Assembly (NCBI RefSeq): GCF_013004595.1
Contig: NZ_JABEMC010000003.1
Span: 310,001-374,000, forward strand
Direction: 5' to 3'
Length of the DNA stretch: 64,000 nucleotides
Origin: Brevibacterium luteolum
GTDB lineage: Bacteria > Actinomycetota > Actinomycetes > Actinomycetales > Brevibacteriaceae
This document shows, in pieces, positions 1 to 64,000 of the stretch. Within the stretch, counting starts at the first letter, position 1. Each line of letters begins with the position of its first letter. Below the pieces are notes generated by a model. The model saw nothing but the letters and a program-made list of their open reading frames with translations. It ran no database searches and was not told the origin of the DNA. A program made the position numbers and the translations under genes.

Positions 1-985
1 GGGCCAGTTCGTCCTGCAGGTCCTCGAGCCGGGCGCGGATGTGGCGCTTCTGCGTCGAGGTGGTGAGATCGAGACCGGCGGCCAGGCACTGTTCGACAGC
101 GTCATCACAGGCGCTGCGGGAGAAGATGAAGTAGATCGCCGGTAAGAGCCGCTCATGCAGCAGTTCGCTGATGAGCGAGGTGCGCGAAGGACGCTGGAAG
201 CGCATCTGCCGAGGGTTGCGGCGATCCCGGCGGCTGGTCGGCCGGCGGGTGAACTTCTGGGTCGCATACGTCAGGTCGCGGTTGAGCTTGTGCGCGTTCT
301 TCTTGCCCGGGGCGAAGAGCGGGTAGAGATTCGTGCCGACGGCGACATGGTTGTACAGCGGCACCGGCCGGTGCTCGGAGACGATGACGTCGGTGTCGCC
401 GCGCACCTCGGCCAGCCAGTCGCCGAACTCCTCGGCGTTCGACACAGTCGCCGACGGGCTCACGAGTGCCACGTGCATCGGCAGATGGATGATGACCTCT
501 TCCCACACCGGCCCGCGGAACCTGTCGCCGAGGTAGTGGACCTCGTCGAGGACGACGAAGCCGAGCTTCGACAGGTCGGTGCCGGAGTAGATCATGTTGC
601 GCAGCACCTCGGTGGTCATGACGATGACCTGGGCGTCGCGGCGGATCGTCGTGTCTCCGGTGAGCAGCCCGACGTTGTCCTCGCCGTACTCCTCGCACAG
701 CTCCTGGAACTTCTGGTTGCTCAGCGCTTTGATCGGGGTGGTGTAGAAGGCGCGCACACCGCGTTCGAAGGCCAGCCGCACAGCGAACTGGGCGACGACG
801 GTCTTGCCGGCTCCCGTCGGGGCCGCCACGAGCACAGACTTGCCGGCCTGCAGCGACAGGCAGGCGGTCTGCTGGAAGTCATCGAGCTCGTAGTCGAGTT
901 CAGCGGCATAGCGGCCAAGCGGTGAGCCTGCCTCCTTCACTCGTCGCTGGTGAGCGGCATAGGCTTCGGCAGGTGAGAGCTCCAT
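1..985 (-). CDS. helY: DEAD/DEAH-box (Ski2-like) RNA helicase HelY, 3' end cut off by the window edge
   Basis: Manual translation from ATG at 985: MELSPAEAY...VLVAAPTGAGKT...FYTTPIKALSNQK...VVLDEVHYLGD; lies downstream of tatC as usual in Actinobacteria. Confidence 0.92.
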   Translation of the reverse strand, partial: MELSPAEAYAAHQRRVKEAGSPLGRYAAELDYELDDFQQTACLSLQAGKSVLVAAPTGAGKTVVAQFAVRLAFERGVRAFYTTPIKALSNQKFQELCEEYGEDNVGLLTGDTTIRRDAQVIVMTTEVLRNMIYSGTDLSKLGFVVLDEVHYLGDRFRGPVWEEVIIHLPMHVALVSPSATVSNAEEFGDWLAEVRGDTDVIVSEHRPVPLYNHVAVGTNLYPLFAPGKKNAHKLNRDLTYATQKFTRRPTSRRDRRNPRQMRFQRPSRTSLISELLHERLLPAIYFIFSRSACDDAVEQCLAAGLDLTTSTQKRHIRARLEDLQDELA

Positions 986-1081
986 ATCGCACCAGTCTAC
1001 CGCTTCAGAAGCGGCCCGGCTGGTGCAGGCTCGCCCGCAATCTGGGGGCTCAGGACGGTGCCGGGCAGCCGGACGAGCAGC

Positions 1082-1903
1082 TCAGACCTCGTCGAGTTCC
1101 GCCGGGTCGACCCAGGTGCCCTCGGCGATCATCCGCTTCTTGCGTTTGCGGTCATTGAGCAGGCAGATGACCCAGGCAAGGAAGAACATCAGCATCATCG
1201 GGATGACGAGGAAGAACATCGACAGTGCATCCGGTGATGGGGTTGCGATCGCCGCGAAGGCGAAGACGAGCACGACGATCCACCGCCACGAGCGGCGGAT
1301 CGTGTCAGCCGACAGGATCCCGACGAGGTTGAGCCCGACCATGAGCACCGGCAGCACGAAGGCGATGCCGAAGACGACGATGATGAGCATGACGAAGGAG
1401 AAGTAATCCTGCGCGGGCACGAAGTTCGACGCGCCCATCGGCGTGAACGTCATGAGTGCGCGCACGGCGTTGGGCAGGGCGAAGAACGCCAGGGCTGCGC
1501 CTGCGAAGAACAGCGGGACGGCTGCGGCGAGGAAGCCGAGTGCGTAGAGCTTCTCCTTCTTCGTCAGCCCGGGCATGATGAACGCCCACAGCTGGTAGAG
1601 CCACAGCGGGGTGGTGAGGATGATGCCGAGGAACAGCGAGACCTTGATCTTGAGATCGAACGGGGAGGCGACGCCGGCGAAGTTCAGGGTCGCGTCACGG
1701 CCGTCCTGTTCGGCGACCTGCCGGATCGGGGTCTGCAGGATGTCGAGGACCGGGTCGTAGAGGATCCAGCCGACGATCCCGCCGATCAGCAGACCGATGA
1801 GGCAGATGATGACCCGATTGCGGAGCTCGAGGAGATGCCCGCCCAGGGACATCCGCTTCTCGGGGTTCTGACGTCGGGGCAGACGTCTGGGAAGTTTCGC
1901 CAC
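1082..1903 (-). CDS. tatC: Twin-arginine translocase subunit TatC
   Basis: MSLGGHLLELRNR, WLYQLWAFIMPGL, ATPSPD motifs; several TM segments. Confidence 0.96.
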   Translation of the reverse strand: MAKLPRRLPRRQNPEKRMSLGGHLLELRNRVIICLIGLLIGGIVGWILYDPVLDILQTPIRQVAEQDGRDATLNFAGVASPFDLKIKVSLFLGIILTTPLWLYQLWAFIMPGLTKKEKLYALGFLAAAVPLFFAGAALAFFALPNAVRALMTFTPMGASNFVPAQDYFSFVMLIIVVFGIAFVLPVLMVGLNLVGILSADTIRRSWRWIVVLVFAFAAIATPSPDALSMFFLVIPMMLMFFLAWVICLLNDRKRKKRMIAEGTWVDPAELDEV

Positions 1904-1911
1904 CGACGGCC

Positions 1912-2202
1912 TCAGAGGCGGTCGTCGTGCCGCGGCTCACCTTCGGTGCGGGGTTCGCCGATGCGCTCCTCTGCAGTCCTCTCGGCCCGGTGGGAGCCAC
2001 CGGTGTCGGCGCGGCGCTGCGCGTCGGTGATCTCCTTGGCCTCGTCATCGGCGCTGTCATCGTCGCGGAGGTCCTTGACCTCGGATTTGAACACCTTCAT
2101 CGACTTGCCGAGGTTCTTGGCCACCATCGGCAGCTTGGCAGCACCGAAGATGACGATGATGACAAGCACGAGGATGAGAAAGTGAACAGGGGTCGGGCGC
2201 AT
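1912..2202 (-). CDS. tatA: Twin-arginine translocase subunit TatA
   Basis: N-terminal TM helix followed by IFGAAKLP...GKSMKVFKSE; RBS AAGGAG; upstream of tatC. Confidence 0.95.
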   Translation of the reverse strand: MRPTPVHFLILVLVIIVIFGAAKLPMVAKNLGKSMKVFKSEVKDLRDDDSADDEAKEITDAQRRADTGGSHRAERTAEERIGEPRTEGEPRHDDRL

Positions 2203-2274
2203 GGAGTCTCCTTTGCAATGACTGCCTCAATTGTAGTCCTTCCGGCCGGGTGCTTCACACCGCCGGATTGTGCA

Positions 2275-3267
2275 CTACCCGGCAGCGCGGTGCGGCGGCG
2301 AGCTGATCTCCTCGTACGCGGCCTCCGACTGCCGCAGCGTCTCATAGGCGGCATCGACCGGGTCGAGGGCGATGACATGCCTGCCGTGGGCGAGCAGCCA
2401 GCGCACCAGCCACGCCTGGTCGTAGACCGGCAGGGTGATCGTCACCGTGCCTGGACCATGAGTGTCATACCGTGTCTGGACCGGCAAGTCCTCCACCAAG
2501 CGGGCACCGGTGCTCGTGAGCGACATCGTCACCGTGCCCGAGGCGCCGGCCGGCTGTGTGCGCGAGGTTCCCTCCGCCTCGGGGGCGGTGGCATCGGCAG
2601 GGTCTGCCGGAGACGCGTGCTCCTGGGCGGGCACCGGGCGGATGCGGCGGATGTTGTCGAGGGCGAAGCTGCGCAGCCCGCCGGCGGTGTGGCAGTGGGC
2701 TTCGAGGTACCAGCGGCCCGACAGCCTCAGCGTCAACGGGTCGACGACCCGTTCGGTGAGTTCATCGCGGCTGGGCACATAGTAGGACAGCTGCAGGTCG
2801 TCGCCGCTGGCCAGGGCGTCCTCGACGACGCGTTTGACCTGCGGGTCGACCGGTGGGAGCACGATGTCGAAGCGCTGCCCGGACTCCCCCAGGCTGGCTG
2901 CGGCTGCGAGCTTGTCCTTCGCGCTCTCCACCGCCTCGGCATCGGGCGGATCGAGGGCGAGGATCGTCTCGAGTGCCAGTGTCAGGGTGCCGGCTTCGGC
3001 GCGTGAGAGGCGCACCGGGACGGAGACCTCCTCGGCGTTGGAGACGTAGATGCGGTCGTCCTCCCAGCTGGCTTCGATGAGGTCATCGGGCATGTGCCCG
3101 GGCCGGCCGGAGACGAAGAGCAGCTCCAGATCGTCGATGAGCTCCTCCCGGGTGCATCCGAATGCCTCGGCCACCTCATGAAGCTCAGCACCCGGATTCG
3201 CCGTCAGGTACGGGACCAAGCCGAGCAGCCGGCTGAGCCGCTCAGGTGTCGTCTGCGCCATTGTCAT
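2275..3267 (-). CDS. pafC: WYL-domain transcriptional activator PafC
   Basis: RLSRLLGLVPYL HTH N-terminus, RWYLEAHC and RSFALDNI WYL motifs; start trimmed to MTMAQ. Confidence 0.9.
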   Translation of the reverse strand: MTMAQTTPERLSRLLGLVPYLTANPGAELHEVAEAFGCTREELIDDLELLFVSGRPGHMPDDLIEASWEDDRIYVSNAEEVSVPVRLSRAEAGTLTLALETILALDPPDAEAVESAKDKLAAAASLGESGQRFDIVLPPVDPQVKRVVEDALASGDDLQLSYYVPSRDELTERVVDPLTLRLSGRWYLEAHCHTAGGLRSFALDNIRRIRPVPAQEHASPADPADATAPEAEGTSRTQPAGASGTVTMSLTSTGARLVEDLPVQTRYDTHGPGTVTITLPVYDQAWLVRWLLAHGRHVIALDPVDAAYETLRQSEAAYEEISSPPHRAAG

Positions 3268-4306
3268 CCTCCTCCCCTGCGCCGGCGGGCGAACCCGGGC
3301 CGGACTCACCGGAGACCAGCCCAGTGAGTGCCGAGATCGTCGCCTGCACATGCACGCGGTGGGCTGCGGCGAGGTCACGCGGGCTCATGACCCGCACGCT
3401 GGGGCCGAACTCGGCCAGCGTCGTCGCACACAGCTCCTCATCTTCGTACTCCAGGCTGAAGGTGTCCCAGCCGCGGGCGGTCGTGCCGGTGTGGATGCCC
3501 TCCCGGCGCAGCGGTTCGGCCCGGCCCGGGGCGATCGCGATGACCGCCTGCCTGCGGGTGCCGGCCTCCGGGCCGGGGTCGAAGTGGGCGGCGGCGTCGA
3601 AGCCGGCTGGGATCTCGTAGTCCCCGGCAGTGCGCCTGGGGGCCTTGCGGATCCGGCCCATGATGCGTGAGAGCCGGAAGGTGCGCACTGCCTTCCGGTC
3701 GACATCGCGGCCCATGAGGTAGACGCGGTTGCCGCGGGTCAGCAGCGCATAGGGCTCCAGGGTGCGAGTGGCGGTCTCGCCGCTGGTCTTGCGGTAGGAG
3801 AAGCGCACCGGCAGGCGTTCGCTTGTGACGCTGATGGCGGTGGCGACATCCCCGGGCCAGAACTCCGGGGACGGGGTGACCGACGCCTCGGGGCCGGTGG
3901 CCGGCTGACTGAGCTCGGTGCCGAGGCCGGTGAGCTTGTAGCGGGCGCGTTCGGCCTGCCCGGCTGCCGGTGAGGAGCGCCACCAGTCGGCAGCGACCGA
4001 CAGCGCAGCGGCTTCGGCAGGCGTGAAGTCGATGGCCGGCAGCTCGTAGTCCTCGTTGGTGATCCGGTAGCCGTAGACGGTGTCAGTCGAGCCGATGTCG
4101 GTCCAGTTCGTCGTCGAGATCTCGATCCCCAGCTCGCGCAGCGCGTCCTTGTCGCGGGAGAACATCCGGTCGAAGGCCTCGTCACTCAGGTCGTGATAGC
4201 CGCTGATCTTGCGCCGCAGCGTGTCGCGGTCGACCCAGCCGGAGGCGGCACGCAGGGCGATGAGCAGGTTGAGCAGCCGCTCGGTGGCCTGGCGTATCTG
4301 GTTCAC
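3242..4306 (-). CDS. pafB: WYL-domain transcriptional activator PafB
   Basis: ERLLNLLIAL, FDRMFSRDKDALRELG, RTFRLSRI; paired with pafC. Confidence 0.92.
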   Translation of the reverse strand: MNQIRQATERLLNLLIALRAASGWVDRDTLRRKISGYHDLSDEAFDRMFSRDKDALRELGIEISTTNWTDIGSTDTVYGYRITNEDYELPAIDFTPAEAAALSVAADWWRSSPAAGQAERARYKLTGLGTELSQPATGPEASVTPSPEFWPGDVATAISVTSERLPVRFSYRKTSGETATRTLEPYALLTRGNRVYLMGRDVDRKAVRTFRLSRIMGRIRKAPRRTAGDYEIPAGFDAAAHFDPGPEAGTRRQAVIAIAPGRAEPLRREGIHTGTTARGWDTFSLEYEDEELCATTLAEFGPSVRVMSPRDLAAAHRVHVQATISALTGLVSGESGPGSPAGAGEEDDNGADDT

Positions 4307-4345
4307 GCTTCTAAGCTACTACGTTTGCCCGGTACGGTTAAGCAC

Positions 4346-5494
4346 ATGATCCATTGGCGTGAAGGAACCGTCTGCGAGGTCACCAAGACCTGGCCGGGCG
4401 TCCACCAGACCCGTGTCGAACTCACCGCACCGCTGCCCGGCAGCGAGGACGGCGACCGGGTCATCAGCGCAATCGCCTACACCGACATCGTTGGCACACC
4501 GGCGGCCGGTGACCGGGTGCTCGTCAACGTCTCGGCGCTGGCCCGCAGGCTGGGCACCGGCGGTTTCGGGCTCATCGTCGCCCTGCCGGAGAACCTGCCG
4601 GCCGATCCCCCGCCGCAGCCAGGCCACATGGTCAAGGACCGCTACACGCCGCTGCAGACGATGGTGCTTGGCGTCGACGACCAGGAATCCGAGCACCACA
4701 CCATGATCCGCGACACCGCCTCGCTTTCCGGCCTGCCGGTCATCGTCGCCGATCTGCACTCGGCGCTGCCAGCGATCCTCGCCGGCATCCAGGCCACCGC
4801 GCCCGAGGCGCGGGTCGCCTATGTCATGACCGACGGGGCTGCCCTGCCGCTGTCGTTCTCCCGCTCGGTCGCTGAGCTGCGTGAGCGCGGCTGGCTGGCT
4901 GCCACGATCTCAGTCGGGCAGGCCTACGGCGGGGACTATGAGGCGGTGACGATCCATTCGGCGCTGCTGGCCGCCGCCGAGGTGGCCCGCGCCGATGTCG
5001 TCATCGTCTCCCAGGGCCCGGGCAACCTCGGCACCGGCACCCCGTACGGGTTCACCGGCATGATGGTCGCCGATCATCTCAATGCCGCAGCGTTCCTCGG
5101 CGGGCTGCCGATCGCCGTGGCGCGCATGTCGAATGCGGACGCCCGCGGCCGCCACTACGGCATCTCCCATCACACACTCACCGCTGTCGGAATGGCGGCC
5201 AACCCCGGCTGCCTCGTCCCGCTGCCGGATCTCACACAGCTGAGCGACGAGGAGGTGACGGCGGCGATCGGCGCTGATGGTGCCGATCCGCGTGCGGTCA
5301 TCGACACGGTCGATTCCCAGCTGCCCGAGCTTGCTCGCCATGACATCGAGTGGGTCGACCCGCGGGGTCTGCTGGGTGAATTGCAGCAGGTGCCCGTGCG
5401 GCTGTCGACGATGGGACGGGGTCTGTCTGAGGACCCGCTGTCCTTCATCGCCGCTGCTGCGGCGGGCACCTGTGCAGCTGGGCGGCTGGCCTGA
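4346..5494 (+). CDS. DUF3866 family protein
   Basis: MIHWREG...GHMVKDRYTPLQ...DLHSAL...QGPGNLGTGT; TACGGT -10-like element just before ATG 4346; position between FKBP and pafB. Confidence 0.8.
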   Translation: MIHWREGTVCEVTKTWPGVHQTRVELTAPLPGSEDGDRVISAIAYTDIVGTPAAGDRVLVNVSALARRLGTGGFGLIVALPENLPADPPPQPGHMVKDRYTPLQTMVLGVDDQESEHHTMIRDTASLSGLPVIVADLHSALPAILAGIQATAPEARVAYVMTDGAALPLSFSRSVAELRERGWLAATISVGQAYGGDYEAVTIHSALLAAAEVARADVVIVSQGPGNLGTGTPYGFTGMMVADHLNAAAFLGGLPIAVARMSNADARGRHYGISHHTLTAVGMAANPGCLVPLPDLTQLSDEEVTAAIGADGADPRAVIDTVDSQLPELARHDIEWVDPRGLLGELQQVPVRLSTMGRGLSEDPLSFIAAAAAGTCAAGRLA

Positions 5495-5527
5495 GCCCAG
5501 GCCAGCCGCTGAGGCTGGTTCAGCGGT

Positions 5528-5902
5528 TCAGCTGACGCCTTCGAGGTCGCACACGAAGATGAGGCTCTCGTTCGGAGCGATCGCCCCGGGGACCCCCGAG
5601 GGGCCGTAGGCCATGTGCGGCGGAATGCGCAGGGTGCGGCGTCCGCCGACCTTCATGCCCTGCACTCCTTCGTCCCAGCCCCGGATGACCATGCCGACGC
5701 CGAGCTTGAACTGCAGCGGCTGGCCGCGGTCCCAGGACGCGTCGAACTGCTCACCGGTGGAATGGGCCACCCCGACGTAGTGGACGGACACGGTATCGCC
5801 GGCCTTCGCCTCTGGGCCGTCACCGACGATGTCGTCGATGATCTCGAGCTGACTCGGCGGGTTCTCACCGGGGAAGTCGACTTCGGGTTTCGTCTTGGCC
5901 AT
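5528..5902 (-). CDS. FKBP-type peptidyl-prolyl isomerase (cytoplasmic)
   Basis: VHYVG, FDASWDRG, VIRGWDEG, PPHMAYG, LIFVCDL. Confidence 0.95.
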   Translation of the reverse strand: MAKTKPEVDFPGENPPSQLEIIDDIVGDGPEAKAGDTVSVHYVGVAHSTGEQFDASWDRGQPLQFKLGVGMVIRGWDEGVQGMKVGGRRTLRIPPHMAYGPSGVPGAIAPNESLIFVCDLEGVS

Positions 5903-5938
5903 GATTCCTCTTCTCGTAGATCGGTTGCAGTTCTCGGA

Positions 5939-6910
5939 TCACTTGCCGCCGGTGGCGGACAGGATGTCGACGACGAAGATGAGCGTGGCGTTGCCGGGGA
6001 TGCTCGGCGGCGAGCCCTGCTCGCCGTAGCCCTTGTCCGGGGGCACGATGACGAGCAGCTGCGAGCCGACCTTCTGGCCGGCCACGGCCTCGTCCCAGCC
6101 CTTGATGACCTCACCGGCACCGACGTTGAAGGAGAACGGCTCGCCGCGGTCCCAGCTGGAGTCGAAGGTCTTCGTCACATCGTCGTACAGCCAGCCTGAG
6201 TAATGGGCCTGGACGGTCTGGCCCTCTTCGACGACCGGTCCGTCGCCTTCGATCGTCGGCTCGACGACGAGCTCCTTGGGCGCGTCGCCCTCAGGGGCTT
6301 CGACACTGGGCTTGCCGGTGTCGTCGCGGGTGACCTTCGGCAGGCCAGCCGGCAGCTCCTTCTCGGTGCCCTCGGCCTTCTCCAGCGGCTCGGGCAGCTT
6401 CTCGGCGTTGACGATGTCGATGACGTAGACGAGCGTCTCCGGATCATCGCCGGACTTCGCTGCCCCGTTGAGGCTCATGAGCACCCGAGATCCGACCGGC
6501 ACGTCGATGACGGCGTCGTAGAGCGCTTCGTTGATCTGGGCCTTGTCAACGGGGAAGCCGGAGGGCTGCTTGGTGTCGTAGCCGGATTCGACGATCTCAC
6601 CGGAGTTGCCCGACACGAGCGTCATGTTCGCTGTCACCTGCTGGCCCTCTTCGACCTTGGGCCCGTCGCCTTCGGAGACGACGGTGCTCTCCGGCTTCTC
6701 GATGACCAGCGGGGCCTCGAAGGAGACCTCCGGCTTCTGGTCGGGTTCGCCGGTGACCTCGACGTCGTCAAGCGAGGTGGACTTCGCATTCGACGCGTCG
6801 ACGGTCGGGTTCTCAGCCGGATTGCCTTCGGCGCTGTCGTCGGCACCGCAGCCGGTGAGCAGCAGCGCTGAAACGGCAAGCGCGCCGATGAGGGTTCTTC
6901 GCACGGGCAT
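5939..6910 (-). CDS. FKBP-type PPIase lipoprotein with two FKBP-like domains
   Basis: Lipobox LLTGC; FDSSWDRG, VIKGWDE, PPDKGYG in the C-terminal domain. Confidence 0.9.
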   Translation of the reverse strand: MPVRRTLIGALAVSALLLTGCGADDSAEGNPAENPTVDASNAKSTSLDDVEVTGEPDQKPEVSFEAPLVIEKPESTVVSEGDGPKVEEGQQVTANMTLVSGNSGEIVESGYDTKQPSGFPVDKAQINEALYDAVIDVPVGSRVLMSLNGAAKSGDDPETLVYVIDIVNAEKLPEPLEKAEGTEKELPAGLPKVTRDDTGKPSVEAPEGDAPKELVVEPTIEGDGPVVEEGQTVQAHYSGWLYDDVTKTFDSSWDRGEPFSFNVGAGEVIKGWDEAVAGQKVGSQLLVIVPPDKGYGEQGSPPSIPGNATLIFVVDILSATGGK

Positions 6911-7017
6911 TCCTCTCAGGTCGGAGTGATCTCCACAAACGTACAGAATCTTACTGGCATGGCACTGTGCGTCACACCCACACAGGCTTGATGCTCTCTG
7001 ATGACCGGCAGGGGCGG

Positions 7018-8490
7018 TCAGACGTCGAACGAGGCAGGCTGGCCGTCGAGTCCGGCGATGAGCTTCTCGGCCTGTTCGTGCTCAGCGGAGAACGGGTCCT
7101 TGAGCACGATCGCCCGCTGCAGCTGGTCGTTGAGCCGCAGGTGCACCCAGTCGACCGTGTAGTCCTTGCCCGCACCCTGGGCTCCGGAGACGAACCGGCC
7201 GCGCAGGTGCGCCCGCGTGGTCGCCGGTGGATGGTGGCGTGCCTGCTCGACGGCTTCAGGAGTGACGGCGCGGGCGGCTGCGCCCTTGTCCTCGAACTGC
7301 TTGAAGATCGAGGTCTGCGGGGTCAGGTCGTGGTAGGCGAAGTCGAGCCGGGCGATGCGCGGATCAGACAGTTCGATGTCCCCGCGGGCGACGTAACGGT
7401 CGAAGAGCTGGCGCTTGATGACCCAGTCGATCTCGCCTGCCACGGGTGCGAAGTCACCGGTGTCCACGGCGGTGAGCATGCGCTGCCACCGGTCGATGAC
7501 ACGCTCGGCGGTCGCATCGTCGCCGAGGCTGTGGTCGCCCTTGGCGACGAGCTTCTGTGCCCGGCGCAGGTAGATGCCGAGCAGCTCCAGGGTCGTCATC
7601 GTCTGCCCTGAGGCGAGTCCGAGTTCGGTGCGGCCGGTCAGGTCGCGGGCCACCCGGCGGATGTCGCGGATCGGATTGCGCAGGCTCAGGTCCTCGATCG
7701 GCACCCCGGTCTCGATGAGGTCGAGGACGAGGGCCGCGGAGCCAACCTTGAGCTCGGTCGTCGTCTGCGACATCGACGAGTCGCCGACGATGACGTGCAG
7801 GCGCCGGTACTTCTCGGCATCGGCATGGGGTTCGTCACGGGCGTTGATGATCGGCCGCGACCGCGTTGTAGCCGATGACACGCCCTCCCACATGACGTCG
7901 GAGCGGGCGGAGAGCCCGAACTGCAGCTGTCCGGGGTTCAGCTGCGGGGTGCGGGCCGGGGCGTGGGGGTTCGCGCGGTTCGAATCGGCTGGCTTGAGCT
8001 CGGTCGTCACCTTCGCCGGGATGATCGCTCCGGCGCCGACGAGCAGCTGGCGGGTGACGAGGAAGGGCAGCAGCACGCTGGTGAGATGGGAGAAGTCCAT
8101 CGAGCGGCGGATGAGGAAGTTCTCGTGGCTGCCGTAGGAGTTGCCTGCGGAGTCGACGTTGTTCTTCACCAGGTGGGCGCGGCCGTCGATCCCGTCGGCA
8201 GCCAGCGCCTCCTGCGCCTGTGCCAGCAGCTCGACCATGATCTGGTCGCCGGCGGCGTCCTGGGCGAGCAGATCGGGCAGCCGGTCGCATTCGGCCGTCG
8301 CGTATTCCGGGTGCGAGCCGACGTCGAGGTACAGCCTCGCGCCGTTGGGCAGGAACACGTTCGACGACCGGCCCCATTCGACGACCGGGCGGAACAGGTA
8401 CCGGGCGATCTCCTCGGGCCCGACCCGCCGGGACTGCCCCTGCGTGTATGCCAGCCCGTACTCGGTTTCGAGTCCGAAGATCCGCTTCAC
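7018..8490 (-). CDS. pafA: Pup--protein ligase PafA
   Basis: RIFGLETEYG, YLDVGSHPEYATAEC, SSATTRSRPIIN, RRLHVIVGD. Confidence 0.97.
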   Translation of the reverse strand: MKRIFGLETEYGLAYTQGQSRRVGPEEIARYLFRPVVEWGRSSNVFLPNGARLYLDVGSHPEYATAECDRLPDLLAQDAAGDQIMVELLAQAQEALAADGIDGRAHLVKNNVDSAGNSYGSHENFLIRRSMDFSHLTSVLLPFLVTRQLLVGAGAIIPAKVTTELKPADSNRANPHAPARTPQLNPGQLQFGLSARSDVMWEGVSSATTRSRPIINARDEPHADAEKYRRLHVIVGDSSMSQTTTELKVGSAALVLDLIETGVPIEDLSLRNPIRDIRRVARDLTGRTELGLASGQTMTTLELLGIYLRRAQKLVAKGDHSLGDDATAERVIDRWQRMLTAVDTGDFAPVAGEIDWVIKRQLFDRYVARGDIELSDPRIARLDFAYHDLTPQTSIFKQFEDKGAAARAVTPEAVEQARHHPPATTRAHLRGRFVSGAQGAGKDYTVDWVHLRLNDQLQRAIVLKDPFSAEHEQAEKLIAGLDGQPASFDV

Positions 8491-9272
8491 TGGCCCTCGT
8501 CCTCCCGGGTTTGGGTGTCCGTGCCCGAGGCGGTGGTCGCCTCGCCGCTCCCGGTTGCCTCGCTGCCGGTCGCCTCGCCGGTGGCCGGGGCTGCGAGCAG
8601 GGCGCGCAGATCATCAGGCTGCAGGCGGCGGAACGTGCGGTGCGAGGACGCGGAGCGTTCGAGCACGGCGGCTTCGAGATCGTCGAGGTCGACGTCCTCG
8701 TCGCGTCCGGTGCCCAGCACCGTGTGGCCGATGGCGAGCACCTCGGCCAGCGGTTTGCCGGCAGTGCGCAGCCCGGACAGCCGCTTGCCGATCTCCTCGG
8801 CCTGCCCGCCGATGGCGACATGCTCGTTCTCATCGGCGACCGATCCGTCATAGGACAGGCGGAAGAGCCGGTCGCTGGAGGGATGCTCGCCGATCTCGGC
8901 GACAACGAGCTCGACCTCGAAGGGCTTCGACTCGGTGGTGAAGACACTCGCCAGGGTCTGGGCGTAGGCGTTCGTCAGCCCCCGGGCGGTGACATCGGCG
9001 CGGTCGTAGGAGAAGCCGCGCAGATCGGCGTAGCGCACGCCTGCCTGCCGCAGCGTCTCGAACTCGTTGTACTTCCCAACAGCGGCGAAGGCGATCCGGT
9101 CGTAGATCTCGGCGATCTTGTGCAGGGTCGCCGACGGGTTCTCGGCCAGCAGCAGGATCCCGTCGTCGTAGCGCAGCACGACGACCGAGCGGCCGCGGGC
9201 GATGCCCTTGCGGGCGAACTCCGCCCGGTCCTTCATCAGCTGTTCGGGAGAGACATAGAACGGTGCGCTCAT
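8487..9272 (-). CDS. prcA: 20S proteasome alpha subunit
   Basis: [26 protein letters not shown]. Confidence 0.97.
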
Positions 9273-10087
9273 GGGCGGTCTCCTTCTGCACGGGAGGCGA
9301 CGACCGCAGTGGCGTACTGCAGCACCTCGGATTCGGGGATCCGGCGCACGCCGTCGGCGTCGACGACGCGCACGACCGGGGCGACCTGGCGGACGAAGTC
9401 CGGTCCGCCGGTGGCCGAGTCGTCATCAGCGGCATCGATGAGCGCCTCGACAGCGACCCGCACTCCCCCGGCCTCGGACAGGCCAGGCGACCACAGCTTC
9501 TTGAGCGCACCGCGGGCGAACCCGGAACCGGAGCCGATCGAGTGGAAGTTCACTTCCTCGTATTTGCCGCCGGTGACGTCGAAGCTGAAGATCCGTCCGG
9601 AGTCCCGGCCGGGTTCGACGCCGGCGAACAGGGGCACGACCGCCAGGCCCTGCATCGCAAGCCCGAGTCCGGCGCGCAGCATCGAGGCCAGCCGGTTGGC
9701 CTTGCCCTCTAGGGACAGCGGGGTGCCCTCGATCTTCTCGTAGTGCTCGAGTTCGAGCTGGAAGAGGCGGATGAGCTCGAGCGCCAGGCCGGCGGTGCCG
9801 GCGATGCCGATGACCGAGGCGGAGTCGGCGGCGTGGACCTTTTCGATGATGTGGCTGGCGATGAGGTTGCCGACTGTGGCCCGCCGATCACCGGCCATGA
9901 GCACACCGTGGGCGGTCTTGAACGCGATGATCGTCGTACCGTCTGGCACACCGGCCCGCTCACCGGAGCCGGCGACGAGCTGCTCAGGTGAGATGTGCGG
10001 CAGCACATCGGGGGCGACGGTGCGGGCGAAGTCGGTGAACGAGTTCGTCGTGGCTGACAGGAAGGCGGGATCGAAGCCGGTGTTCAC
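9269..10087 (-). CDS. prcB: 20S proteasome beta subunit
   Basis: Propeptide followed by G/TTIIA nucleophile site, [15 protein letters not shown]. Confidence 0.97.
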
Positions 10088-10278
10088 TGGCCGCCCTTCT
10101 GCACGAAGTTGCGGACGAACTCCTCGGCGTTCGTCTCCAGCACCGAGTCGATGTCGTCGAGGATCGAGTCGACGGCCTCGGTGCTGATCTGGGTCTGCGC
10201 CTGCGGGGCGACCGGTGCCTCCTCCGGCGGTTCGGCACCGTCCTTGCGATTGTGGCGGATCTGCTCCTGGCCGCTCAT
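10084..10278 (-). CDS. pup: Prokaryotic ubiquitin-like protein Pup (64 aa, ends in GGQ)
   Basis: [26 protein letters not shown]; start MSGQEQ just after the dop stop. Confidence 0.97.
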
Positions 10279-10279
10279 C

Positions 10280-11839
10280 TCACACCTCATTCCTGTCGCG
10301 GTGGACTCGGGGACTGCTGTCCTCAAGTGTAGTGATGCCCAATGATTTCAACAGCTCATCGACGCTGCCGGCTGACTCGACGATCTCGCCGACGAGCTCC
10401 TTGGTGCCCTTGAGCGGGTACTTCATCGGCACCCGGACCAGCCGTTCGCCGCCGGTGGTGAAGACGAGGGAGTCCCAGCTGGCGGAGATGAGGGAGTCGG
10501 TGAACTTCTCGACCACGCGGCCGCGCAGGTAGGCGCGCGTGTCCTCCGGCGGGTTCTCCACGGCGTGGGCGACCTGCTCATCGGTGGTGAACCGCCGGAT
10601 CCGCCCGGCTGCCTCGAGCTTGTAGAACAGGCCCTTGGCCGGGCGCACGTCGTGGTACTGCACGTCGATGAGGGCGAGCTTCGGGTGGTTCCACGGCAGC
10701 GATTCGCGTTCCTGATAGCGGGTCAGCAGCTGCAGTTTGGCGACCCAGTCGATCTCGGCGGCAAGCCGCATCGGGTCCTCGGCCAGCTCGGTGAGGAATC
10801 TATCCCACATCTCGACTACCTCGACAGTGTCCTTATCTGCTGAGGCGCCCACCGCCTCGGCGGCGGCCTGCCAGTACAGCCGCTGGATCTCAATGGCGGT
10901 CATATGCGATCCGTCGGCCAGCTCCAGCGGGGCGGACAGGCTCAGGTCATGGGACACCTGCTGCAGGGCTGCGACCGGGTCGGCGAGTTCGATGCGCGGG
11001 CACCGGCCAGACTCGATGAGACCGAGGACGAGCGAGGTCGAACCGAAGCGCACAAGGGTGGCCGGCTCGGCCATGGTCGCATCGCCGATGATGACGTGCA
11101 GGCGCCGGTAGAGCAGCGGATCGGCGTGCGGTTCGTCGCGGGTGTTGACGATCGGCCGGCGCAGCGTCGTCTCGAGCCCGATCTCGGCTTCGAAGAAGTC
11201 CGCCCGCGAGGAGATCTGATAGCCCGGCTCCTCCCCCGAGGCACCGATCCCGACCCGGCCGGCTCCGCAGAGGATCTGCCGGGTGGTGAAGAACGGGATG
11301 AGGCAGGCGGCCAGCTCATCGAAGTCGACATTCCGGTCGACGAGGTAGTTCTCGTGCGCGCCGTAGCTTGCGCCCTTGGAGTCGGTGTTGTTCTTGTACA
11401 GATTGACCGGCTCCTCGCCACCGGCCAGCGCCTCGACCGAGCGCAGCGCCACGACATCCCCGGCCCGGTCCCACAGCACCACATCGCGCGGGGTCAGCGT
11501 CTCCGGTGAGGAGTACTCGGGGTGGGCGTGGTCGACGTAGTAGCGGGCGCCGTTCTCCAGCACCACGTTGGCCAGGTACTGGGCGTCCGGCTGCGCCTGC
11601 GGCAGGTGGGTCAGCTGCGAGATGTGGGCCTGGGCTTCGTTCATGATGAAGCCGCGGGCGTCAGCCAGCGGCGATTCGGTGTCGAAGTCCCAGAAGCTCT
11701 GAGAGGACTTCAGGCCCCGCGGACCTGCGTAGGCGTCGATGACGCGGGCGGAATCGCGCATCGGGTTGGCGTGCGGGCGACCGGGCTGAGAGATCCCGAA
11801 CTCGGTCTCCGCTCCCATGACCCGTGTGACACTCAGCAT
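10280..11839 (-). CDS. dop: Depupylase/deamidase Dop
   Basis: [48 protein letters not shown]. Confidence 0.97.
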
Positions 11840-11882
11840 GTCCTCCTCCTGTCTGCCGCCGGCGCGGACGTAGAATCGTTGC

Positions 11883-12260
11883 GTGGCTGCAAAGAAATCA
11901 TCTCACCTGTTCATCGCCATCGTCGTCGACGCGTGCCTGGTCGCGCTGTTCACGGTCGTCGGCCACTACACGCACCACCAGTCGCTGGTGCCCGAGCAGA
12001 TCCTCGGCACCGCCTGGCCGTTCCTCGCCGGGCTCGTCATCGCCTGGCTGCTCAACGCCGTCTGGGCCGCCCCGCTCGCGCCGCTGCGCACCGGCACCGG
12101 CCTGTGGGCGACGACCGTGCTGCTCGGTCTTGTGATCCGGGCGCTGACCGGCGAGGGCACCGAGGGCCCGTTCATCGTCGTGGCCGCCAGCCTCAACCTC
12201 GTCACTCTCGTCGGCTGGCGGGTCATCGCCACCGCCGTAGCCGGACGCTCGGCGCGCTGA
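11883..12260 (+). CDS. DUF3054 family membrane protein
   Basis: Four TM helices, D..LV..F..VG...H and TAWPFLAG motifs; TAGAAT at 11871-11876 just before GTG. Confidence 0.8.
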   Translation: MAAKKSSHLFIAIVVDACLVALFTVVGHYTHHQSLVPEQILGTAWPFLAGLVIAWLLNAVWAAPLAPLRTGTGLWATTVLLGLVIRALTGEGTEGPFIVVAASLNLVTLVGWRVIATAVAGRSAR

Positions 12261-12279
12261 GCTGACGGGCAGCCCCGGC

Positions 12280-14004
12280 TCACAGCAGGTCCGGGTCCGG
12301 GGTCGCGGTCTCCGGTTCGCCCACCGTGCCCGGGGCGGCGCGCACCTCGGCGTCGAGCTGCCGGTCGCGTTCGGCTCGCGCATCGGCCTCAGCAGCCTGT
12401 GAGCGCTGCTGGCCGAGCATCCGCAGGTGGGTGACGCGCTCGCCCTTGCGGCCGGAGATTCGCGACCACTCATCCGGGTTCGAGGTGTTGGGCAGGTCCT
12501 CATGTTCGGAGAACTCCTCGACGATCGCCTGCTCAAGGTGCTCCCAGCTGATGCCGCGCTGCCCGTCGGCCAGCAGCGCCTTGATCGCATGCTTCTTCGC
12601 CCGGTCGACGATGTTGGAGATCATCGCACCGGAAGCGAAGTCCGAGTAGTACAGCACCTCGGCGCTGCCGTCAGCGTAGGTGACCTCGACGAACTCGTTC
12701 TCCTCGCTGTGGGCGTACATCCGCTCCACACACCGCCAGATGAGCGCCTCGACGGCCTGCACGCGTGAGCCCTCGACAGCGTCGAGCACCGTCTCGTGCA
12801 GCGGAAGCTCCGGCACGAGGTACTTCGAAAAGATCTCGGCAGCACCAGAGCGGTCCGGGCGCTGGATGCGGATCTTGACGTCGAGCCGGCCTGGGCGCAG
12901 GATCGCTGGGTCGATGAGGTCCTCGCGGTTCGAGGCACCGATGACGATGACGTTCTCTAGCTGCTCGACACCGTCGATCTCGGCCAGCAGCTGCGGGACG
13001 ATCGTCGTCTCGACATCGGACGACTTGCCGGTGCCGCGAGTGCGGAACAGCGACTCCATCTCATCGAAGAACACAACGACCGGTGAACCGGCTGTCGCCT
13101 TCTCCCGTGCCCGGGCGAAGATGAGCCGCAGCTGGCGTTCGGTCTCGCCGACGTACTTGTCGAGCAGCTCAGGGCCCTTGATGTTGAGGAAGTACGAACG
13201 CGTCGTCGCATCTCCGCGGCGCTGAGCCAGGGAGTGGGCAACGGCCTTGGCGATGAGCGTCTTGCCGCAGCCGGGCGGACCGTAGAGCAGGATGCCCTTG
13301 GGCGGCTTGAGGCCGTGCTCGGTGTAGAGTTCCGGATGCTCGAAGGGCATTTCGACAGCATCCTGGATCATGTCGATCTGGGCTTCCAGACCGCCGATGT
13401 CGTTGTACGAGATGTCCGGGACGGCCTCGAGCAGCAGCGAGGACACCTCGGGCTTGGCGATCTTCTCGTAAGCGAACCGGGTGCGGGTGTCGACGAGCAC
13501 GGCGTCACCGGGACGCACGCCCTCCTCCTGCAGCACAGCTGAGAGAATGTAGACCTGCTCGTCGTCTCCGGGGGTGCCGATGAGGATCCGGTCATCGCTC
13601 ATCACCTCGCGGACGGTGACGACATCGCCGACCCGGTTGTAGTCACAGGCTTCGAGCGCGACGAGCCCTTCGGACAGGCGCACCTGGATGCCCGGGCGCA
13701 GCTCAGCGGTGTCGAGCTCTGTCGAGATCGCCACGCGCATCCGGCGCCCGGAGACGTGGACGTCGAGTTCGGGGACGCCTTCAGCGTCGGTGACGACTTC
13801 CAGGACGGTGCCGAAGGAGTTCGGCGGATCGGACATCCGCTCGGCTTCGGTGCGGATCCGGGCGAGTTCGTCGCGTGCCTGGCGCAGTGTCTTCGTCAGA
13901 GCCTCGTTGCGCTTCGAGGCGTTGAACAGCTGCTGGCGCAGCTGGGCTGAGTCCTTGCGCAGCTTGGCAAGATCCGCGGTGGGATCCGGGGTGGTGGGGC
14001 TCAC
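12280..14004 (-). CDS. arc: Proteasomal AAA+ ATPase ARC/Mpa
   Basis: N-terminal coiled coil, GPPGCGKT Walker A, VVFFDE Walker B, EDLPNTSNPDEWSRISGRKGER. Confidence 0.96.
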   Translation of the reverse strand: MSPTTPDPTADLAKLRKDSAQLRQQLFNASKRNEALTKTLRQARDELARIRTEAERMSDPPNSFGTVLEVVTDAEGVPELDVHVSGRRMRVAISTELDTAELRPGIQVRLSEGLVALEACDYNRVGDVVTVREVMSDDRILIGTPGDDEQVYILSAVLQEEGVRPGDAVLVDTRTRFAYEKIAKPEVSSLLLEAVPDISYNDIGGLEAQIDMIQDAVEMPFEHPELYTEHGLKPPKGILLYGPPGCGKTLIAKAVAHSLAQRRGDATTRSYFLNIKGPELLDKYVGETERQLRLIFARAREKATAGSPVVVFFDEMESLFRTRGTGKSSDVETTIVPQLLAEIDGVEQLENVIVIGASNREDLIDPAILRPGRLDVKIRIQRPDRSGAAEIFSKYLVPELPLHETVLDAVEGSRVQAVEALIWRCVERMYAHSEENEFVEVTYADGSAEVLYYSDFASGAMISNIVDRAKKHAIKALLADGQRGISWEHLEQAIVEEFSEHEDLPNTSNPDEWSRISGRKGERVTHLRMLGQQRSQAAEADARAERDRQLDAEVRAAPGTVGEPETATPDPDLL

Positions 14005-15062
14005 TGGTCCTCCTTCGCGGTGGGGTCGTCGTTGGCGGCTGCCGCCGTCTCTTCGGCGGCGTCCTCGGCCTTCTGCCGGGATCCGACCTCGCGCTTGAGG
14101 CGGCGCATCTTCTTGCCGGTTGCGTACCGGTGGCCGATGGTCTCGTCGGTGAACTCTCCGCCTTCCCAGTGGGCGCGGTCCTCAGCACTGGGTTCGGAGC
14201 CCTGCGGGCGCTTCTTGCGCTCGAGCGGGTCGACGCCGGGAGCGAGCCGGCGGGCGAAGAGCAGGAACCCGGTGTGGCCGATCATCCGGTGGACTGGGCG
14301 CACCGCCAGTCCTTCGAGGTGCCAGTCGCGGATCATCGACTCCATCGCGTGCGGTTCGGTGTACATGCGGGTGGCGCGGATCGCCTCGGCGGTGCGCGAG
14401 AGCTGGGTGGCGGTGGCGACGTAGATGGTCAGCACTCCCCCGGGAATGAGGGCCTCGGTGACGGCCGACAGGCATTCCCATGGGGCGAGCATGTCGAGGA
14501 CGACCCGGTCGACTTCGCCGGGTCCGAAGGCCTTCGGCAGCTCCTGGGCGAGATCGCCGGTGGTGCACGACCATGCCGGGTGCTCCCCGCCGAAGAAGTC
14601 AGCGATGTTGCCGGCGGCGATCTCTGCGAAGTCCGGACGCATTTCGAAGGAGTGGACGCGGCCCTGGTCGCCGACCGCGCGCAGCAGCGACAGGGTCAGG
14701 GCACCGGAGCCGACACCGGCTTCGACGACGACTGCGCCGGGGAAGATGTCGCCGAGCGTGGTGATGAGCGCGGCGTCCTTCGGGTAGATGACGGCCGCTC
14801 CGCGCGGCATCGACAGCACGAAGTCCTCCAGCAGCGGGCGCAGCGCCTGGTAGGCGGTGCCGCTGGAGTTGCGCACGACGACGCCCTCGGGCTGGCCGAT
14901 GAGCTGGGCGTGGTCGAGCGTGCCGGTGTGGGCGTGGGTGGTGCCGTCTGGAGTCAGCACGATCGTCTGCAGTCGACCCTTCGGGTCGGTCAGCTGGACC
15001 TTGTCGCCGATCCGGAAGGGGCCGCGCCGCACGGGCGCGCCGGAAGCCTGCTGTGCATTCAT
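14001..15062 (-). CDS. trmI: tRNA (adenine58-N1)-methyltransferase
   Basis: SMPRGAAVIYPKD, VVEAGVGSGAL, LDMLAPW, GHTGFL. Confidence 0.95.
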   Translation of the reverse strand: MNAQQASGAPVRRGPFRIGDKVQLTDPKGRLQTIVLTPDGTTHAHTGTLDHAQLIGQPEGVVVRNSSGTAYQALRPLLEDFVLSMPRGAAVIYPKDAALITTLGDIFPGAVVVEAGVGSGALTLSLLRAVGDQGRVHSFEMRPDFAEIAAGNIADFFGGEHPAWSCTTGDLAQELPKAFGPGEVDRVVLDMLAPWECLSAVTEALIPGGVLTIYVATATQLSRTAEAIRATRMYTEPHAMESMIRDWHLEGLAVRPVHRMIGHTGFLLFARRLAPGVDPLERKKRPQGSEPSAEDRAHWEGGEFTDETIGHRYATGKKMRRLKREVGSRQKAEDAAEETAAAANDDPTAKEDQ

Positions 15063-15144
15063 ATGCTCTCCACTCTAGTCCCTGGCCCGACCGCCTGGTC
15101 AGGTCTCTCACTGCGTGAACGCAGGCGTCGCGGTGGCTGGCAGC

Positions 15145-16323
15145 TCAGTCGGCGAGGAGTTCGTCGAAGAACTCCTGTAAGTCGATGACACCGGTGAGGG
15201 TCGAGCCGCGCATCACCATGCAGTACGCGGCCTTCGGCCGGTGGGTCAGCGATTCGAGCAGGTGCGGGGCCGTGATGTCTTCCGGTACGCCGATCCACCC
15301 GCCGAAGGGCCGGGCGAAATCGGCGATCATCTCAGTGCGCTGCGCCCCGATCGGCACCTGCGAAGCGGCGTGGCGATCGAGGAACGCATACGGCAGCCCG
15401 CGCTCGTTGAGCACGACGATGATCACTGAGGGGCCCTTGCCCAGCGAGTCGGCGAAGCCGAGGGTCTGCTCGATGGTCGAATCGTGGGTGGCGGCGATCG
15501 CCGGCTGGATGACGGAGCGCAGATCGTAGGTCTCCATGCGGCGGGCGCGTTTGGCTTGGGTGACGGCGTCGCTGGCGGAGAACCACAGCATGAACGCGAT
15601 CGCCGACATCCACAGCACGGTGATGAGGTCGGGGCGCTCACCGCGCAGCAGCGGGGTGACGACAGCCCAGAAGACGAATCCGGTGGCGATGATCCGCCCG
15701 ATCCAGGCGGCGATGACGGTGCCGAGGTACTGGCTGCTGGTGCCGCGCCAGATGAGCGCCTGGATCGCCCAGCCGCCGTCGAGCGGGATGCCCGGCAGCA
15801 GGTTGATGATGCCCAGTGCCGCATTGGCGAACGTGACGGCGATGAGCAGCAGCCACGCCACCGATGACTGTTCGAAGGCGCCCATGGCCAGCCAGCCGAG
15901 ACCGGCGAGGACGAGGTTGATGACCGGGCCGACGACGGAGATGATGAAGCTCGTCGAGGCCGCTCGCTTCGGATCCTCTTCGATCTTGGGTTCGAACCGG
16001 GTGAAGCCGCCCCAGATGTTCAGCTCGATCGCAGCGACCTTCTGCCCGACAGCAGCTCCTGCGATGGCGTGGGCGAGTTCGTGGAGGAAGACGGAAGCGA
16101 AGAGGAACACCGCGTAGGCGAATGCGACGATCCAGGCGAGGATCCCGAGGTCGGGCCGGACGCTGGAGACCCATGGGGCGAAGAGCACCGTGATGATGAC
16201 TGCGGCGATGAACCAGGACCAGGCGAGGACGACGGGAGCGCCGAAGACCCGGCCGATGATGAGCCCGTTCGACGCCCCGGTGCGTTTGGCCGGGGGGTTT
16301 GGCTTCGTGCTCGCCTCAGTCAT
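15145..16323 (-). CDS. Site-2 protease (M50 family)
   Basis: HELAH zinc motif, NLLPGIPLDGG; start chosen at the ATG 7 nt after TAGGAT. Confidence 0.9.
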   Translation of the reverse strand: MTEASTKPNPPAKRTGASNGLIIGRVFGAPVVLAWSWFIAAVIITVLFAPWVSSVRPDLGILAWIVAFAYAVFLFASVFLHELAHAIAGAAVGQKVAAIELNIWGGFTRFEPKIEEDPKRAASTSFIISVVGPVINLVLAGLGWLAMGAFEQSSVAWLLLIAVTFANAALGIINLLPGIPLDGGWAIQALIWRGTSSQYLGTVIAAWIGRIIATGFVFWAVVTPLLRGERPDLITVLWMSAIAFMLWFSASDAVTQAKRARRMETYDLRSVIQPAIAATHDSTIEQTLGFADSLGKGPSVIIVVLNERGLPYAFLDRHAASQVPIGAQRTEMIADFARPFGGWIGVPEDITAPHLLESLTHRPKAAYCMVMRGSTLTGVIDLQEFFDELLAD

Positions 16324-16391
16324 GTCCACCATCCTAAAGGGGATGCCCTGCTGACTTTGAGCGCCCATGCCGAGGACAGACCGGTCAGTGA

Positions 16392-16413
16392 TGTCAGCGG
16401 TGGCCGGTAGGGT
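16392..16413 (+). promoter_or_regulatory. PafBC-dependent (RecA-NDp-type) promoter of the RecB-like nuclease
   Basis: TGTCAG-N10-TA-GGG-T versus the known TGTCGG-N10-TA-N3-T consensus; ATG 7 nt downstream. Confidence 0.75.
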
Positions 16414-16420
16414 TTCGGGT

Positions 16421-17254
16421 ATGGCCAAACTCGTCGCGCTCTCTCCGTCCCGGGCCAATGACTTCGTCCAGTGCCCGCTGAAGTTCCGCTTCCGCACGGT
16501 CGACAAGATTCCCGAGCCGCTGTCACCGGTCGCCTTCCGCGGCACCCTCGTCCACGCGGTGCTCGAACGCCTCTTCGACGCGGTCGCTCCCGAACGGACG
16601 TGGGAGAAGACGATTGAGCTGCTTCCCATCGAGCTGAACCGGCTGACTGACGAGGACGGGCGCGTCGCTGAGCTCTTCCCCGATGAGGAGGATCGCCGCC
16701 GGCTGCTCAACGAGTCAGCCGAGCTGTGCCGGTCGTACTTCGCGTTGGAGATCCCGCAGATGCTCGAACCGGATCGGCGTGAGGAGTTCGTGCAGGTGCC
16801 GCTCGAAGGCGGTCCGGTGCTACGCGGGTTCATCGACCGCGTCGATGCCGCCCCGGGCGGGGCGGTGCGGCTCGTCGACTACAAGACCGGCAAGCAGCCC
16901 AAACCGCAGTACGGCCGTGAGGCTGATTTCCAGATGCGCTTCTATGCCCTCATGCACTACCTGGCAGAGGGCCAGCTTGTGCACACCCTCAAGCTGCTCT
17001 ACCTCGGTTCGCGCAGCTCGATCGACATGCAGCCGACGATGGGTGACATCGAGCGCACCGAGTTCGAAGTTCGCGGCATCTGGAATGAGATCACCGATGC
17101 CGCTCAGACCGGGCGCTGGCGTCCGCGGCGTTCCCCGCTGTGCAACTGGTGCTCGTTCAAGCCGATGTGCCCGGCATGGGGCAATACACCTCCAGAGGCT
17201 CCGGCGATCACCGAGATCGCCGGTGCCGACCTGCTCTCAGGCACCACCGACTGA
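16421..17254 (+). CDS. RecB-family PD-(D/E)XK exonuclease with Fe-S-type Cys residues
   Basis: LSPSRANDFVQCP, RGFIDRVD, VDYKTGK, LCNWCSFKPMCP. Confidence 0.9.
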   Translation: MAKLVALSPSRANDFVQCPLKFRFRTVDKIPEPLSPVAFRGTLVHAVLERLFDAVAPERTWEKTIELLPIELNRLTDEDGRVAELFPDEEDRRRLLNESAELCRSYFALEIPQMLEPDRREEFVQVPLEGGPVLRGFIDRVDAAPGGAVRLVDYKTGKQPKPQYGREADFQMRFYALMHYLAEGQLVHTLKLLYLGSRSSIDMQPTMGDIERTEFEVRGIWNEITDAAQTGRWRPRRSPLCNWCSFKPMCPAWGNTPPEAPAITEIAGADLLSGTTD

Positions 17255-17278
17255 GCCAGGCTGCAGGATCCTGCAGCC

Positions 17279-17983
17279 TCAGTGGCCGTCGTCGGACTGC
17301 TGGGCGTCAGCGACGCCGGGCCCGTGCGGGACGGCTTCGCCGATGAGACCGTCGAGCGACTGGGCGCTCATCCCCTCCAGGGTCGGCACGAGCCGCCGGC
17401 CAGGCTGTTCGGGAATCGGCACCAGATGCGGCACCCCGAAGGCGATGGTGCCTGCGGACTCGGCACTCGTGAGTCCTGGGACGGAGTCCTCGAACGCCAC
17501 ACACGCCTCAGGTGCCACGCCGAGGTGTGCGGCGCCGATGAGATACGGCGCCGGATCCGGTTTGCCGGCCGGCACCTCGTCGCCGGTGACCAAGGCTGCG
17601 AACGCACCCTCCGGGCAGGCGGCGGCGACGGCCTCGGCGAGCCGCCGATACGACATCGTCACCAGCGCGCACGGCACATTGTTGGCCTGCAGGTCTGCCA
17701 GCAGCTCACGGGCTCCGGGCCGGAACGGCACATGCTCGCCGATGAGCTCGATGACCCGGTCGAGGAGCAGTTCGACGATCTCCTCAGCCGGCAGCGTCAG
17801 GCCGTGGGCGATGAGGATGTGGGCAGAGGTCAGCAGCTCGTTACCGACCATGAGCATGCCCTTCTCCTCGTCCCAGTCGAGGCCGTGGGCGTGCATGAGC
17901 TCCGTTTCGGCGGTGATCCAGTACGGTTCGGTGTCGACGAGAGTGCCGTCCATGTCCCACAGGACTGCCGAGTAATGTCGCAT
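17279..17983 (-). CDS. HAD family phosphatase
   Basis: WDMDGTLVDTE, GKPDPAPY, FEDS motifs. Confidence 0.92.
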   Translation of the reverse strand: MRHYSAVLWDMDGTLVDTEPYWITAETELMHAHGLDWDEEKGMLMVGNELLTSAHILIAHGLTLPAEEIVELLLDRVIELIGEHVPFRPGARELLADLQANNVPCALVTMSYRRLAEAVAAACPEGAFAALVTGDEVPAGKPDPAPYLIGAAHLGVAPEACVAFEDSVPGLTSAESAGTIAFGVPHLVPIPEQPGRRLVPTLEGMSAQSLDGLIGEAVPHGPGVADAQQSDDGH

Positions 17984-18006
17984 GCCTCCTAGCGTAGTCT
18001 GTGCCC

Positions 18007-18843
18007 ATGGACTTTCTGCCTCCCTCCGATCGCTGGCTGCGGATCATCGCCGTCGAAGGTATGGATGACGCAGGTCAGAGCGCCGTTGACGCCGCGCACC
18101 ACCTCGTCGAGGCGTGGGATCTGCGCCCGGCTGAGGACCTGCTGACCGATGGCTACTACGACTACACGCTGGTGCGCCCGCGGCTGCGCCGCTCCGGTAT
18201 GAGCGCTGAAGTCGAATGGCCGTGCATCGAGACCTATACCGGGACGGTGCCGGGCACGCCGATCAACGTCATCGTCATGATCGGACCGGAACCGACCTTC
18301 TACTGGGCTGATGCCTTCGAGGTGCTGCTCGACGGCGCGCGTTCCGGCGACCGGGTGGTGCTCATCAGCGGTGCCGCCGCGGCGGTCTCCCACCGCCGGC
18401 CGCTGCCGGTGGCGGTCACGAGCGAGCAGTCCGACATCGTCTCCGCCTACGACGGCGTCGAATCGGCCTACGGTGAAGGAACCGCTGGCCTGCTGGAGAT
18501 CTTCGCCGTCATGCTCGCCGAGCAGCGCATCCCGGCGGTCACCCTGACGGTGTCCGTGCCCGGATATGTCGCCGGCACCACCTCGCCGAAGGCGATCCTG
18601 TCGCTGCTCGGTGCTTTTGAGGACCTGACCGGGTTCGTCGTCCCCCAGCACGATCTCGTCGAGGATGCCCGCGCCTGGGAGTTCGGTGTCGAGGAGTTCG
18701 TCGAGGCCAACCCCGACCTGCAGGATCACGTCGAGCACCTCGAATCGGTCGCTGAGACCTCCGAGCTGCCCGAAGCCAAGGGCGAGGCGATCGCCCGCGA
18801 GTTCGAGCGCTACCTGCAGCACCGGCGCCGCGACGGAAGCTGA
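18007..18843 (+). CDS. PAC2 family (proteasome assembly chaperone-like) protein
   Basis: EGMDDAG, YDYTLVRP, GPEP, VPGYV, IAREFERYL. Confidence 0.8.
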   Translation: MDFLPPSDRWLRIIAVEGMDDAGQSAVDAAHHLVEAWDLRPAEDLLTDGYYDYTLVRPRLRRSGMSAEVEWPCIETYTGTVPGTPINVIVMIGPEPTFYWADAFEVLLDGARSGDRVVLISGAAAAVSHRRPLPVAVTSEQSDIVSAYDGVESAYGEGTAGLLEIFAVMLAEQRIPAVTLTVSVPGYVAGTTSPKAILSLLGAFEDLTGFVVPQHDLVEDARAWEFGVEEFVEANPDLQDHVEHLESVAETSELPEAKGEAIAREFERYLQHRRRDGS

Positions 18844-18904
18844 GACGGCACCGGCCCGGCACCATCAGGTGCAGGGCCGGTCGTCAGTTCCGAGGCAGAA
18901 GCCC

Positions 18905-20137
18905 TCAGAGCTTGATGCCAAGGAGCGCGTCGATGGCCTCGACGATCTCCTCGGTGTCGGCCCGTGAGCCCTCGCTGCTCGTCGTGGCAGCCCACCGGTC
19001 GAGGGTCGACAGGGCTGAGGGCGTGTCGAGGTCGTCGCTGAGGTCGTGGCGCACATCGTCGATGACGTCAGCGGCGCTGACCGTCGAGCCGAGTTCGGCG
19101 GCCTTGCGCCACGTGGCCAGGCGCTGCTGGGCCTGCTCGAGCACCTCGTCGGAGTAGCTCCAGTCGCAGCGGTAGTGGTGGGCCAGCAGGGTCAGCCGCA
19201 CGGCCATCGGGTCGACACCGGATTCGCGCAGCTTGGAGACGAAGACGAGGTTGCCGCGGGACTTGCTCATCTTCTCGCCCTCGTAGCCGACCATGCCGGT
19301 GTGCATGAACACCTGCGCGAACGGCTCACCGGTCAGCGCGGTCGCATGGGCTGCGCACATCTCGTGGTGCGGGAAGATGAGGTCTGAGCCGCCGCCCTGG
19401 ATGGTGAGCGGGAAGCCGAGGTACTCATTGGCGATGGCCGCGCATTCGATGTGCCAGCCGGGTCGGCCGGGACCGAGCTCGCCGCCGTCCCAGGACGGTT
19501 CGCCTTCGCGTTCGGCGCGCCACAGCAGCGCATCGAGCGGGTCCTCCTTGCCGGGTGTGTCCGGGTCTCCTCCGCGTTCGCCGAACAGCCGCATCATCGT
19601 CTCGCGGTCGTAGTGCGATTCCGAGCCAAAGGCCGGTTTGATCGCGGCGTTGACACGGTAGTACACGTCGCCGTTGTCGAGCCGGTAGGCGTAGCCGTTG
19701 TGCAGCAGCTCGGTCACGGCTGAGACGACGAGGTCGATGCTCTCGACGGCGCCGATGTAGTGGTCGGGGGCGATGACGCGCAGCGCTTCCATGTCGCCGC
19801 GGAACCGCTCGATCTCACCGTCGGCCAGATCCCGCCAGTCGACGCCGGTGGCGTCGGCCCGCTCGAGCAGCGGGTCGTCGATGTCGGTGATGTTCTGGAC
19901 GTAGGACACCTCCACACCGGCATCGCGCCACACTCGCTGCAGCACGTCGAAGGCCACATAGGTGGCGGCGTGACCGAGGTGTGTCGAGTCGTAGGGGGTG
20001 ATCCCGCAGACGTAGAGTCGCGCGACCTTCTCCTTGCCTGGCGCCTGTACGGGTCCCTGCTCTGCAGTGCAGTAGACGTCGGGGCCGCGGCCGGAGCTGG
20101 AGAGCCTGGGAACATCAGGAGATTGCCATGGTTTCAC
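18905..20137 (-). CDS. mshC: Cysteine--GlcN-Ins ligase MshC (mycothiol synthesis)
   Basis: [36 protein letters not shown]; no anticodon-binding domain; GTG start 6 nt after TATGCT. Confidence 0.93.
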
Positions 20138-20223
20138 GCTCCCAGCATACGAGTGAGTAATCAGCGACCTCAACACGGCCGAAATCCCGGCCCGCGGGAA
20201 CGGGAGGCGTCAGCGTGCCCAGG

Positions 20224-21129
20224 TCACAGCGGAGGCCACGGAATCGGCGTCCGGGTCGCCGGTGGCAGCGGGAACGCCCCGAGATCAACCAGGCCGGCAG
20301 CACGTGCAGCGGTGGCGTCTGCCTCGGCATCGGTGAGCCAGTTCCCGAGGCGGTGGTGGAGTTCGGTGCTCTCAGCAACCTCGGCCAGCAGCCGGGCTTC
20401 GGCTGGGGTGAACGGTTCGCCGCAGAAGCCCCACAGCACCGTGCGCAGCTTCGGTTCGGCGTGGAAGGTCAGGCCGTGGTCGATGCCGAACACACCGGGG
20501 GCGGTGCCGTCGAAGCGGTAGTGGCCGCTGAGGATGTGCGAGGCCTTGCGGTCGGCGTTGTTGACGATGAGGTCGAATAGCGCGATCTGCCGCAGCGCCG
20601 GTGCCAGGGCGTGGGCGACGATGAGGTCCTCTCCGTCTTCGGACATGGCCGCGAAGATCGCAGCCCAGCCCTCAGGCACCTCGTCGGGTTCGAAGATGTC
20701 GACGAGCGCATCACCGGGGCTGAGCGTCTCGACATAGGCCTGCACAGAGCCCGGCCCGGCCGGCATGTCGGTGCGCATGACCGTCGGCGGGGCGACCGGC
20801 AGGCCGATGGCCTGCCCGAGTTCGAAGCAGGCGACCTCCCGGCCGGCCAGGGACTGGTGCGGGAAGTCGTGCAGCGGCCGCTCCCCCGCGGCGGGCTTGT
20901 ACACTGCGCGCAGCACCGTGTCACCGGCTGATACGGTGATGAGCCGGGTGTCGTTCGACGCATGCGGGATGCGCCCGAGCTGGTGGACCTCGCCGGCGGC
21001 GAGCACCTCGACGATGCTGGCGGTGTCGTCGGCCTCGGACAGGTGCGTCGGAGTGTCGATGCGGACGGAGATCTCCGGCCAGTCGGGACTGGAGTCGCTG
21101 TGCCCGCTGCGGGTGGTCATATCCGGCAT
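20224..21129 (-). CDS. SCO1664 family protein (PI3/4-kinase-like fold)
   Basis: AVYKPAAGERPLHDFP, FDLIVNNADRK, GIDHGLTFH, KLRTVLWG; ATG overlaps the DUF3090 stop. Confidence 0.85.
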   Translation of the reverse strand: MPDMTTRSGHSDSSPDWPEISVRIDTPTHLSEADDTASIVEVLAAGEVHQLGRIPHASNDTRLITVSAGDTVLRAVYKPAAGERPLHDFPHQSLAGREVACFELGQAIGLPVAPPTVMRTDMPAGPGSVQAYVETLSPGDALVDIFEPDEVPEGWAAIFAAMSEDGEDLIVAHALAPALRQIALFDLIVNNADRKASHILSGHYRFDGTAPGVFGIDHGLTFHAEPKLRTVLWGFCGEPFTPAEARLLAEVAESTELHHRLGNWLTDAEADATAARAAGLVDLGAFPLPPATRTPIPWPPL

Positions 21130-21695
21130 CAGCGCGCGATTCCGTTGGCGCGCGGGCACATGTGGCCAGCCGGGTCGAGCGGCAGCGCGCAGAAGGGGCA
21201 GTCCGAGCGTCCGGCATTGACGACCTGATCGGCGCGGCGGGCGAACTCGCGGGCCTGGCCGGCGGTCAGCGTCACCTTGAGTGAGCGGCGCTCCTGGGAG
21301 TCGTCATCCGGGTCGCCGCTCGTGCCGGACTCGGCATCCTGCTGGGTGAGTTCGAAGCATTCGACGATGAGCAGCCCGGCCTGGGTGTCCCAGCCCAGGC
21401 TCATCGTGCCGACGATGAACTCGGAGTCGACCGGCATCGCCAGCCCGGCGTTGTCGATGAGCTCCTCGAGAGGGCCGACGGGGATCGGCACGGTGCTGGC
21501 CCCCCTGGCCCGGACCATGTCGAGCAGTTCGTCCATCCGCTCTCCGAGCATCTCGACCTGCTCCTTCTCCAGCGTCACCGAGGTGACAACCCCCTCGGAG
21601 GCAACCTGGAGGAAGAAGGTGCGCTCACCCGGCAGGCCGACGGTCCCGGCGATGAACCGGTCGGGTGACGGGTGTTCGAAGATCGGGACGGCCAT
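21129..21695 (-). CDS. DUF3090 family protein
   Basis: RFIAGTVGLPGERTFFLQ, LEKEQV, C-terminal CPFC...GHMCPRANG. Confidence 0.9.
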   Translation of the reverse strand: MAVPIFEHPSPDRFIAGTVGLPGERTFFLQVASEGVVTSVTLEKEQVEMLGERMDELLDMVRARGASTVPIPVGPLEELIDNAGLAMPVDSEFIVGTMSLGWDTQAGLLIVECFELTQQDAESGTSGDPDDDSQERRSLKVTLTAGQAREFARRADQVVNAGRSDCPFCALPLDPAGHMCPRANGIAR

Positions 21696-21779
21696 AGTCC
21701 TTACCCTATGACATTCGATTCCCCTCGTCATCGGCTCGAACTGGTGACGCGGCCAGCAGAAGGGGGGTACATTGGAGGC

Positions 21780-22121
21780 ATGAGCCTTGAACCCGATGTG
21801 GCCCTGGAAGAGTTCCTTTCGGCAATCCGCGAGCACTACGCTGCAGCGGCTCACCGTTCCTCCGATGAGGACCCGCGAGTCGAAGCCACGTACATGGCCT
21901 TGGCCGAGGCTTTCGACATCTACGAGGACGCCCTCTATCGCGCATTCGAGGAGGTCACGCCCTTTGAGCTCTTCGATGATCAAGAAGATGCCAAGGCCGA
22001 CCTCGGCGACGATGACGATGACGACGACTTCGATGATGATTTCGACGATGACTACGACGAAGACGATGATGATGACGACTTCGACGACGATTACGACGAT
22101 GAGGTCACCGTCAAGCAGTGA
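21780..22121 (+). CDS. Small hypothetical protein with very acidic (Asp-rich) C-terminal tail
   Basis: MSLEPDVALEEF...EVTPF core then a DDDDDDDFDDDFDDDYD tail; TACATT just before ATG. Confidence 0.8.
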   Translation: MSLEPDVALEEFLSAIREHYAAAAHRSSDEDPRVEATYMALAEAFDIYEDALYRAFEEVTPFELFDDQEDAKADLGDDDDDDDFDDDFDDDYDEDDDDDDFDDDYDDEVTVKQ

Positions 22122-22180
22122 GCGCTAAGCGCTGCTGCCCCACCCTCACCTGAACAGCGCCTGTTGCCGTGCCCGAGGTG

Positions 22181-23086
22181 TCAGCTGGGTTCGGAGATCT
22201 GGTCGAGGACCTGGAGGATCTCCGGCTGCAGTTCGGAATCGCTGTTGAGCAGCTGCGTGAGCTGATCGGTCGTACGCGGGCTGATGAGGCTGCAGGCCGG
22301 CGCCTGTGAGCGCATCCAGGCCAGCGCGACATCGACCGGGGCGATCTCCAGGCTCGAAGCGGCCTTGCTCACGCCGGCCACGATCCGCTGCGCATCATCG
22401 CTCAGATACCCCTGCATATAGCCATCCCGGTGGACGGCTGCCCGCGAATCCGCCGGAACGGCCCTGGCGTACTGGCCTGAGAGCACGCCGCGGCCGAGCG
22501 CGGCACCGGCGACCATCCCGATGCCCAGATAGTCAGCGGCCGGGGCGACATCGGTCTCTGCCGAGCGCTCGAGCAGCGAATGCTCGTTGAACGCAGCGAC
22601 CACCGGGATGCCGGCGCCGGCGACAGCGGCCAGCTGCCAGCCGGAATGATAAGCGCAGGCGACATAGTCGATGTCCCCGGCGCTCAGCAGCGTCTCGAGT
22701 GCTGAGGCGGTCTCCTCCAGCGGCGTGGTCACGTCGAAGCCGTCGAGGACGAGGACCTCGATGTGGTCGCGGCGCATCCGCTGCATGAGCTGGCGGGTCT
22801 GTCTGAGCACCTGTTGCCGGGACAGGCTGAGGACCGGTTCATCACCGCGCTGGGCGACGCCGACACGGGCGCACACAGTGACTTCGGGGCTGACTGTCAG
22901 CTTCCCGAGCAGATCGGCCGCCGGCGAGGCGAACGACGGCAGCTCAAGAGTCGTGCCTCCGGCCTCACTGTAGGAATCGAGGAGCTGCTGAGCGGTCTCC
23001 GCCTCAACCCTGCTACCCCAGTCGAAGGTGCCGAGTCCGAGCTCGGAGAGCTCCAGACCTGATGTTCCGACGCGGTGAACGTGCAT
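22181..23086 (-). CDS. Aldo/keto reductase-fold protein, apparently degenerate
   Basis: RVGTSGLELSELGLGTFDWG, TPLEETASAL, LGRGVLSGQY, VALAW. Confidence 0.8.
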   Translation of the reverse strand: MHVHRVGTSGLELSELGLGTFDWGSRVEAETAQQLLDSYSEAGGTTLELPSFASPAADLLGKLTVSPEVTVCARVGVAQRGDEPVLSLSRQQVLRQTRQLMQRMRRDHIEVLVLDGFDVTTPLEETASALETLLSAGDIDYVACAYHSGWQLAAVAGAGIPVVAAFNEHSLLERSAETDVAPAADYLGIGMVAGAALGRGVLSGQYARAVPADSRAAVHRDGYMQGYLSDDAQRIVAGVSKAASSLEIAPVDVALAWMRSQAPACSLISPRTTDQLTQLLNSDSELQPEILQVLDQISEPS

Positions 23087-23260
23087 AGTCCTTGAGGTTA
23101 CCTGATCAGTGGGTCTACCCTGATGTGGGTCTGCCCGCCGGTGCGTCGTCGCCGCCATGTGACGAATCCCCCGAGCTGACCCCAACCCCGCCGCCAGATC
23201 CCCGGCGCCGGAGTCTGCCCACACCGCCGCTGGCGGGTGCCTACAGCTAGGAGTAAGTGC

Positions 23261-24088
23261 ATGGATTGGCTCATCGCCGCGATCCTCGGAGTCGTGCAGG
23301 GACTCACGGAGTTCCTGCCGATCTCCTCATCAGCACATCTGCGGATCGTCGGCGAGTTCCTGCTGCCGGGTGAGGACCCGGGAGCGTTCTTCACCGCCAT
23401 CGTGCAGATCGGCACTGAGACCGCGGTGCTCGTGTACTTCTGGAAGGACATCACCAGCATCATCGCCGCATGGTGCAAAGCGCTTGTGGGACGCGGTCCC
23501 AAGGACGACCCGAAGGTCCGGCTCGGCTGGCTCATCATCCTCGGCTCGATCCCGATCGCTGTGCTCGGCTTGCTGTTCGAAAGCCAGATCGAGACTGTGC
23601 TGCGCAGCCTGTGGATCACCGCGACGATGCTCATCGTCTTCGGCATCATCCTCGGCGTGGCCGACAAGTACGGTTCGCGCACCTATGAGCTCAAGGACAT
23701 GACCTGGGGTCAGGGCATCCTCTACGGCCTCGCGCAGGCGATGGCCCTCATCCCCGGTGTCTCGCGCTCCGGCGGCACGATCATCGCCGGCCGCCTCATG
23801 GGCTTCAAGCGCGAAGCCGCTGCCCGCTACTCGTTCCTGCTCGCCGTCCCGGCCGTCATGGCCTCGGGCTTCTACGGCCTGTTCAAGAGCATCGGCGAGC
23901 CGATGGTGCTCGGCTGGGGCCCGACCGCGCTGGCGACACTCGTGAGCTTCGTCGTCGGCTACGTCGTCATCGTCGGGTTCCTCAAGTTCATCTCCACCCG
24001 CTCGTTCGCCGTCTTCGTGTGGTACCGCGTCATCATCGGCCTGGTCATCTACGCACTGCTGGGTGCCGGAGTCATCTCCGCGATCTGA
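23261..24088 (+). CDS. uppP: Undecaprenyl-diphosphate phosphatase
   Basis: GVVQGLTEFLPISSSAHL, ALIPGVSRSGGT, AARYSFLL. Confidence 0.96.
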   Translation: MDWLIAAILGVVQGLTEFLPISSSAHLRIVGEFLLPGEDPGAFFTAIVQIGTETAVLVYFWKDITSIIAAWCKALVGRGPKDDPKVRLGWLIILGSIPIAVLGLLFESQIETVLRSLWITATMLIVFGIILGVADKYGSRTYELKDMTWGQGILYGLAQAMALIPGVSRSGGTIIAGRLMGFKREAAARYSFLLAVPAVMASGFYGLFKSIGEPMVLGWGPTALATLVSFVVGYVVIVGFLKFISTRSFAVFVWYRVIIGLVIYALLGAGVISAI

Positions 24089-24090
24089 CC

Positions 24091-24122
24091 GGCCCGCCGC
24101 TCCCCTGGCCCGCCGCTCCCCT
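24091..24122. repeat. 16-bp tandem duplication GGCCCGCCGCTCCCCT x2 between convergent genes, merging into a hairpin
   Basis: Copies at 24091-24106 and 24107-24122; CCGCTCCC pairs with GGGAGCGG downstream. Confidence 0.7.
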
Positions 24123-24134
24123 GACCGGGAGCGG

Positions 24135-24815
24135 TCATCGGCCGCCGCCGAGGTCGGGGGCGGCTTGGCGTCCGCCGGCGGTGACCGACATGGCGGTCAC
24201 GACCGGATGCCCGGTGGCCGGGTAGGAGATGACGCTGAAGGATCCCGGGGCCACCGCGATGCGCTGGAAGCGGTCGAGCGGGCTGCCGAGGGCATCGGCG
24301 AGGATCGCTTTGATGATGTCACCGTGGCTGACGATGATCCCGACGCTGTCCTCCTGGGTCTTCTCATCCTCGCCACTGGCCACGGTGCGCTGCCGCAGCT
24401 CGGCGACCAGCGCCTCGGCTGCGGCGATCCCCCGAGAGGCCGCCGCCTGCAGCGACTCCCCGCCGGGGAAGACCATCGTCGAGGGGCTTTCGGCCACCCG
24501 CGCCCACTCAGGGTGCTCCTTGAGCGAGGTGAGCGGCTGGCCGCTCCACTGCCCGTAGTCGACTTCGGCCAGGCCCGGGTCCTCGCGTGTCTGGCCGACG
24601 GTGATGATGCCGAGCAGCTCTTCGGTCGTCTGCACACACCGCATGAGCGGTGAGTGCCGCAGCGCGGTGATCGTGGCGAACGGCAGGATGCCGGCCAGAC
24701 TGCGGATCTGGGCACGGCCGGCCTCGGTGAGCGCGACCCCGGGTGTGCGGCCGGCCAGCAGGCCGGCGGCGTTGGCATCGCTCTCCCCATGCCGGATGAG
24801 AACCAGATGGACCAT
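24135..24815 (-). CDS. Histidine phosphatase, MSMEG_4193-like putative phosphomutase
   Basis: LIRHGES..NAAGLLAGRTPG, SPLMRC, EVDYGQW, VSHGDIIKAILADALG. Confidence 0.88.
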   Translation of the reverse strand: MVHLVLIRHGESDANAAGLLAGRTPGVALTEAGRAQIRSLAGILPFATITALRHSPLMRCVQTTEELLGIITVGQTREDPGLAEVDYGQWSGQPLTSLKEHPEWARVAESPSTMVFPGGESLQAAASRGIAAAEALVAELRQRTVASGEDEKTQEDSVGIIVSHGDIIKAILADALGSPLDRFQRIAVAPGSFSVISYPATGHPVVTAMSVTAGGRQAAPDLGGGR

Positions 24816-24917
24816 ACGCCTCAGGATAGTGCACGCCGGCCACGCCGTGTCCGCCTTGCGAGCCGCCCGGGAATCGGGCTGGCCTGGTGATAATCTCATC
24901 GGAGCGAAGGAGGGAAT

Positions 24918-25121
24918 GTGAAGCGACGTCGTACACCTGTGGAGTACGAGTTCCGGACCGTGAGCCTGCATCGGGAGATGACCCGATCCGAAGCCGCCCG
25001 CCTGCTGACCGAGGAAGCCGAATACGGCCGCTGGGAGCTGGCGCGCACCCGGATCGGGATGGGCGGGTCGAAGACCGTGTGGCTGCGTCGCCGCATCATC
25101 CGCATCAAGCACTCCGCATGA
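24918..25121 (+). CDS. DUF5703 family protein
   Basis: YEFRTV...LTEEAEYGRWELAR...VWLRRRI; RBS AAGGAGG. Confidence 0.85.
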   Translation: MKRRRTPVEYEFRTVSLHREMTRSEAARLLTEEAEYGRWELARTRIGMGGSKTVWLRRRIIRIKHSA

Positions 25122-26089
25122 CGGCCACCGCTTCCCGCGGGCCGGCGCTGCTGTCAGCCGTGGCGATGATCGCCGCCGGCATCGCGATGTCCATCCAGGG
25201 CACCACCAACGGCCACCTCGCCGCCGCCCTCGGCCACGGCCTGTATTCCGCGTTCATCTCCTTCACCGGCGGCTTCGTCGTCCTGTGCCTCGCCATTCCG
25301 TTCGCCCCCGCCGCCCGACGTGGACTCGGACGCGCCTGGCAGCTCGTGCGCCGCCGCGAGTTCCCGTGGTGGATGCTCACCGGCGGCATCGGCGGCGCCT
25401 CTGTCGTCATCGCCCAGTCGCTGACGGTCCCGCTGTTCGGCGTGGCGACATTCATCATGTCGTTCGTGTGCGGTCAGCTGCTCGGCGGGATCATCGTCGA
25501 CAACACCCACCTGAGCCCAGGCGGACGCAGGGCACCGAGCGTCCCCCGCGTCGCCGGCGTCATCATCGTCCTCCTCGGCGTCGTCGTGTCCTCCTCCGGG
25601 GCACTATCGCACGGCGTTCCCCTGTGGGCGCCGCTGCTGCCGCTGACCTCCGGTGCGCTCACGGCATTCCAGCAGGCCTTCAACGGCAACCTCAACACCG
25701 CCTCCCGCTCGGCATTCGCAGCGACGTTCACGAACTTCCTCGTCGGTTCGCTGTTCCTCTTCGCCGCAGCGATCCTCGTGCGCCTGTCCGGCGTGCCGAT
25801 CAGCGGGTTCCCGCAGCTGCCGGGTCAGTGGTGGATGCTCATCGGCGGTGTGCTCGGCGTCATGTACATCGGCTTCTCCACCGTGGCCGTCGGCCGGCTG
25901 GGGGTGCTGCTCATCAGCCTGCTGGCGCTGTTCGGCAATCTACTCGGCTCACTCGTCATCGACCTGCTCTTCCCCGTCGGGGCTGCGCCGATCGGCCCGC
26001 AGACGTTCATCGCGATCGGGCTTGTGCTCCTCGGCGTCGTCGTCGCCTCGATCCAGCGCCGTCAGCGCTGGCTGGAGGACGACGACTGA
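25118..26089 (+). CDS. DMT-superfamily transporter (duplicated DUF606/YdcZ-like)
   Basis: Two repeats of Q...NG.L and WWMLxGG motifs; about 10 TM segments. Confidence 0.82.
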   Translation: MTATASRGPALLSAVAMIAAGIAMSIQGTTNGHLAAALGHGLYSAFISFTGGFVVLCLAIPFAPAARRGLGRAWQLVRRREFPWWMLTGGIGGASVVIAQSLTVPLFGVATFIMSFVCGQLLGGIIVDNTHLSPGGRRAPSVPRVAGVIIVLLGVVVSSSGALSHGVPLWAPLLPLTSGALTAFQQAFNGNLNTASRSAFAATFTNFLVGSLFLFAAAILVRLSGVPISGFPQLPGQWWMLIGGVLGVMYIGFSTVAVGRLGVLLISLLALFGNLLGSLVIDLLFPVGAAPIGPQTFIAIGLVLLGVVVASIQRRQRWLEDDD

Positions 26090-26129
26090 CACCGCGACAG
26101 CTGCCGCAGTGAGAACAGGTGCGGATGGC

Positions 26130-27446
26130 TCAGGCGTCCATGAGGAACCGGCCGAGCACCCGGGCACCGAATTCCAGAGCTGAGACCGGCACCCGCTCGT
26201 CGACACCGTGGAACATCGCCGGGAAGTCGAGATCCGGGGTCAGGCGCAGCGGTGCGAAGCCGTAGCCGGTGATCCCCAGCAGCGAGAGCGCCTTGTTGTC
26301 GGTGCCGCCTGAGAGCGTGTACGGCAGCACTGTGGCATCCGGGTCCTCCTCCTGCAGGGAGGCGACCATCGTGTCGACGAGCCGTCCGCCGAAGGGCGAT
26401 TCGAGCGCGGTGGCCACGATCTCCTCTTCGATGTCGACACCCTCGCCGGCGAGCTCCTTGAGCTTGAGCTTGAGGTCCTCGTACTGACCGGGCAGGTGCC
26501 GGCAGTCGATGTAGGCCGAGGCGGTCGAGGGGATGACGTTGTGCTTGTACCCGGCTTCGAGCATCGACGGGTTCGAGGTGTTGGCGAACGTCGCGCCGAC
26601 GAACTTGGCCACCGAGCCGAGCTCGTCGAGCAGCTCGCCGTAGGTCTCTGCACTGAAGGGGATCCCGGTGAGCTCGGACACGCCGACGAGGAGGTCGCGG
26701 GTGGCCTGCGGCATCTGCTCAGGCCACTCGTACGCGCCGATCCGCGCGACCGCCTCGGCGAGCTTGGTGACCGGGTTGTCACGGTTGATCTGCGAGCCGT
26801 GCCCGGCCGTGCCGCGGGCGATGAGCTTGAGCCAGGCGATGCCCTTCTCCGCAGTCTGGACGAGATACACGCGCTGGCCGCGGATATCGACGGAGTAACC
26901 GCCGACCTCGGAGATCGCCTCGGTGGCGCCGTCGAACACCTCGGGATGGTTCTTGGCCATCCACTGCGAACCGTAGAGCCCGCCTGCCTCCTCATCAGCG
27001 AAGAAGACGATGATGAGATCGCGGCGCGGGCGTAGATTTTCGCGCATCATCGTACGCACGACCGCGATGATCATCGCGTCCATGTCCTTCATGTCAACGG
27101 CTCCACGACCCCAAACGAGACCGTCGCGGATCTCCCCGGCGAACGGGTCGACAGACCATTCGGAGGCATCGGCGGGAACCACATCGGTGTGACCGTGCAC
27201 GACGAGCGCCGGCGCCTCGGGATCGGTGCCCGGCACCCGGGTCACCAGCGTCGCGCGGCCGGGAGCGGACTCGTAGATTTGGGACTCCAGGCCGACCTCG
27301 GCGAACCAGGCGGCGATCTGGTCAGCGGCCGGACGCTCGGGATTGCACTTGTTGTTGCCCCAGTTCTGCGTGTCGATGCGGATGAGCTCCTGGCACAGGC
27401 GGGTGACCTCTGCCTCGGCGCTGGCGAACTGATGACTCATCGGCAC
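26130..27446 (-). CDS. M20/M25/M40 family metallohydrolase
   Basis: HGHTDVV, GRGAVDMK, ADEEAG, GGTD, FHGVDERVP. Confidence 0.93.
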   Translation of the reverse strand: MPMSHQFASAEAEVTRLCQELIRIDTQNWGNNKCNPERPAADQIAAWFAEVGLESQIYESAPGRATLVTRVPGTDPEAPALVVHGHTDVVPADASEWSVDPFAGEIRDGLVWGRGAVDMKDMDAMIIAVVRTMMRENLRPRRDLIIVFFADEEAGGLYGSQWMAKNHPEVFDGATEAISEVGGYSVDIRGQRVYLVQTAEKGIAWLKLIARGTAGHGSQINRDNPVTKLAEAVARIGAYEWPEQMPQATRDLLVGVSELTGIPFSAETYGELLDELGSVAKFVGATFANTSNPSMLEAGYKHNVIPSTASAYIDCRHLPGQYEDLKLKLKELAGEGVDIEEEIVATALESPFGGRLVDTMVASLQEEDPDATVLPYTLSGGTDNKALSLLGITGYGFAPLRLTPDLDFPAMFHGVDERVPVSALEFGARVLGRFLMDA

Positions 27447-27543
27447 TCTCCATTCTCACTCGCGGCGGTGCGGCCGGGCCGGCCTGAGCCGAGCGTACAC
27501 CGGAAGCGCAAGCACGTTCGCGAGCGTTCGTCATCCGGAAATC

Positions 27544-27561
27544 GGCGAACCGCAGATGAAT
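27544..27561 (-). promoter_or_regulatory. Candidate PHO-box-like direct repeat upstream of sqdB
   Basis: Minus strand ATTCATC-TGCG-GTTCGCC, 11-nt period, resembling the actinobacterial GTTCACC repeat unit. Confidence 0.35.
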
Positions 27562-27689
27562 ACCCCGTAACGCCTTCGAAGCCGGGGCCCTCCGGCGCGT
27601 CCCCGCGTGTGTGGGCGGCGTGTGCATATGACAGACTACGACTAAGTGTCCCGGCGCGAGCGCGCCGTCGTCGATCGAGGAGGAGCAAG

Positions 27690-28979
27690 ATGAAGACTGT
27701 TGTCTGCGGTGGAGACGGATTCTGCGGCTGGCCGACAGCCCTGCATCTCTCAGCGCGAGGCCACGACGTTGTCATCCTCGACAATCTGTCCCGCCGGGCG
27801 ATCGACGAGGAGCTCGGTGCGGAGTCGCTGACCCCGATCGCCTCGATCGAAGAACGGCTCGACGCCTGGGAGGAGCTGACCGGCAAGCGGATCGGCTTCG
27901 CCCAGATCGACCTGGCGCAGGACTACGAAGCCGTGCTGCGCCTGCTCGGCGAGTACGCACCCGACACCGTCATCCACTTCGCCGAACAGCGGGCAGCGCC
28001 GTACTCGATGAAGTCCCCGGCGCACAAGCGCTACACCGTCGACAACAACGTCAACGCCACCCACAACCTGCTCGCTGCGATCGTCGAGAACGGCTCCGAC
28101 ATCCACCTCGTGCACCTGGGCACGATGGGCGTCTACGGCTACGGGACCGCCGGCATGGAGATCCCCGAGGGCTACCTCGATGTGCAGGTCACCGCCGACA
28201 AGGATGCCGAGGGACGGCCGTGCGAGCCGTACCAGGTCGAACAGCAGATCCTGTACCCGACGAACCCGGGTTCGATCTACCACATGACGAAGGTGCTCGA
28301 TCAGCACCTGTTCGCCTACTACGCCAAGAACGATGCGCTGCGCATCACCGACCTGCACCAAGGCATCATCTGGGGTACGAACACCGCAGAGACCAAGCTC
28401 GATGAGCGCCTGGTCAACCGCTTCGACTACGACGGCGACTACGGCACCGTGCTCAACCGGTTCCTCATGCAGTCGGCGGTCGGCTACCCGCTGACCGTCC
28501 ACGGCACCGGCGGGCAGACACGCGCATTCATCCACATCCAGGACATGGTCCGCTGTGTGGAGATCGCGGTGGACAATCCCCCTGAGGCCGGTGAGCGGGT
28601 CAAGATCTTCAACCAGCTGACCGAGACCCACCGGGTGCGCGAACTCGCCGAGCTCATCTGCTCGATCACCGGCGCCCGCCTGGAGAACGTGCCCAACCCG
28701 CGCCACGAATCGGCAGAGAACGACCTGCACGCCTCGAACGCGACGTTCCTGGCACTCGGGCTCAAGCCGACGACTCTGTCCGACGGGCTGCTCATGGAGG
28801 TCAATGAGACCGCCAAGCGCTACGCCCACCGGGCAGACCTGTCGAAGATCCCGGCGTCCTCGGTCTGGACCAAGCACCAGCAGCCGGGTGTGCCCACCGT
28901 CCCGGCCGACACCTCGGACCTGGCCGATGCGCAGGCCAGAGGTGACCACGACGAGACGGCGGCGGTATCCGGCAGCTGA
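27690..28979 (+). CDS. sqdB: UDP-sulfoquinovose synthase
   Basis: GGDGFCGWPTALHLS, HFAEQRAAPYSMKS, HLGTMGVYG, PGSIYHMTK, TDLHQGIIWG, RFDYDGDYGTVLNRF; RBS GAGGAGG. Confidence 0.93.
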   Translation: MKTVVCGGDGFCGWPTALHLSARGHDVVILDNLSRRAIDEELGAESLTPIASIEERLDAWEELTGKRIGFAQIDLAQDYEAVLRLLGEYAPDTVIHFAEQRAAPYSMKSPAHKRYTVDNNVNATHNLLAAIVENGSDIHLVHLGTMGVYGYGTAGMEIPEGYLDVQVTADKDAEGRPCEPYQVEQQILYPTNPGSIYHMTKVLDQHLFAYYAKNDALRITDLHQGIIWGTNTAETKLDERLVNRFDYDGDYGTVLNRFLMQSAVGYPLTVHGTGGQTRAFIHIQDMVRCVEIAVDNPPEAGERVKIFNQLTETHRVRELAELICSITGARLENVPNPRHESAENDLHASNATFLALGLKPTTLSDGLLMEVNETAKRYAHRADLSKIPASSVWTKHQQPGVPTVPADTSDLADAQARGDHDETAAVSGS

Positions 28980-30166
28980 TGCGCATCGCCCTCTTCACAG
29001 AAGTCTTCCTGCCGAAGATCGACGGAGTCGTCACCCGGCTCATGGGCACCCTCGACCACCTGGCCGATATGGGCCATGAGGTCGTCGTGTTCGCCCCAGG
29101 CCACCCACCGGCCCGCTATGCCGGGTTCCGGGTGGTGCCGGTGCGATCTGTGTCCTTCAAGCCGTGGTACCCCGAGCTGCGGGTCGGCCTGCCGACGTCG
29201 AACATCGCCAAGACGATGGAGCGCTTCCACCCGCATGTCGTCCATGCGGTCAACCCAATCTGGCTGGCCGCCTACGGCACGATGTCCTCGAAGCGGCGCG
29301 ATCTGCCGATGCTCGCGTCCTTCCATACGAATGTGCCGGAGTACACGCAGCGGCTCGGGCTCGAGTGGATCACCGACACGACCGAGCGGTGGATCACGTG
29401 GATCCACAACCTCGCCGAGGTCAACCTGTGCACCTCGCAGCCGATGATCGAGCAGGCCGCGGCGGCTGGGATCAAGAACCTCGACCTGTGGCCGCGGGCC
29501 GTCGACACGCAGACCTACCATCCGGGCAACTACTCGCAGCGGATGCGCGAGCGGCTCACCGACGGGCACCCGGAGGACCGGCTGCTCGTCTATGTCGGGC
29601 GGATGTCGAAGGAGAAGGATCTCGACGTGCTGCGCGGCGTCATCGCCCGCGCACCGAAGGGAACCCGGCTGGCGATGGTCGGCTCGGGACCGCATCTCAA
29701 GCAGCTGGAGGCTGAGTTCGCCGGCACCCCGACGCTGTTCACCGGCTACATGAGCGGTCAGGAGCTGGCCGAGGCCTACGCCTCAGCCGACGTGTTCGTC
29801 TTCCCTTCGACCACTGAGACCTTAGGGCTGGTGGCGCTGGAGTCGATGGCCTCAGGCGTGCCGGTCGTCGCTGCGCGGGCAGGCGGCATCCCGTTCGCCG
29901 TGCCCGACGGTGTCGGCGGGCTGCTGTGCGAACCCCATTCGAGTGAGGACATGTCAGCTCAGGTCAACCGTCTGCTGGCAGATGAGAGCCTGCGCTCAGC
30001 ATTGGCCGCCGGCGGGCAGGCCGAGATGGAGCAGCACAGCTGGCGGGCGGCGACCGAGAAGCTCGTCGAAAGCTACGAGCTGGCCATCGAGCGGCACTGG
30101 TCGGACTATGTGCCCCCGCGCTGGCGGATCAAGACGTTCGGCCGGCCGATGCCGCGCGCAACCTGA
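28979..30166 (+). CDS. sqdX: GT4 glycosyltransferase, SqdX/SQD2-like sulfoquinovosyltransferase
   Basis: MRIALFTEVFLPKIDGVVTRL, FVFPSTTETLGLVALESMASG; coupled to sqdB by a TGATG overlap. Confidence 0.8.
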   Translation: MRIALFTEVFLPKIDGVVTRLMGTLDHLADMGHEVVVFAPGHPPARYAGFRVVPVRSVSFKPWYPELRVGLPTSNIAKTMERFHPHVVHAVNPIWLAAYGTMSSKRRDLPMLASFHTNVPEYTQRLGLEWITDTTERWITWIHNLAEVNLCTSQPMIEQAAAAGIKNLDLWPRAVDTQTYHPGNYSQRMRERLTDGHPEDRLLVYVGRMSKEKDLDVLRGVIARAPKGTRLAMVGSGPHLKQLEAEFAGTPTLFTGYMSGQELAEAYASADVFVFPSTTETLGLVALESMASGVPVVAARAGGIPFAVPDGVGGLLCEPHSSEDMSAQVNRLLADESLRSALAAGGQAEMEQHSWRAATEKLVESYELAIERHWSDYVPPRWRIKTFGRPMPRAT

Positions 30167-30177
30167 CCGAGCCGAGG

Positions 30178-30804
30178 TCAAACCTGCTCAGCTGCGGCCT
30201 TGGCGTCGTTCCAGCTGCCGAAGTGATTGCGCACCGAGGCGCCTGACGGCCTGGCCCGGCCGGCGGCCCGTTCGTCCTTGGCCCATGCCTCATAGCGGCT
30301 GAAGCTCTCCGCTCCCCCGGCTGCGTGCGCATCAGTGAGGAAATCGCTGACCGCGCTGCGGAATGCTTCAGGAGAGTAGTGGAAGGCGCCCCGCCTGCGG
30401 CCCCCGCCCGAGGTGGGGAAGCCCAGCGAGCTCAGAGCGTCGTTCCAGAAGTTCGTGCCCAGCCGCTTGCGCACTGTCTGGCTCGTCGGCGGCCAGATCT
30501 GGTGCCCAGCCTGGCCCGCGAACTCCAGACCGCGCACCGCGCGGGCACGCGCGGCATCATAGGCGTCCTTGGAGAACGGCACCGCCGAACCTGCTGTGAG
30601 CTCGGCGCGGGTGGCAGCGATGAGTGCGAAGACGTTGAGCACATCAGCACGGGTCCTGCCCTGCTCATGCAGGACCTCTTCGAGTTCCGCGGCAGCCTCG
30701 GACTCGACCGCACCGCTGATCTCCTCTGCCGGTGTCAGGTTCTGTGACAGCGCGTAGAGATAGTGGACAGCGGCAGTGACGAGCTCACTTCGCGTAGAGG
30801 GCAC
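30178..30804 (-). CDS. Hypothetical protein with two homing-endonuclease-associated-repeat-like motifs
   Basis: PTSQTVRKRLGTNFWNDALSSLG and PSGASVRNHFGSWNDAKAAA; GTG start preceded by AAGGA. Confidence 0.6.
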   Translation of the reverse strand: MPSTRSELVTAAVHYLYALSQNLTPAEEISGAVESEAAAELEEVLHEQGRTRADVLNVFALIAATRAELTAGSAVPFSKDAYDAARARAVRGLEFAGQAGHQIWPPTSQTVRKRLGTNFWNDALSSLGFPTSGGGRRRGAFHYSPEAFRSAVSDFLTDAHAAGGAESFSRYEAWAKDERAAGRARPSGASVRNHFGSWNDAKAAAEQV

Positions 30805-30909
30805 TGATGACTTCCTTGTCTTGCCGGGAACACGGTTCGGATGGGCTGCATCCTCACCGGCGAGTATGTCACAGAATCCCGTGCAGACGGAGGCTCGGCC
30901 GACATGCAG

Positions 30910-30942
30910 AAAGCCCCGGCACCTCAATGGTTCCGGGGCTTT
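30910..30942 (-). terminator. Intrinsic terminator downstream of tRNA-Leu
   Basis: Inverted repeat AAAGCCCCGG...CCGGGGCTTT. Confidence 0.75.
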
Positions 30943-30961
30943 CAACGGCCTGAGCCGGTTG

Positions 30962-31049
30962 TGCGCGAGGGGGGACTTGAACCCCCACGCCCGATATAGT
31001 GGGCACTAGCACCTCAAGCTAGCGCGTCTACCAATTCCGCCACCCGCGC
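30962..31049 (-). tRNA. tRNA-Leu(GAG)
   Basis: GCGCGGG acceptor stem, TGGCGGAATTGGTAGACGCG D-arm, CTAGC-TTGAGGT-GCTAG anticodon arm, long variable arm, GGTTCAAGTCC T-arm; CCA not encoded. Confidence 0.96.
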
Positions 31050-31073
31050 GGGCAACAGAGAACACATTACATG

Positions 31074-31102
31074 CTCTGAACCCGATTGCAAAATCGGATT
31101 CG
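31074..31102 (-). promoter_or_regulatory. Putative sigmaA promoter of tRNA-Leu
   Basis: Minus strand TTTGCA-N17-TAATGT about 25 nt upstream of the tRNA. Confidence 0.45.
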
Positions 31103-31179
31103 CCCTCTGTGACGAACGCCGCACCAACCTGCGTGAATGCGGGCATCCACGCAGGTCAGGCGGCGTTCAGACACTCCAT

Positions 31180-32058
31180 TCACGACAGCGGCGCGATGCT
31201 TCCGAGCACGTGCGGCTTGCCGTTCTTGACGCTCCACACCGCATAGCGGCGAGCAGCGCCTTCGTGATCGTCGAAGACACCGAAGCCCACTCGCGCCGGC
31301 AGGATGACCGGCTTGGCGAACTGCGCCCCCCACACGTAGCCGCCGGCCGGGGCCTGGGCGGCCGAGAGCGCACGCGAGGCGGTGTACATGCCGTGGGCGA
31401 TCGATGCCGGGAACCCGAAGGCCTTGGCGGCCAGCGGATTCAGGTGGATCGGGTTGTAGTCCCCTGAGACCTTCGCATACGTCGGGCCGATCGAGCGCGG
31501 CAGCTTCCAGATCGAAGACGGCACTCCAGGCGCCTCGAACTCGCTGCGCGCCTCCTCGCGCTCGGCCTCGGCGCTGCTGAGGTGCTTGCCGACGGCCAGA
31601 TACGTGGCGGTCTCCTCGAAGACCGTACCACCGTCGACGTCCCCCGTGACGAGCACGTCGAACTCGGTGCCCTTGCGGTGCTTGCGTGCCTGCCCGATCC
31701 GCACCGAGGTCGTCACGGTTTCTCCGATGAGGACCGGCCGGTGCAGGCTGAACCGGTTGACGATGTGCACCAGGCCCAGCAGGGGCAGCGGGAAGCCCGG
31801 GTCGGTCATGAGCTGCATCGCCAGCGGGAAGCCGAGCTTGTGCAGGTATCCCGGATGCACCGCATCGGTCACCGGTGCCTCAACGACGCGGTGGAACGCT
31901 GCCACCTCGACGGGATCGAGCGTGGTGGTCGATTCCACCGAGCGGGTCGGCATATGAGCATAGCTGTGGGGGCGCTTCTTGAACTGGCGCAGCAGGGTCT
32001 TGCCGAGCACTGCACCGGTGTTGATGGGCTGCGGTACGCCGCGAGTGAATTTCGGCAT
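31180..32058 (-). CDS. MaoC-type double hotdog dehydratase (HtdX-like)
   Basis: YAKVSGDYNPIH, IAHGM, FPLPLLGLVH. Confidence 0.88.
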   Translation of the reverse strand: MPKFTRGVPQPINTGAVLGKTLLRQFKKRPHSYAHMPTRSVESTTTLDPVEVAAFHRVVEAPVTDAVHPGYLHKLGFPLAMQLMTDPGFPLPLLGLVHIVNRFSLHRPVLIGETVTTSVRIGQARKHRKGTEFDVLVTGDVDGGTVFEETATYLAVGKHLSSAEAEREEARSEFEAPGVPSSIWKLPRSIGPTYAKVSGDYNPIHLNPLAAKAFGFPASIAHGMYTASRALSAAQAPAGGYVWGAQFAKPVILPARVGFGVFDDHEGAARRYAVWSVKNGKPHVLGSIAPLS

Positions 32059-33434
32059 CACGCCCCCAGCAGGCTCTGGCCGCATACGCGCAGCGTCTTG
32101 CCGTTGATGCCGCCGGCGGCCGGCTGAGCGAAGAACGCGATCGCCTCGGCGACGTCGCGCGGCTTGCCACCCTGCTGCAGGCTCGACAGGCGCCGGCCGA
32201 GCTCACGCGGGACCATCGGCATCGCAGCCGTCATATCCGTTTCGATGAAGCCCGGTGCCACGGCGTTGATCGTGCCGCTGCGCGCAGCGAAGTCCTCTGC
32301 GGCAGCCGCGACCATTCCCACGACAGCGGCCTTCGAAGCCGAGTAGTTCGTCTGTCCGCGGTTGCCGGCAAGACCGGCGATCGAGGCCAGCGACACGACA
32401 CGAGGAGCCTCACCCCAGCCGTTGGCAGCGGTGATCGTCTCGTTGATGCGCAGCTGGGAGGAGATGTTGACAGCGATGGCTGAGGCCCAGCGGGATTCGT
32501 CCATGTTCGCCAGCAGCTTGTCGCGTGTGATGCCGGCGTTGTGAATGAGGATGTCGATCGGGGCACCGACGCGCTCCATGATCTGCTGGCCGGCGTCCTC
32601 GGCGGTGATGTCGAGCTGGATGGCGACACCGCCGATGCTGTTCATCGTCTGCGCCAGGGCCTGCCCGGCCTGCGGAACATCGACACCGTAGACCTGTGCC
32701 CCATCCCGGTGGAGCACACGGGCGATCTCTGCGCCGATGCCGCGGGCGGCACCGGTGACGACAGCGACTGCACCGTTGAGCGGTCCGGTCTGGCCGGTGG
32801 CGGCGAACTCCGCGGCCGAGGTGGTGGTTCCGCGGTCGCTGGAGACGGTGAGGAACTGCCCGGAGACGTAAGCGGACTTCGCCGAAAGCAGGAACCACAG
32901 GGCGGCTACAGCCGATGGAGCGGTGGCCTGCACGCCGTCGAGGACGATGCCGTTGGCGGTCGAGCCGGCGCGCATCTCGTGTGCAAGCGAGCGGGTGATG
33001 CCGGTGACGGCGTTGCGGACGGCGTTGAGCGCCGGGTCGGCATCGGTGGTGTGCGGGAAGACGACGCCGGCGTCGGCGACGGTGATGACCCGACCGCATT
33101 TCGTCAGCTGGCGCAGCGCCGAGCCGATGGCCAGGGTCGTGTCCTGCAGCTGGTCGGGGTGGGTCAGGCCGTCGTAGGCGGCGATGATCGCCTGGTAGCG
33201 CAGACCCGGGTTCGGGGTGCGGTGGACGCTGAAGCCGTTGTCGAGCAGCAGCTGGCTGAGTGCGTCGGCCCCGTTGGTCTCACCGAGCACGAGGATCGGC
33301 TCGCTGAGGTAGCCGTGGGAGCTGTCGGCCGGGTCGAAGCGGCGCAGCGGCACAGGTGCCGGCAGTCCGAGGGTCTTGACGATCTTCTTCAGCGGCCCGT
33401 TGGCCAGCGAGATGTACTTGTCGTTCATGGTCAT
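32058..33434 (-). CDS. Long 3-oxoacyl-ACP/CoA reductase (FabG4-like)
   Basis: Extra N-terminal domain plus TGAARGIG, HNAGITRD, YSASK. Confidence 0.9.
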   Translation of the reverse strand: MTMNDKYISLANGPLKKIVKTLGLPAPVPLRRFDPADSSHGYLSEPILVLGETNGADALSQLLLDNGFSVHRTPNPGLRYQAIIAAYDGLTHPDQLQDTTLAIGSALRQLTKCGRVITVADAGVVFPHTTDADPALNAVRNAVTGITRSLAHEMRAGSTANGIVLDGVQATAPSAVAALWFLLSAKSAYVSGQFLTVSSDRGTTTSAAEFAATGQTGPLNGAVAVVTGAARGIGAEIARVLHRDGAQVYGVDVPQAGQALAQTMNSIGGVAIQLDITAEDAGQQIMERVGAPIDILIHNAGITRDKLLANMDESRWASAIAVNISSQLRINETITAANGWGEAPRVVSLASIAGLAGNRGQTNYSASKAAVVGMVAAAAEDFAARSGTINAVAPGFIETDMTAAMPMVPRELGRRLSSLQQGGKPRDVAEAIAFFAQPAAGGINGKTLRVCGQSLLGA

Positions 33435-34711
33435 GCCTCCAGGATCGCGGTGAGTCCCTGACCGCCGGCAGCGCAGATCGAGATGAGTGCGCGCGTGCCG
33501 CCGGTCTCCTTCAGGTGCTTGGCTGCGGTGGCGATGATGCGCCCGCCGGTTGCGGCGAACGGGTGCCCGGCTGCCAGCGACGAGCCGTTGGGGTTGAGCT
33601 TGGTGCGGTCGATCGAGCCGAGTGCGCCGTCGAGGCCGAGGCGCTCACGGCAGAACTCCTCTGATTCCCATGCCGCCAGGTGGCACAGCACGGTCGATGC
33701 GAAGGCCTCGTGGATCTCGAAGAAGTCGAAGTCGGCAAACGTCAGGCCGTTGCGGGCCAGCAGACGCGGAACGGCGTAGGCCGGAGCCATGAGCAGTCCC
33801 TCTCCCCCGTGGACGAAGTCAACGGCGGCCGCCTCAGCGTCGCGGAAGTATGCCAGCGGCTCCAGACCGTGGGCGGCGGCGTACTCGTCGCTGCCGATGA
33901 GCACGGCAGACGCGCCGTCGGTGAGCGGAGTCGAATTGCCTGCCGTCATCGTGGCAGGCTCCGGCAGGTTGCGGCCGAAGACCGGCTTGAGCTCGGCGAG
34001 CTTCTCCATCGTCGAGTCCGGGCGCAGGTTCGTATCGACGCTCACACCCTGGTAGGAGGTGACGAGGTCGTCGAAGAATCCTCGGTCCCAGGCGGCAGCG
34101 AGGTTGCGGTGCGACTCCACAGCCAGTGCGTCCTGGTCTTCGCGGCTGATGCCCCAGACTGCGGTGCTGATGGCCTGGTGATCGCCCATCGACATGCCGG
34201 TGCGGGCCTCGCCGGTGCTCGGCGCCTGCGGAGCCAGGTGCTGCGGCCGCAGCCGAGCCAGAGTCTTGAGGCGCTGACCGTTCGACTTCGCGCGCGAGAG
34301 GTCCAGCAGGATCGAACGCAGCTCTTCGGTCACGACGATCGGGGCATCGGATGCGGAGTCGACACCGCAGGCGATGCCGGATTCGATCTGGCCGTGCATG
34401 ACCTTGTGGCTGATCGATACGACAGTCTCCAGGCCGGTGGCGCAGGCCTGTCCGATGTCGAAAGCCGGGGTGTGGGGGTCGAGTGCGGAGCCGAGGACCG
34501 CCTCGCGGGTGAGGTTGATGTCCTTGCTGTGTTTGAGCACGGCGCCGCCTGCGACCTCGCCGAGGAGTTCGCCGGCCATGCCGTAGCGGGCGACGAGACC
34601 GTCGAGTGCGCTGGTGAGCATGTCCTGGTTCGAGGCGTGGGCGTACTGCTTGTTGCTGCGGGCGAACGGGATGCGGTTGCCTCCCAGGACTGCGGCTCTG
34701 CGCTGCGTCAT
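33431..34711 (-). CDS. Acetyl-CoA C-acetyltransferase (thiolase, FadA2-like)
   Basis: GGNRIPFARS, QACATG, HEAFA, GHPFAATG, ICAAGGQG. Confidence 0.93.
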   Translation of the reverse strand: MTQRRAAVLGGNRIPFARSNKQYAHASNQDMLTSALDGLVARYGMAGELLGEVAGGAVLKHSKDINLTREAVLGSALDPHTPAFDIGQACATGLETVVSISHKVMHGQIESGIACGVDSASDAPIVVTEELRSILLDLSRAKSNGQRLKTLARLRPQHLAPQAPSTGEARTGMSMGDHQAISTAVWGISREDQDALAVESHRNLAAAWDRGFFDDLVTSYQGVSVDTNLRPDSTMEKLAELKPVFGRNLPEPATMTAGNSTPLTDGASAVLIGSDEYAAAHGLEPLAYFRDAEAAAVDFVHGGEGLLMAPAYAVPRLLARNGLTFADFDFFEIHEAFASTVLCHLAAWESEEFCRERLGLDGALGSIDRTKLNPNGSSLAAGHPFAATGGRIIATAAKHLKETGGTRALISICAAGGQGLTAILEA

Positions 34712-34762
34712 GTGATTCCTCCGGGGGTCGTAGTTGTCAGGTCGATGCGAGCGCACCGTGAA

Positions 34763-34790
34763 TACCTGTTACTGACAGTACCTGATACTG
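34763..34790. promoter_or_regulatory. Candidate TetR operator between the divergent thiolase and tetR genes
   Basis: Palindrome TACTG-A-CAGTA (34770-34780) with TACCTG direct repeats, next to a TACTGT -10 element. Confidence 0.55.
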
Positions 34791-34798
34791 TTCGTCAT

Positions 34799-35479
34799 AT
34801 GAAACCCGTCACTCAGGATGGCCGAAGCGCACGCTGGGACGCCCACCGCCGCGAGCGTCGCAAGATGCTCCTGCGCACTGTGCGCCATGCCGTGACCGAC
34901 CACGGACCCGAGATCTCCATGGAGCAGCTTTCGGTGCAGGCGCAGACGACGAAGACGGTGCTGTACCGGTACTTCGGCGACCGGGGCGGGTTGCAGCGCG
35001 CCATGGGCGAATGGGCGATGAAAGTCATCACACGCTCGCTTGACCGGGCTGACTACAGCCCGCACACCCCGCGCGAGTCGCTGCGCGCGATGATCTCAGC
35101 GTTCGTCGACCTCGCCGCGCGCGCCCCGAATGTCTACCGGTTCTGCGACGCCGCGGTGACCAGCACCGCAGATCCGAAGGCCGACAACGACTACGACACC
35201 TTCTTCCAGGGCATCACCGCGCTGCTGTGCCGCAGGCTCCAGCTCTCCGGCGATGCCGAAGTGCAGTGGGCCTACGGGGCCATCGGATTCGTCCGCGCCA
35301 GCACCGAGCGCTGGCTGCTGCGGCCGACTGACCAGGAGGCATTCGTCGACCAGCTGACCACCTGGCTGTGGAGCTCCCGCAGCACTGCCCTGACCGGCAT
35401 CGCCGAGCGATCCCAGACCACCTCGGGCGCGTCCGCCCGCACGACTCCACCCGCACCGAATTCCGAGACCAAGGAGTGA
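34799..35479 (+). CDS. TetR/AcrR family transcriptional regulator
   Basis: DGRSARWDAHRRERR, HTH SMEQLS...TKTVLYRYFGDR. Confidence 0.9.
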   Translation: MKPVTQDGRSARWDAHRRERRKMLLRTVRHAVTDHGPEISMEQLSVQAQTTKTVLYRYFGDRGGLQRAMGEWAMKVITRSLDRADYSPHTPRESLRAMISAFVDLAARAPNVYRFCDAAVTSTADPKADNDYDTFFQGITALLCRRLQLSGDAEVQWAYGAIGFVRASTERWLLRPTDQEAFVDQLTTWLWSSRSTALTGIAERSQTTSGASARTTPPAPNSETKE

Positions 35480-35481
35480 CC

Positions 35482-37551
35482 ATGAGCAAGAAGCACCAGC
35501 TGTCCATCGATCCCGCCCGCATCGGCGCCGTCCTCGACGGGCGGTGGGCCGAGCAGCGCTACATCGGCCGCAGCTTCATCGACAGCGAACACGCCGTGCT
35601 CAGCGAGACCGGTGACCTCGAGCAGCTGCGCGAGGAGACCCTCGCCGGAGTCAAGGCGCTCATCGACACCGGCATCTCCGGTCTGCCGCTGCCCGAATCC
35701 GAAGGCGGTCAGAACAACCACGCAGGCTACGTCGCCGCGTTCGAGGAGCTCGTGACCGCAGAGCCGAGCATCCAGATCAAGGCTGGTGTGCAGTTCGGGC
35801 TCTTCGCCGGGGCGATCCAGCATCTGGGCAATGCCGAACAGCATGACAAGTGGCTCAAGCCCGCCGTCCGCGGCGAGCTGCTCGGCGCCTTCGCGATGAC
35901 CGAGATCGGCCACGGCTCCGACGTCGCCTCGATCGGCACCACGGCCACCTACGATCCATCCGATGAGACCTTCGTCATCAACACCCCCTTCCGGGCAGCG
36001 ACGAAGGAATACCTCGGCAATGCCGCCGTCCACGGTGAGGCCGCCGTCGTGTTCGCCCAGCTCATCACCAACGGCGTCAACCACGGCGTGCACTGCTTCT
36101 TCGTCCCGATCCGCGACGGCGCTGCGGGTGAGCCGCTGCCCGGCGTCACCCCGGAGGACGACGGCCGCAAGGGCGGACTGCTCGGCATCGACAACGGCCG
36201 CCTGTCCTTCGACAACGTGCGCGTGCCGCGCACCAACCTGCTCAACCGCTACGGCGACGTCGCAGCCGACGGCACCTACTCCTCGGACATCGAATCCCCG
36301 GGCCGGCGCTTCTTCACGATGCTCGGCACCCTCGTCCAGGGCCGTGTCTCACTCGACGGCTCCGGTGTCACTGCAGCGAAGCTCGCTCTCGACATCGCCA
36401 TGCGCTACGGGCTTCAGCGCCGCCAGTTCACCGGTGGGGACGACGCCGTCGAGGAGGTGCTGATGGACTACCAGCAGCACCAGCGCCGCCTCATGCCCCT
36501 GGTCGCCCGCGTGTTCGCCAATGCGGTGGCCCACGATCAGCTGCTGGAGTCCTTCCAGCTGGTATTCGGCGGCGAGGACGACTCCGATGAGGCCCGCCAG
36601 CGACTCGAGACCCAGGCCGCCGGTTTCAAGGCGATCACCACCTGGGATGCGCTGTGCACGATCCAGGAATGCCGTGAGGCCTGCGGCGGCGCCGGCTACA
36701 TGTGGGAGAACCGACTCGTCGGCCTCTACGGCGACCTCGACGTCTACGTCACGTTCGAAGGCGACAACACCGTCCTGCTGCAGCTGGTCGCCAAGCGCCT
36801 GCTGAGCGACTACGCCGCCGAACTCAAGGACATCGACCTCGGCGGTGTTGCCCGCTACATCGGCACCCAGGCCGCCGAGCACTCGCTGTACCGCTCCGGT
36901 CTGGCCAACGTCGGGCGCACCATCGGCGACATCTTCACTCCGGCGCTGAATAACAAGCGGGTGCGCTCAGGCCATGTGCAGCAGGCGATGCTGCACAATC
37001 GCGTCGAGGTCATGGTCGCCGACCTCGCCGGCACCCTGCGCCCGGCCGCCTCGATGCCCCCGGCGAAGGCCGCCGAGGTGTTCAACAGTGTGCAGCATCA
37101 GCTCATCGAGGCCGCTCGTGCCTACATCGAGGCGCTCAAGTGGGAGGCTCTCAACGATGCGATGCACGAGGTGCAGAAGCGCTCCGGTCATGAGGAGGAG
37201 GCCAAGCTGCTACGCCGCATCCGCGACCTCTACGGCCTGAGCCTCATCGAGGACAACATCGGCTGGCACATCATGTACGGCCGCCTGTCGATGTCGCGGG
37301 CCCGCCAGATCGGGCCGACCATCGACAGCCTGTGTGCGAAGCTGGCTGCCAACGCCGGTGATATCTGCGAGTCCTTCGGATACGGGCCCAAGCACCGCAG
37401 GGCCACGATCGCCGAGGGCATCGAGGCGAAGCGTCAGCAGGAGGCGATGGACTACTACCGCAATGCCCGCGCCCAGCGCGACTTCCCGGTCGATGAGCGG
37501 CACCTGTACAAGCAGCGCAAGGCCAAGGAGAAGAAGGCCAAGCGCGGTTGA
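35482..37551 (+). CDS. Acyl-CoA dehydrogenase/oxidase family protein
   Basis: FAMTEIGHGSD, GIDNG, RRQF, CREACGGAGY, TFEGDNTVL. Confidence 0.92.
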   Translation: MSKKHQLSIDPARIGAVLDGRWAEQRYIGRSFIDSEHAVLSETGDLEQLREETLAGVKALIDTGISGLPLPESEGGQNNHAGYVAAFEELVTAEPSIQIKAGVQFGLFAGAIQHLGNAEQHDKWLKPAVRGELLGAFAMTEIGHGSDVASIGTTATYDPSDETFVINTPFRAATKEYLGNAAVHGEAAVVFAQLITNGVNHGVHCFFVPIRDGAAGEPLPGVTPEDDGRKGGLLGIDNGRLSFDNVRVPRTNLLNRYGDVAADGTYSSDIESPGRRFFTMLGTLVQGRVSLDGSGVTAAKLALDIAMRYGLQRRQFTGGDDAVEEVLMDYQQHQRRLMPLVARVFANAVAHDQLLESFQLVFGGEDDSDEARQRLETQAAGFKAITTWDALCTIQECREACGGAGYMWENRLVGLYGDLDVYVTFEGDNTVLLQLVAKRLLSDYAAELKDIDLGGVARYIGTQAAEHSLYRSGLANVGRTIGDIFTPALNNKRVRSGHVQQAMLHNRVEVMVADLAGTLRPAASMPPAKAAEVFNSVQHQLIEAARAYIEALKWEALNDAMHEVQKRSGHEEEAKLLRRIRDLYGLSLIEDNIGWHIMYGRLSMSRARQIGPTIDSLCAKLAANAGDICESFGYGPKHRRATIAEGIEAKRQQEAMDYYRNARAQRDFPVDERHLYKQRKAKEKKAKRG

Positions 37552-37591
37552 TGCCAGCGGGCCCACCGCCTCGGGCCCGGTGAGAGCACCG

Positions 37592-37629
37592 GATCAGCCG
37601 GCCGCCCCGCATGGGGTGGCCGGCTGATC
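37592..37629. terminator. Long hairpin between convergent acyl-CoA dehydrogenase and metX
   Basis: GATCAGCCGGCCGCCCC-GCAT-GGGGTGGCCGGCTGATC. Confidence 0.7.
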
Positions 37630-38758
37630 ACGTGAGGAAGCGGCGCAGGTGCGGTGAGAGCTGGGCGCCTTCGGTGAGGAACCCGTCGTGACCTGCCCAC
37701 GAGTCGAGCACATGGGTCTCGACGTCGCCCGGCAGCGCGGCGGCGAGCTGGGCCACCTGGGCCGGCGGGTAGAGACGGTCGCTGGAGACGCTGATGACCT
37801 GGAACTTCGCCTGCGCTGCCGACAGCGCCTCGGCGAGGTTCGTCGAGCGGCCGCGGCGCACATCGTGATCGCGCAGCGCCTGCGTCAGTATCCGGTAGGA
37901 CTGCGCATCGAACCGGTCGACGAGCTTGGTCGCCTGGTAGTCGAGATAGCTCTGGATGGCGTAGTAGGCATCGCCTGCCGAGGCCGGCCGCGGCCGGTGG
38001 GCGAGGTCGGGCCACTGCTCCTGGCGGGTGTTGGCGAAGCGTTCGTTGAGCTCGGAGTCCGCCCGGTAGGTCAGGTGGGCGATCTGCCGGGCCAGACCGA
38101 GGCCGCGGCGCGGGAACCGGCCGATGACGGCATAGTCCCCGCCGCAGAAGTCCGGATCGAGCTCGATCGCCTGGATCTGGGTGTGGGCCCAGGCGATCTG
38201 GTCGGCATCCGAGAACGCCGGCGCGGCCAGGATCGTGGCGCGATTGACCCGCTCGGGAGCCACGAGCGCGAACTCAAGCGCCCGCGCCCCGCCCATCGAC
38301 CCGCCGATGACCGCGTGCCAGGCCGGGATGCCGAGCCGGTCGCTCAGCAGCACCTCGGCTGCGGCCATATCGCGGATCGACACGGCCGGGAACCGGGAGC
38401 CGTGCGCCAGCCCAGCGGCTGACGGGGAGGTCGGGCCCGTCGAGCCGTTGCAGCCGCCGATGGCATTGGCGCACACGACGAAGAACTCGTTCGTGTCGAT
38501 CGCCTTGCCCGGCCCGACGACGTCTTCCCACCAGCCGGGGGCGAAGGACCGCGGTGACTCAGCCGCCGCCGGGTTGGCCACTCCGGAGCTGACATGCGGA
38601 TCCCCGGTGAGCGCATGCTCGATGAGCACGGCGTTGGACTTCTCCGCGTTCAGCTGCCCATAGGTCTCATAGGCGATGTGCAGCTGCTCGAAGACGTACC
38701 CGGATTCGAGCACGACATCGTGGAACTCGGCGACGGCTGTACGGCTGGCGACCTGCAT
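37628..38758 (-). CDS. metX: Homoserine O-acetyltransferase
   Basis: HALTGD, GGCNGSTGP, GGSMGG, GHDGFL. Confidence 0.93.
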   Translation of the reverse strand: MQVASRTAVAEFHDVVLESGYVFEQLHIAYETYGQLNAEKSNAVLIEHALTGDPHVSSGVANPAAAESPRSFAPGWWEDVVGPGKAIDTNEFFVVCANAIGGCNGSTGPTSPSAAGLAHGSRFPAVSIRDMAAAEVLLSDRLGIPAWHAVIGGSMGGARALEFALVAPERVNRATILAAPAFSDADQIAWAHTQIQAIELDPDFCGGDYAVIGRFPRRGLGLARQIAHLTYRADSELNERFANTRQEQWPDLAHRPRPASAGDAYYAIQSYLDYQATKLVDRFDAQSYRILTQALRDHDVRRGRSTNLAEALSAAQAKFQVISVSSDRLYPPAQVAQLAAALPGDVETHVLDSWAGHDGFLTEGAQLSPHLRRFLT

Positions 38759-38764
38759 CGTGCA

Positions 38765-40075
38765 TCAGCCGCGGGCGGCGGCGAATCCCTTCTCCAGATC
38801 GGCGATGATGTCATCGATGCCCTCGATGCCGACGGCCAGGCGGACGAAGGCCGGGCTGACTCCGGCGGCGCGCTGGGCGTCCTCGTCGAGCTGCGCATGC
38901 GTCGTCGAGGCCGGGTGGATGACCAGCGAGCGGACATCGCCGATGTTGGCGACATGCGAGTGCAGCTCGAGGGCGTCGACGAACTTCACAGCAGCGTCGT
39001 AGCCGTCTGCGATCTCGAAGCCGAGCACGGAGCCGACACCCTTAGGCAGGTACTTCTGGCCGAGCTCGTACCACGGGCTTGAGGGCAGGCCGGCGAAGTG
39101 GACCTTGTCGACCTGGGCGTGGCTCTCCAGGAACTCAGCGACCCGCTGGGCATTGGCAACATGGCGTTCGATGCGCAGGCTGAGGGTCTCCAGGCCCTGG
39201 GCGATGAGGAAGGCGTTGAACGGCGAGGCGGCCGGTCCGAGATCGCGCAGCAGCTGCACGCGGGCCTTGATGCCATAGGAGACGTTCGCGCCGAACGCCG
39301 AATCCGGGCCGAGGTCGCGGGCGTAGACGAGACCGTTGTAGGAGTCGTCGGGCTGGTTGAAGCCGGGGAAGCGCTCAGGCTCGGCACTGTAGTCGAAGTT
39401 GCCGCTGTCGACGATGATCCCGGCGATCGAGGTGCCGTGGCCGCCGAGGTACTTCGTCGCTGAGTGGATGACGACATCAGCACCGTGCTCGATCGGGCGG
39501 ACGAGGTAAGGAGTCGCGAGGGTGTTGTCGATGATGAGCGGCACCCCGGCGGCGTGCGCGGTCTCTGCCACCGCGGCGATGTCGAGGACGTCGGAGCGGG
39601 GGTTGGCCACGGATTCGGCGAAGAACAGCTTGGTGTTGGGTTTGACGGCTGCCTTCCAGGCCTCGACGTCACCGGGATCGGAGACGAAGGTCGTCTCGAT
39701 GCCGAGCTTGCGCAGGGTGACGTCGAGGAGGTTGTAGGTGCCGCCGTACAAGCTGGGGCTGGCCACGACGTGATCGCCGGCTTCAACGATGTTGATGATG
39801 GCCAGGAACTCCGCGGACTGGCCGGAGGCCACGAGCACACCCTGCACGCCGCCCTCGAGGTCGGCGATGCGGTCTTCGACGGCGGCGACCGTCGGGTTGC
39901 CGATGCGGGTGTAGATCGGGCCGAGGTCGGCCAGCGCGAAGCGGTTGGCGGCGGTCTCGGCGCTGTCGAAGACATACGAGGTGGTCTGGTAGATCGGCAG
40001 GGCGCGGGCGCCGGTGGCCGTATCCGGTGACTGTCCGGCGTGGATCTGTCGGGTCTCGAAGCTCAGTTCGCTCAT
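38765..40075 (-). CDS. metY: O-acetylhomoserine/O-acetylserine sulfhydrylase
   Basis: FETRQIHAG, PIYQTTSY, HSATKYLGGHG, ANIGDVRSLVIHPASTTH. Confidence 0.95.
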   Translation of the reverse strand: MSELSFETRQIHAGQSPDTATGARALPIYQTTSYVFDSAETAANRFALADLGPIYTRIGNPTVAAVEDRIADLEGGVQGVLVASGQSAEFLAIINIVEAGDHVVASPSLYGGTYNLLDVTLRKLGIETTFVSDPGDVEAWKAAVKPNTKLFFAESVANPRSDVLDIAAVAETAHAAGVPLIIDNTLATPYLVRPIEHGADVVIHSATKYLGGHGTSIAGIIVDSGNFDYSAEPERFPGFNQPDDSYNGLVYARDLGPDSAFGANVSYGIKARVQLLRDLGPAASPFNAFLIAQGLETLSLRIERHVANAQRVAEFLESHAQVDKVHFAGLPSSPWYELGQKYLPKGVGSVLGFEIADGYDAAVKFVDALELHSHVANIGDVRSLVIHPASTTHAQLDEDAQRAAGVSPAFVRLAVGIEGIDDIIADLEKGFAAARG

Positions 40076-40215
40076 GGGGTGCTCCTTCAAGCTGGTGCAG
40101 GTCGGTTGTGATGTCGTCCACGCTAGGGAGCCGGCCTCACCGGGCGGGCCCCTTTCGTCATCTGTCTGTCACGTGCCGTCACATGACGTCATACAGGGGG
40201 CATGCAGCGCCTGTC

Positions 40216-43200
40216 TCACTGGAAGTTCCGTGACTTCACCGGCATCTTGACGTCGAGTGGGATGAGCTTGTCGGCTGTGACGCTGACGACCGTGCCGGCC
40301 CGCTGCACCCGGCCGCGGATGACGAGGACGTTGTGGCTGTAGGAGATCGGCCGGTAGCGGCGCATGAGTCCTGGTGAGCAGGCGATGTTGAGCATTCCGA
40401 ACTCGTCTTCGAGGTTCATGAACGTCACACCTGAGGCGGTGCCGGGCCGCTGCCGGTGCGTCACCAGCCCGGCGACGGTGATCGTCTGGCCGTCGACGGC
40501 CTGCTGGGCATCGGCGGTCGAGGCGTAGCCGCGTTCGCGCAGCCTGCCGCGCAGCTGCTCGGTCGGGTAGCCGTCGACGGTCAGGCCGGTGGAGAACAGT
40601 TCGGCAAGGGTGATGTCGAAGCTGTTCATGAGCGGCAGAGCCGGGGCCTCGGCGACCGGGGCGGTGCCCGGCAGCATGCCCGGGCCTGACCCGCCCTGGG
40701 AGCCGGCGACCCACAGCGCCTGCCGACGGTCGAGGCCGAAGCAGGCGAACGCGCCTGCGGTGGCGAGGCTTTCGAGCACGGTGACATCGACGCCGGTGCG
40801 CTGGGCGAGGTCCCCGACCGAGGTGAAGGGGCCGTCGGCCTCGCGCGCGGCGACGATCGCCTCGGCAGCGGAATCGGCCCCGCGGACCGTTGAGAGCCCG
40901 ATGCGGACGGCGAACCCGCCAGTCGAATCCGCATCAGCCTCCAGGTCAGCCTGCGCGCTGGAGGCCTGCACATCGACCGGCAAGATCCGCACCCCATGCC
41001 TGCGGGCATCGGCGATGAGCGACTGAGCGGAGTAGAAGCCCATCGGCTGGGCGCGCAGCAGCCCGGCGGTGAACGCGGCATGGTGGTAGCGCTTGAACCA
41101 GGCGGAGTCGTAGACGAGGTTGGCGAAGCTGATCGCGTGGCTTTCGGGGAACCCGTAGTTGGCGAAGGCGGCGATCTTGTCGAAGATCACCTGCGAGGTC
41201 TGCGCATCGACCCCGCGGGCCGCCGCCCCGGCATGGAACCGGTCGGCCAGCTGACGCATCCGCTCCTTCGACCGCTTGGCCCCCATCGCCCGGCGCAGCT
41301 GGTCGGCATCGCCGCCGGAGAACCCGGCAACATCGATGGCCAGCTGCATGAGCTGTTCCTGGAACAGCGGTACCCCCAGCGTCTTCTCCAGTGCCGAGCG
41401 GGTCAGCGGATGCAGGTAGTCCGGGGCTTCGAGTCCCTGCCGGCGGCGGATGTAGGGATGGACCGACCCGCCCTGGATGGGCCCAGGCCGGATGAGTGCG
41501 ACCTGGACGGCCAGATCGTAGAAGCAGCGCGGCAGCATCCGCGGCAGGGTGGCCATCTGGGCGCGGGACTCGACCTGAAAGACGCCGATCGCATCGCCTG
41601 CGCACAGCATGTCGAAGACCTCCGGGTCCTCCTGCGGCAGCAGCGCCCGCTCGATGCGCTCACCGGTGTGGACGGCGATGAGGTCGACCATCTCGTGCAG
41701 GGCGGTGAGCATGCCCAGGCCGAGCAGATCGAACTTCACCAGATCCATATGCGCGCAGTCATCCTTGTCCCACTGCACGACGGTGCGCCGCTCCATCGTC
41801 GCCGGTTCGATCGGCACGACCTCGCCGATCGGCCGGTCGGCTAAGATCATGCCCCCGGAGTGGATGCCCAGGTGGCGGGGTGTGCCGAGCAGCCCGCGGG
41901 CGGCGATGATGACCGGGCCGGGCACCCCCTGCTGACCGCCTGCTCCCCCACTGCTGTCGTCGTCATCGTCGTCTTCGGGCAGCCGCGACCAGCGCTCGAG
42001 TCCTTTGGAGAACGCGTCCTGCTGGCCGGGCTCGTAGCCGAGGGCGGCTGCGGCATCGCGGACGGCGGACTTGGCCCGGTAGGTGATGACATTGGCGACC
42101 TGGGCGGCCCGATCGCGGCCGTAGTGGTCGTAGACGTACTGGATGACCTCCTCGCGGCGGCCGGATTCGATGTCGACGTCGATATCGGGATAGCCCTCGC
42201 GCTCAGGGGCGAGGAACCTGTCGAACAGCAGCCCGAAGCGCACCGCATCGACGGCGGTGATGCCGAGGACGTAGCAGACCGCGGAGTTCGCAGCCGACCC
42301 CCGGCCCTGGCAGAAGATGTCGTTATCCCGGCAGAACCGGGCGATGTCGTAGACGATGAGGAAGTACCCGCAGAAGCCCATCTGCTCGATCGTGGCCAGC
42401 TCGCGATCCAGCAGCTCCCAGGCATCCGGGCGCTGCTCGCGGGTGCCGTAGAGCCTGAGCCCGCCGGCGGTGACGAGCTGACGCAGAAATTCGGCATCGC
42501 TCAGCCCGGCAGGCACGGGTGCCTGCGGCAGACCGGCCCGGGCGGCACGCAGCTCGAAGGCGCAGTCAGCGGCGATCTCGACGGCCGTATCGAGTGCCTC
42601 AGCTGGGAACCGGCCAGCCATCTCCGCCCCGGTGTGGATGCGCTGCAGGGCTGCAGGAGGCAGCCAGCCGGCGACCTCGTCGAGGCTGGAGTTCGCACGC
42701 ACCGCCGCCCGCACCTGCGCATCATGGAACTGCTCCCGGCTGGCATAGTGGACCTGGTTCGTCGCCGCCGTGCGCACCCCAGCCCGCGCAGCGAGTTCGC
42801 ACAGATGGCGGATGCGCTCATCGTCTTCGGGCAGCCCGGTGCGGGTGAGCTCGACGACGAGCCTCTCGCGGCCGAACATCGCCACCAGCCGGCGCAGCCG
42901 GCCCAGTCCGCCGTCGGGATCGCTCAGGTGCGGGATGAGCAGTCCCTTGCGGCAGCCGGTGAGCACATACCAGTCGCCGCCGCCCTGCTCGGCCGCCGCG
43001 GCCAGGCCTTCGAGGTCGATGACCGGTTTGTTCTTCGTCCCGGTCATATGCGCCTGCGTCAGTGTGGCCGAGAGGTGCCGGTAGCCGGGCACCCCGCGGG
43101 CGAGGACGAGGGCGTGGGCGGCCTCCGGGTCGATCTGGCCGGGGATCTTCGCTCTCAAGCCCAGGGAGATCTCCGCCCCGTACACGGTGCCGATCCCCCG

Positions 43201-43539
43201 CCCGGCGGCTGCCTGGGCGAAGCGGGCGGCCCCGTAGAGGCCGTTGTGATCGGTCAGCGCGATCGCCTCGAGCCCGGCGTCGACGGCAGCGTCGATGAGC
43301 TCTTCGGGTTCTGAGGCTCCGTCGAGGAAGCTCATCGTCGAATGCACGTGCAGCTCTGCCCACGGCCGGCCCCGGCGCCGAGGTGGCGCTTGCCTCCCAG
43401 CGTCACCGGCACCTGTCCCACCGGCCCGCAGGTCGGGGGGACGCAGCTGCAGCGGTTCGGGAACCGCCTCGGCGGCGGTGCGGGAGGACAGGCGGCGTTC
43501 GAGCTCCGACCACGGGATCGGCGGATTGCAGTATCCCAT
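40216..43539 (-). CDS. dnaE2: Error-prone DNA polymerase DnaE2
   Basis: PHP domain AELHVHS..SFLDGAS, GRGSAANS, PDIDVD, KFDLLGLGML, C-terminal SRNFQ. Confidence 0.96.
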   Translation of the reverse strand: MGYCNPPIPWSELERRLSSRTAAEAVPEPLQLRPPDLRAGGTGAGDAGRQAPPRRRGRPWAELHVHSTMSFLDGASEPEELIDAAVDAGLEAIALTDHNGLYGAARFAQAAAGRGIGTVYGAEISLGLRAKIPGQIDPEAAHALVLARGVPGYRHLSATLTQAHMTGTKNKPVIDLEGLAAAAEQGGGDWYVLTGCRKGLLIPHLSDPDGGLGRLRRLVAMFGRERLVVELTRTGLPEDDERIRHLCELAARAGVRTAATNQVHYASREQFHDAQVRAAVRANSSLDEVAGWLPPAALQRIHTGAEMAGRFPAEALDTAVEIAADCAFELRAARAGLPQAPVPAGLSDAEFLRQLVTAGGLRLYGTREQRPDAWELLDRELATIEQMGFCGYFLIVYDIARFCRDNDIFCQGRGSAANSAVCYVLGITAVDAVRFGLLFDRFLAPEREGYPDIDVDIESGRREEVIQYVYDHYGRDRAAQVANVITYRAKSAVRDAAAALGYEPGQQDAFSKGLERWSRLPEDDDDDDSSGGAGGQQGVPGPVIIAARGLLGTPRHLGIHSGGMILADRPIGEVVPIEPATMERRTVVQWDKDDCAHMDLVKFDLLGLGMLTALHEMVDLIAVHTGERIERALLPQEDPEVFDMLCAGDAIGVFQVESRAQMATLPRMLPRCFYDLAVQVALIRPGPIQGGSVHPYIRRRQGLEAPDYLHPLTRSALEKTLGVPLFQEQLMQLAIDVAGFSGGDADQLRRAMGAKRSKERMRQLADRFHAGAAARGVDAQTSQVIFDKIAAFANYGFPESHAISFANLVYDSAWFKRYHHAAFTAGLLRAQPMGFYSAQSLIADARRHGVRILPVDVQASSAQADLEADADSTGGFAVRIGLSTVRGADSAAEAIVAAREADGPFTSVGDLAQRTGVDVTVLESLATAGAFACFGLDRRQALWVAGSQGGSGPGMLPGTAPVAEAPALPLMNSFDITLAELFSTGLTVDGYPTEQLRGRLRERGYASTADAQQAVDGQTITVAGLVTHRQRPGTASGVTFMNLEDEFGMLNIACSPGLMRRYRPISYSHNVLVIRGRVQRAGTVVSVTADKLIPLDVKMPVKSRNFQ

Positions 43540-43551
43540 CAGGTCCTCCTT

Positions 43552-45123
43552 CTAGGCGTAGCGTCCGGTGATGTGCCAGCGGCCGTGCTCCTTGCACAGC
43601 AGGAAGGCCTGCCCGCAGTCGGTGAGGACCTGCAGCCGCACTCGGTACTGGGCCCGGGCCGGATCCCACCAGCCGGCCTCGACCGGCCAGGCCGAGGAGT
43701 GATCGACGATGCTGAACTCGGCGCCGGACTCCAGCCGTAGGAGCACCGGGGTGCTGTCGAGCCCGCTGGGCCGGGCGATGACGCTCATCCCCTGCCGATC
43801 GAGCAGCTCGACAGGCGCGCGGTCGACGATCATCGGGTGCGGGGCCGGCAGCCGGCCCGGCCACGGGGCCGACGCGCTGCGCTCAGGGCGGGGCTGCTGC
43901 TGCCACGGCGTCCACAGATTCGTCTCCGCAGGCTCCCGGCCGCCCTGCAGCTGGGGCACGCGCACCGCCTCGGGCCCGTAGAGGCCCTGCAGCCGCTCCA
44001 GGGTGTGGGTGACATAGCCCGAGCGCTGGGCGAACAGCGAGGTGTGGGCCTCCAGCGGGGCGAGCAGCTCAGCCGCGGTCAGCGCCAGCGCGCAGACACC
44101 ATCGGCTTCCGCCAGCCCCTCATCGACCGGTTCGGCAGCGGCGGGTGCTGACTGTCCGGCCAGCCAGCCTTCGGCCTGCCAGCGCACCCGGTCGGCGACG
44201 AGGTTCTCGTCCATGAGCTCCAGCCGCCAGGTCCGCTGGCTGCGCTGCCCGCCGGCGGCGACGAGCTCGATCGTCAGGCTCGGGCACACGAGCCCGGCTG
44301 ACCGGATCCCGGTGAACAGCTCAGCGGCAGCGGCACGGGCGTGGAAGGACAGCTCGTCGCCGCGTGTGCTCGGTGGGCTGATCGGCACCTCGATGAGGTG
44401 CTCGCGCTGGCGGACGTGGTCGACCGGCCGGTGGACCGGCAGCCCGCGGGCCAGTCGGTGGGCCTGCACGCCGAGGGTGCCGAAGCGGGTGCGCATCTGC
44501 CCTTCGCTCAGCTGCGCCAGCGCCCCGAGGGTGTCGAGTCCGAGGCGTTCGAAGACGGTGACGAGCTCACCGTAGGTGTGGGCATCGGCATAGGCCAGCG
44601 CGGTCGTCGGCTGGGTGGCGAGGAAGTCGGCGGTCTGCCCGGGCAGCACCCGGGTGGCGGTGCGGGCGGCGAGCATCGCGGCGAAGACCGAATCGGCGAT
44701 GCCGGCGAAGAACTCCCAGCCGGTGGCGTCGGTGACGGTGGTGAGCAGCTCCTCGACCGCGGCGTCCTCACTGGGGTAGGTGCGCGCGAGTGCGGTCAGC
44801 GGGATGCTCACCTCCCCCGGGGCGAGCACGGTGAAGCGGGCGAGGCTGGTTTCGAGCACATCGAGGCCGGTGGCGAAGATCCGCTGGTCGAGGTCCTCGT
44901 CCCAGCCGGTGATGCGCACCTGCGGGCAGCGCAGCTGAGCGGCGCGCTTGTTGATCCCGGTGGTGATGCCGACGGCCCGGGCGGCGGCATTGCAGGAGAC
45001 GATCCGCCCGCCGCGCAGCACGGCGACCGGTTCGTGGGCCGCCCAGCCGTGCGCTTCGGCTGCAGCGGTCGCCGACCAGTCCGGGACCGTGAGCACGAGG
45101 GTCCGCTGGGTCTCAGCCGGCAC
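43552..45123 (-). CDS. imuB: Y-family polymerase-like protein ImuB
   Basis: PDW, CNAAARAVGI, DRVRWQ, WPGRLPAPHP, WPVEAGWWD; sits between imuA and dnaE2. Confidence 0.88.
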   Translation of the reverse strand: MPAETQRTLVLTVPDWSATAAAEAHGWAAHEPVAVLRGGRIVSCNAAARAVGITTGINKRAAQLRCPQVRITGWDEDLDQRIFATGLDVLETSLARFTVLAPGEVSIPLTALARTYPSEDAAVEELLTTVTDATGWEFFAGIADSVFAAMLAARTATRVLPGQTADFLATQPTTALAYADAHTYGELVTVFERLGLDTLGALAQLSEGQMRTRFGTLGVQAHRLARGLPVHRPVDHVRQREHLIEVPISPPSTRGDELSFHARAAAAELFTGIRSAGLVCPSLTIELVAAGGQRSQRTWRLELMDENLVADRVRWQAEGWLAGQSAPAAAEPVDEGLAEADGVCALALTAAELLAPLEAHTSLFAQRSGYVTHTLERLQGLYGPEAVRVPQLQGGREPAETNLWTPWQQQPRPERSASAPWPGRLPAPHPMIVDRAPVELLDRQGMSVIARPSGLDSTPVLLRLESGAEFSIVDHSSAWPVEAGWWDPARAQYRVRLQVLTDCGQAFLLCKEHGRWHITGRYA

Positions 45124-45844
45124 CGTCGATCACCTGGATCTGCGGGTGTGCCGGCCGGCTGGCCACAGCCTCCGCGCCCGAGGCGGTGGGCAGCTGCTGC
45201 ACGCTGGGTGCACCGGGGGTGAGCGGCCAGGTGAGCAGATGCTCGCCGGTGCGCGGATGCCGCACCCGTACGGTGCAGGCCCGCAGCCGTCCGGTGCCTG
45301 CGTGCAGGCCGTCCCAGCCGGCGACGGAGACCTCGCAGCTTTCGCTGCTGCCGGGCATCGGGCCGAGGGCGATGAGGCTGGCGCGGCGTTCGCGAACCTT
45401 GGCGGCTAAGCGCTGACGCTCCTGTGGACTCGGGGCAGCCGGCGGGGCGATGATGAGCAGATCGAAGGTCTCCAGCAGGATCGACACGACCCGCTGCCAG
45501 TCCGCAGGCGGGGTGCGCACATGCACGAAGTGCTCCAGGTCGATGCCGAGCTCAGCCAGTCCGGCGACCGCCAGCTCCGGGGTGTCGACGGCTGCGCACC
45601 AGTGCTGTTCGCGGGTGGACTTCGCTGCAGCCGCACACGCGAAGGACAGCGCGAGCGTGCCGGTGACGCTGAGGATCTCCCCGCGCGGCAGTCCACCGCG
45701 GGTGAAGACCGGGGCCAGCATGCCGTCCACAGGCAGCGGTTCGGGACCGGTGAAGAGCTCGCGCGCAGTCGTGACACCCGGGAGACGGCTGAGCTGCTCT
45801 CTCAGCGTCTGCGGGTCGGCGGCGACGGCATGGTGGACGGACAT
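45113..45844 (-). CDS. imuA: RecA-like ImuA' protein
   Basis: LPV...GGLPRG, WCAAV, RLAAKVRER, GLHAGTGRLR; start placed downstream of the LexA box and -10. Confidence 0.8.
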   Translation of the reverse strand: MSVHHAVAADPQTLREQLSRLPGVTTARELFTGPEPLPVDGMLAPVFTRGGLPRGEILSVTGTLALSFACAAAAKSTREQHWCAAVDTPELAVAGLAELGIDLEHFVHVRTPPADWQRVVSILLETFDLLIIAPPAAPSPQERQRLAAKVRERRASLIALGPMPGSSESCEVSVAGWDGLHAGTGRLRACTVRVRHPRTGEHLLTWPLTPGAPSVQQLPTASGAEAVASRPAHPQIQVIDGAG

Positions 45845-45851
45845 ACCCATA

Positions 45852-45871
45852 ACTATAGAACACCTATTCGA
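45852..45871 (-). promoter_or_regulatory. LexA (SOS) box overlapping the -10 element of imuA
   Basis: Minus strand TCGAATAGGTGTTCTA versus consensus TCGAAC-N4-GTTCGA; TATAGT 7 nt upstream of ATG. Confidence 0.8.
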
Positions 45872-45937
45872 ATGTGAGCAATGCTGTTCGAACGGGTGCA
45901 CAGCACCGGCCTGCTGAGCCGCTAAGCTTAGAACGCC

Positions 45938-46441
45938 ATGAACATCGACATCGTCTTCCACACCCCGGAGATCCCGGGAAACACGGGAAACGCCATCCGC
46001 CTGGCAGCGGTCACCGGAGCGCATCTGCACCTGGTCGAACCCCTCGGATTCGACCTCTCCGATGCCAAGCTGCGCCGGGCCGGACTCGACTACCACGACC
46101 TCGCGCACGTCACCGTCCACCCGGATCTCGCGCACCTGTGGGAGCACCTCGGCGACCGCCGGGTCATCGCCTTCACCACGCACGCACAGACCGGTTTCGG
46201 TGAGATCGCCTACACTGACGGCGATGTGCTCCTGTTCGGCAAGGAGTCGACCGGCCTCGATGACGATGTGCTGGCCGATCCGCATATCGCACAGCAGGTC
46301 AGAATCCCGATGCTGCCGGCGCGCCGGTCGCTCAACCTGGCGAACTCGGCTTCGATTGCGATGTACGAGGCATGGAGACAGCACGAATACGCCGGAGCCG
46401 CCATGGCAGGGGCTGCGGCCGATGGAAAGGAACCCCAATGA
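45938..46441 (+). CDS. trmL: tRNA (cytidine34-2'-O)-methyltransferase
   Basis: PEIPGNTGNAIRL, LRRAGLDY, FGKESTGL, RSLNLANS. Confidence 0.93.
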   Translation: MNIDIVFHTPEIPGNTGNAIRLAAVTGAHLHLVEPLGFDLSDAKLRRAGLDYHDLAHVTVHPDLAHLWEHLGDRRVIAFTTHAQTGFGEIAYTDGDVLLFGKESTGLDDDVLADPHIAQQVRIPMLPARRSLNLANSASIAMYEAWRQHEYAGAAMAGAAADGKEPQ

Positions 46442-47265
46442 CAGCACCTCGCGGCCTGACGGTGGCCGGACTCGATGTCTCCGGCGGCGCCGGCCTCGGC
46501 GCCGATATGAAGATGTTCGAGGAGTACGGCGTCTTCAGCGCAGCGGTCATCACCTGCGTGGTGACCTTCGATCCGGACAACGGCTTCTACCACTCCGCTG
46601 AGTTCCAGGACGCCGACTTCATCCGCCAGCAGCTCGACTCGACCCTGACGATCCACGACTACGACGTCATCAAGTCCGGCATGGTCGGCTCCGTCGACTC
46701 CGCCCTCGTGCTCGCCGACCGGCTGAAGAACAACCACCTGCCCTACGTCTTCGATCCCGTGCTCGTGTGCAAGGGAACGGGCTCGATGGTCGACCTCAAG
46801 GACCTGTTCATCGAGAACCTCGTGCCCCTGGCCACCGTCATCACCCCGAACCTCGAAGAGGCCGCAACCCTCGTCGGGGCCGCCGAGCTTACGAACGTCG
46901 ATGAGATGGCAGAGGCGGCCAAGGCGATCCACGCGATGGGCGCTGACAACGTCGTCGTCAAGGGCGGGGCGCGTCTGGACACCGACGAGGCCATCGACGT
47001 CCTCTACGACGGGCAGACCCTGACGACCTTCAGCAGCAAGAAGATCACCAACGACCTCGTCAACGGTGCCGGCTGCTCCTTCGCCGCAGCGATCGCCGCT
47101 GGCCTGGCGACCGGCTTGTCCGTGCCCGAGGCGGTGCGCAAGTCCAAGGAGACCGTCGCCCACGGCATCGGTGCCGCCGTTCCGAACGCCACCGGCGTCG
47201 GCTCACTGCTGCACCCGGCCGCCCGCTGCTACCGGCATGAGGGCATCGTCGTCGAACAGCACTGA
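46438..47265 (+). CDS. PfkB-family HMP/pyridoxal kinase (ThiD/PdxK-like)
   Basis: TVAGLDVSGGAGLGAD, DPVLVCKG, ITPNLEEA, VKGG, GAGCSFAAA. Confidence 0.85.
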   Translation: MTAPRGLTVAGLDVSGGAGLGADMKMFEEYGVFSAAVITCVVTFDPDNGFYHSAEFQDADFIRQQLDSTLTIHDYDVIKSGMVGSVDSALVLADRLKNNHLPYVFDPVLVCKGTGSMVDLKDLFIENLVPLATVITPNLEEAATLVGAAELTNVDEMAEAAKAIHAMGADNVVVKGGARLDTDEAIDVLYDGQTLTTFSSKKITNDLVNGAGCSFAAAIAAGLATGLSVPEAVRKSKETVAHGIGAAVPNATGVGSLLHPAARCYRHEGIVVEQH

Positions 47266-47296
47266 GTTAGTAAAAACTCTATAAAGCACTGCAAAG

Positions 47297-47325
47297 GGCG
47301 GGCCGTCAGTCACTGACGGCCCGCC
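47297..47325. terminator. Near-perfect inverted repeat downstream of the kinase
   Basis: GGCGGGCCGTCAGT-C-ACTGACGGCCCGCC. Confidence 0.6.
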
Positions 47326-47463
47326 TTGCGCATGCCTGCCGGCTCCCAGCCCGGCTGAAAGCCTCTGAAAACACTTCTGGCCCGTGACAGATCGTCACGA
47401 GCCAGAAGTCTGCGGCGCAATCGCCGGGGTGCTGCAGGATGCGCGTTGAAGCGCATCGCGCAC

Positions 47464-47721
47464 TCAGCGGCGCTTGCCGAAGCCCTTGTAGCGGTCCTTG
47501 AACTTCTCCACGCGGCCGGCGGAGTCGAGGATGCGCTGCTTGCCGGTGTAGAACGGGTGCGAGGCCGAGGAGATCTCGACGTCGATGAGCGGGTAGGTGT
47601 TGCCGTCTTCCCACTCGATGGTCTTCTCGCTCTCAACGGTGGAGCGAGTGACGAACTTGGTGCCCGAGGCAAGGTCGTTGAAGACGACCGTGCGGTACTC
47701 CGGGTGGATGTCCTTCTTCAT
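47464..47721 (-). CDS. rpmE2: 50S ribosomal protein L31 type B
   Basis: [29 protein letters not shown]; no Zn-binding cysteines. Confidence 0.96.
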
Positions 47722-47929
47722 GAAATGTCCTTTGTTTGAATTCGTCAGGGCGCCTGATGCGGAAGCCTCCCCCGCCTGCCAGTGCCCAAATTCACGTGCG
47801 ACTCCGAAATGAGCCACCAGCCAACTATACAGGTCGCGGCCACCGGACGCGATTCGGCCCCGCAGAAGCAGGGTGTCCGCACTGCGGTCGGCGATCCGGC
47901 CCCCGCCGGCGGTGTGCTGTCATGAAGCC

Positions 47930-48493
47930 ATGTCATCCTGGACGATCCTCTCCCATGCCCCTGCCCCCGTCGAGACGGTTCCAGCCCGCGAGCACCCCGA
48001 GCTGCTCGCCGCTCCCACCGCCGAGGCGGTGGCCGGGTTCCCGGCCGAGCATCCGGTCGACGTGTTCGCCATCGATCCGGACCTGGCTGACACTGCCGCG
48101 CTGACCGAAGCATATGGGCTCAAGGACCAGCATTCGGCCAACTGCGTCATCGTCGCAGGTTCCCGGGCCGGTGAGGAGCGCATCGCCGCTTGCATGGTCC
48201 TCGCCCACACTCGCGCTGATGTCAACAAGCGGGTGCGCAAGCTGCTCGATGTGCGCAAGGCCTCGTTCATGGACCAGGAGCGGGCGTGTGCCGAATCGGG
48301 TATGGAGTACGGCGGCATCGGACCCTTCGGTCTGCCGGCCGGCTACCGGATCCTCATCGACTCACGCATCGTCACCGAACCCGAGGTGGTGATCGGCTCG
48401 GGCATCCGCGGCTCGAAGATCATCCTCTCCGGTGAAACACTGGCAGCAATCCCCGGCGCCGAGGTGGTCGAGGACCTCGCGATCGAGGTCTGA
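47930..48493 (+). CDS. YbaK/EbsC aminoacyl-tRNA editing family protein
   Basis: IDPDLADTA, SANCVIV, GMEYGGIGP, GSGIRGSK. Confidence 0.88.
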   Translation: MSSWTILSHAPAPVETVPAREHPELLAAPTAEAVAGFPAEHPVDVFAIDPDLADTAALTEAYGLKDQHSANCVIVAGSRAGEERIAACMVLAHTRADVNKRVRKLLDVRKASFMDQERACAESGMEYGGIGPFGLPAGYRILIDSRIVTEPEVVIGSGIRGSKIILSGETLAAIPGAEVVEDLAIEV

Positions 48494-48524
48494 CCACCCG
48501 CGGCAAGCCGGGCTCCGCGGGAGC

Positions 48525-49361
48525 TCAGCCGTCGAGCTGCCTGGCAGCGGTGGTCAGGACGAAGTCGATGAGTGGCTGGTACAGCTGCGGGACGACATCG
48601 TCATCGAGCGGCACACTGACGTCGACCTGGCCCTGCGCCTCGGCGACGAAGAGGGCAGGGTCGTTGCAGTCGGCGAACCCGATCGAACGCAACCCGCGGG
48701 TGCCGGCACAGCCGGCCCACCCGTGATCGGCGACGACGAGGTCCGGTGCCTCTTCTCCCCTGGTCTTCAGCTCATCGAGCAGCGCTGCCATCGGTTCGGC
48801 TAGGTGTGTATGCGGCACGCCGCCGTGCTGGTGCCATACCCACACGCCGCTGATGCGCCGCAGGTCCCCGCCGATGTCCGGGACTGCGATGTACCCGTCA
48901 GGTGAGATCACCTGGGCACCGTTTTCGGCTGCCCACGCGGCGAAGGCCATGTGCACCGGCAGCATCCCGCCGGGATGTCCAGTGGCGAAGAGGATTTGGG
49001 CCTCAGCCGCGACCGCCGAACCGAGGACATCACCAAAGCGCATCAGCGCTTCGATGCAGCGTTCGGTGGAGATTGTGTCGACACCTTCGGTGAATTCCGG
49101 ATCCGGACGCAGACCGACCTTCTCCACCATGAGCGCGAAGACCTTCTCGTAATCCCATTCCTGGGTCAGCTCGACACCGAAGTCGAACTGCCGCTCCTGA
49201 TCGAGGAACCGGTGGATGTGGGAGAGGTTGTTCTCCCGCGGAGTGCCGACCTCGCCGGTGATCCGCCCGGCCTCCAGGGCCGCAGCCAGCTCCGGGTGCT
49301 CCTCGCACAGCGGTCCGGGTACGTTTCCGGTGGCTGCCGGCACACTCTGCTCCTCGGTCAC
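48525..49361 (-). CDS. Actinobacterial putative phosphatase family protein
   Basis: TPRENNL, ATGHPG, HTH, ADHGWAG, ADCNDPALFV, VPLDD motifs. Confidence 0.7.
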   Translation of the reverse strand: MTEEQSVPAATGNVPGPLCEEHPELAAALEAGRITGEVGTPRENNLSHIHRFLDQERQFDFGVELTQEWDYEKVFALMVEKVGLRPDPEFTEGVDTISTERCIEALMRFGDVLGSAVAAEAQILFATGHPGGMLPVHMAFAAWAAENGAQVISPDGYIAVPDIGGDLRRISGVWVWHQHGGVPHTHLAEPMAALLDELKTRGEEAPDLVVADHGWAGCAGTRGLRSIGFADCNDPALFVAEAQGQVDVSVPLDDDVVPQLYQPLIDFVLTTAARQLDG

Positions 49362-49476
49362 AGACGTCTCCCTTTTTTGTCAGCAATGCCAGAGGTCAGC
49401 CTATCGAAACAGAGCGCTACCAGCTTGGCGCTGTGGCCCAATAGCGACTGTACCGTCAGCACTCTACGTGCTGACC

Positions 49477-52400
49477 TCAGTCTCCAGACTCGCCATTCCC
49501 TGCGGTAAGTCCCCGGAATCGCTCAATGAATCCGGAGAGCGCATTGATGACTCGTTTCTTTTTGTCGCCGTGGTTGGACTCGCGGTTGAATCGTGACACG
49601 GGCGGCAGGATGCGGATGATCTCGGTGCCTGTCGTGCGCAAATGTCCGTCTCGGAACGCCGCATCCACGAACGACTGCGTCTCCTCCCGCTTAAGCTTGT
49701 GCGCTTCGATGAGGTCTTGAAGCTCAGACTCGCGCTTCGCGGCGATGTACGCCTGCCACTGCTCATCGACCGCGCCCTGCAGCGATACCGACTCGACGAA
49801 GTCCTCCACGAGGTCGCGCTTACTGCGCAGGGTCGGGCTCGCATCGACAGCGCGCGTGATCTCGGCACGGACTTCCTTGTCGTCACCGTCGCCCTTTTCG
49901 GTACGGAGCTTTTCGACGAGCATGAGGATGTAGTCGACGTTGATCTCTACCTGCTTGACGAGCTCGATCTCGAACACCACGTCATCATTGATGACTTCTC
50001 TGTCGCCGTCGCGGTCTCGCGTGTACTCGTCGCGGAGGCGCAGGTAGATGCTGGTGTAGTCCTGACGACGTCGCTCAGTGAGTGGGTCGTTGCCACAGAA
50101 GTCGTCGAACGAGCTGAGGATATTCCGCAGCCGCAGGATCGCGCCGAAAAGCTGGATGAAGCCCTTCTGCGCCTGCTCCCCTACGATCTGCTGCCCGATC
50201 GGGAAGTACGTGAGCAGTTCGGTGACCTTGTCGGCATACTCGCCGTAGTAATCCCCGTACGGTTTCAGCAGGACGACGCCGCGGGCGTCCTTGTTGCCGA
50301 ACAGTTCCAGCGCGGCGTTCGTTTCTTCCTCGAGGTCGCGGAAGGCGACGATGTTGCCATAGGTCTTCACCGAGTTGAGGATGCGATTCGTGCGCGAGTA
50401 CGCCTGGATCAGGCCGTGGGCGCGCAGGTTCTTGTCGACGAACAGCGTGTTCAGTGTGGTCGCGTCGAAGCCGGTGAGGAACATGTTCACCACGATCACC
50501 AGGTCGATCTCGCGGTTCTTCATCCGCTGCGACAGGTCCTTGTAGTAGTTCTGGAACCGGTCGGCGCTCGTGTCGTAGCTGGTCCCGAACATGTCGTTGT
50601 AGTCCTGAATCGCGTCTTCCAGGAACGAGCGCGTGTCGAGGTCGAGCGCATCGGTGTCGAAAGCTTCATCATCGAGGATTCCGTCGGCTTCGGCCTCGTT
50701 CGCGCCGTAGCTGAAGATCAGCCCGATCTTCAGCCGCTTGTCCGGTGGCAGCTCCTCCATCTGCAGCTGAAACTGGTTGTAGTAGCGGCGTGCGGCATCG
50801 ATCGACGCGGTAGCGAACAGCGCGTTGAATCCGCGAACCCGCTTCCGCTCCGTGAGTGCCTCCGCCTGACGCCGGCCCCGCACCGAGTCGGCAACGTTCG
50901 TCACGACGCCGTGTTCGTAGCTCGATGCGCGCTTCGTCTTCTGATCGAAGTGCTCCAGAATGTAAGCCACGACTTGCCGGATCCGGCGCACATCCAGAAG
51001 AGCTCGCTCACGGTCGATCGCTGACACCTGTGAGTCGTCGGGGTTCCCGACCTTAATGGTGTTGATGTAGTCGATCCGGAACGGCAGCACGTTCTTGTCT
51101 GTGATGGCGTCGACGATCGTGTACGTGTGCAACTTGTCGCCGAACGCCTGCTCAGTCGTGCGCAACTGAGGGTTGCCGCCGCTGCCGGCGTTGGCGGCGA
51201 AGATCGGCGTGCCGGTGAACCCGAACAGGTTGTACTTCTTGAACGCGCGTGTGATGTCGGTGTGCATGTCGCCGAACTGCGACCGGTGGCACTCATCGAA
51301 GATGATCACCGCGTGGCCCGAGAATACCGCGTGACCCTTGTTCGCCTTGATGAACGTCGACAGCTTCTGGATCGTTGTGATGATGATCCGCGCACCGGGG
51401 TCCTCGAGCTGCTTCTTCAACACCGCCGTCGACGTGTTCGAGTTCGCCGCGCCCTTCTCGAACCGGTCGTACTCTCGCATCGTTTGGTAGTCGAGGTCCT
51501 TGCGGTCAACGACGAACAGCACCTTGTCCACACTCGGCATCTTCGATGCGAGCTGCGCTGCCTTGAACGAGGTGAGCGTCTTGCCCGAGCCGGTGGTGTG
51601 CCAGACGTATCCTCCGGCGTCGAGTGTGCCGAGCGTCTTGTAGTTCGTCGAGATCTGGATCTTCTGCAGCATCCGCTCGGTCGCGACGATCTGGTATGGC
51701 CGCATCACCAGCAGGTCGCGGTCCGCGGTGAGCACGCAGTACTTCGTCAGGATGTTCAACAGCGAGTGCTTCGCGAAGAACGTCTTCACGAACGCTGTCA
51801 GCTCGGTGATCGGCTTGTTGTTCGCATCGGCCCACCAGCTGGTGAACTCGAACGAGTTACTCGTCTTCCTGCCCTTGCCGGCACCGCCAGACTTCTTCTG
51901 CTCGGCCAGGTGCCTGTTGCGAGTGCTGTTGGAGTAGTACTTCGTGAGCGTGCCGTTACTGATCACGAACAATTGCACGTACTCGAACAGGCCCGAGCCC
52001 GCCCAAAAGCTGTCGCGCTGGTACCGGTTGATCTGGTTGAAAGCCTCCCGGATGTCCACCCCGCGACGCTTCAACTCAATGTGCACCATCGGCAGCCCGT
52101 TGACCAGCACGGTCACGTCGTAGCGATTGGCGTACCTCGCCCCACCCTCGCCAGCGTCACCCTCGCCCCGACCGATCTCGTACTGATTGATGACCTGCAG
52201 CCGATTGTTGTGGATATTCGTCTTGTCGACCAGCGTGACGTTCTTCGTCGTCCCGTCATCGCGCCTGAGGATCTGGACGTGATCCTCCTGCACGCGCGCG
52301 GTCTTCTCGACGATGCCGTCGTTCGCACCTGCGATCTTCGTCGTGAAGAACTGCTCCCACTCAGCATCCGAGAAGGTCATTCTATTGACCTTCTCCAGCT

Positions 52401-52611
52401 GCCTGCGCAGGTTCGCGACCAGCTCAGCCTCGGACGTGATCGGCAAGTAGTCGTATGCTTGCCCTCGGAGGAGCCGAACCATCTCCTTCTCGAGCGCGGA
52501 CTCCGACTGATACGCATCAGCCTGCAACGGATCGTGCACATACTCAGCGACGACCGTGCTCTCCGACGAGACAGCAATCGGATCGTACGTGCGCGCCGGT
52601 GCATCGCTCAC
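49477..52611 (-). CDS. hsdR: Type I restriction endonuclease subunit R (EcoR124I-like)
   Basis: RYDVTVLVNGLPMVHIELK, WHTTGSGKT, DECHRSQFG, FTGTP, MFLTGFD, QAYSRTNR. Confidence 0.96.
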   Translation of the reverse strand: MSDAPARTYDPIAVSSESTVVAEYVHDPLQADAYQSESALEKEMVRLLRGQAYDYLPITSEAELVANLRRQLEKVNRMTFSDAEWEQFFTTKIAGANDGIVEKTARVQEDHVQILRRDDGTTKNVTLVDKTNIHNNRLQVINQYEIGRGEGDAGEGGARYANRYDVTVLVNGLPMVHIELKRRGVDIREAFNQINRYQRDSFWAGSGLFEYVQLFVISNGTLTKYYSNSTRNRHLAEQKKSGGAGKGRKTSNSFEFTSWWADANNKPITELTAFVKTFFAKHSLLNILTKYCVLTADRDLLVMRPYQIVATERMLQKIQISTNYKTLGTLDAGGYVWHTTGSGKTLTSFKAAQLASKMPSVDKVLFVVDRKDLDYQTMREYDRFEKGAANSNTSTAVLKKQLEDPGARIIITTIQKLSTFIKANKGHAVFSGHAVIIFDECHRSQFGDMHTDITRAFKKYNLFGFTGTPIFAANAGSGGNPQLRTTEQAFGDKLHTYTIVDAITDKNVLPFRIDYINTIKVGNPDDSQVSAIDRERALLDVRRIRQVVAYILEHFDQKTKRASSYEHGVVTNVADSVRGRRQAEALTERKRVRGFNALFATASIDAARRYYNQFQLQMEELPPDKRLKIGLIFSYGANEAEADGILDDEAFDTDALDLDTRSFLEDAIQDYNDMFGTSYDTSADRFQNYYKDLSQRMKNREIDLVIVVNMFLTGFDATTLNTLFVDKNLRAHGLIQAYSRTNRILNSVKTYGNIVAFRDLEEETNAALELFGNKDARGVVLLKPYGDYYGEYADKVTELLTYFPIGQQIVGEQAQKGFIQLFGAILRLRNILSSFDDFCGNDPLTERRRQDYTSIYLRLRDEYTRDRDGDREVINDDVVFEIELVKQVEINVDYILMLVEKLRTEKGDGDDKEVRAEITRAVDASPTLRSKRDLVEDFVESVSLQGAVDEQWQAYIAAKRESELQDLIEAHKLKREETQSFVDAAFRDGHLRTTGTEIIRILPPVSRFNRESNHGDKKKRVINALSGFIERFRGLTAGNGESGD

Positions 52612-53870
52612 GACGGTAGCTCCTTGAAGGCCAGCAGACGGTCGCGGTAGTACTCGTACTGCTTGCGACGGGCGGCAAGCTCGGCAGGGAGACCGATACT
52701 GATGTCGTTGGTGAGAGCATCGAAGCGATCCATGATGTGAACGACTCGTTCTTGGTCACTAACGCTGGGAACTGGGACCTCGAACTCCCAGAGCTTCCTA
52801 CTGTCAAGCGACGCCACAGATCCGCCGATACGCCGGACGCGACGGAGCATCTCGGCGCGCTGTCCCCGGATGGCGTGGAACAGATAGCGCGGAAGAACTC
52901 CGTCCGCAGCCACCACCGCTTTCAAATCCTGGTTCAAAGCAGCAGGACGTGTGAGAAACGAGACTGGAAGTGTGTGATCAAGAATGCTGGATCGGGTCAC
53001 AATCACCACGGCGTGCCTTGGAACGAGCTTCGTTGATGAGCCCGCCACTGCTGCTTCCGTAATGTGATCCTCCGTGTCGGATATGGTCGAATTTCCCATG
53101 TCCTTCGGCGATACCCATGGGACCGTGCCATCGATCCAGTACTCTGGCTTGCTCTTCGAAGGCGTACCGCCACCATACCAGCGTCCAAGGTCACGCATCG
53201 AGACCATTCGTGCACCGTCAGATACCACACCTTCGAAGAGAGACGATGTGTAGTACAAATATTGGGCGCGCCGGGCTTCCAGCTCCGCTTTCAGCTCCGC
53301 TTCCAGCTCCGCTTCCAGCTGAGTGAACTTATCCAATACTCGCACGATCTCGCGCTGCACCTCGAGAGGCGGCAAGGGGACGCGGAACCCACGCATGACG
53401 CTGGCGTTCAAGTTATTGATCGTCGAGGTCGAGAGCGAGCGATCGAGGTGAGTTTTGAATCGCTTACCCGTGAGAAGATGGAACAGAAATCGACTTTCCA
53501 CACGCGCATCAGTCGTGCGAAGGACCGCCATGAAGCCACCAAACGTCTGCCCGATCTCCTCGCGAATGTATGCGACCTTGCCTATGTGATCGCGGCTACC
53601 GCTACCAGCACAGATGAGTGTGTCGCCAGCTCGCAGGCGCTGTGCGTCGCGAACACGAACATGACTTGAGACACGCTTCACGTCCTCAAAGTTGAGCGTG
53701 TTGGAGGCGAGCGTGATGTTGTTGGCGCGGAGCACCTGAATCTCCCCTGCCGAATCCTCGTCGTTCTTGCTGTAAGTGATGCCACGCACGTAGTCGGCGA
53801 TATCGAGAACGCCAGTATGCTCCACCCCGTCCGGGCAAAGTTCCTGGATCAGGTCATCGATGCCGCTCAC
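52608..53870 (-). CDS. hsdS: Type I restriction-modification specificity subunit
   Basis: Two TRDs, PLPPLEVQREIV, EAEL repeat spacer, KQYEYYRDRLL; visibly lower GC than the flanks. Confidence 0.95.
   Translation of the reverse strand: MSGIDDLIQELCPDGVEHTGVLDIADYVRGITYSKNDEDSAGEIQVLRANNITLASNTLNFEDVKRVSSHVRVRDAQRLRAGDTLICAGSGSRDHIGKVAYIREEIGQTFGGFMAVLRTTDARVESRFLFHLLTGKRFKTHLDRSLSTSTINNLNASVMRGFRVPLPPLEVQREIVRVLDKFTQLEAELEAELKAELEARRAQYLYYTSSLFEGVVSDGARMVSMRDLGRWYGGGTPSKSKPEYWIDGTVPWVSPKDMGNSTISDTEDHITEAAVAGSSTKLVPRHAVVIVTRSSILDHTLPVSFLTRPAALNQDLKAVVAADGVLPRYLFHAIRGQRAEMLRRVRRIGGSVASLDSRKLWEFEVPVPSVSDQERVVHIMDRFDALTNDISIGLPAELAARRKQYEYYRDRLLAFKELPS
53275..53320. repeat. 12-bp tandem repeat (about 3.8 copies) encoding the EAEL/KAEL spacer of HsdS
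   Basis: GCTTCCAGCTCC GCTTTCAGCTCC GCTTCCAGCTCC GCTTCCAGCT. Confidence 0.9.
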
Positions 53871-55435
53871 TTGGAGCCCTCCAGATCTGCCACGATATCG
53901 TCGATCGCTACACGGAGCTCGGCCTGGCGCGCGACGATGCGCGCGATCTCGGCGTTCAGCTCGACGATGTCGACCTCCTCGCGTGTATCCTCCGCCTCCA
54001 CGTACGACGACACCGCGATGTTGTAGTCATTGGCTGCGATGTCTTCGTTGCCCACGATGGTGGCGAAGTGGTCCTGCGGCTCGCGCGTCGTGAACGCTTC
54101 GAGGATCCGCCCCCGGTGCTCCTCGAGCAGCTTGTTCTTGTTGCCGACGCGTTTGAACTCGGCTGACGCGTCGATGAACAGTACGTCGCTGGTCTTCTTC
54201 GACTTCTTCAGCACGAGGATGCAGGTCGCGATCGTTGTACCAAAGAACAGGTCCGGCGGCAGCTGGATGACGGCATCAATGTAGTTGTTGTCGACGAGGT
54301 ACTGGCGAATCTTCTTCTCCGCTCCCCCGCGGTACAGAACGCCAGGGAACTCAACGATCGCGGCCGTGCCGTTGACGGCGAGCCAGCTGAGCATGTGCAT
54401 CGTGAATGCCAAGTCGGCCTTCGACTTCGGCGCGAGGACACCAGCCGGCGCGAACCGCTCGTCGTTGATCAAGAGCGGGTTGGCATCGCCCTCCCACTTG
54501 ATGGAGTAGGGCGGGTTGGAAACGATCGCCTCGAACGGCTCATCGTCCCAGTGGGCGGGGTCGAGGAGCGTGTCACCATGGGCGAGGTTGAAGTCGGCAT
54601 AGTTCACGTCGTGCAGGAACATGTTGATCCGCGCGAGGTTGTACGTGGTCAGGTTGATCTCCTGACCGTAGAACCCCTGGGGGACGTTGTTCTTGCCGAG
54701 CACCTTGTCGAACTTCAGCAGCAGCGAACCCGAGCCGACGGCCGGGTCGTAGACCTTATTGACCTGCTCCTTGCCGACGACCGTGATGCGCGCCAGCAGC
54801 TCGGAGACCTCTTGCGGCGTGTAATACTCACCACCGGACTTTCCCGCATTGGCGGCGTACATCTGCATCAGGTACTCGTAGGCATCGCCAAACAGGTCGA
54901 TCGAGTTGTCCTCCCACCGCCCCAGCGGCAGATCGCCGATCGCGTCGAGCAACTTCACCAGCTTCTGATTGCGCTTGGCAACAGTTGAGCCGAGCTTGCT
55001 GCTGTTCACATCCAGGTCGTCGAACAGTCCCTTGATGTCGTCCTCACTGTCTGTACCCAGCGCCGACGCCTCGATGTTCTTGAAGACCCGCTCGAGCGTC
55101 TCATTGAGGTTCTCATCCCGCGCCGCGCGCGCCCGGACGTTGACAAACAGGTCGGACGGCAGAATGTAGAACCCCTTCTCCGCGACAACTTCGTCGCGCG
55201 CGAATTCCGCCTCCGAGTCAGACATCCTGGTGTAGTCGAACGAAGCGTCCCCTGCTTCGTGCTCGCCACTGTTGATGTAGGCGGTGAGGTTCTCTGAGAT
55301 GAACCGATAGAACAGCATCCCCAGCACGTAGGACTTGAAGTCCCACCCGTCTACGCTTCCGCGCAGGTCGTTAGCGATGCGCCAGATGGTCTTGTGCAGC
55401 TCGGTACGCTGCGCCTCTTTGGTGGTCGGTGCCAC
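53867..55435 (-). CDS. hsdM: Type I DNA methyltransferase subunit M (m6A)
   Basis: IWRIANDLRG, YDPAVGSGSLL, NPPY; GTG start preceded by GGAGGAG. Confidence 0.96.
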   Translation of the reverse strand: MAPTTKEAQRTELHKTIWRIANDLRGSVDGWDFKSYVLGMLFYRFISENLTAYINSGEHEAGDASFDYTRMSDSEAEFARDEVVAEKGFYILPSDLFVNVRARAARDENLNETLERVFKNIEASALGTDSEDDIKGLFDDLDVNSSKLGSTVAKRNQKLVKLLDAIGDLPLGRWEDNSIDLFGDAYEYLMQMYAANAGKSGGEYYTPQEVSELLARITVVGKEQVNKVYDPAVGSGSLLLKFDKVLGKNNVPQGFYGQEINLTTYNLARINMFLHDVNYADFNLAHGDTLLDPAHWDDEPFEAIVSNPPYSIKWEGDANPLLINDERFAPAGVLAPKSKADLAFTMHMLSWLAVNGTAAIVEFPGVLYRGGAEKKIRQYLVDNNYIDAVIQLPPDLFFGTTIATCILVLKKSKKTSDVLFIDASAEFKRVGNKNKLLEEHRGRILEAFTTREPQDHFATIVGNEDIAANDYNIAVSSYVEAEDTREEVDIVELNAEIARIVARQAELRVAIDDIVADLEGSK

Positions 55436-55488
55436 GGGCTCTCTCCTCCGCGCCACAGCGCAATAACAATGTTCCGTTGTTTGCTCTT

Positions 55489-55510
55489 ACCCTACCGGGC
55501 ACCACGGACA
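55489..55510 (-). promoter_or_regulatory. PafBC/RecA-NDp-like promoter upstream of hsdM
   Basis: Minus strand TGTCCG-TGGTGCCCGG-TA-GGG-T; exact N10 spacing; close match to the motif at 16392-16413. Confidence 0.6.
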
Positions 55511-55623
55511 TCCGACGGAAGGTTGGGGCCCGTGTTCGACGCGCACGGTTCGCGCCGAACGCGGATGAACTGAATAGTCGCCGCCCGCGCCTTGCCCTGA
55601 CACCGAAGCTATTGCGATCTCGG

Positions 55624-56517
55624 TCACCGCGTCGCGTAGAACGCTACCGCTGAACTCGCTGCGACGTTGAGCGAGTCCACACCGTGCATCATCGGGATCG
55701 TCACCCGTGCATCAAGACGGCTGTCCGTGCCGCGCTTGAGGCCATCGCCTTCGGTGCCGAAGACGAGCGCCAGCCGCTGATGCTCGGCAGCCACGAGCTC
55801 ATCGAGGGTGATCGCGCCTTCACCCAGTGACATGCCAGCGACGTAGAAGCCTGCGTCTTTGAGCAGGTCGATGCCGGCTGGCCACGGGTCGATGCGCGTC
55901 CACGGGATCTGGAAGACCGTGCCCATCGACACGCGGATCGACCGCCGGTACATCGGATCGGCACACTCCGGTGTCACCAGCACGGCATCGACTCCGAGTG
56001 CCGCAGCTGACCGGAAGGCGGCCCCGACGTTGGTGTGATCGACCAATCCTTCGAACACTGCGATCCGGCACCGGGGCGCACCAGCGTCGAGCACCTCAGC
56101 GACCACCTCGGCGGCGGTGCGCGGTGCCGGCCGGGCCATCGCCGCCAGCGCCCCGCGGTGCAGGTGGAAGCCGGTGAGTTCTTCGATCCGGGCTTCGGTG
56201 CCGATGTAGATCGGCCCGGTCGTCTCGGTGAGGATGTCGGTCATGCCGGCGAACCACTTGCGGCTCATGAGGAAGGACTGCGGCTCATGTCCGGCGGCCA
56301 GGGCACGGCGGATGATCTTCGTGCTCTCGGCCAGGTAGATGCCCCATTCGGGTTCGGCCGCTGAGCGCAGCCGAACATCAGTCAGCTGCGTGTAGGCGGC
56401 CAGCTCCGGGGCGTCGAGATCATCGAAGAAGCGCAGCCGGTCGGCATTGATGCCGCATTCGTCGGCCAGCGCACGGATCTCAGCTTCGGTGGGTTCGGCC
56501 TTGCGCGGGGTGTTCAT
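55624..56517 (-). CDS. TrmH/SpoU family RNA methyltransferase
   Basis: DHTNVGAAFRSAAALG, RRSIRVSMG, GTEGDGL, DSLNVAAS. Confidence 0.92.
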   Translation of the reverse strand: MNTPRKAEPTEAEIRALADECGINADRLRFFDDLDAPELAAYTQLTDVRLRSAAEPEWGIYLAESTKIIRRALAAGHEPQSFLMSRKWFAGMTDILTETTGPIYIGTEARIEELTGFHLHRGALAAMARPAPRTAAEVVAEVLDAGAPRCRIAVFEGLVDHTNVGAAFRSAAALGVDAVLVTPECADPMYRRSIRVSMGTVFQIPWTRIDPWPAGIDLLKDAGFYVAGMSLGEGAITLDELVAAEHQRLALVFGTEGDGLKRGTDSRLDARVTIPMMHGVDSLNVAASSAVAFYATR

Positions 56518-56539
56518 GATGGGGTTCGTCGTTTCTGGC

Positions 56540-57358
56540 TCACATCTGCAGGATGTTCCACAGTGCCACCAGGCCGAGGATGACGATGACGCTGCGCAGC
56601 AGCACCGGTGAGAACTTCCGGCCCACCCGCGCTCCGAGGTAGCCGCCGATGAGCGAGCCGGCAGCGATGAGACCGGCGGCCATCCAGTTGATGCGGTCGA
56701 AGCCGACGATGACGTAGATGCTGGCCGCGACCGTGTTGACAACCAGGACGAGCACGTTCTTCGCGCCGTTGATGCGCTGCAGGGTCTCCGGCAGCAGCAT
56801 GCCGAGCAGCGCGATGAGGATGATGCCCTGGGCGGCGGCGAAGTATCCGCCGTAGACGGCTGTGGCGTAGACGGCGATGAACACGGCGATGTGCCGACCG
56901 ATCGACATCGACGGCGGTCCGGCTGGCCCGGCATCGTCGAGTGCCGGTGCGGCTTGGTCGGCTGAGCGCATCGCCCGGTCGCGCAGCAGTCGTTGGAGCA
57001 TCGGCTGGAAGATCACGAGCAGCAGGGCGAGCACGAGCAGCACCGGCACGATCGTGATGAACGCATCCTCGGGCAGGTGCAGCAGCAGATACGCACCGGT
57101 GAGCGCGCCGAGCAGGCTGGCGGGGATGAGCTGGAGCATCCGCTTCTTCTGCCCGGCCAGCTCCGTGCGGTAGCCGAACGAGGAGGCGATGTTGCCGGGG
57201 ATGAGGCCCACGGCATTGCTCATCGTCGCCGTAACCGGCGGCACGCCGAAGGCGACGAGAGCCGGGAAGGTGATGAGGGTGCCGGAGCCGACGATCGCGT
57301 TGATCCCTCCGGCGCCGACGCCGGCGAGCAGCGTCAGCAGGATGTGATGCAGTTCCAT
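56540..57358 (-). CDS. Sulfite exporter TauE/SafE family protein
   Basis: AGGINAIVGSGTLITFPAL, YGGYFAAAQG, NGAKN. Confidence 0.9.
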   Translation of the reverse strand: MELHHILLTLLAGVGAGGINAIVGSGTLITFPALVAFGVPPVTATMSNAVGLIPGNIASSFGYRTELAGQKKRMLQLIPASLLGALTGAYLLLHLPEDAFITIVPVLLVLALLLVIFQPMLQRLLRDRAMRSADQAAPALDDAGPAGPPSMSIGRHIAVFIAVYATAVYGGYFAAAQGIILIALLGMLLPETLQRINGAKNVLVLVVNTVAASIYVIVGFDRINWMAAGLIAAGSLIGGYLGARVGRKFSPVLLRSVIVILGLVALWNILQM

Positions 57359-57367
57359 GCCGGCGGC

Positions 57368-58153
57368 TCAGTACCGTGCCTGGGCGTGGTAGCGGCCGTC
57401 CTCCACTCCGATGCGGACAGGCACCGAGAACGTCTCCGAGAGGTTCTCTGCCGTCAGGGTCTCCTCGATCGGCCCGGCGGCCACGGCGTCGCCGTCCTTA
57501 AGCAGGAGCGCATGCGTGATGCCCTGCGGGATCTCCTCGACGTGGTGGGTGACCATGAGGGTTGTCGGTGCGTAGCGGGCGGAGAGGATCTCGGTCAGCG
57601 CCTGCAGCAGCTCTTCGCGCCCGCCGAGGTCGAGTCCGCTGGCCGGCTCGTCGAGCAGCAGCAGCTCAGGGTCGGTCATGAGTGCGCGGGCGATCTGCAC
57701 GCGCTTGCGCTCACCTTCGGACAGGCTGCCGAAGCGGCGTTCGCTCATCTTCTCCATCCCGAAGGCTGCCAGCAGGTCCTCGGCCCGGGAGGTGTCGACC
57801 TCGTCATAGGCCTCGGTCCAGCGGCCGAGCACGCCGTAGGCGGCGGTGAGGATGATGTCGATGACCTTCTCGGAGTTCGGCATGCGCGCAGCCAGATGCT
57901 GGGAGGCATACCCGATGCGCGGGCGCAGTTCGAAGACGTCGACGCGCCCGAGGCGGTGGCTGAGGATGTCGACGGAGCCGGAGCTGGGGTGCATGCGCCC
58001 GGAGGCCAGTTCGAGCAGCGTGGTCTTGCCGGCTCCGTTGGGACCCAGGATCGTCCAATGCTGCCCTTCGCTCACCTGCAGGGACAGACCGTTAAGAAGG
58101 AGGTTCTCCCCACGGCGGACACGGACATCGTCAAGGACCAGAACATCGCTCAT
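57368..58153 (-). CDS. ABC transporter ATP-binding protein
   Basis: GPNGAGKT, LSEGERKR, LLLDEP. Confidence 0.92.
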   Translation of the reverse strand: MSDVLVLDDVRVRRGENLLLNGLSLQVSEGQHWTILGPNGAGKTTLLELASGRMHPSSGSVDILSHRLGRVDVFELRPRIGYASQHLAARMPNSEKVIDIILTAAYGVLGRWTEAYDEVDTSRAEDLLAAFGMEKMSERRFGSLSEGERKRVQIARALMTDPELLLLDEPASGLDLGGREELLQALTEILSARYAPTTLMVTHHVEEIPQGITHALLLKDGDAVAAGPIEETLTAENLSETFSVPVRIGVEDGRYHAQARY

Positions 58154-58223
58154 AGACCAAACCTTAGTACAGAACAGACTGCCGTTCCTCGCCCCTCCAG
58201 GGGCATGTTCTACAGTGTGCACA

Positions 58224-59027
58224 ATGTCCGCTCACCCCCGCACCGAACTCGATGCGACCCTGCCGAGCCTGCTGTTCGCGCTCACCGCCAGCGCGTGGCT
58301 GGCCGGCCGGGCGAGCCCTGATGACTGCGCTGAGGCGTATCTCACATCCGGGCACCCGGTGCCGCTGCTGATGGCCGATGATGCCCTCGATCCCGCCGCC
58401 GAGGTGCCGGCTGGGATGCTGCTGTCCCTGCCCAGGCTGTGGGCGGCTGGCATCGACCGGATCCGCTGTGTGCTCATCCATCCGAGCCTGCCGATCACCG
58501 TGCCGAAGGTCGACCGGGCCCACCGCCGGCTGCTGGCCGGCGCCCAGTCGGTCGCGGTCGCCGAAGCAGGTGGCCAGGCGCGTGCGCTCATCGTCATCGA
58601 CGCCGAGGCGGCGATGCGCTTCATCCCGTGCGCCCCGGTGCGTTCAGCCGGCCTCGGGGCGGTCAGTGCCGCCGAGGCGTCGCGTGAGCTGCGCCAGGCG
58701 ACGATGGAGGCGCTGGCGACTGTCGAGGCCTTACCCGAGGTGCCGGCTGGGATTGGCGACTGGCAGTGGCGGGACTGGCAGGCCGAGCTCACTGGCCCAC
58801 CGGCCGCCGCCGAGGCGGTGGCCGCGTTCTTACCCGACCCGGCCGATGCCCAGCAGCTCATCACCGCGCTCGAGATCCACGAGGCGATGCGCAGCGTGCT
58901 CGTCCCGGCAGCCGTGCAGCCCGCGCAGCTCGGAGCCGCGCTGGCCCGCGTCCACGCCGCCGCTATCGAGGTTGTCACTGCGGTGACCGCCGAGGCCCCT
59001 GCACCCAGGCAAGGCTCGGCTCCCTGA
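58224..59027 (+). CDS. Hypothetical Ala-rich protein
   Basis: Fills the gap between the ABC ATPase and serB; TACAGT 7 nt before ATG; SAWLAGRASPDD motif. Confidence 0.6.
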   Translation: MSAHPRTELDATLPSLLFALTASAWLAGRASPDDCAEAYLTSGHPVPLLMADDALDPAAEVPAGMLLSLPRLWAAGIDRIRCVLIHPSLPITVPKVDRAHRRLLAGAQSVAVAEAGGQARALIVIDAEAAMRFIPCAPVRSAGLGAVSAAEASRELRQATMEALATVEALPEVPAGIGDWQWRDWQAELTGPPAAAEAVAAFLPDPADAQQLITALEIHEAMRSVLVPAAVQPAQLGAALARVHAAAIEVVTAVTAEAPAPRQGSAP

Positions 59028-59061
59028 CAGCGCGGATGCCGGCGTGCGTAGACTGGTGCGC

Positions 59062-59868
59062 ATGCACAGGATCAGCATCGTGCGCACGGTCGCAGGCGGC
59101 ACACAGCCGGCCTTCTCCGTTGCCTCCAAGCTTGTGACCGACGACCAGCTGCCGGCCCAGCTCAGCCGCGCACATGAGATCGCCGAGGGCGCTGATGTCG
59201 TCGTCGTCCCGGCTCCCCTGGCCCGCACCACACCCAAGATCGTCGTCATGGACGTCGACTCGACCTTCATCGAAGACGAGGTCATCGATCTGCTGGCCGC
59301 CGAGGCCGGTGCGGCGAAGAAGGTCGCCAAGGTCACCGAGAAGGCGATGCGCGGCGAACTCGACTTCGAAGAGAGCCTGCGCGCCCGGGTGAAGACGCTC
59401 AAGGGCCTGCCGGAGAAGGTCCTCGACGATGTCCGTGCAGCCGTGACCCCAACCGGCGGGGCGGCCGAACTCGTGAGCCTCGTGCAGTCGAACGGCGGCC
59501 GGGTCGGTCTGGTCTCCGGGGGCTTCACCCAGATCCTCGCGCCGCTGGCCGAGCAGTTCGGGATCACCGACTATGCGGCCAACACTCTGGAGATCTCCGG
59601 CGGCAAGGTCACCGGCAAGGTCGAGGGACGAGTCGTCGACGCGAAGTTCAAACGCCGGTTCCTCCGGCAGCTGTGCGAAGATGCCGGGATGCCTGTTGAG
59701 GCGGCGGTGGCGATCGGCGACGGCGCCAACGACGCCCTCATGGTCCAGGAGGCCGGCCTGGGCATCGCGTTCTGTCCCAAGCCGGCCCTGGCCGAGGTGG
59801 CCGATGCGACAGTGTCCGTCCGCCGGCTCGACGCCGTCTGGGCAGCGGTCACCGGCCGCATGAACTGA
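59062..59868 (+). CDS. serB: Phosphoserine phosphatase
   Basis: MDVDSTFIEDEVID, AMRGELDF, VSGGF, GDGAND. Confidence 0.93.
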   Translation: MHRISIVRTVAGGTQPAFSVASKLVTDDQLPAQLSRAHEIAEGADVVVVPAPLARTTPKIVVMDVDSTFIEDEVIDLLAAEAGAAKKVAKVTEKAMRGELDFEESLRARVKTLKGLPEKVLDDVRAAVTPTGGAAELVSLVQSNGGRVGLVSGGFTQILAPLAEQFGITDYAANTLEISGGKVTGKVEGRVVDAKFKRRFLRQLCEDAGMPVEAAVAIGDGANDALMVQEAGLGIAFCPKPALAEVADATVSVRRLDAVWAAVTGRMN

Positions 59869-59880
59869 GCGAGGCCCCGC

Positions 59881-60360
59881 TCACTCGCGGAAACAGTGGA
59901 TCTCAGGTTGAGGGAAGCCGCCGGCGGCCACTCCCCAGGCCGGGAGGTCGAAGATCGCGATCGACGACGGCCTGAACTTCGTGTTCAGTTCGAAGTCGGC
60001 GCACAGTTCGGTGATGACCTCCGAGACCGTCGGCTCGTGCCCGACGATGTAGGCACCGGTCGAATCAGCCGGAATCGTGCTGATGACCTCCACCCAGTCA
60101 TCGACGTCGGAGTCGTACAGCGCCCCGTCGGCACGCACCTCCAGCTCGGTGCCGGCCTTCGCGAAGGCATCGGCGACGCCCTGAGCAGTCTGCATGGTGC
60201 GCAGAGCAGCGGAGCTGATGAGGCAGTCGAGCGGGTAGTCGGTGAGGAACTCACCGAGTCGGGCGGCTTCGGCGAAGCCTCCGTCGGTCAGCGGGCGGTC
60301 GAAGTCGTCCACCGGCGGCCGGTCGGCCTTGGCATGTCGGCCGATCACCAGATACGGCAT
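59881..60360 (-). CDS. SixA-like histidine phosphatase
   Basis: RHAKA, DFDRPLT, SSAALRTMQT, VGHEP. Confidence 0.88.
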   Translation of the reverse strand: MPYLVIGRHAKADRPPVDDFDRPLTDGGFAEAARLGEFLTDYPLDCLISSAALRTMQTAQGVADAFAKAGTELEVRADGALYDSDVDDWVEVISTIPADSTGAYIVGHEPTVSEVITELCADFELNTKFRPSSIAIFDLPAWGVAAGGFPQPEIHCFRE

Positions 60361-60428
60361 GGTGTCCTTTCACAGACGAACAGGTGACTCCTACGGTACG
60401 CGAGTTCTCCTCGCCCATGCACGCAGAA

Positions 60429-60458
60429 GCGCCCGGAAAGCACGAGCTTTCCGGGCGC
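60429..60458 (-). terminator. Hairpin downstream of fabI
   Basis: GCGCCCGGAAAGC-ACGA-GCTTTCCGGGCGC. Confidence 0.65.
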
Positions 60459-60507
60459 GTGTGATCCCGGCGGGTCGACGAGCGCCGACCGGCGGGCGGT
60501 TGGCCTA

Positions 60508-61266
60508 TCAGGCGCCGGTCGAGTGGAGACCGCCGTCGACGTGGACCATCTCACCGGTTGTCGCCGGGAACCAGTCCGACATGAGGGCGACGATCGCCTT
60601 GCCGGCCGGTTCGGTGTCGGTCTGGTCCCAGCCGAGCGGTGCCCGGTCGCCCCAGACGTCTTCGAAGGCGTCGAAGCCGGGGATCGACTTGGCAGCCGTC
60701 GTCTTGAGCGGGCCTGCCGAGACGAGGTTGCAGCGGATCTGGTCCTTGCCGAGGTACTTGGCGAGATACCGGTTGGTCGATTCGAGTGCTGCCTTGCACA
60801 CGCCCATCCAGTCGTAGGCCGGCCAGGCGACGGTTGCATCGAAGGTCAGGCCGACGACGCCGGCGCCGGGGTTCATGACCGGCTTGGCGGCCATGACGAT
60901 CGACTTCAGCGAGAACGCCGAGACCTGCATGGCGTTGGCGACCGACTCGAACGGGGTGTCGAGGAAGACACCGCCGAGGGCGTCCTTCGGGGCGAAGGCG
61001 ATCGCGTGGACGATGCCGTCGATGTTGCCGCCGAGGCGCTCGGGCAGTGCGGCCAGGTCCTCGTCGTTGGTGGCATCGAGTTCGATGACCTCAGCGGGCT
61101 TCGGCAGCCGTTCGGCGATGATCGAGGTGATCTTCATCTGCCGTCCGAACGACGACAGGATGACCTCTGCGCCCTGCTCCTGTGCCAGGCGGGCGGCGGC
61201 GAAGGCGATCGACGCCTCCGTCAGCACGCCGGTGACGAGAATGCGCTTGCCGTCAAGAATTCCCAT
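60508..61266 (-). CDS. fabI: Enoyl-ACP reductase FabI (InhA-type)
   Basis: GILDGKRILVTG..SIAF, AWPAYDWMGVCK, TTGEMVHVDGG. Confidence 0.95.
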   Translation of the reverse strand: MGILDGKRILVTGVLTEASIAFAAARLAQEQGAEVILSSFGRQMKITSIIAERLPKPAEVIELDATNDEDLAALPERLGGNIDGIVHAIAFAPKDALGGVFLDTPFESVANAMQVSAFSLKSIVMAAKPVMNPGAGVVGLTFDATVAWPAYDWMGVCKAALESTNRYLAKYLGKDQIRCNLVSAGPLKTTAAKSIPGFDAFEDVWGDRAPLGWDQTDTEPAGKAIVALMSDWFPATTGEMVHVDGGLHSTGA

Positions 61267-61335
61267 GTTCCCCAATCCTTCTCAAGATCTCGCAGCCGGC
61301 GTCCTGCCGCCAGGCTGCCGTGGTCAGTCCGTTGT

Positions 61336-62046
61336 TCAGTGTCCCATACCCAGGCCGCCGTCAACCGGAATGACGGCCCCGGAGATGTAGGCGGCCTCAT
61401 CGGAGGCGACCCAGCGCACCACGCGAGCGACCTCCTCGGCTTCGGCGAACCGCTTGGCCGGGATCTGAGCAAGGTATTCCTTCTGCTGTTTCTCCGGCAG
61501 CTCATCGGTCATATCGGTGCGGATGAAGCCCGGTGCCACGACATTGGCGGTGATGCCGCGCGAACCGAGCTCGCGGGTGATCGACCGCGCCAGGCCCACC
61601 AGGCCGGCCTTCGACGACGAGTAGTTCGCCTGCCCGGCCACACCGAGGAGACCGGAGACCGAGGAGATGAGCACGATGCGGCCGTACTTCGCGCGGATCA
61701 TCGAGGTGATACCGCGCTTGACGGTGCGGAAGGCGCCGGTGAGGTTGGTGTCGATGACGGCGCCGAACTCCTCGTCGTCCATGCGCATGAGCAGGTTGTC
61801 CTTGGTGATGCCGGCGTTGGCGACGACGATCTCGACCGGGCCGAGCTCGTCTTCGACCTGGGTGAACGCCGCGTCGATCGAGGCGGTGTCGGTGACATCG
61901 GCGGCAACGGCCAGCGCACCTTCGGGTGCCTCGCCGTTGCGGGAGGTCACGGCGACCTTGTGGCCTGCGGCGATGAATTCCTCGGCGATGGTGCGGCCGA
62001 TGCCGCGGTTGCCGCCGGTGACGAGGACGACGCGTGATTCAGACAC
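61336..62046 (-). CDS. fabG: 3-oxoacyl-ACP reductase FabG (MabA-type)
   Basis: TGGNRGIG, ANAGIT, YSSSK, VDGGLGMGH. Confidence 0.95.
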   Translation of the reverse strand: MSESRVVLVTGGNRGIGRTIAEEFIAAGHKVAVTSRNGEAPEGALAVAADVTDTASIDAAFTQVEDELGPVEIVVANAGITKDNLLMRMDDEEFGAVIDTNLTGAFRTVKRGITSMIRAKYGRIVLISSVSGLLGVAGQANYSSSKAGLVGLARSITRELGSRGITANVVAPGFIRTDMTDELPEKQQKEYLAQIPAKRFAEAEEVARVVRWVASDEAAYISGAVIPVDGGLGMGH

Positions 62047-62197
62047 GTGTGGGGGCTCCTTCTTCGTGCGATCGCCGCGTGGGAACGGCGCGGGCAGTGT
62101 GATGTCTCCAACCTAACGTACAGATGAAGTCCTTAAGTATCTGGGAGACAATAGGGCGGTAGGCTTTTGTATCTGAAAGCACGAGTCATGGAAGGCT

Positions 62198-62728
62198 ATG
62201 GCACAGAAGAGACCACGCACGCACATCACGGATGCCGACGAGTCTCACGAAGCCGACACCCGCGCCCGTTCCCGCCGCTACCTGCTGTCCATGGCCATCC
62301 GCATCACCTGCTTTGTCCTGGCCATCGTCACGACCGGCTGGGTGCGCTGGGCGTGTGTGGCCGGTGCGGTGTTCCTCCCGTGGATCGCTGTACAGATCGC
62401 CAATGCTGGCAAGGAGAACATCACCCGGACCAAGACCGCGCAGATCGACGGGCCGCCGCTGCCGGAGCTGCAGGCAGGCCGCAGCGATGCTGGTGCCGGT
62501 TCCGGTCCCGAGGCGGGCGGCGCCTCGAGTGCCGAGTCCGACGTGGTCGACGCGGAGGTGATCGGCGGATACACGGTCTCTCCCGGCAGCGCCTCCACAC
62601 CGGCTCATGACAGCAGGCAGGTCGACGACGAGGAAACGCACGATGTTGTAGAGGGCACCGTGGTCGAACCCGATGCGGATGGTACTCCTCCGCCTGCCGG
62701 TGAGGAGGACGGTGAGACCCGTGAGTGA
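62198..62728 (+). CDS. DUF3099 family protein with acidic C-terminal extension
   Basis: RRYLLSMAIRITCF, LPWIAVQIAN. Confidence 0.8.
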   Translation: MAQKRPRTHITDADESHEADTRARSRRYLLSMAIRITCFVLAIVTTGWVRWACVAGAVFLPWIAVQIANAGKENITRTKTAQIDGPPLPELQAGRSDAGAGSGPEAGGASSAESDVVDAEVIGGYTVSPGSASTPAHDSRQVDDEETHDVVEGTVVEPDADGTPPPAGEEDGETRE

Positions 62729-62930
62729 GCTGCGCTGCTCTGCCCGGGCCTGCAGTCGCCCGGCGGCCTTCGCGATGCTGTGGAACAACCCCCGGGTTCA
62801 CACCCCGGAGAGGCGAAAAGTATGGTTGGCCTGTGATGATCACCGGACCTACCTGCACGAGTACCTGCAGCTGCGCGGCCTGCTTAAGGACGACGTGCCG
62901 GTCGATGAGATCCCAGCAGGGGCTGGCTGA
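62721..62930 (+). CDS. Small conserved Cys/His-containing hypothetical protein
   Basis: CSARAC, WNNPRVH, WLACDDH, YLQLRG. Confidence 0.75.
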   Translation: MSELRCSARACSRPAAFAMLWNNPRVHTPERRKVWLACDDHRTYLHEYLQLRGLLKDDVPVDEIPAGAG

Positions 62931-63940
62931 TGGCTGCTAGCTCCTACCGCTTCATCCTCTCCTCCCGCTGGCTGCGCTACATCGCCTTGGCGGTTGTCGC
63001 TGCGATCGCCTGCGGATTCCTCGCCAACTGGCAGAACAACCGCCGTGAGGCCCGCGACGCTGAGATCGCCCACATCAATGCGAACTACCACGGCGAGGCC
63101 GAACCGCTCTCAGCGATCCTGCCTCAGCGTGATGCCGCGCTGCCCGATGAGCTCGACTGGAAGCGCTTTGAGACCCGCGGCACCTACGATGCCTCCTCGA
63201 CGATCCTCGTGCGCAACCGCAGCCTCGATGGGCAGGCCGGTTTCTATGTGCTCGTGCCGCTGGTCACCGAGGCCGGAGGCGAGCTGGCTGTCGTGCGCGG
63301 CTGGGTGCCCACCGGCCAGATGGGTGAGGCCCCGGACGTCTCCGCTCTTCCTGCTCCCCCGGCTGGGGAGGTCAGCATCACTGGCTGGCTGCGCACACCG
63401 CAGGAGGCCTCGGGAGAGACGGCCTCTGAGAACACCATCCGCAGCATCGACCCGGCGATCGTGCCGGGCATGAGCGCTCCGTATACCGGGACCTACGCGC
63501 AGCTCGAAGGCGAGGACCCGGCCCCGGCTGAGCGCCTGACATCCCTGCCGCCGCCGAGCACCGATCCCGGTTCCCACCTGTCGTATACGTTCCAGTGGAT
63601 CGTGTTCGGGATCATGATCCTCGGTGGCGTCTTCTACGCCGCCCGCCGGGAGCGCATCAGCCGTGATCTCGAAGCCGCCGAGCAGGCTGGCCGGGCTCCG
63701 CGCACGGAGTACGTCGTCGTCGACAAGGACACGATTGCCGCCGGCCGTTCCCGCGGGCGTGCCAGCACCCCAGCCGGCCGTGCCTCGCGGTACGGCAGCG
63801 CCGGCCCGCGCAGGACTGCTGCCCGCCGCAGCGCAGCGGCAGCCAGCCGGACAGCCGGTGCGACGGCTGTGTCAGCGCGGCGCAAGCAGGGCTCGGCAGA
63901 GGATGCTGAGGACGCGCTGCTCGACGAGCAGGGCTTCTGA
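62930..63940 (+). CDS. SURF1 family protein
   Basis: LANWQ, VLVPL, VVRGW, HLSYTFQW. Confidence 0.9.
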   Translation: MAASSYRFILSSRWLRYIALAVVAAIACGFLANWQNNRREARDAEIAHINANYHGEAEPLSAILPQRDAALPDELDWKRFETRGTYDASSTILVRNRSLDGQAGFYVLVPLVTEAGGELAVVRGWVPTGQMGEAPDVSALPAPPAGEVSITGWLRTPQEASGETASENTIRSIDPAIVPGMSAPYTGTYAQLEGEDPAPAERLTSLPPPSTDPGSHLSYTFQWIVFGIMILGGVFYAARRERISRDLEAAEQAGRAPRTEYVVVDKDTIAAGRSRGRASTPAGRASRYGSAGPRRTAARRSAAAASRTAGATAVSARRKQGSAEDAEDALLDEQGF

Positions 63941-63958
63941 GCGACTGTTCTGATCGCC

Positions 63959-64000
63959 TCAGGCGAGGGTGACGAGGTCGAGGTACTCGGCGCTCCAGTG
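63959..64000 (-). CDS. 3' end of a gene entering from the right edge, probably an ABC-F family ATPase
   Basis: Minus strand reads HWSAEYLDLVTLA-stop, resembling actinobacterial ABC-F C-termini; only 13 codons visible. Confidence 0.5.
   Translation of the reverse strand, partial: HWSAEYLDLVTLA

Follow-up and report, generated by a model that had tools for sequence, protein, structure and literature searches.

A candidate PafBC-type DNA-damage promoter at a type I restriction-modification operon of Brevibacterium luteolum and before other actinobacterial defense genes

The window, a 64,000-nucleotide stretch of the Brevibacterium luteolum genome, carries on its minus strand the three genes of a type I restriction-modification (R-M) system. 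hsdM (53867..55435), which encodes the methyltransferase subunit, matches PF02384 and PF12161 and scores above the TIGR00497 cut-off; its longest ORF begins at 55456, and we prefer as its start the GTG at 55435, which is preceded by a GGAGGAG ribosome-binding site. The start of hsdS (52608..53870), encoding a specificity subunit with PF01420 in two stretches (Specificity_I in PADLOC), overlaps the hsdM stop, and the start of hsdR (49477..52611) overlaps the hsdS stop, leaving no intergenic gap. HsdR is an EcoR124-like restriction and motor subunit (PF04313, PF18766, PF22679, and PF12008; above the TIGR00348 cut-off) whose top-ranking PDB matches are HsdR chains, EcoR124II R among them (E ∼1e-235). 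All three genes are full length and without internal stops. DPAVGSG and NPPY are present in the HsdM translation, and inspection of the translations by eye revealed what we take to be the methylase, nuclease, Walker A, and DECH motor motifs. Judged by these genes, the operon is an intact, EcoR124-like type I R-M system. It resembles the EcoR124I/II-type (type IC) enzymes in that its HsdR matches EcoR124 HsdR structures and carries the EcoR124_C domain, whereas here hsdM-hsdS-hsdR form one overlapping unit behind a putative PafBC-type promoter. The operon occupies a slot between two core genes on the same strand, a spoU/TrmH-family methylase gene upstream (55624..56520, start approximate; PF00588) and a PF15698 "phosphatase" gene downstream (48525..49361).

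Upstream of hsdM the minus strand reads ATGTCCGTGGTGCCCGGTAGGGT. The original prediction had placed a TGTCNG-N10-TA-N3-T arrangement here, and we confirmed it at 55510-55489: a -26 element, TGTCCG (55510-55505), is separated by a 10-nt spacer from a -10 hexamer, TAGGGT (55494-55489), and 54 nt lie between the end of the motif and the hsdM GTG. We annotate 55489..55510 as a candidate PafBC-type (RecA-NDp) promoter from this geometry, as given in PMC8635444, and from its genome-wide ranking with two matrices. Equating the geometry with that of PafBC-activated RecA-NDp promoters agrees with the consensus tGTCgg(N10)tA(N3)T in PMC8635444; in mycobacteria, ssDNA-bound PafBC is described as adapting RNAP-SigA to promoters that combine a -26 GTC with a -10 hexamer (PMC8635444, PMC11804915). 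TGTCCG had been regarded as an off-consensus variant, but it is not a weak one: positions 5-6 of the consensus are given in lower case (≤50% conserved) in PMC8635444, and sbcD, xseA, dnaE, and holA of this genome also use TGTCCG. Transcription of the hsd operon is predicted to start at 55481..55482 on the minus strand, because in genes of this genome that seem to be leaderless (uvrA, sbcD, holA, and a PD-(D/E)XK nuclease gene) the start codon lies 6-7 nt past the motif. A screen for RNA sequencing runs returned 23, of which none contained half of the words sought and the best reached a share of 0.17. The SOS box, CGAAC-N4-GTTCG, was absent (at ≤2 mismatches) from the 300 nt before hsdM and occurred in perfect form at recA and lexA; an SOS box at hsdM was therefore rejected. 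A search of the minus strand for a sigma70-type -35/-10 promoter found none.

A second candidate PafBC-type promoter lies on the plus strand at 16392..16413, 7 nt before an in-frame ATG of that PD-(D/E)XK (RecB-like) nuclease gene (PF12705). Direct comparison reproduced the reported identity of 20 of 23 nucleotides between the two sites; both have the TGTCNG-N10-TA-N3-T geometry, and they are its only matches in the window, where 0.23 were expected and 2 of 100 shuffles gave at least two. As had been noted, the window also encodes both pafB (3242..4306; WYL and WCX domains) and pafC (2275..3378 as the longest ORF, the true start probably lying further in; PF19187 [HTH_PafC] at E 3e-38, WYL, and WCX), both on the minus strand, at 2275-4306 inside the pup/proteasome locus. 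In the PafB recognition helix, the spacing of Mycobacterium smegmatis E42, A43, R46, R50, K52, and R56 is kept, by eye, against the residue list in PMC8635444. The closeness of pafBC to the operon is incidental and was rejected as meaningful, because motif-bearing homologous operons sit at unrelated loci.

The strict motif (TGTCNG-N10-TA-N3-T) occurs 38 times in this genome, compared with 7-11 times in four order-4 Markov simulations, and the genes downstream include recA, uvrA, sbcD, xseA, dnaE, and holA. Far from scoring within genome background, the hsdM site ranked 16th of 5,931,522 positions when the matrix was built from six repair and replication genes and 12th genome-wide with a 17-site matrix that included uncharacterised genes; both were trained without the hsdM site and gave the same answer. 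The relaxed motif (TGTC-N12-TA-N3-T) precedes 31 of 1562 operon-first genes of this genome (∼2%). An AAA_13 gene at G000:C1 was rejected as a target since both its matches lie inside the ORF. Matches inside genes such as these two, and the expectation that about a quarter of the 38 strict sites arise by chance in a GC-rich genome, are what a coincidental match at hsdM would have in its favor. That explanation is very nearly negligible, being already largely refuted by the matrix rank, an unbiased dyad search, and homolog counts: the site is 16th among 5.9 million positions, its strand and distance are correct, and homologs carry the motif at ∼20 times the genome background. On sequence grounds, the site before hsdM is confirmed as matching the PafBC-type promoter pattern that marks repair genes of this genome. 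The setting matches the mycobacterial PafBC/RecA-NDp regulon (PMC8635444, PMC11804915, PMC8223512, PMC5656591) in its tGTCgg(N10)tA(N3)T geometry, in the kind of core targets (recA, uvrA, sbcD, xseA, dnaE), and in that pafBC sit in the pup-proteasome locus and retain the DNA-reading arginines. The difference lies in the target: here it is a type I R-M operon acquired by horizontal transfer, and in the mycobacterial literature covered the targets are repair, recombination, and redox genes.

The motif is conserved in homologous operons, against the possibility raised at the outset that it might not be. In an unbiased search of 69 actinomycete upstream regions, with hosts grouped partly by taxonomy and locus L087 left out, TGTC-N12-TA came first of 76,181 dyads, present in 31 of 69 regions with 1.6 expected. 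TGTC spacings of 10, 11, 13, and 14 gave 0, 0, 1, and 0 matches; the reverse strand gave 1 and coding DNA 0. Positions outside the selection fit tTGTCRgtg (R in 21, G in 20, T in 16, and G in 18 of 27), which is the published consensus, and of 29 sites, 18 are placed 72-87 nt upstream. A different reader of the site, whether a ClpR/ClgR-like regulator, another WYL protein, or SigA alone at a plain promoter with an incidental TGTC, seems to us quite improbable. The title of an older paper credits a ClpR-like protein with recognizing the motif, and TA-N3-T alone, which is the SigA -10, is found in 24 of 35 upstream regions from outside the actinobacteria. TGTC, however, is enriched at a single spacing only, and ChIP-seq, pull-down, and cryo-EM as reported in PMC8635444 link the geometry to PafB R46/R50, residues that are kept here.

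We compared dereplicated homologs by host, calling PafC strong at E≤1e-12 by measured score and with L087 included. The relaxed motif precedes hsdM homologs in 26 of 67 strong-PafC hosts and 4 of 50 others, the strict motif in 18 of 67 and 3 of 50. This contrast is phylogenetically weak and not independent of kinship, because most non-actinobacterial homologs form one clade and only three independent pairs of PafC against motif fall on well-supported branches (sign test p 1). Further homologs from other actinomycete orders had the motif in 1 of 8, two of the 8 being duplicates of earlier rows. Four motif-bearing loci belong to hosts with weak or no PafC. One, L142, is from a Saccharimonadota genome without a PafC match; the host of L087 (G404) has no PafC match, yet carries the motif at its recA promoter. 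When five weak-PafC genomes were searched for the PafB protein, with no positive control, there was no match, and the recA promoters of two of the five carry the motif. Where a small-genome host gives no PafC match, this is thus no proof of absence.

We also weighed whether a genuine PafBC-type promoter, inherited from a donor, carries little weight here, with readthrough from spoU supplying most hsd transcript. spoU shares the strand of hsdM and lies 113 nt upstream of it, and no terminator-like site was found on the minus strand of 48400-58500. Cargo in the slot changes among relatives, and in 8 of 19 loci from relatives the PF15698 match starts ≤240 nt from the spoU stop. Moreover, 41 of 67 strong-PafC hosts lack the motif, and its distribution over the 124 rows of a FastTree tree takes 23 changes (L078, with an early stop, was skipped). 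We nevertheless judge a dominant readthrough to be distinctly unlikely: the site is among the genome's top 16; the three closest orthologs in the same slot (HsdM 92-96% identical) have kept TGTC and TA-N3-T despite changed spacer and upstream DNA; and the motif is kept at loci without spoU (L029, L030, L100). Readthrough from spoU may still be a source of basal hsd expression, and with no terminator between spoU and hsdM it could mask induction.

Our preferred reading, to which we assign a probability of about three in four, is that ssDNA from damage or from an invading element would activate PafBC, which would raise transcription of the entire hsdM-hsdS-hsdR operon from a start predicted at 55481-55482. 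This induction would come atop a basal level due to PafBC itself or to spoU readthrough, and DNA stress would thereby yield more methylase and more restriction enzyme. Phage or plasmid ssDNA could serve as the trigger. DNA damage lowers type I restriction in E. coli, an effect known as restriction alleviation (PMC3874165), so more hsd transcript need not mean more restriction.

The motif also precedes other defense families. It was found before 7 of 65 other HsdM_N loci, in at least three lineages (the two full-length motif-bearing proteins among them are 28% identical to this HsdM), before Wadjet jetA in 12 of 28, and before BREX brxA in 3 of 6. A CsoR control gave 0 of 30. Sharing of the enrichment by cas3 or mrr was rejected: Cas3 loci gave the background level of 2 of 30, with 2 also on the reverse strand, and Mrr loci, mostly operon-internal, gave 0 of 13. 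Wadjet is not known to have a methylase, and the motif before jetA thus lends weight to a purpose in defense against invaders. Remethylation after repair may be a purpose alongside it. A rather unlikely outcome, in our view, is one in which PafBC drives the promoter for self-protection, HsdM and HsdS remethylating repaired or recombined sites while HsdR is damped posttranslationally and phage resistance stays unchanged. It shares the promoter mechanism with our preferred reading and differs in outcome only, and the confidences placed in the two overlap. hsdM and hsdS head the operon, and restriction alleviation is established in PMC3874165 for type I systems after damage. Set against these are the jetA motifs, the coupling of hsdR to hsdS, and the increased phage resistance after mitomycin C reported for DdaA-driven type I R-M induction in Acinetobacter (PMC12392091).

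Returning to damage-induced defense as the preferred reading, defenses against viruses and plasmids are likely among what PafBC switches on. The promoter moves together with the cassette and is found again before several defense families, which likely makes it a general plug-in switch for actinobacterial defense genes. The broadest form, with PafBC as a phylum-level immune switch whose portable promoter sits on several lineages of type I R-M, on Wadjet and BREX, and on candidate single-gene systems, and through which ssDNA from a plasmid on entry, a phage in replication, or a prophage on induction turns on many unrelated defenses together, we hold tentatively, at somewhat less than even odds.

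The underlying logic has a precedent. DdaA, a WYL protein encoded on the chromosome that activates the DNA-damage response in Moraxellaceae, has its motif in 27.2% of Acinetobacter R-M promoters and 90.3% of CRISPR-Cas systems, and it activates a type I R-M system after mitomycin C with improved phage defense, according to PMC12392091. Both cases feature a global WYL damage-response activator with a motif at R-M promoters, but regulator, motif, and phylum differ; the DdaA site lies ∼50 bp upstream of where transcription begins and does not act by sigma adaptation, cas3 is at background here, and the defense link is experimental there and computational here. RptR represses a type I R-M system in E. 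coli and controls type I R-M islands (PMC12255303). Given DdaA and RptR, the premise that type I R-M systems are simply constitutive is dated. RptR and the WYL repressors BrxR and CapW, of which CapW is reported to sense ssDNA, likewise place defense operons under transcriptional control, but they are encoded beside their systems, whereas the island here has no regulator gene and the proposed regulator is the host's global activator.

What is already known is thus the WYL damage-activator logic, shown for DdaA in Acinetobacter; what is likely new is a PafBC-type damage promoter on actinobacterial defense operons. In the literature covered, no paper was found showing PafBC control of defense operons; the Muller 2018 (Cell Rep) regulon tables, which may hold an R-M member, and Rafique 2025 (ACS Infect Dis) lie outside that coverage. 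One supplementary file of PMC8682763 and the main text of PMC8151990 contain no R-M terms. For the timing of costly defense genes in bacteria, DdaA, in one gammaproteobacterial family, is one published case of a global WYL damage sensor over R-M and CRISPR. If our reading is true, actinobacteria would supply a second case that works by another mechanism, sigma adaptation, and extends to R-M, Wadjet, and BREX; this would make it a recurring principle, and DNA-damaging treatments would alter how susceptible actinomycetes are to phage and how efficiently they are transformed. If the phylum-level switch is true, the motif could be used to find new defense genes.

The hsdM leader contains a short GC-rich hairpin (55463-55448) that directly abuts the AGGAG of the ribosome-binding site (55447-55443). 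Stems of 5 bp or more at the corresponding place occur in 10 of 28 motif-bearing leaders, kin among them not being independent (shuffle mean 1.1, maximum 5), and in 17 of 543 genes of this genome with AGGAG.

The type I restriction-modification operon lies on the minus strand as three full-length genes, hsdM (53867-55435), hsdS (52608-53870) and hsdR (49477-52611), with each stop overlapping the next gene's start. The likely hsdM start is a GTG at 55435 behind GGAGGAG; HsdM and HsdR passed their NCBIfam cut-offs, and among solved structures EcoR124 HsdR is closest to the window HsdR. The original prediction had placed a PafBC-type promoter before hsdM, and the motif is there: TGTCCG-N10-TAGGGT at 55510-55489 on the minus strand, 54 nt upstream of the GTG. 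The published consensus is tGTCgg(N10)tA(N3)T, its GTC triplet being read by PafB R46 and R50 and its 3' half being the SigA -10 element (PMC8635444). The second of only two matches to TGTCNG-N10-TA-N3-T in the window (0.23 expected; two were reached in 2 of 100 shuffles) lies at 16392-16413 on the plus strand and precedes a PD-(D/E)XK nuclease gene, the RecB-like gene that had been said to share this geometry. As also noted before, pafB and pafC are encoded in the window (2275-4306, minus strand), in the pup-proteasome locus, and PafB, compared by eye, retains the E42/A43/R46/R50/K52/R56 spacing.

The whole genome holds 38 strict sites, compared with 7-11 in four Markov simulations, and these precede genes NCBIfam-named recA, uvrA, sbcD, xseA, dnaE and holA; radA is preceded by a near-match. 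TGTCCG, previously called a one-base mismatch, is a normal local variant, since sbcD, xseA, dnaE and holA use it. Comparison of a matrix score with genome background had been proposed, and the hsdM site was far above background, ranking 16th of 5,931,522 positions by a matrix built from six repair/replication sites and 12th genome-wide by a 17-site matrix, while belonging to the training set of neither. Several motif-bearing genes of this genome have their start codon 6-7 nt past the motif, and we therefore predict the hsdM transcription start at 55481-55482. The SOS box is CGAAC-N4-GTTCG; recA and lexA have perfect copies, and none with up to two mismatches was found in the 300 nt upstream of hsdM. 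An SOS-like box with two mismatches lies upstream of an imuA-like/imuB/dnaE2-type mutagenesis cassette (40216-46447, minus strand; PF00817 and DNA polymerase III alpha domains).

Conservation was assessed in HsdM homologues from the genus and the order, together with the 80 best among 587 candidates from the species collection. Loci were retained if they showed 50% identity or more and matched at the N-terminus, which gave 133 and excluded more distant and truncated ones; 17 near-duplicate upstream regions were then removed, one of which (L087) was later put back. PafC was measured in every host (strong, E<=1e-12), and the motif was sought within 200 nt upstream. In line with the expectation that orthologous operons would share it, TGTC-N12-TA-N3-T occurred at 26 of 67 loci in strong-PafC hosts versus 4 of 50 others, and the strict form at 18 of 67 versus 3 of 50; background in the window genome, by a crude gene caller, was 37/2453 genes and 31/1562 operon-first genes. 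Across 69 actinomycete upstream regions, control spacings of 10, 11, 13 and 14 gave 0, 0, 1 and 0 matches; there was 1 on the reverse strand and none in coding DNA. In an unbiased count TGTC-N12-TA was the top of 76,181 dyads (31/69, 1.6 expected). Positions outside the selection agree with the older tTGTCRgtg consensus, and 18 of 29 motif sites lie 72-87 nt upstream. We conclude that the PafBC-type promoter at the hsd operon is a real feature.

Some results point the other way. The motif was absent upstream of hsdM in 41 of the 67 strong-PafC hosts, and of 8 additional homologues from orders elsewhere in the class 1 had it, two of the eight being duplicates of earlier rows. Mapped onto a 124-row FastTree tree, the motif label takes 23 changes, against a mean of 27.8 after shuffling. 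The non-actinobacterial rows fall mostly into a single clade, and the only three independent host pairs on well-supported branches gave no support to an association of motif with host PafC; the contrast between strong-PafC and other hosts is therefore descriptive only. Four motif-bearing loci lie outside strong-PafC hosts: the hosts of L068 and L123 have weak PafC matches with E over the cut-off; that of L087 has no PafC match, yet carries the motif in its recA promoter; and that of L142, from Saccharimonadota, likewise lacks a PafC match, although its hsdM has both the motif and a leader hairpin, for which a binning error or a recent acquisition from an actinobacterium may account.

The operon (GC 58-61%, genome 67%) has spoU on one side and a PF15698 gene on the other. 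Among 19 loci of relatives, 8 have the PF15698 match starting no more than 240 nt from the spoU stop, so the hsd operon is a cassette acquired into a slot whose content varies. Loci with unrelated neighbours also keep the motif, which is therefore part of the cassette rather than of the spoU slot. In relatives the slot is empty or holds other cargo, such as a RhuM-family gene matching PADLOC PDC-S23/S05 (L003 and L007); an (A/C)GTC-N12-TA-N3-T site directly follows the spoU stop in L007 and L010. No terminator-like site was found between spoU and hsdM on the minus strand of the window, so readthrough from spoU may supply a basal transcript.

PafBC is activated by ssDNA (PMC11804915), and unstressed cells without pafC have lower adnA, indicating that PafBC promoters can add basal expression (PMC8682763). 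Here, with a probability we put at roughly 75%, ssDNA-activated PafBC would adapt RNAP-SigA to the hsdM promoter and thereby lift hsdM-hsdS-hsdR transcription over its basal level. Because type I restriction in E. coli is alleviated after DNA damage (PMC3874165), the outcome could be either more restriction or mainly remethylation.

The motif was also sought beyond this clade. A search of 151 genomes from the order gave 87 HsdM_N matches; setting aside 17 that the close set included already, 4 from a two-methylase system and 1 at a contig edge left 65 for analysis. With near-duplicates kept and many genes operon-internal, 7 of the 65 had the motif within 250 nt upstream (reverse strand 1, wrong spacings 0-1); no fewer than three lineages are represented, and the two full-length proteins share 28% identity with the window HsdM. 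Among 28 Wadjet jetA genes (PF11855; top 30 out of 46 matches, less 2 duplicates), 12 had the motif 63-117 nt upstream and all three controls gave 0, which would favour an anti-invader purpose. Of 6 BREX brxA genes, 3 had it. For the control regulator CsoR the count was 0/30 (best 30 matches) and for Mrr, whose genes are mostly operon-internal, 0/13; enrichment at Cas3 was rejected, as 2/30 (30 of 34 matches) equalled the reverse strand, i.e. background. Tested against 2%, hsdM, jetA and brxA give small binomial tails, but these overstate the result because kin are not independent. The proposal that PafBC acts as a switch common to actinobacterial defence cassettes is tentative, somewhat short of even odds. 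A 2025 paper reportedly links pafBC to mycobacteriophage resistance. Our literature searches brought up no paper that puts R-M, Wadjet or BREX under PafBC; the Muller 2018 regulon tables and the PMC8682763 supplement could contain defence genes. The closest precedent is DdaA, a WYL damage-response activator: 27.2% of R-M promoters in Acinetobacter carry its motif, and it has been shown to control a type I R-M system (PMC12392091). Type I R-M islands are also regulated by RptR (PMC12255303). In M. smegmatis, MSMEG_1252 is PafBC-affected, with a motif before MSMEG_1251 (PMC5656591 Table S1), and the next genes, MSMEG_1253/1254, are a type III Druantia anti-phage system (PMC13316683); neither source, in the text consulted, connects the two observations.

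Elsewhere in the window genome, strict motifs stand at two further defence-like genes, a 1224-aa YobI-type NTPase gene with a partial Tmn match (C5:1677) and a helicase-sigma70 fusion gene with partial PbeA/MzaA matches (C1:242549). DUF222-HNH genes carry some of its highest-scoring copies (C1:530190, C1:184052 and C12:314599), C12:214879 being similar. A strict motif ~136 nt upstream of an rRNA adenine dimethylase gene (PF00398, Erm/KsgA family; C12:315694, L096:1959-2837) may be chance. At L219 (G193), a short run of genes led by a strong motif lies ~1.9 kb before an hsdM; by eye, the first ORF of the run (124 aa) looks TIR-like and the second caspase-like.

Some hsdM leaders have further features. 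A short GC-rich hairpin abuts the ribosome-binding site in the window (55443-55463, minus strand); of 28 hsdM leaders with the motif, 10 have such hairpins, compared with a mean of 1.1 after shuffling and with 17 of 543 genome genes. The stem sequence of these leader hairpins varies (window, L023, L024, L039, L057, L100, L102, L117 and L121), and they may tune translation or mRNA stability. Near-identical promoter and leader sequences precede two different HsdM lineages in L178 (G025) and L227 (G195), which suggests a promoter-leader block swapped between R-M systems. The longer leaders of L057, L109, L142 and L246 seem, by eye, to contain a small upstream ORF with its stop codon overlapping the start of hsdM.
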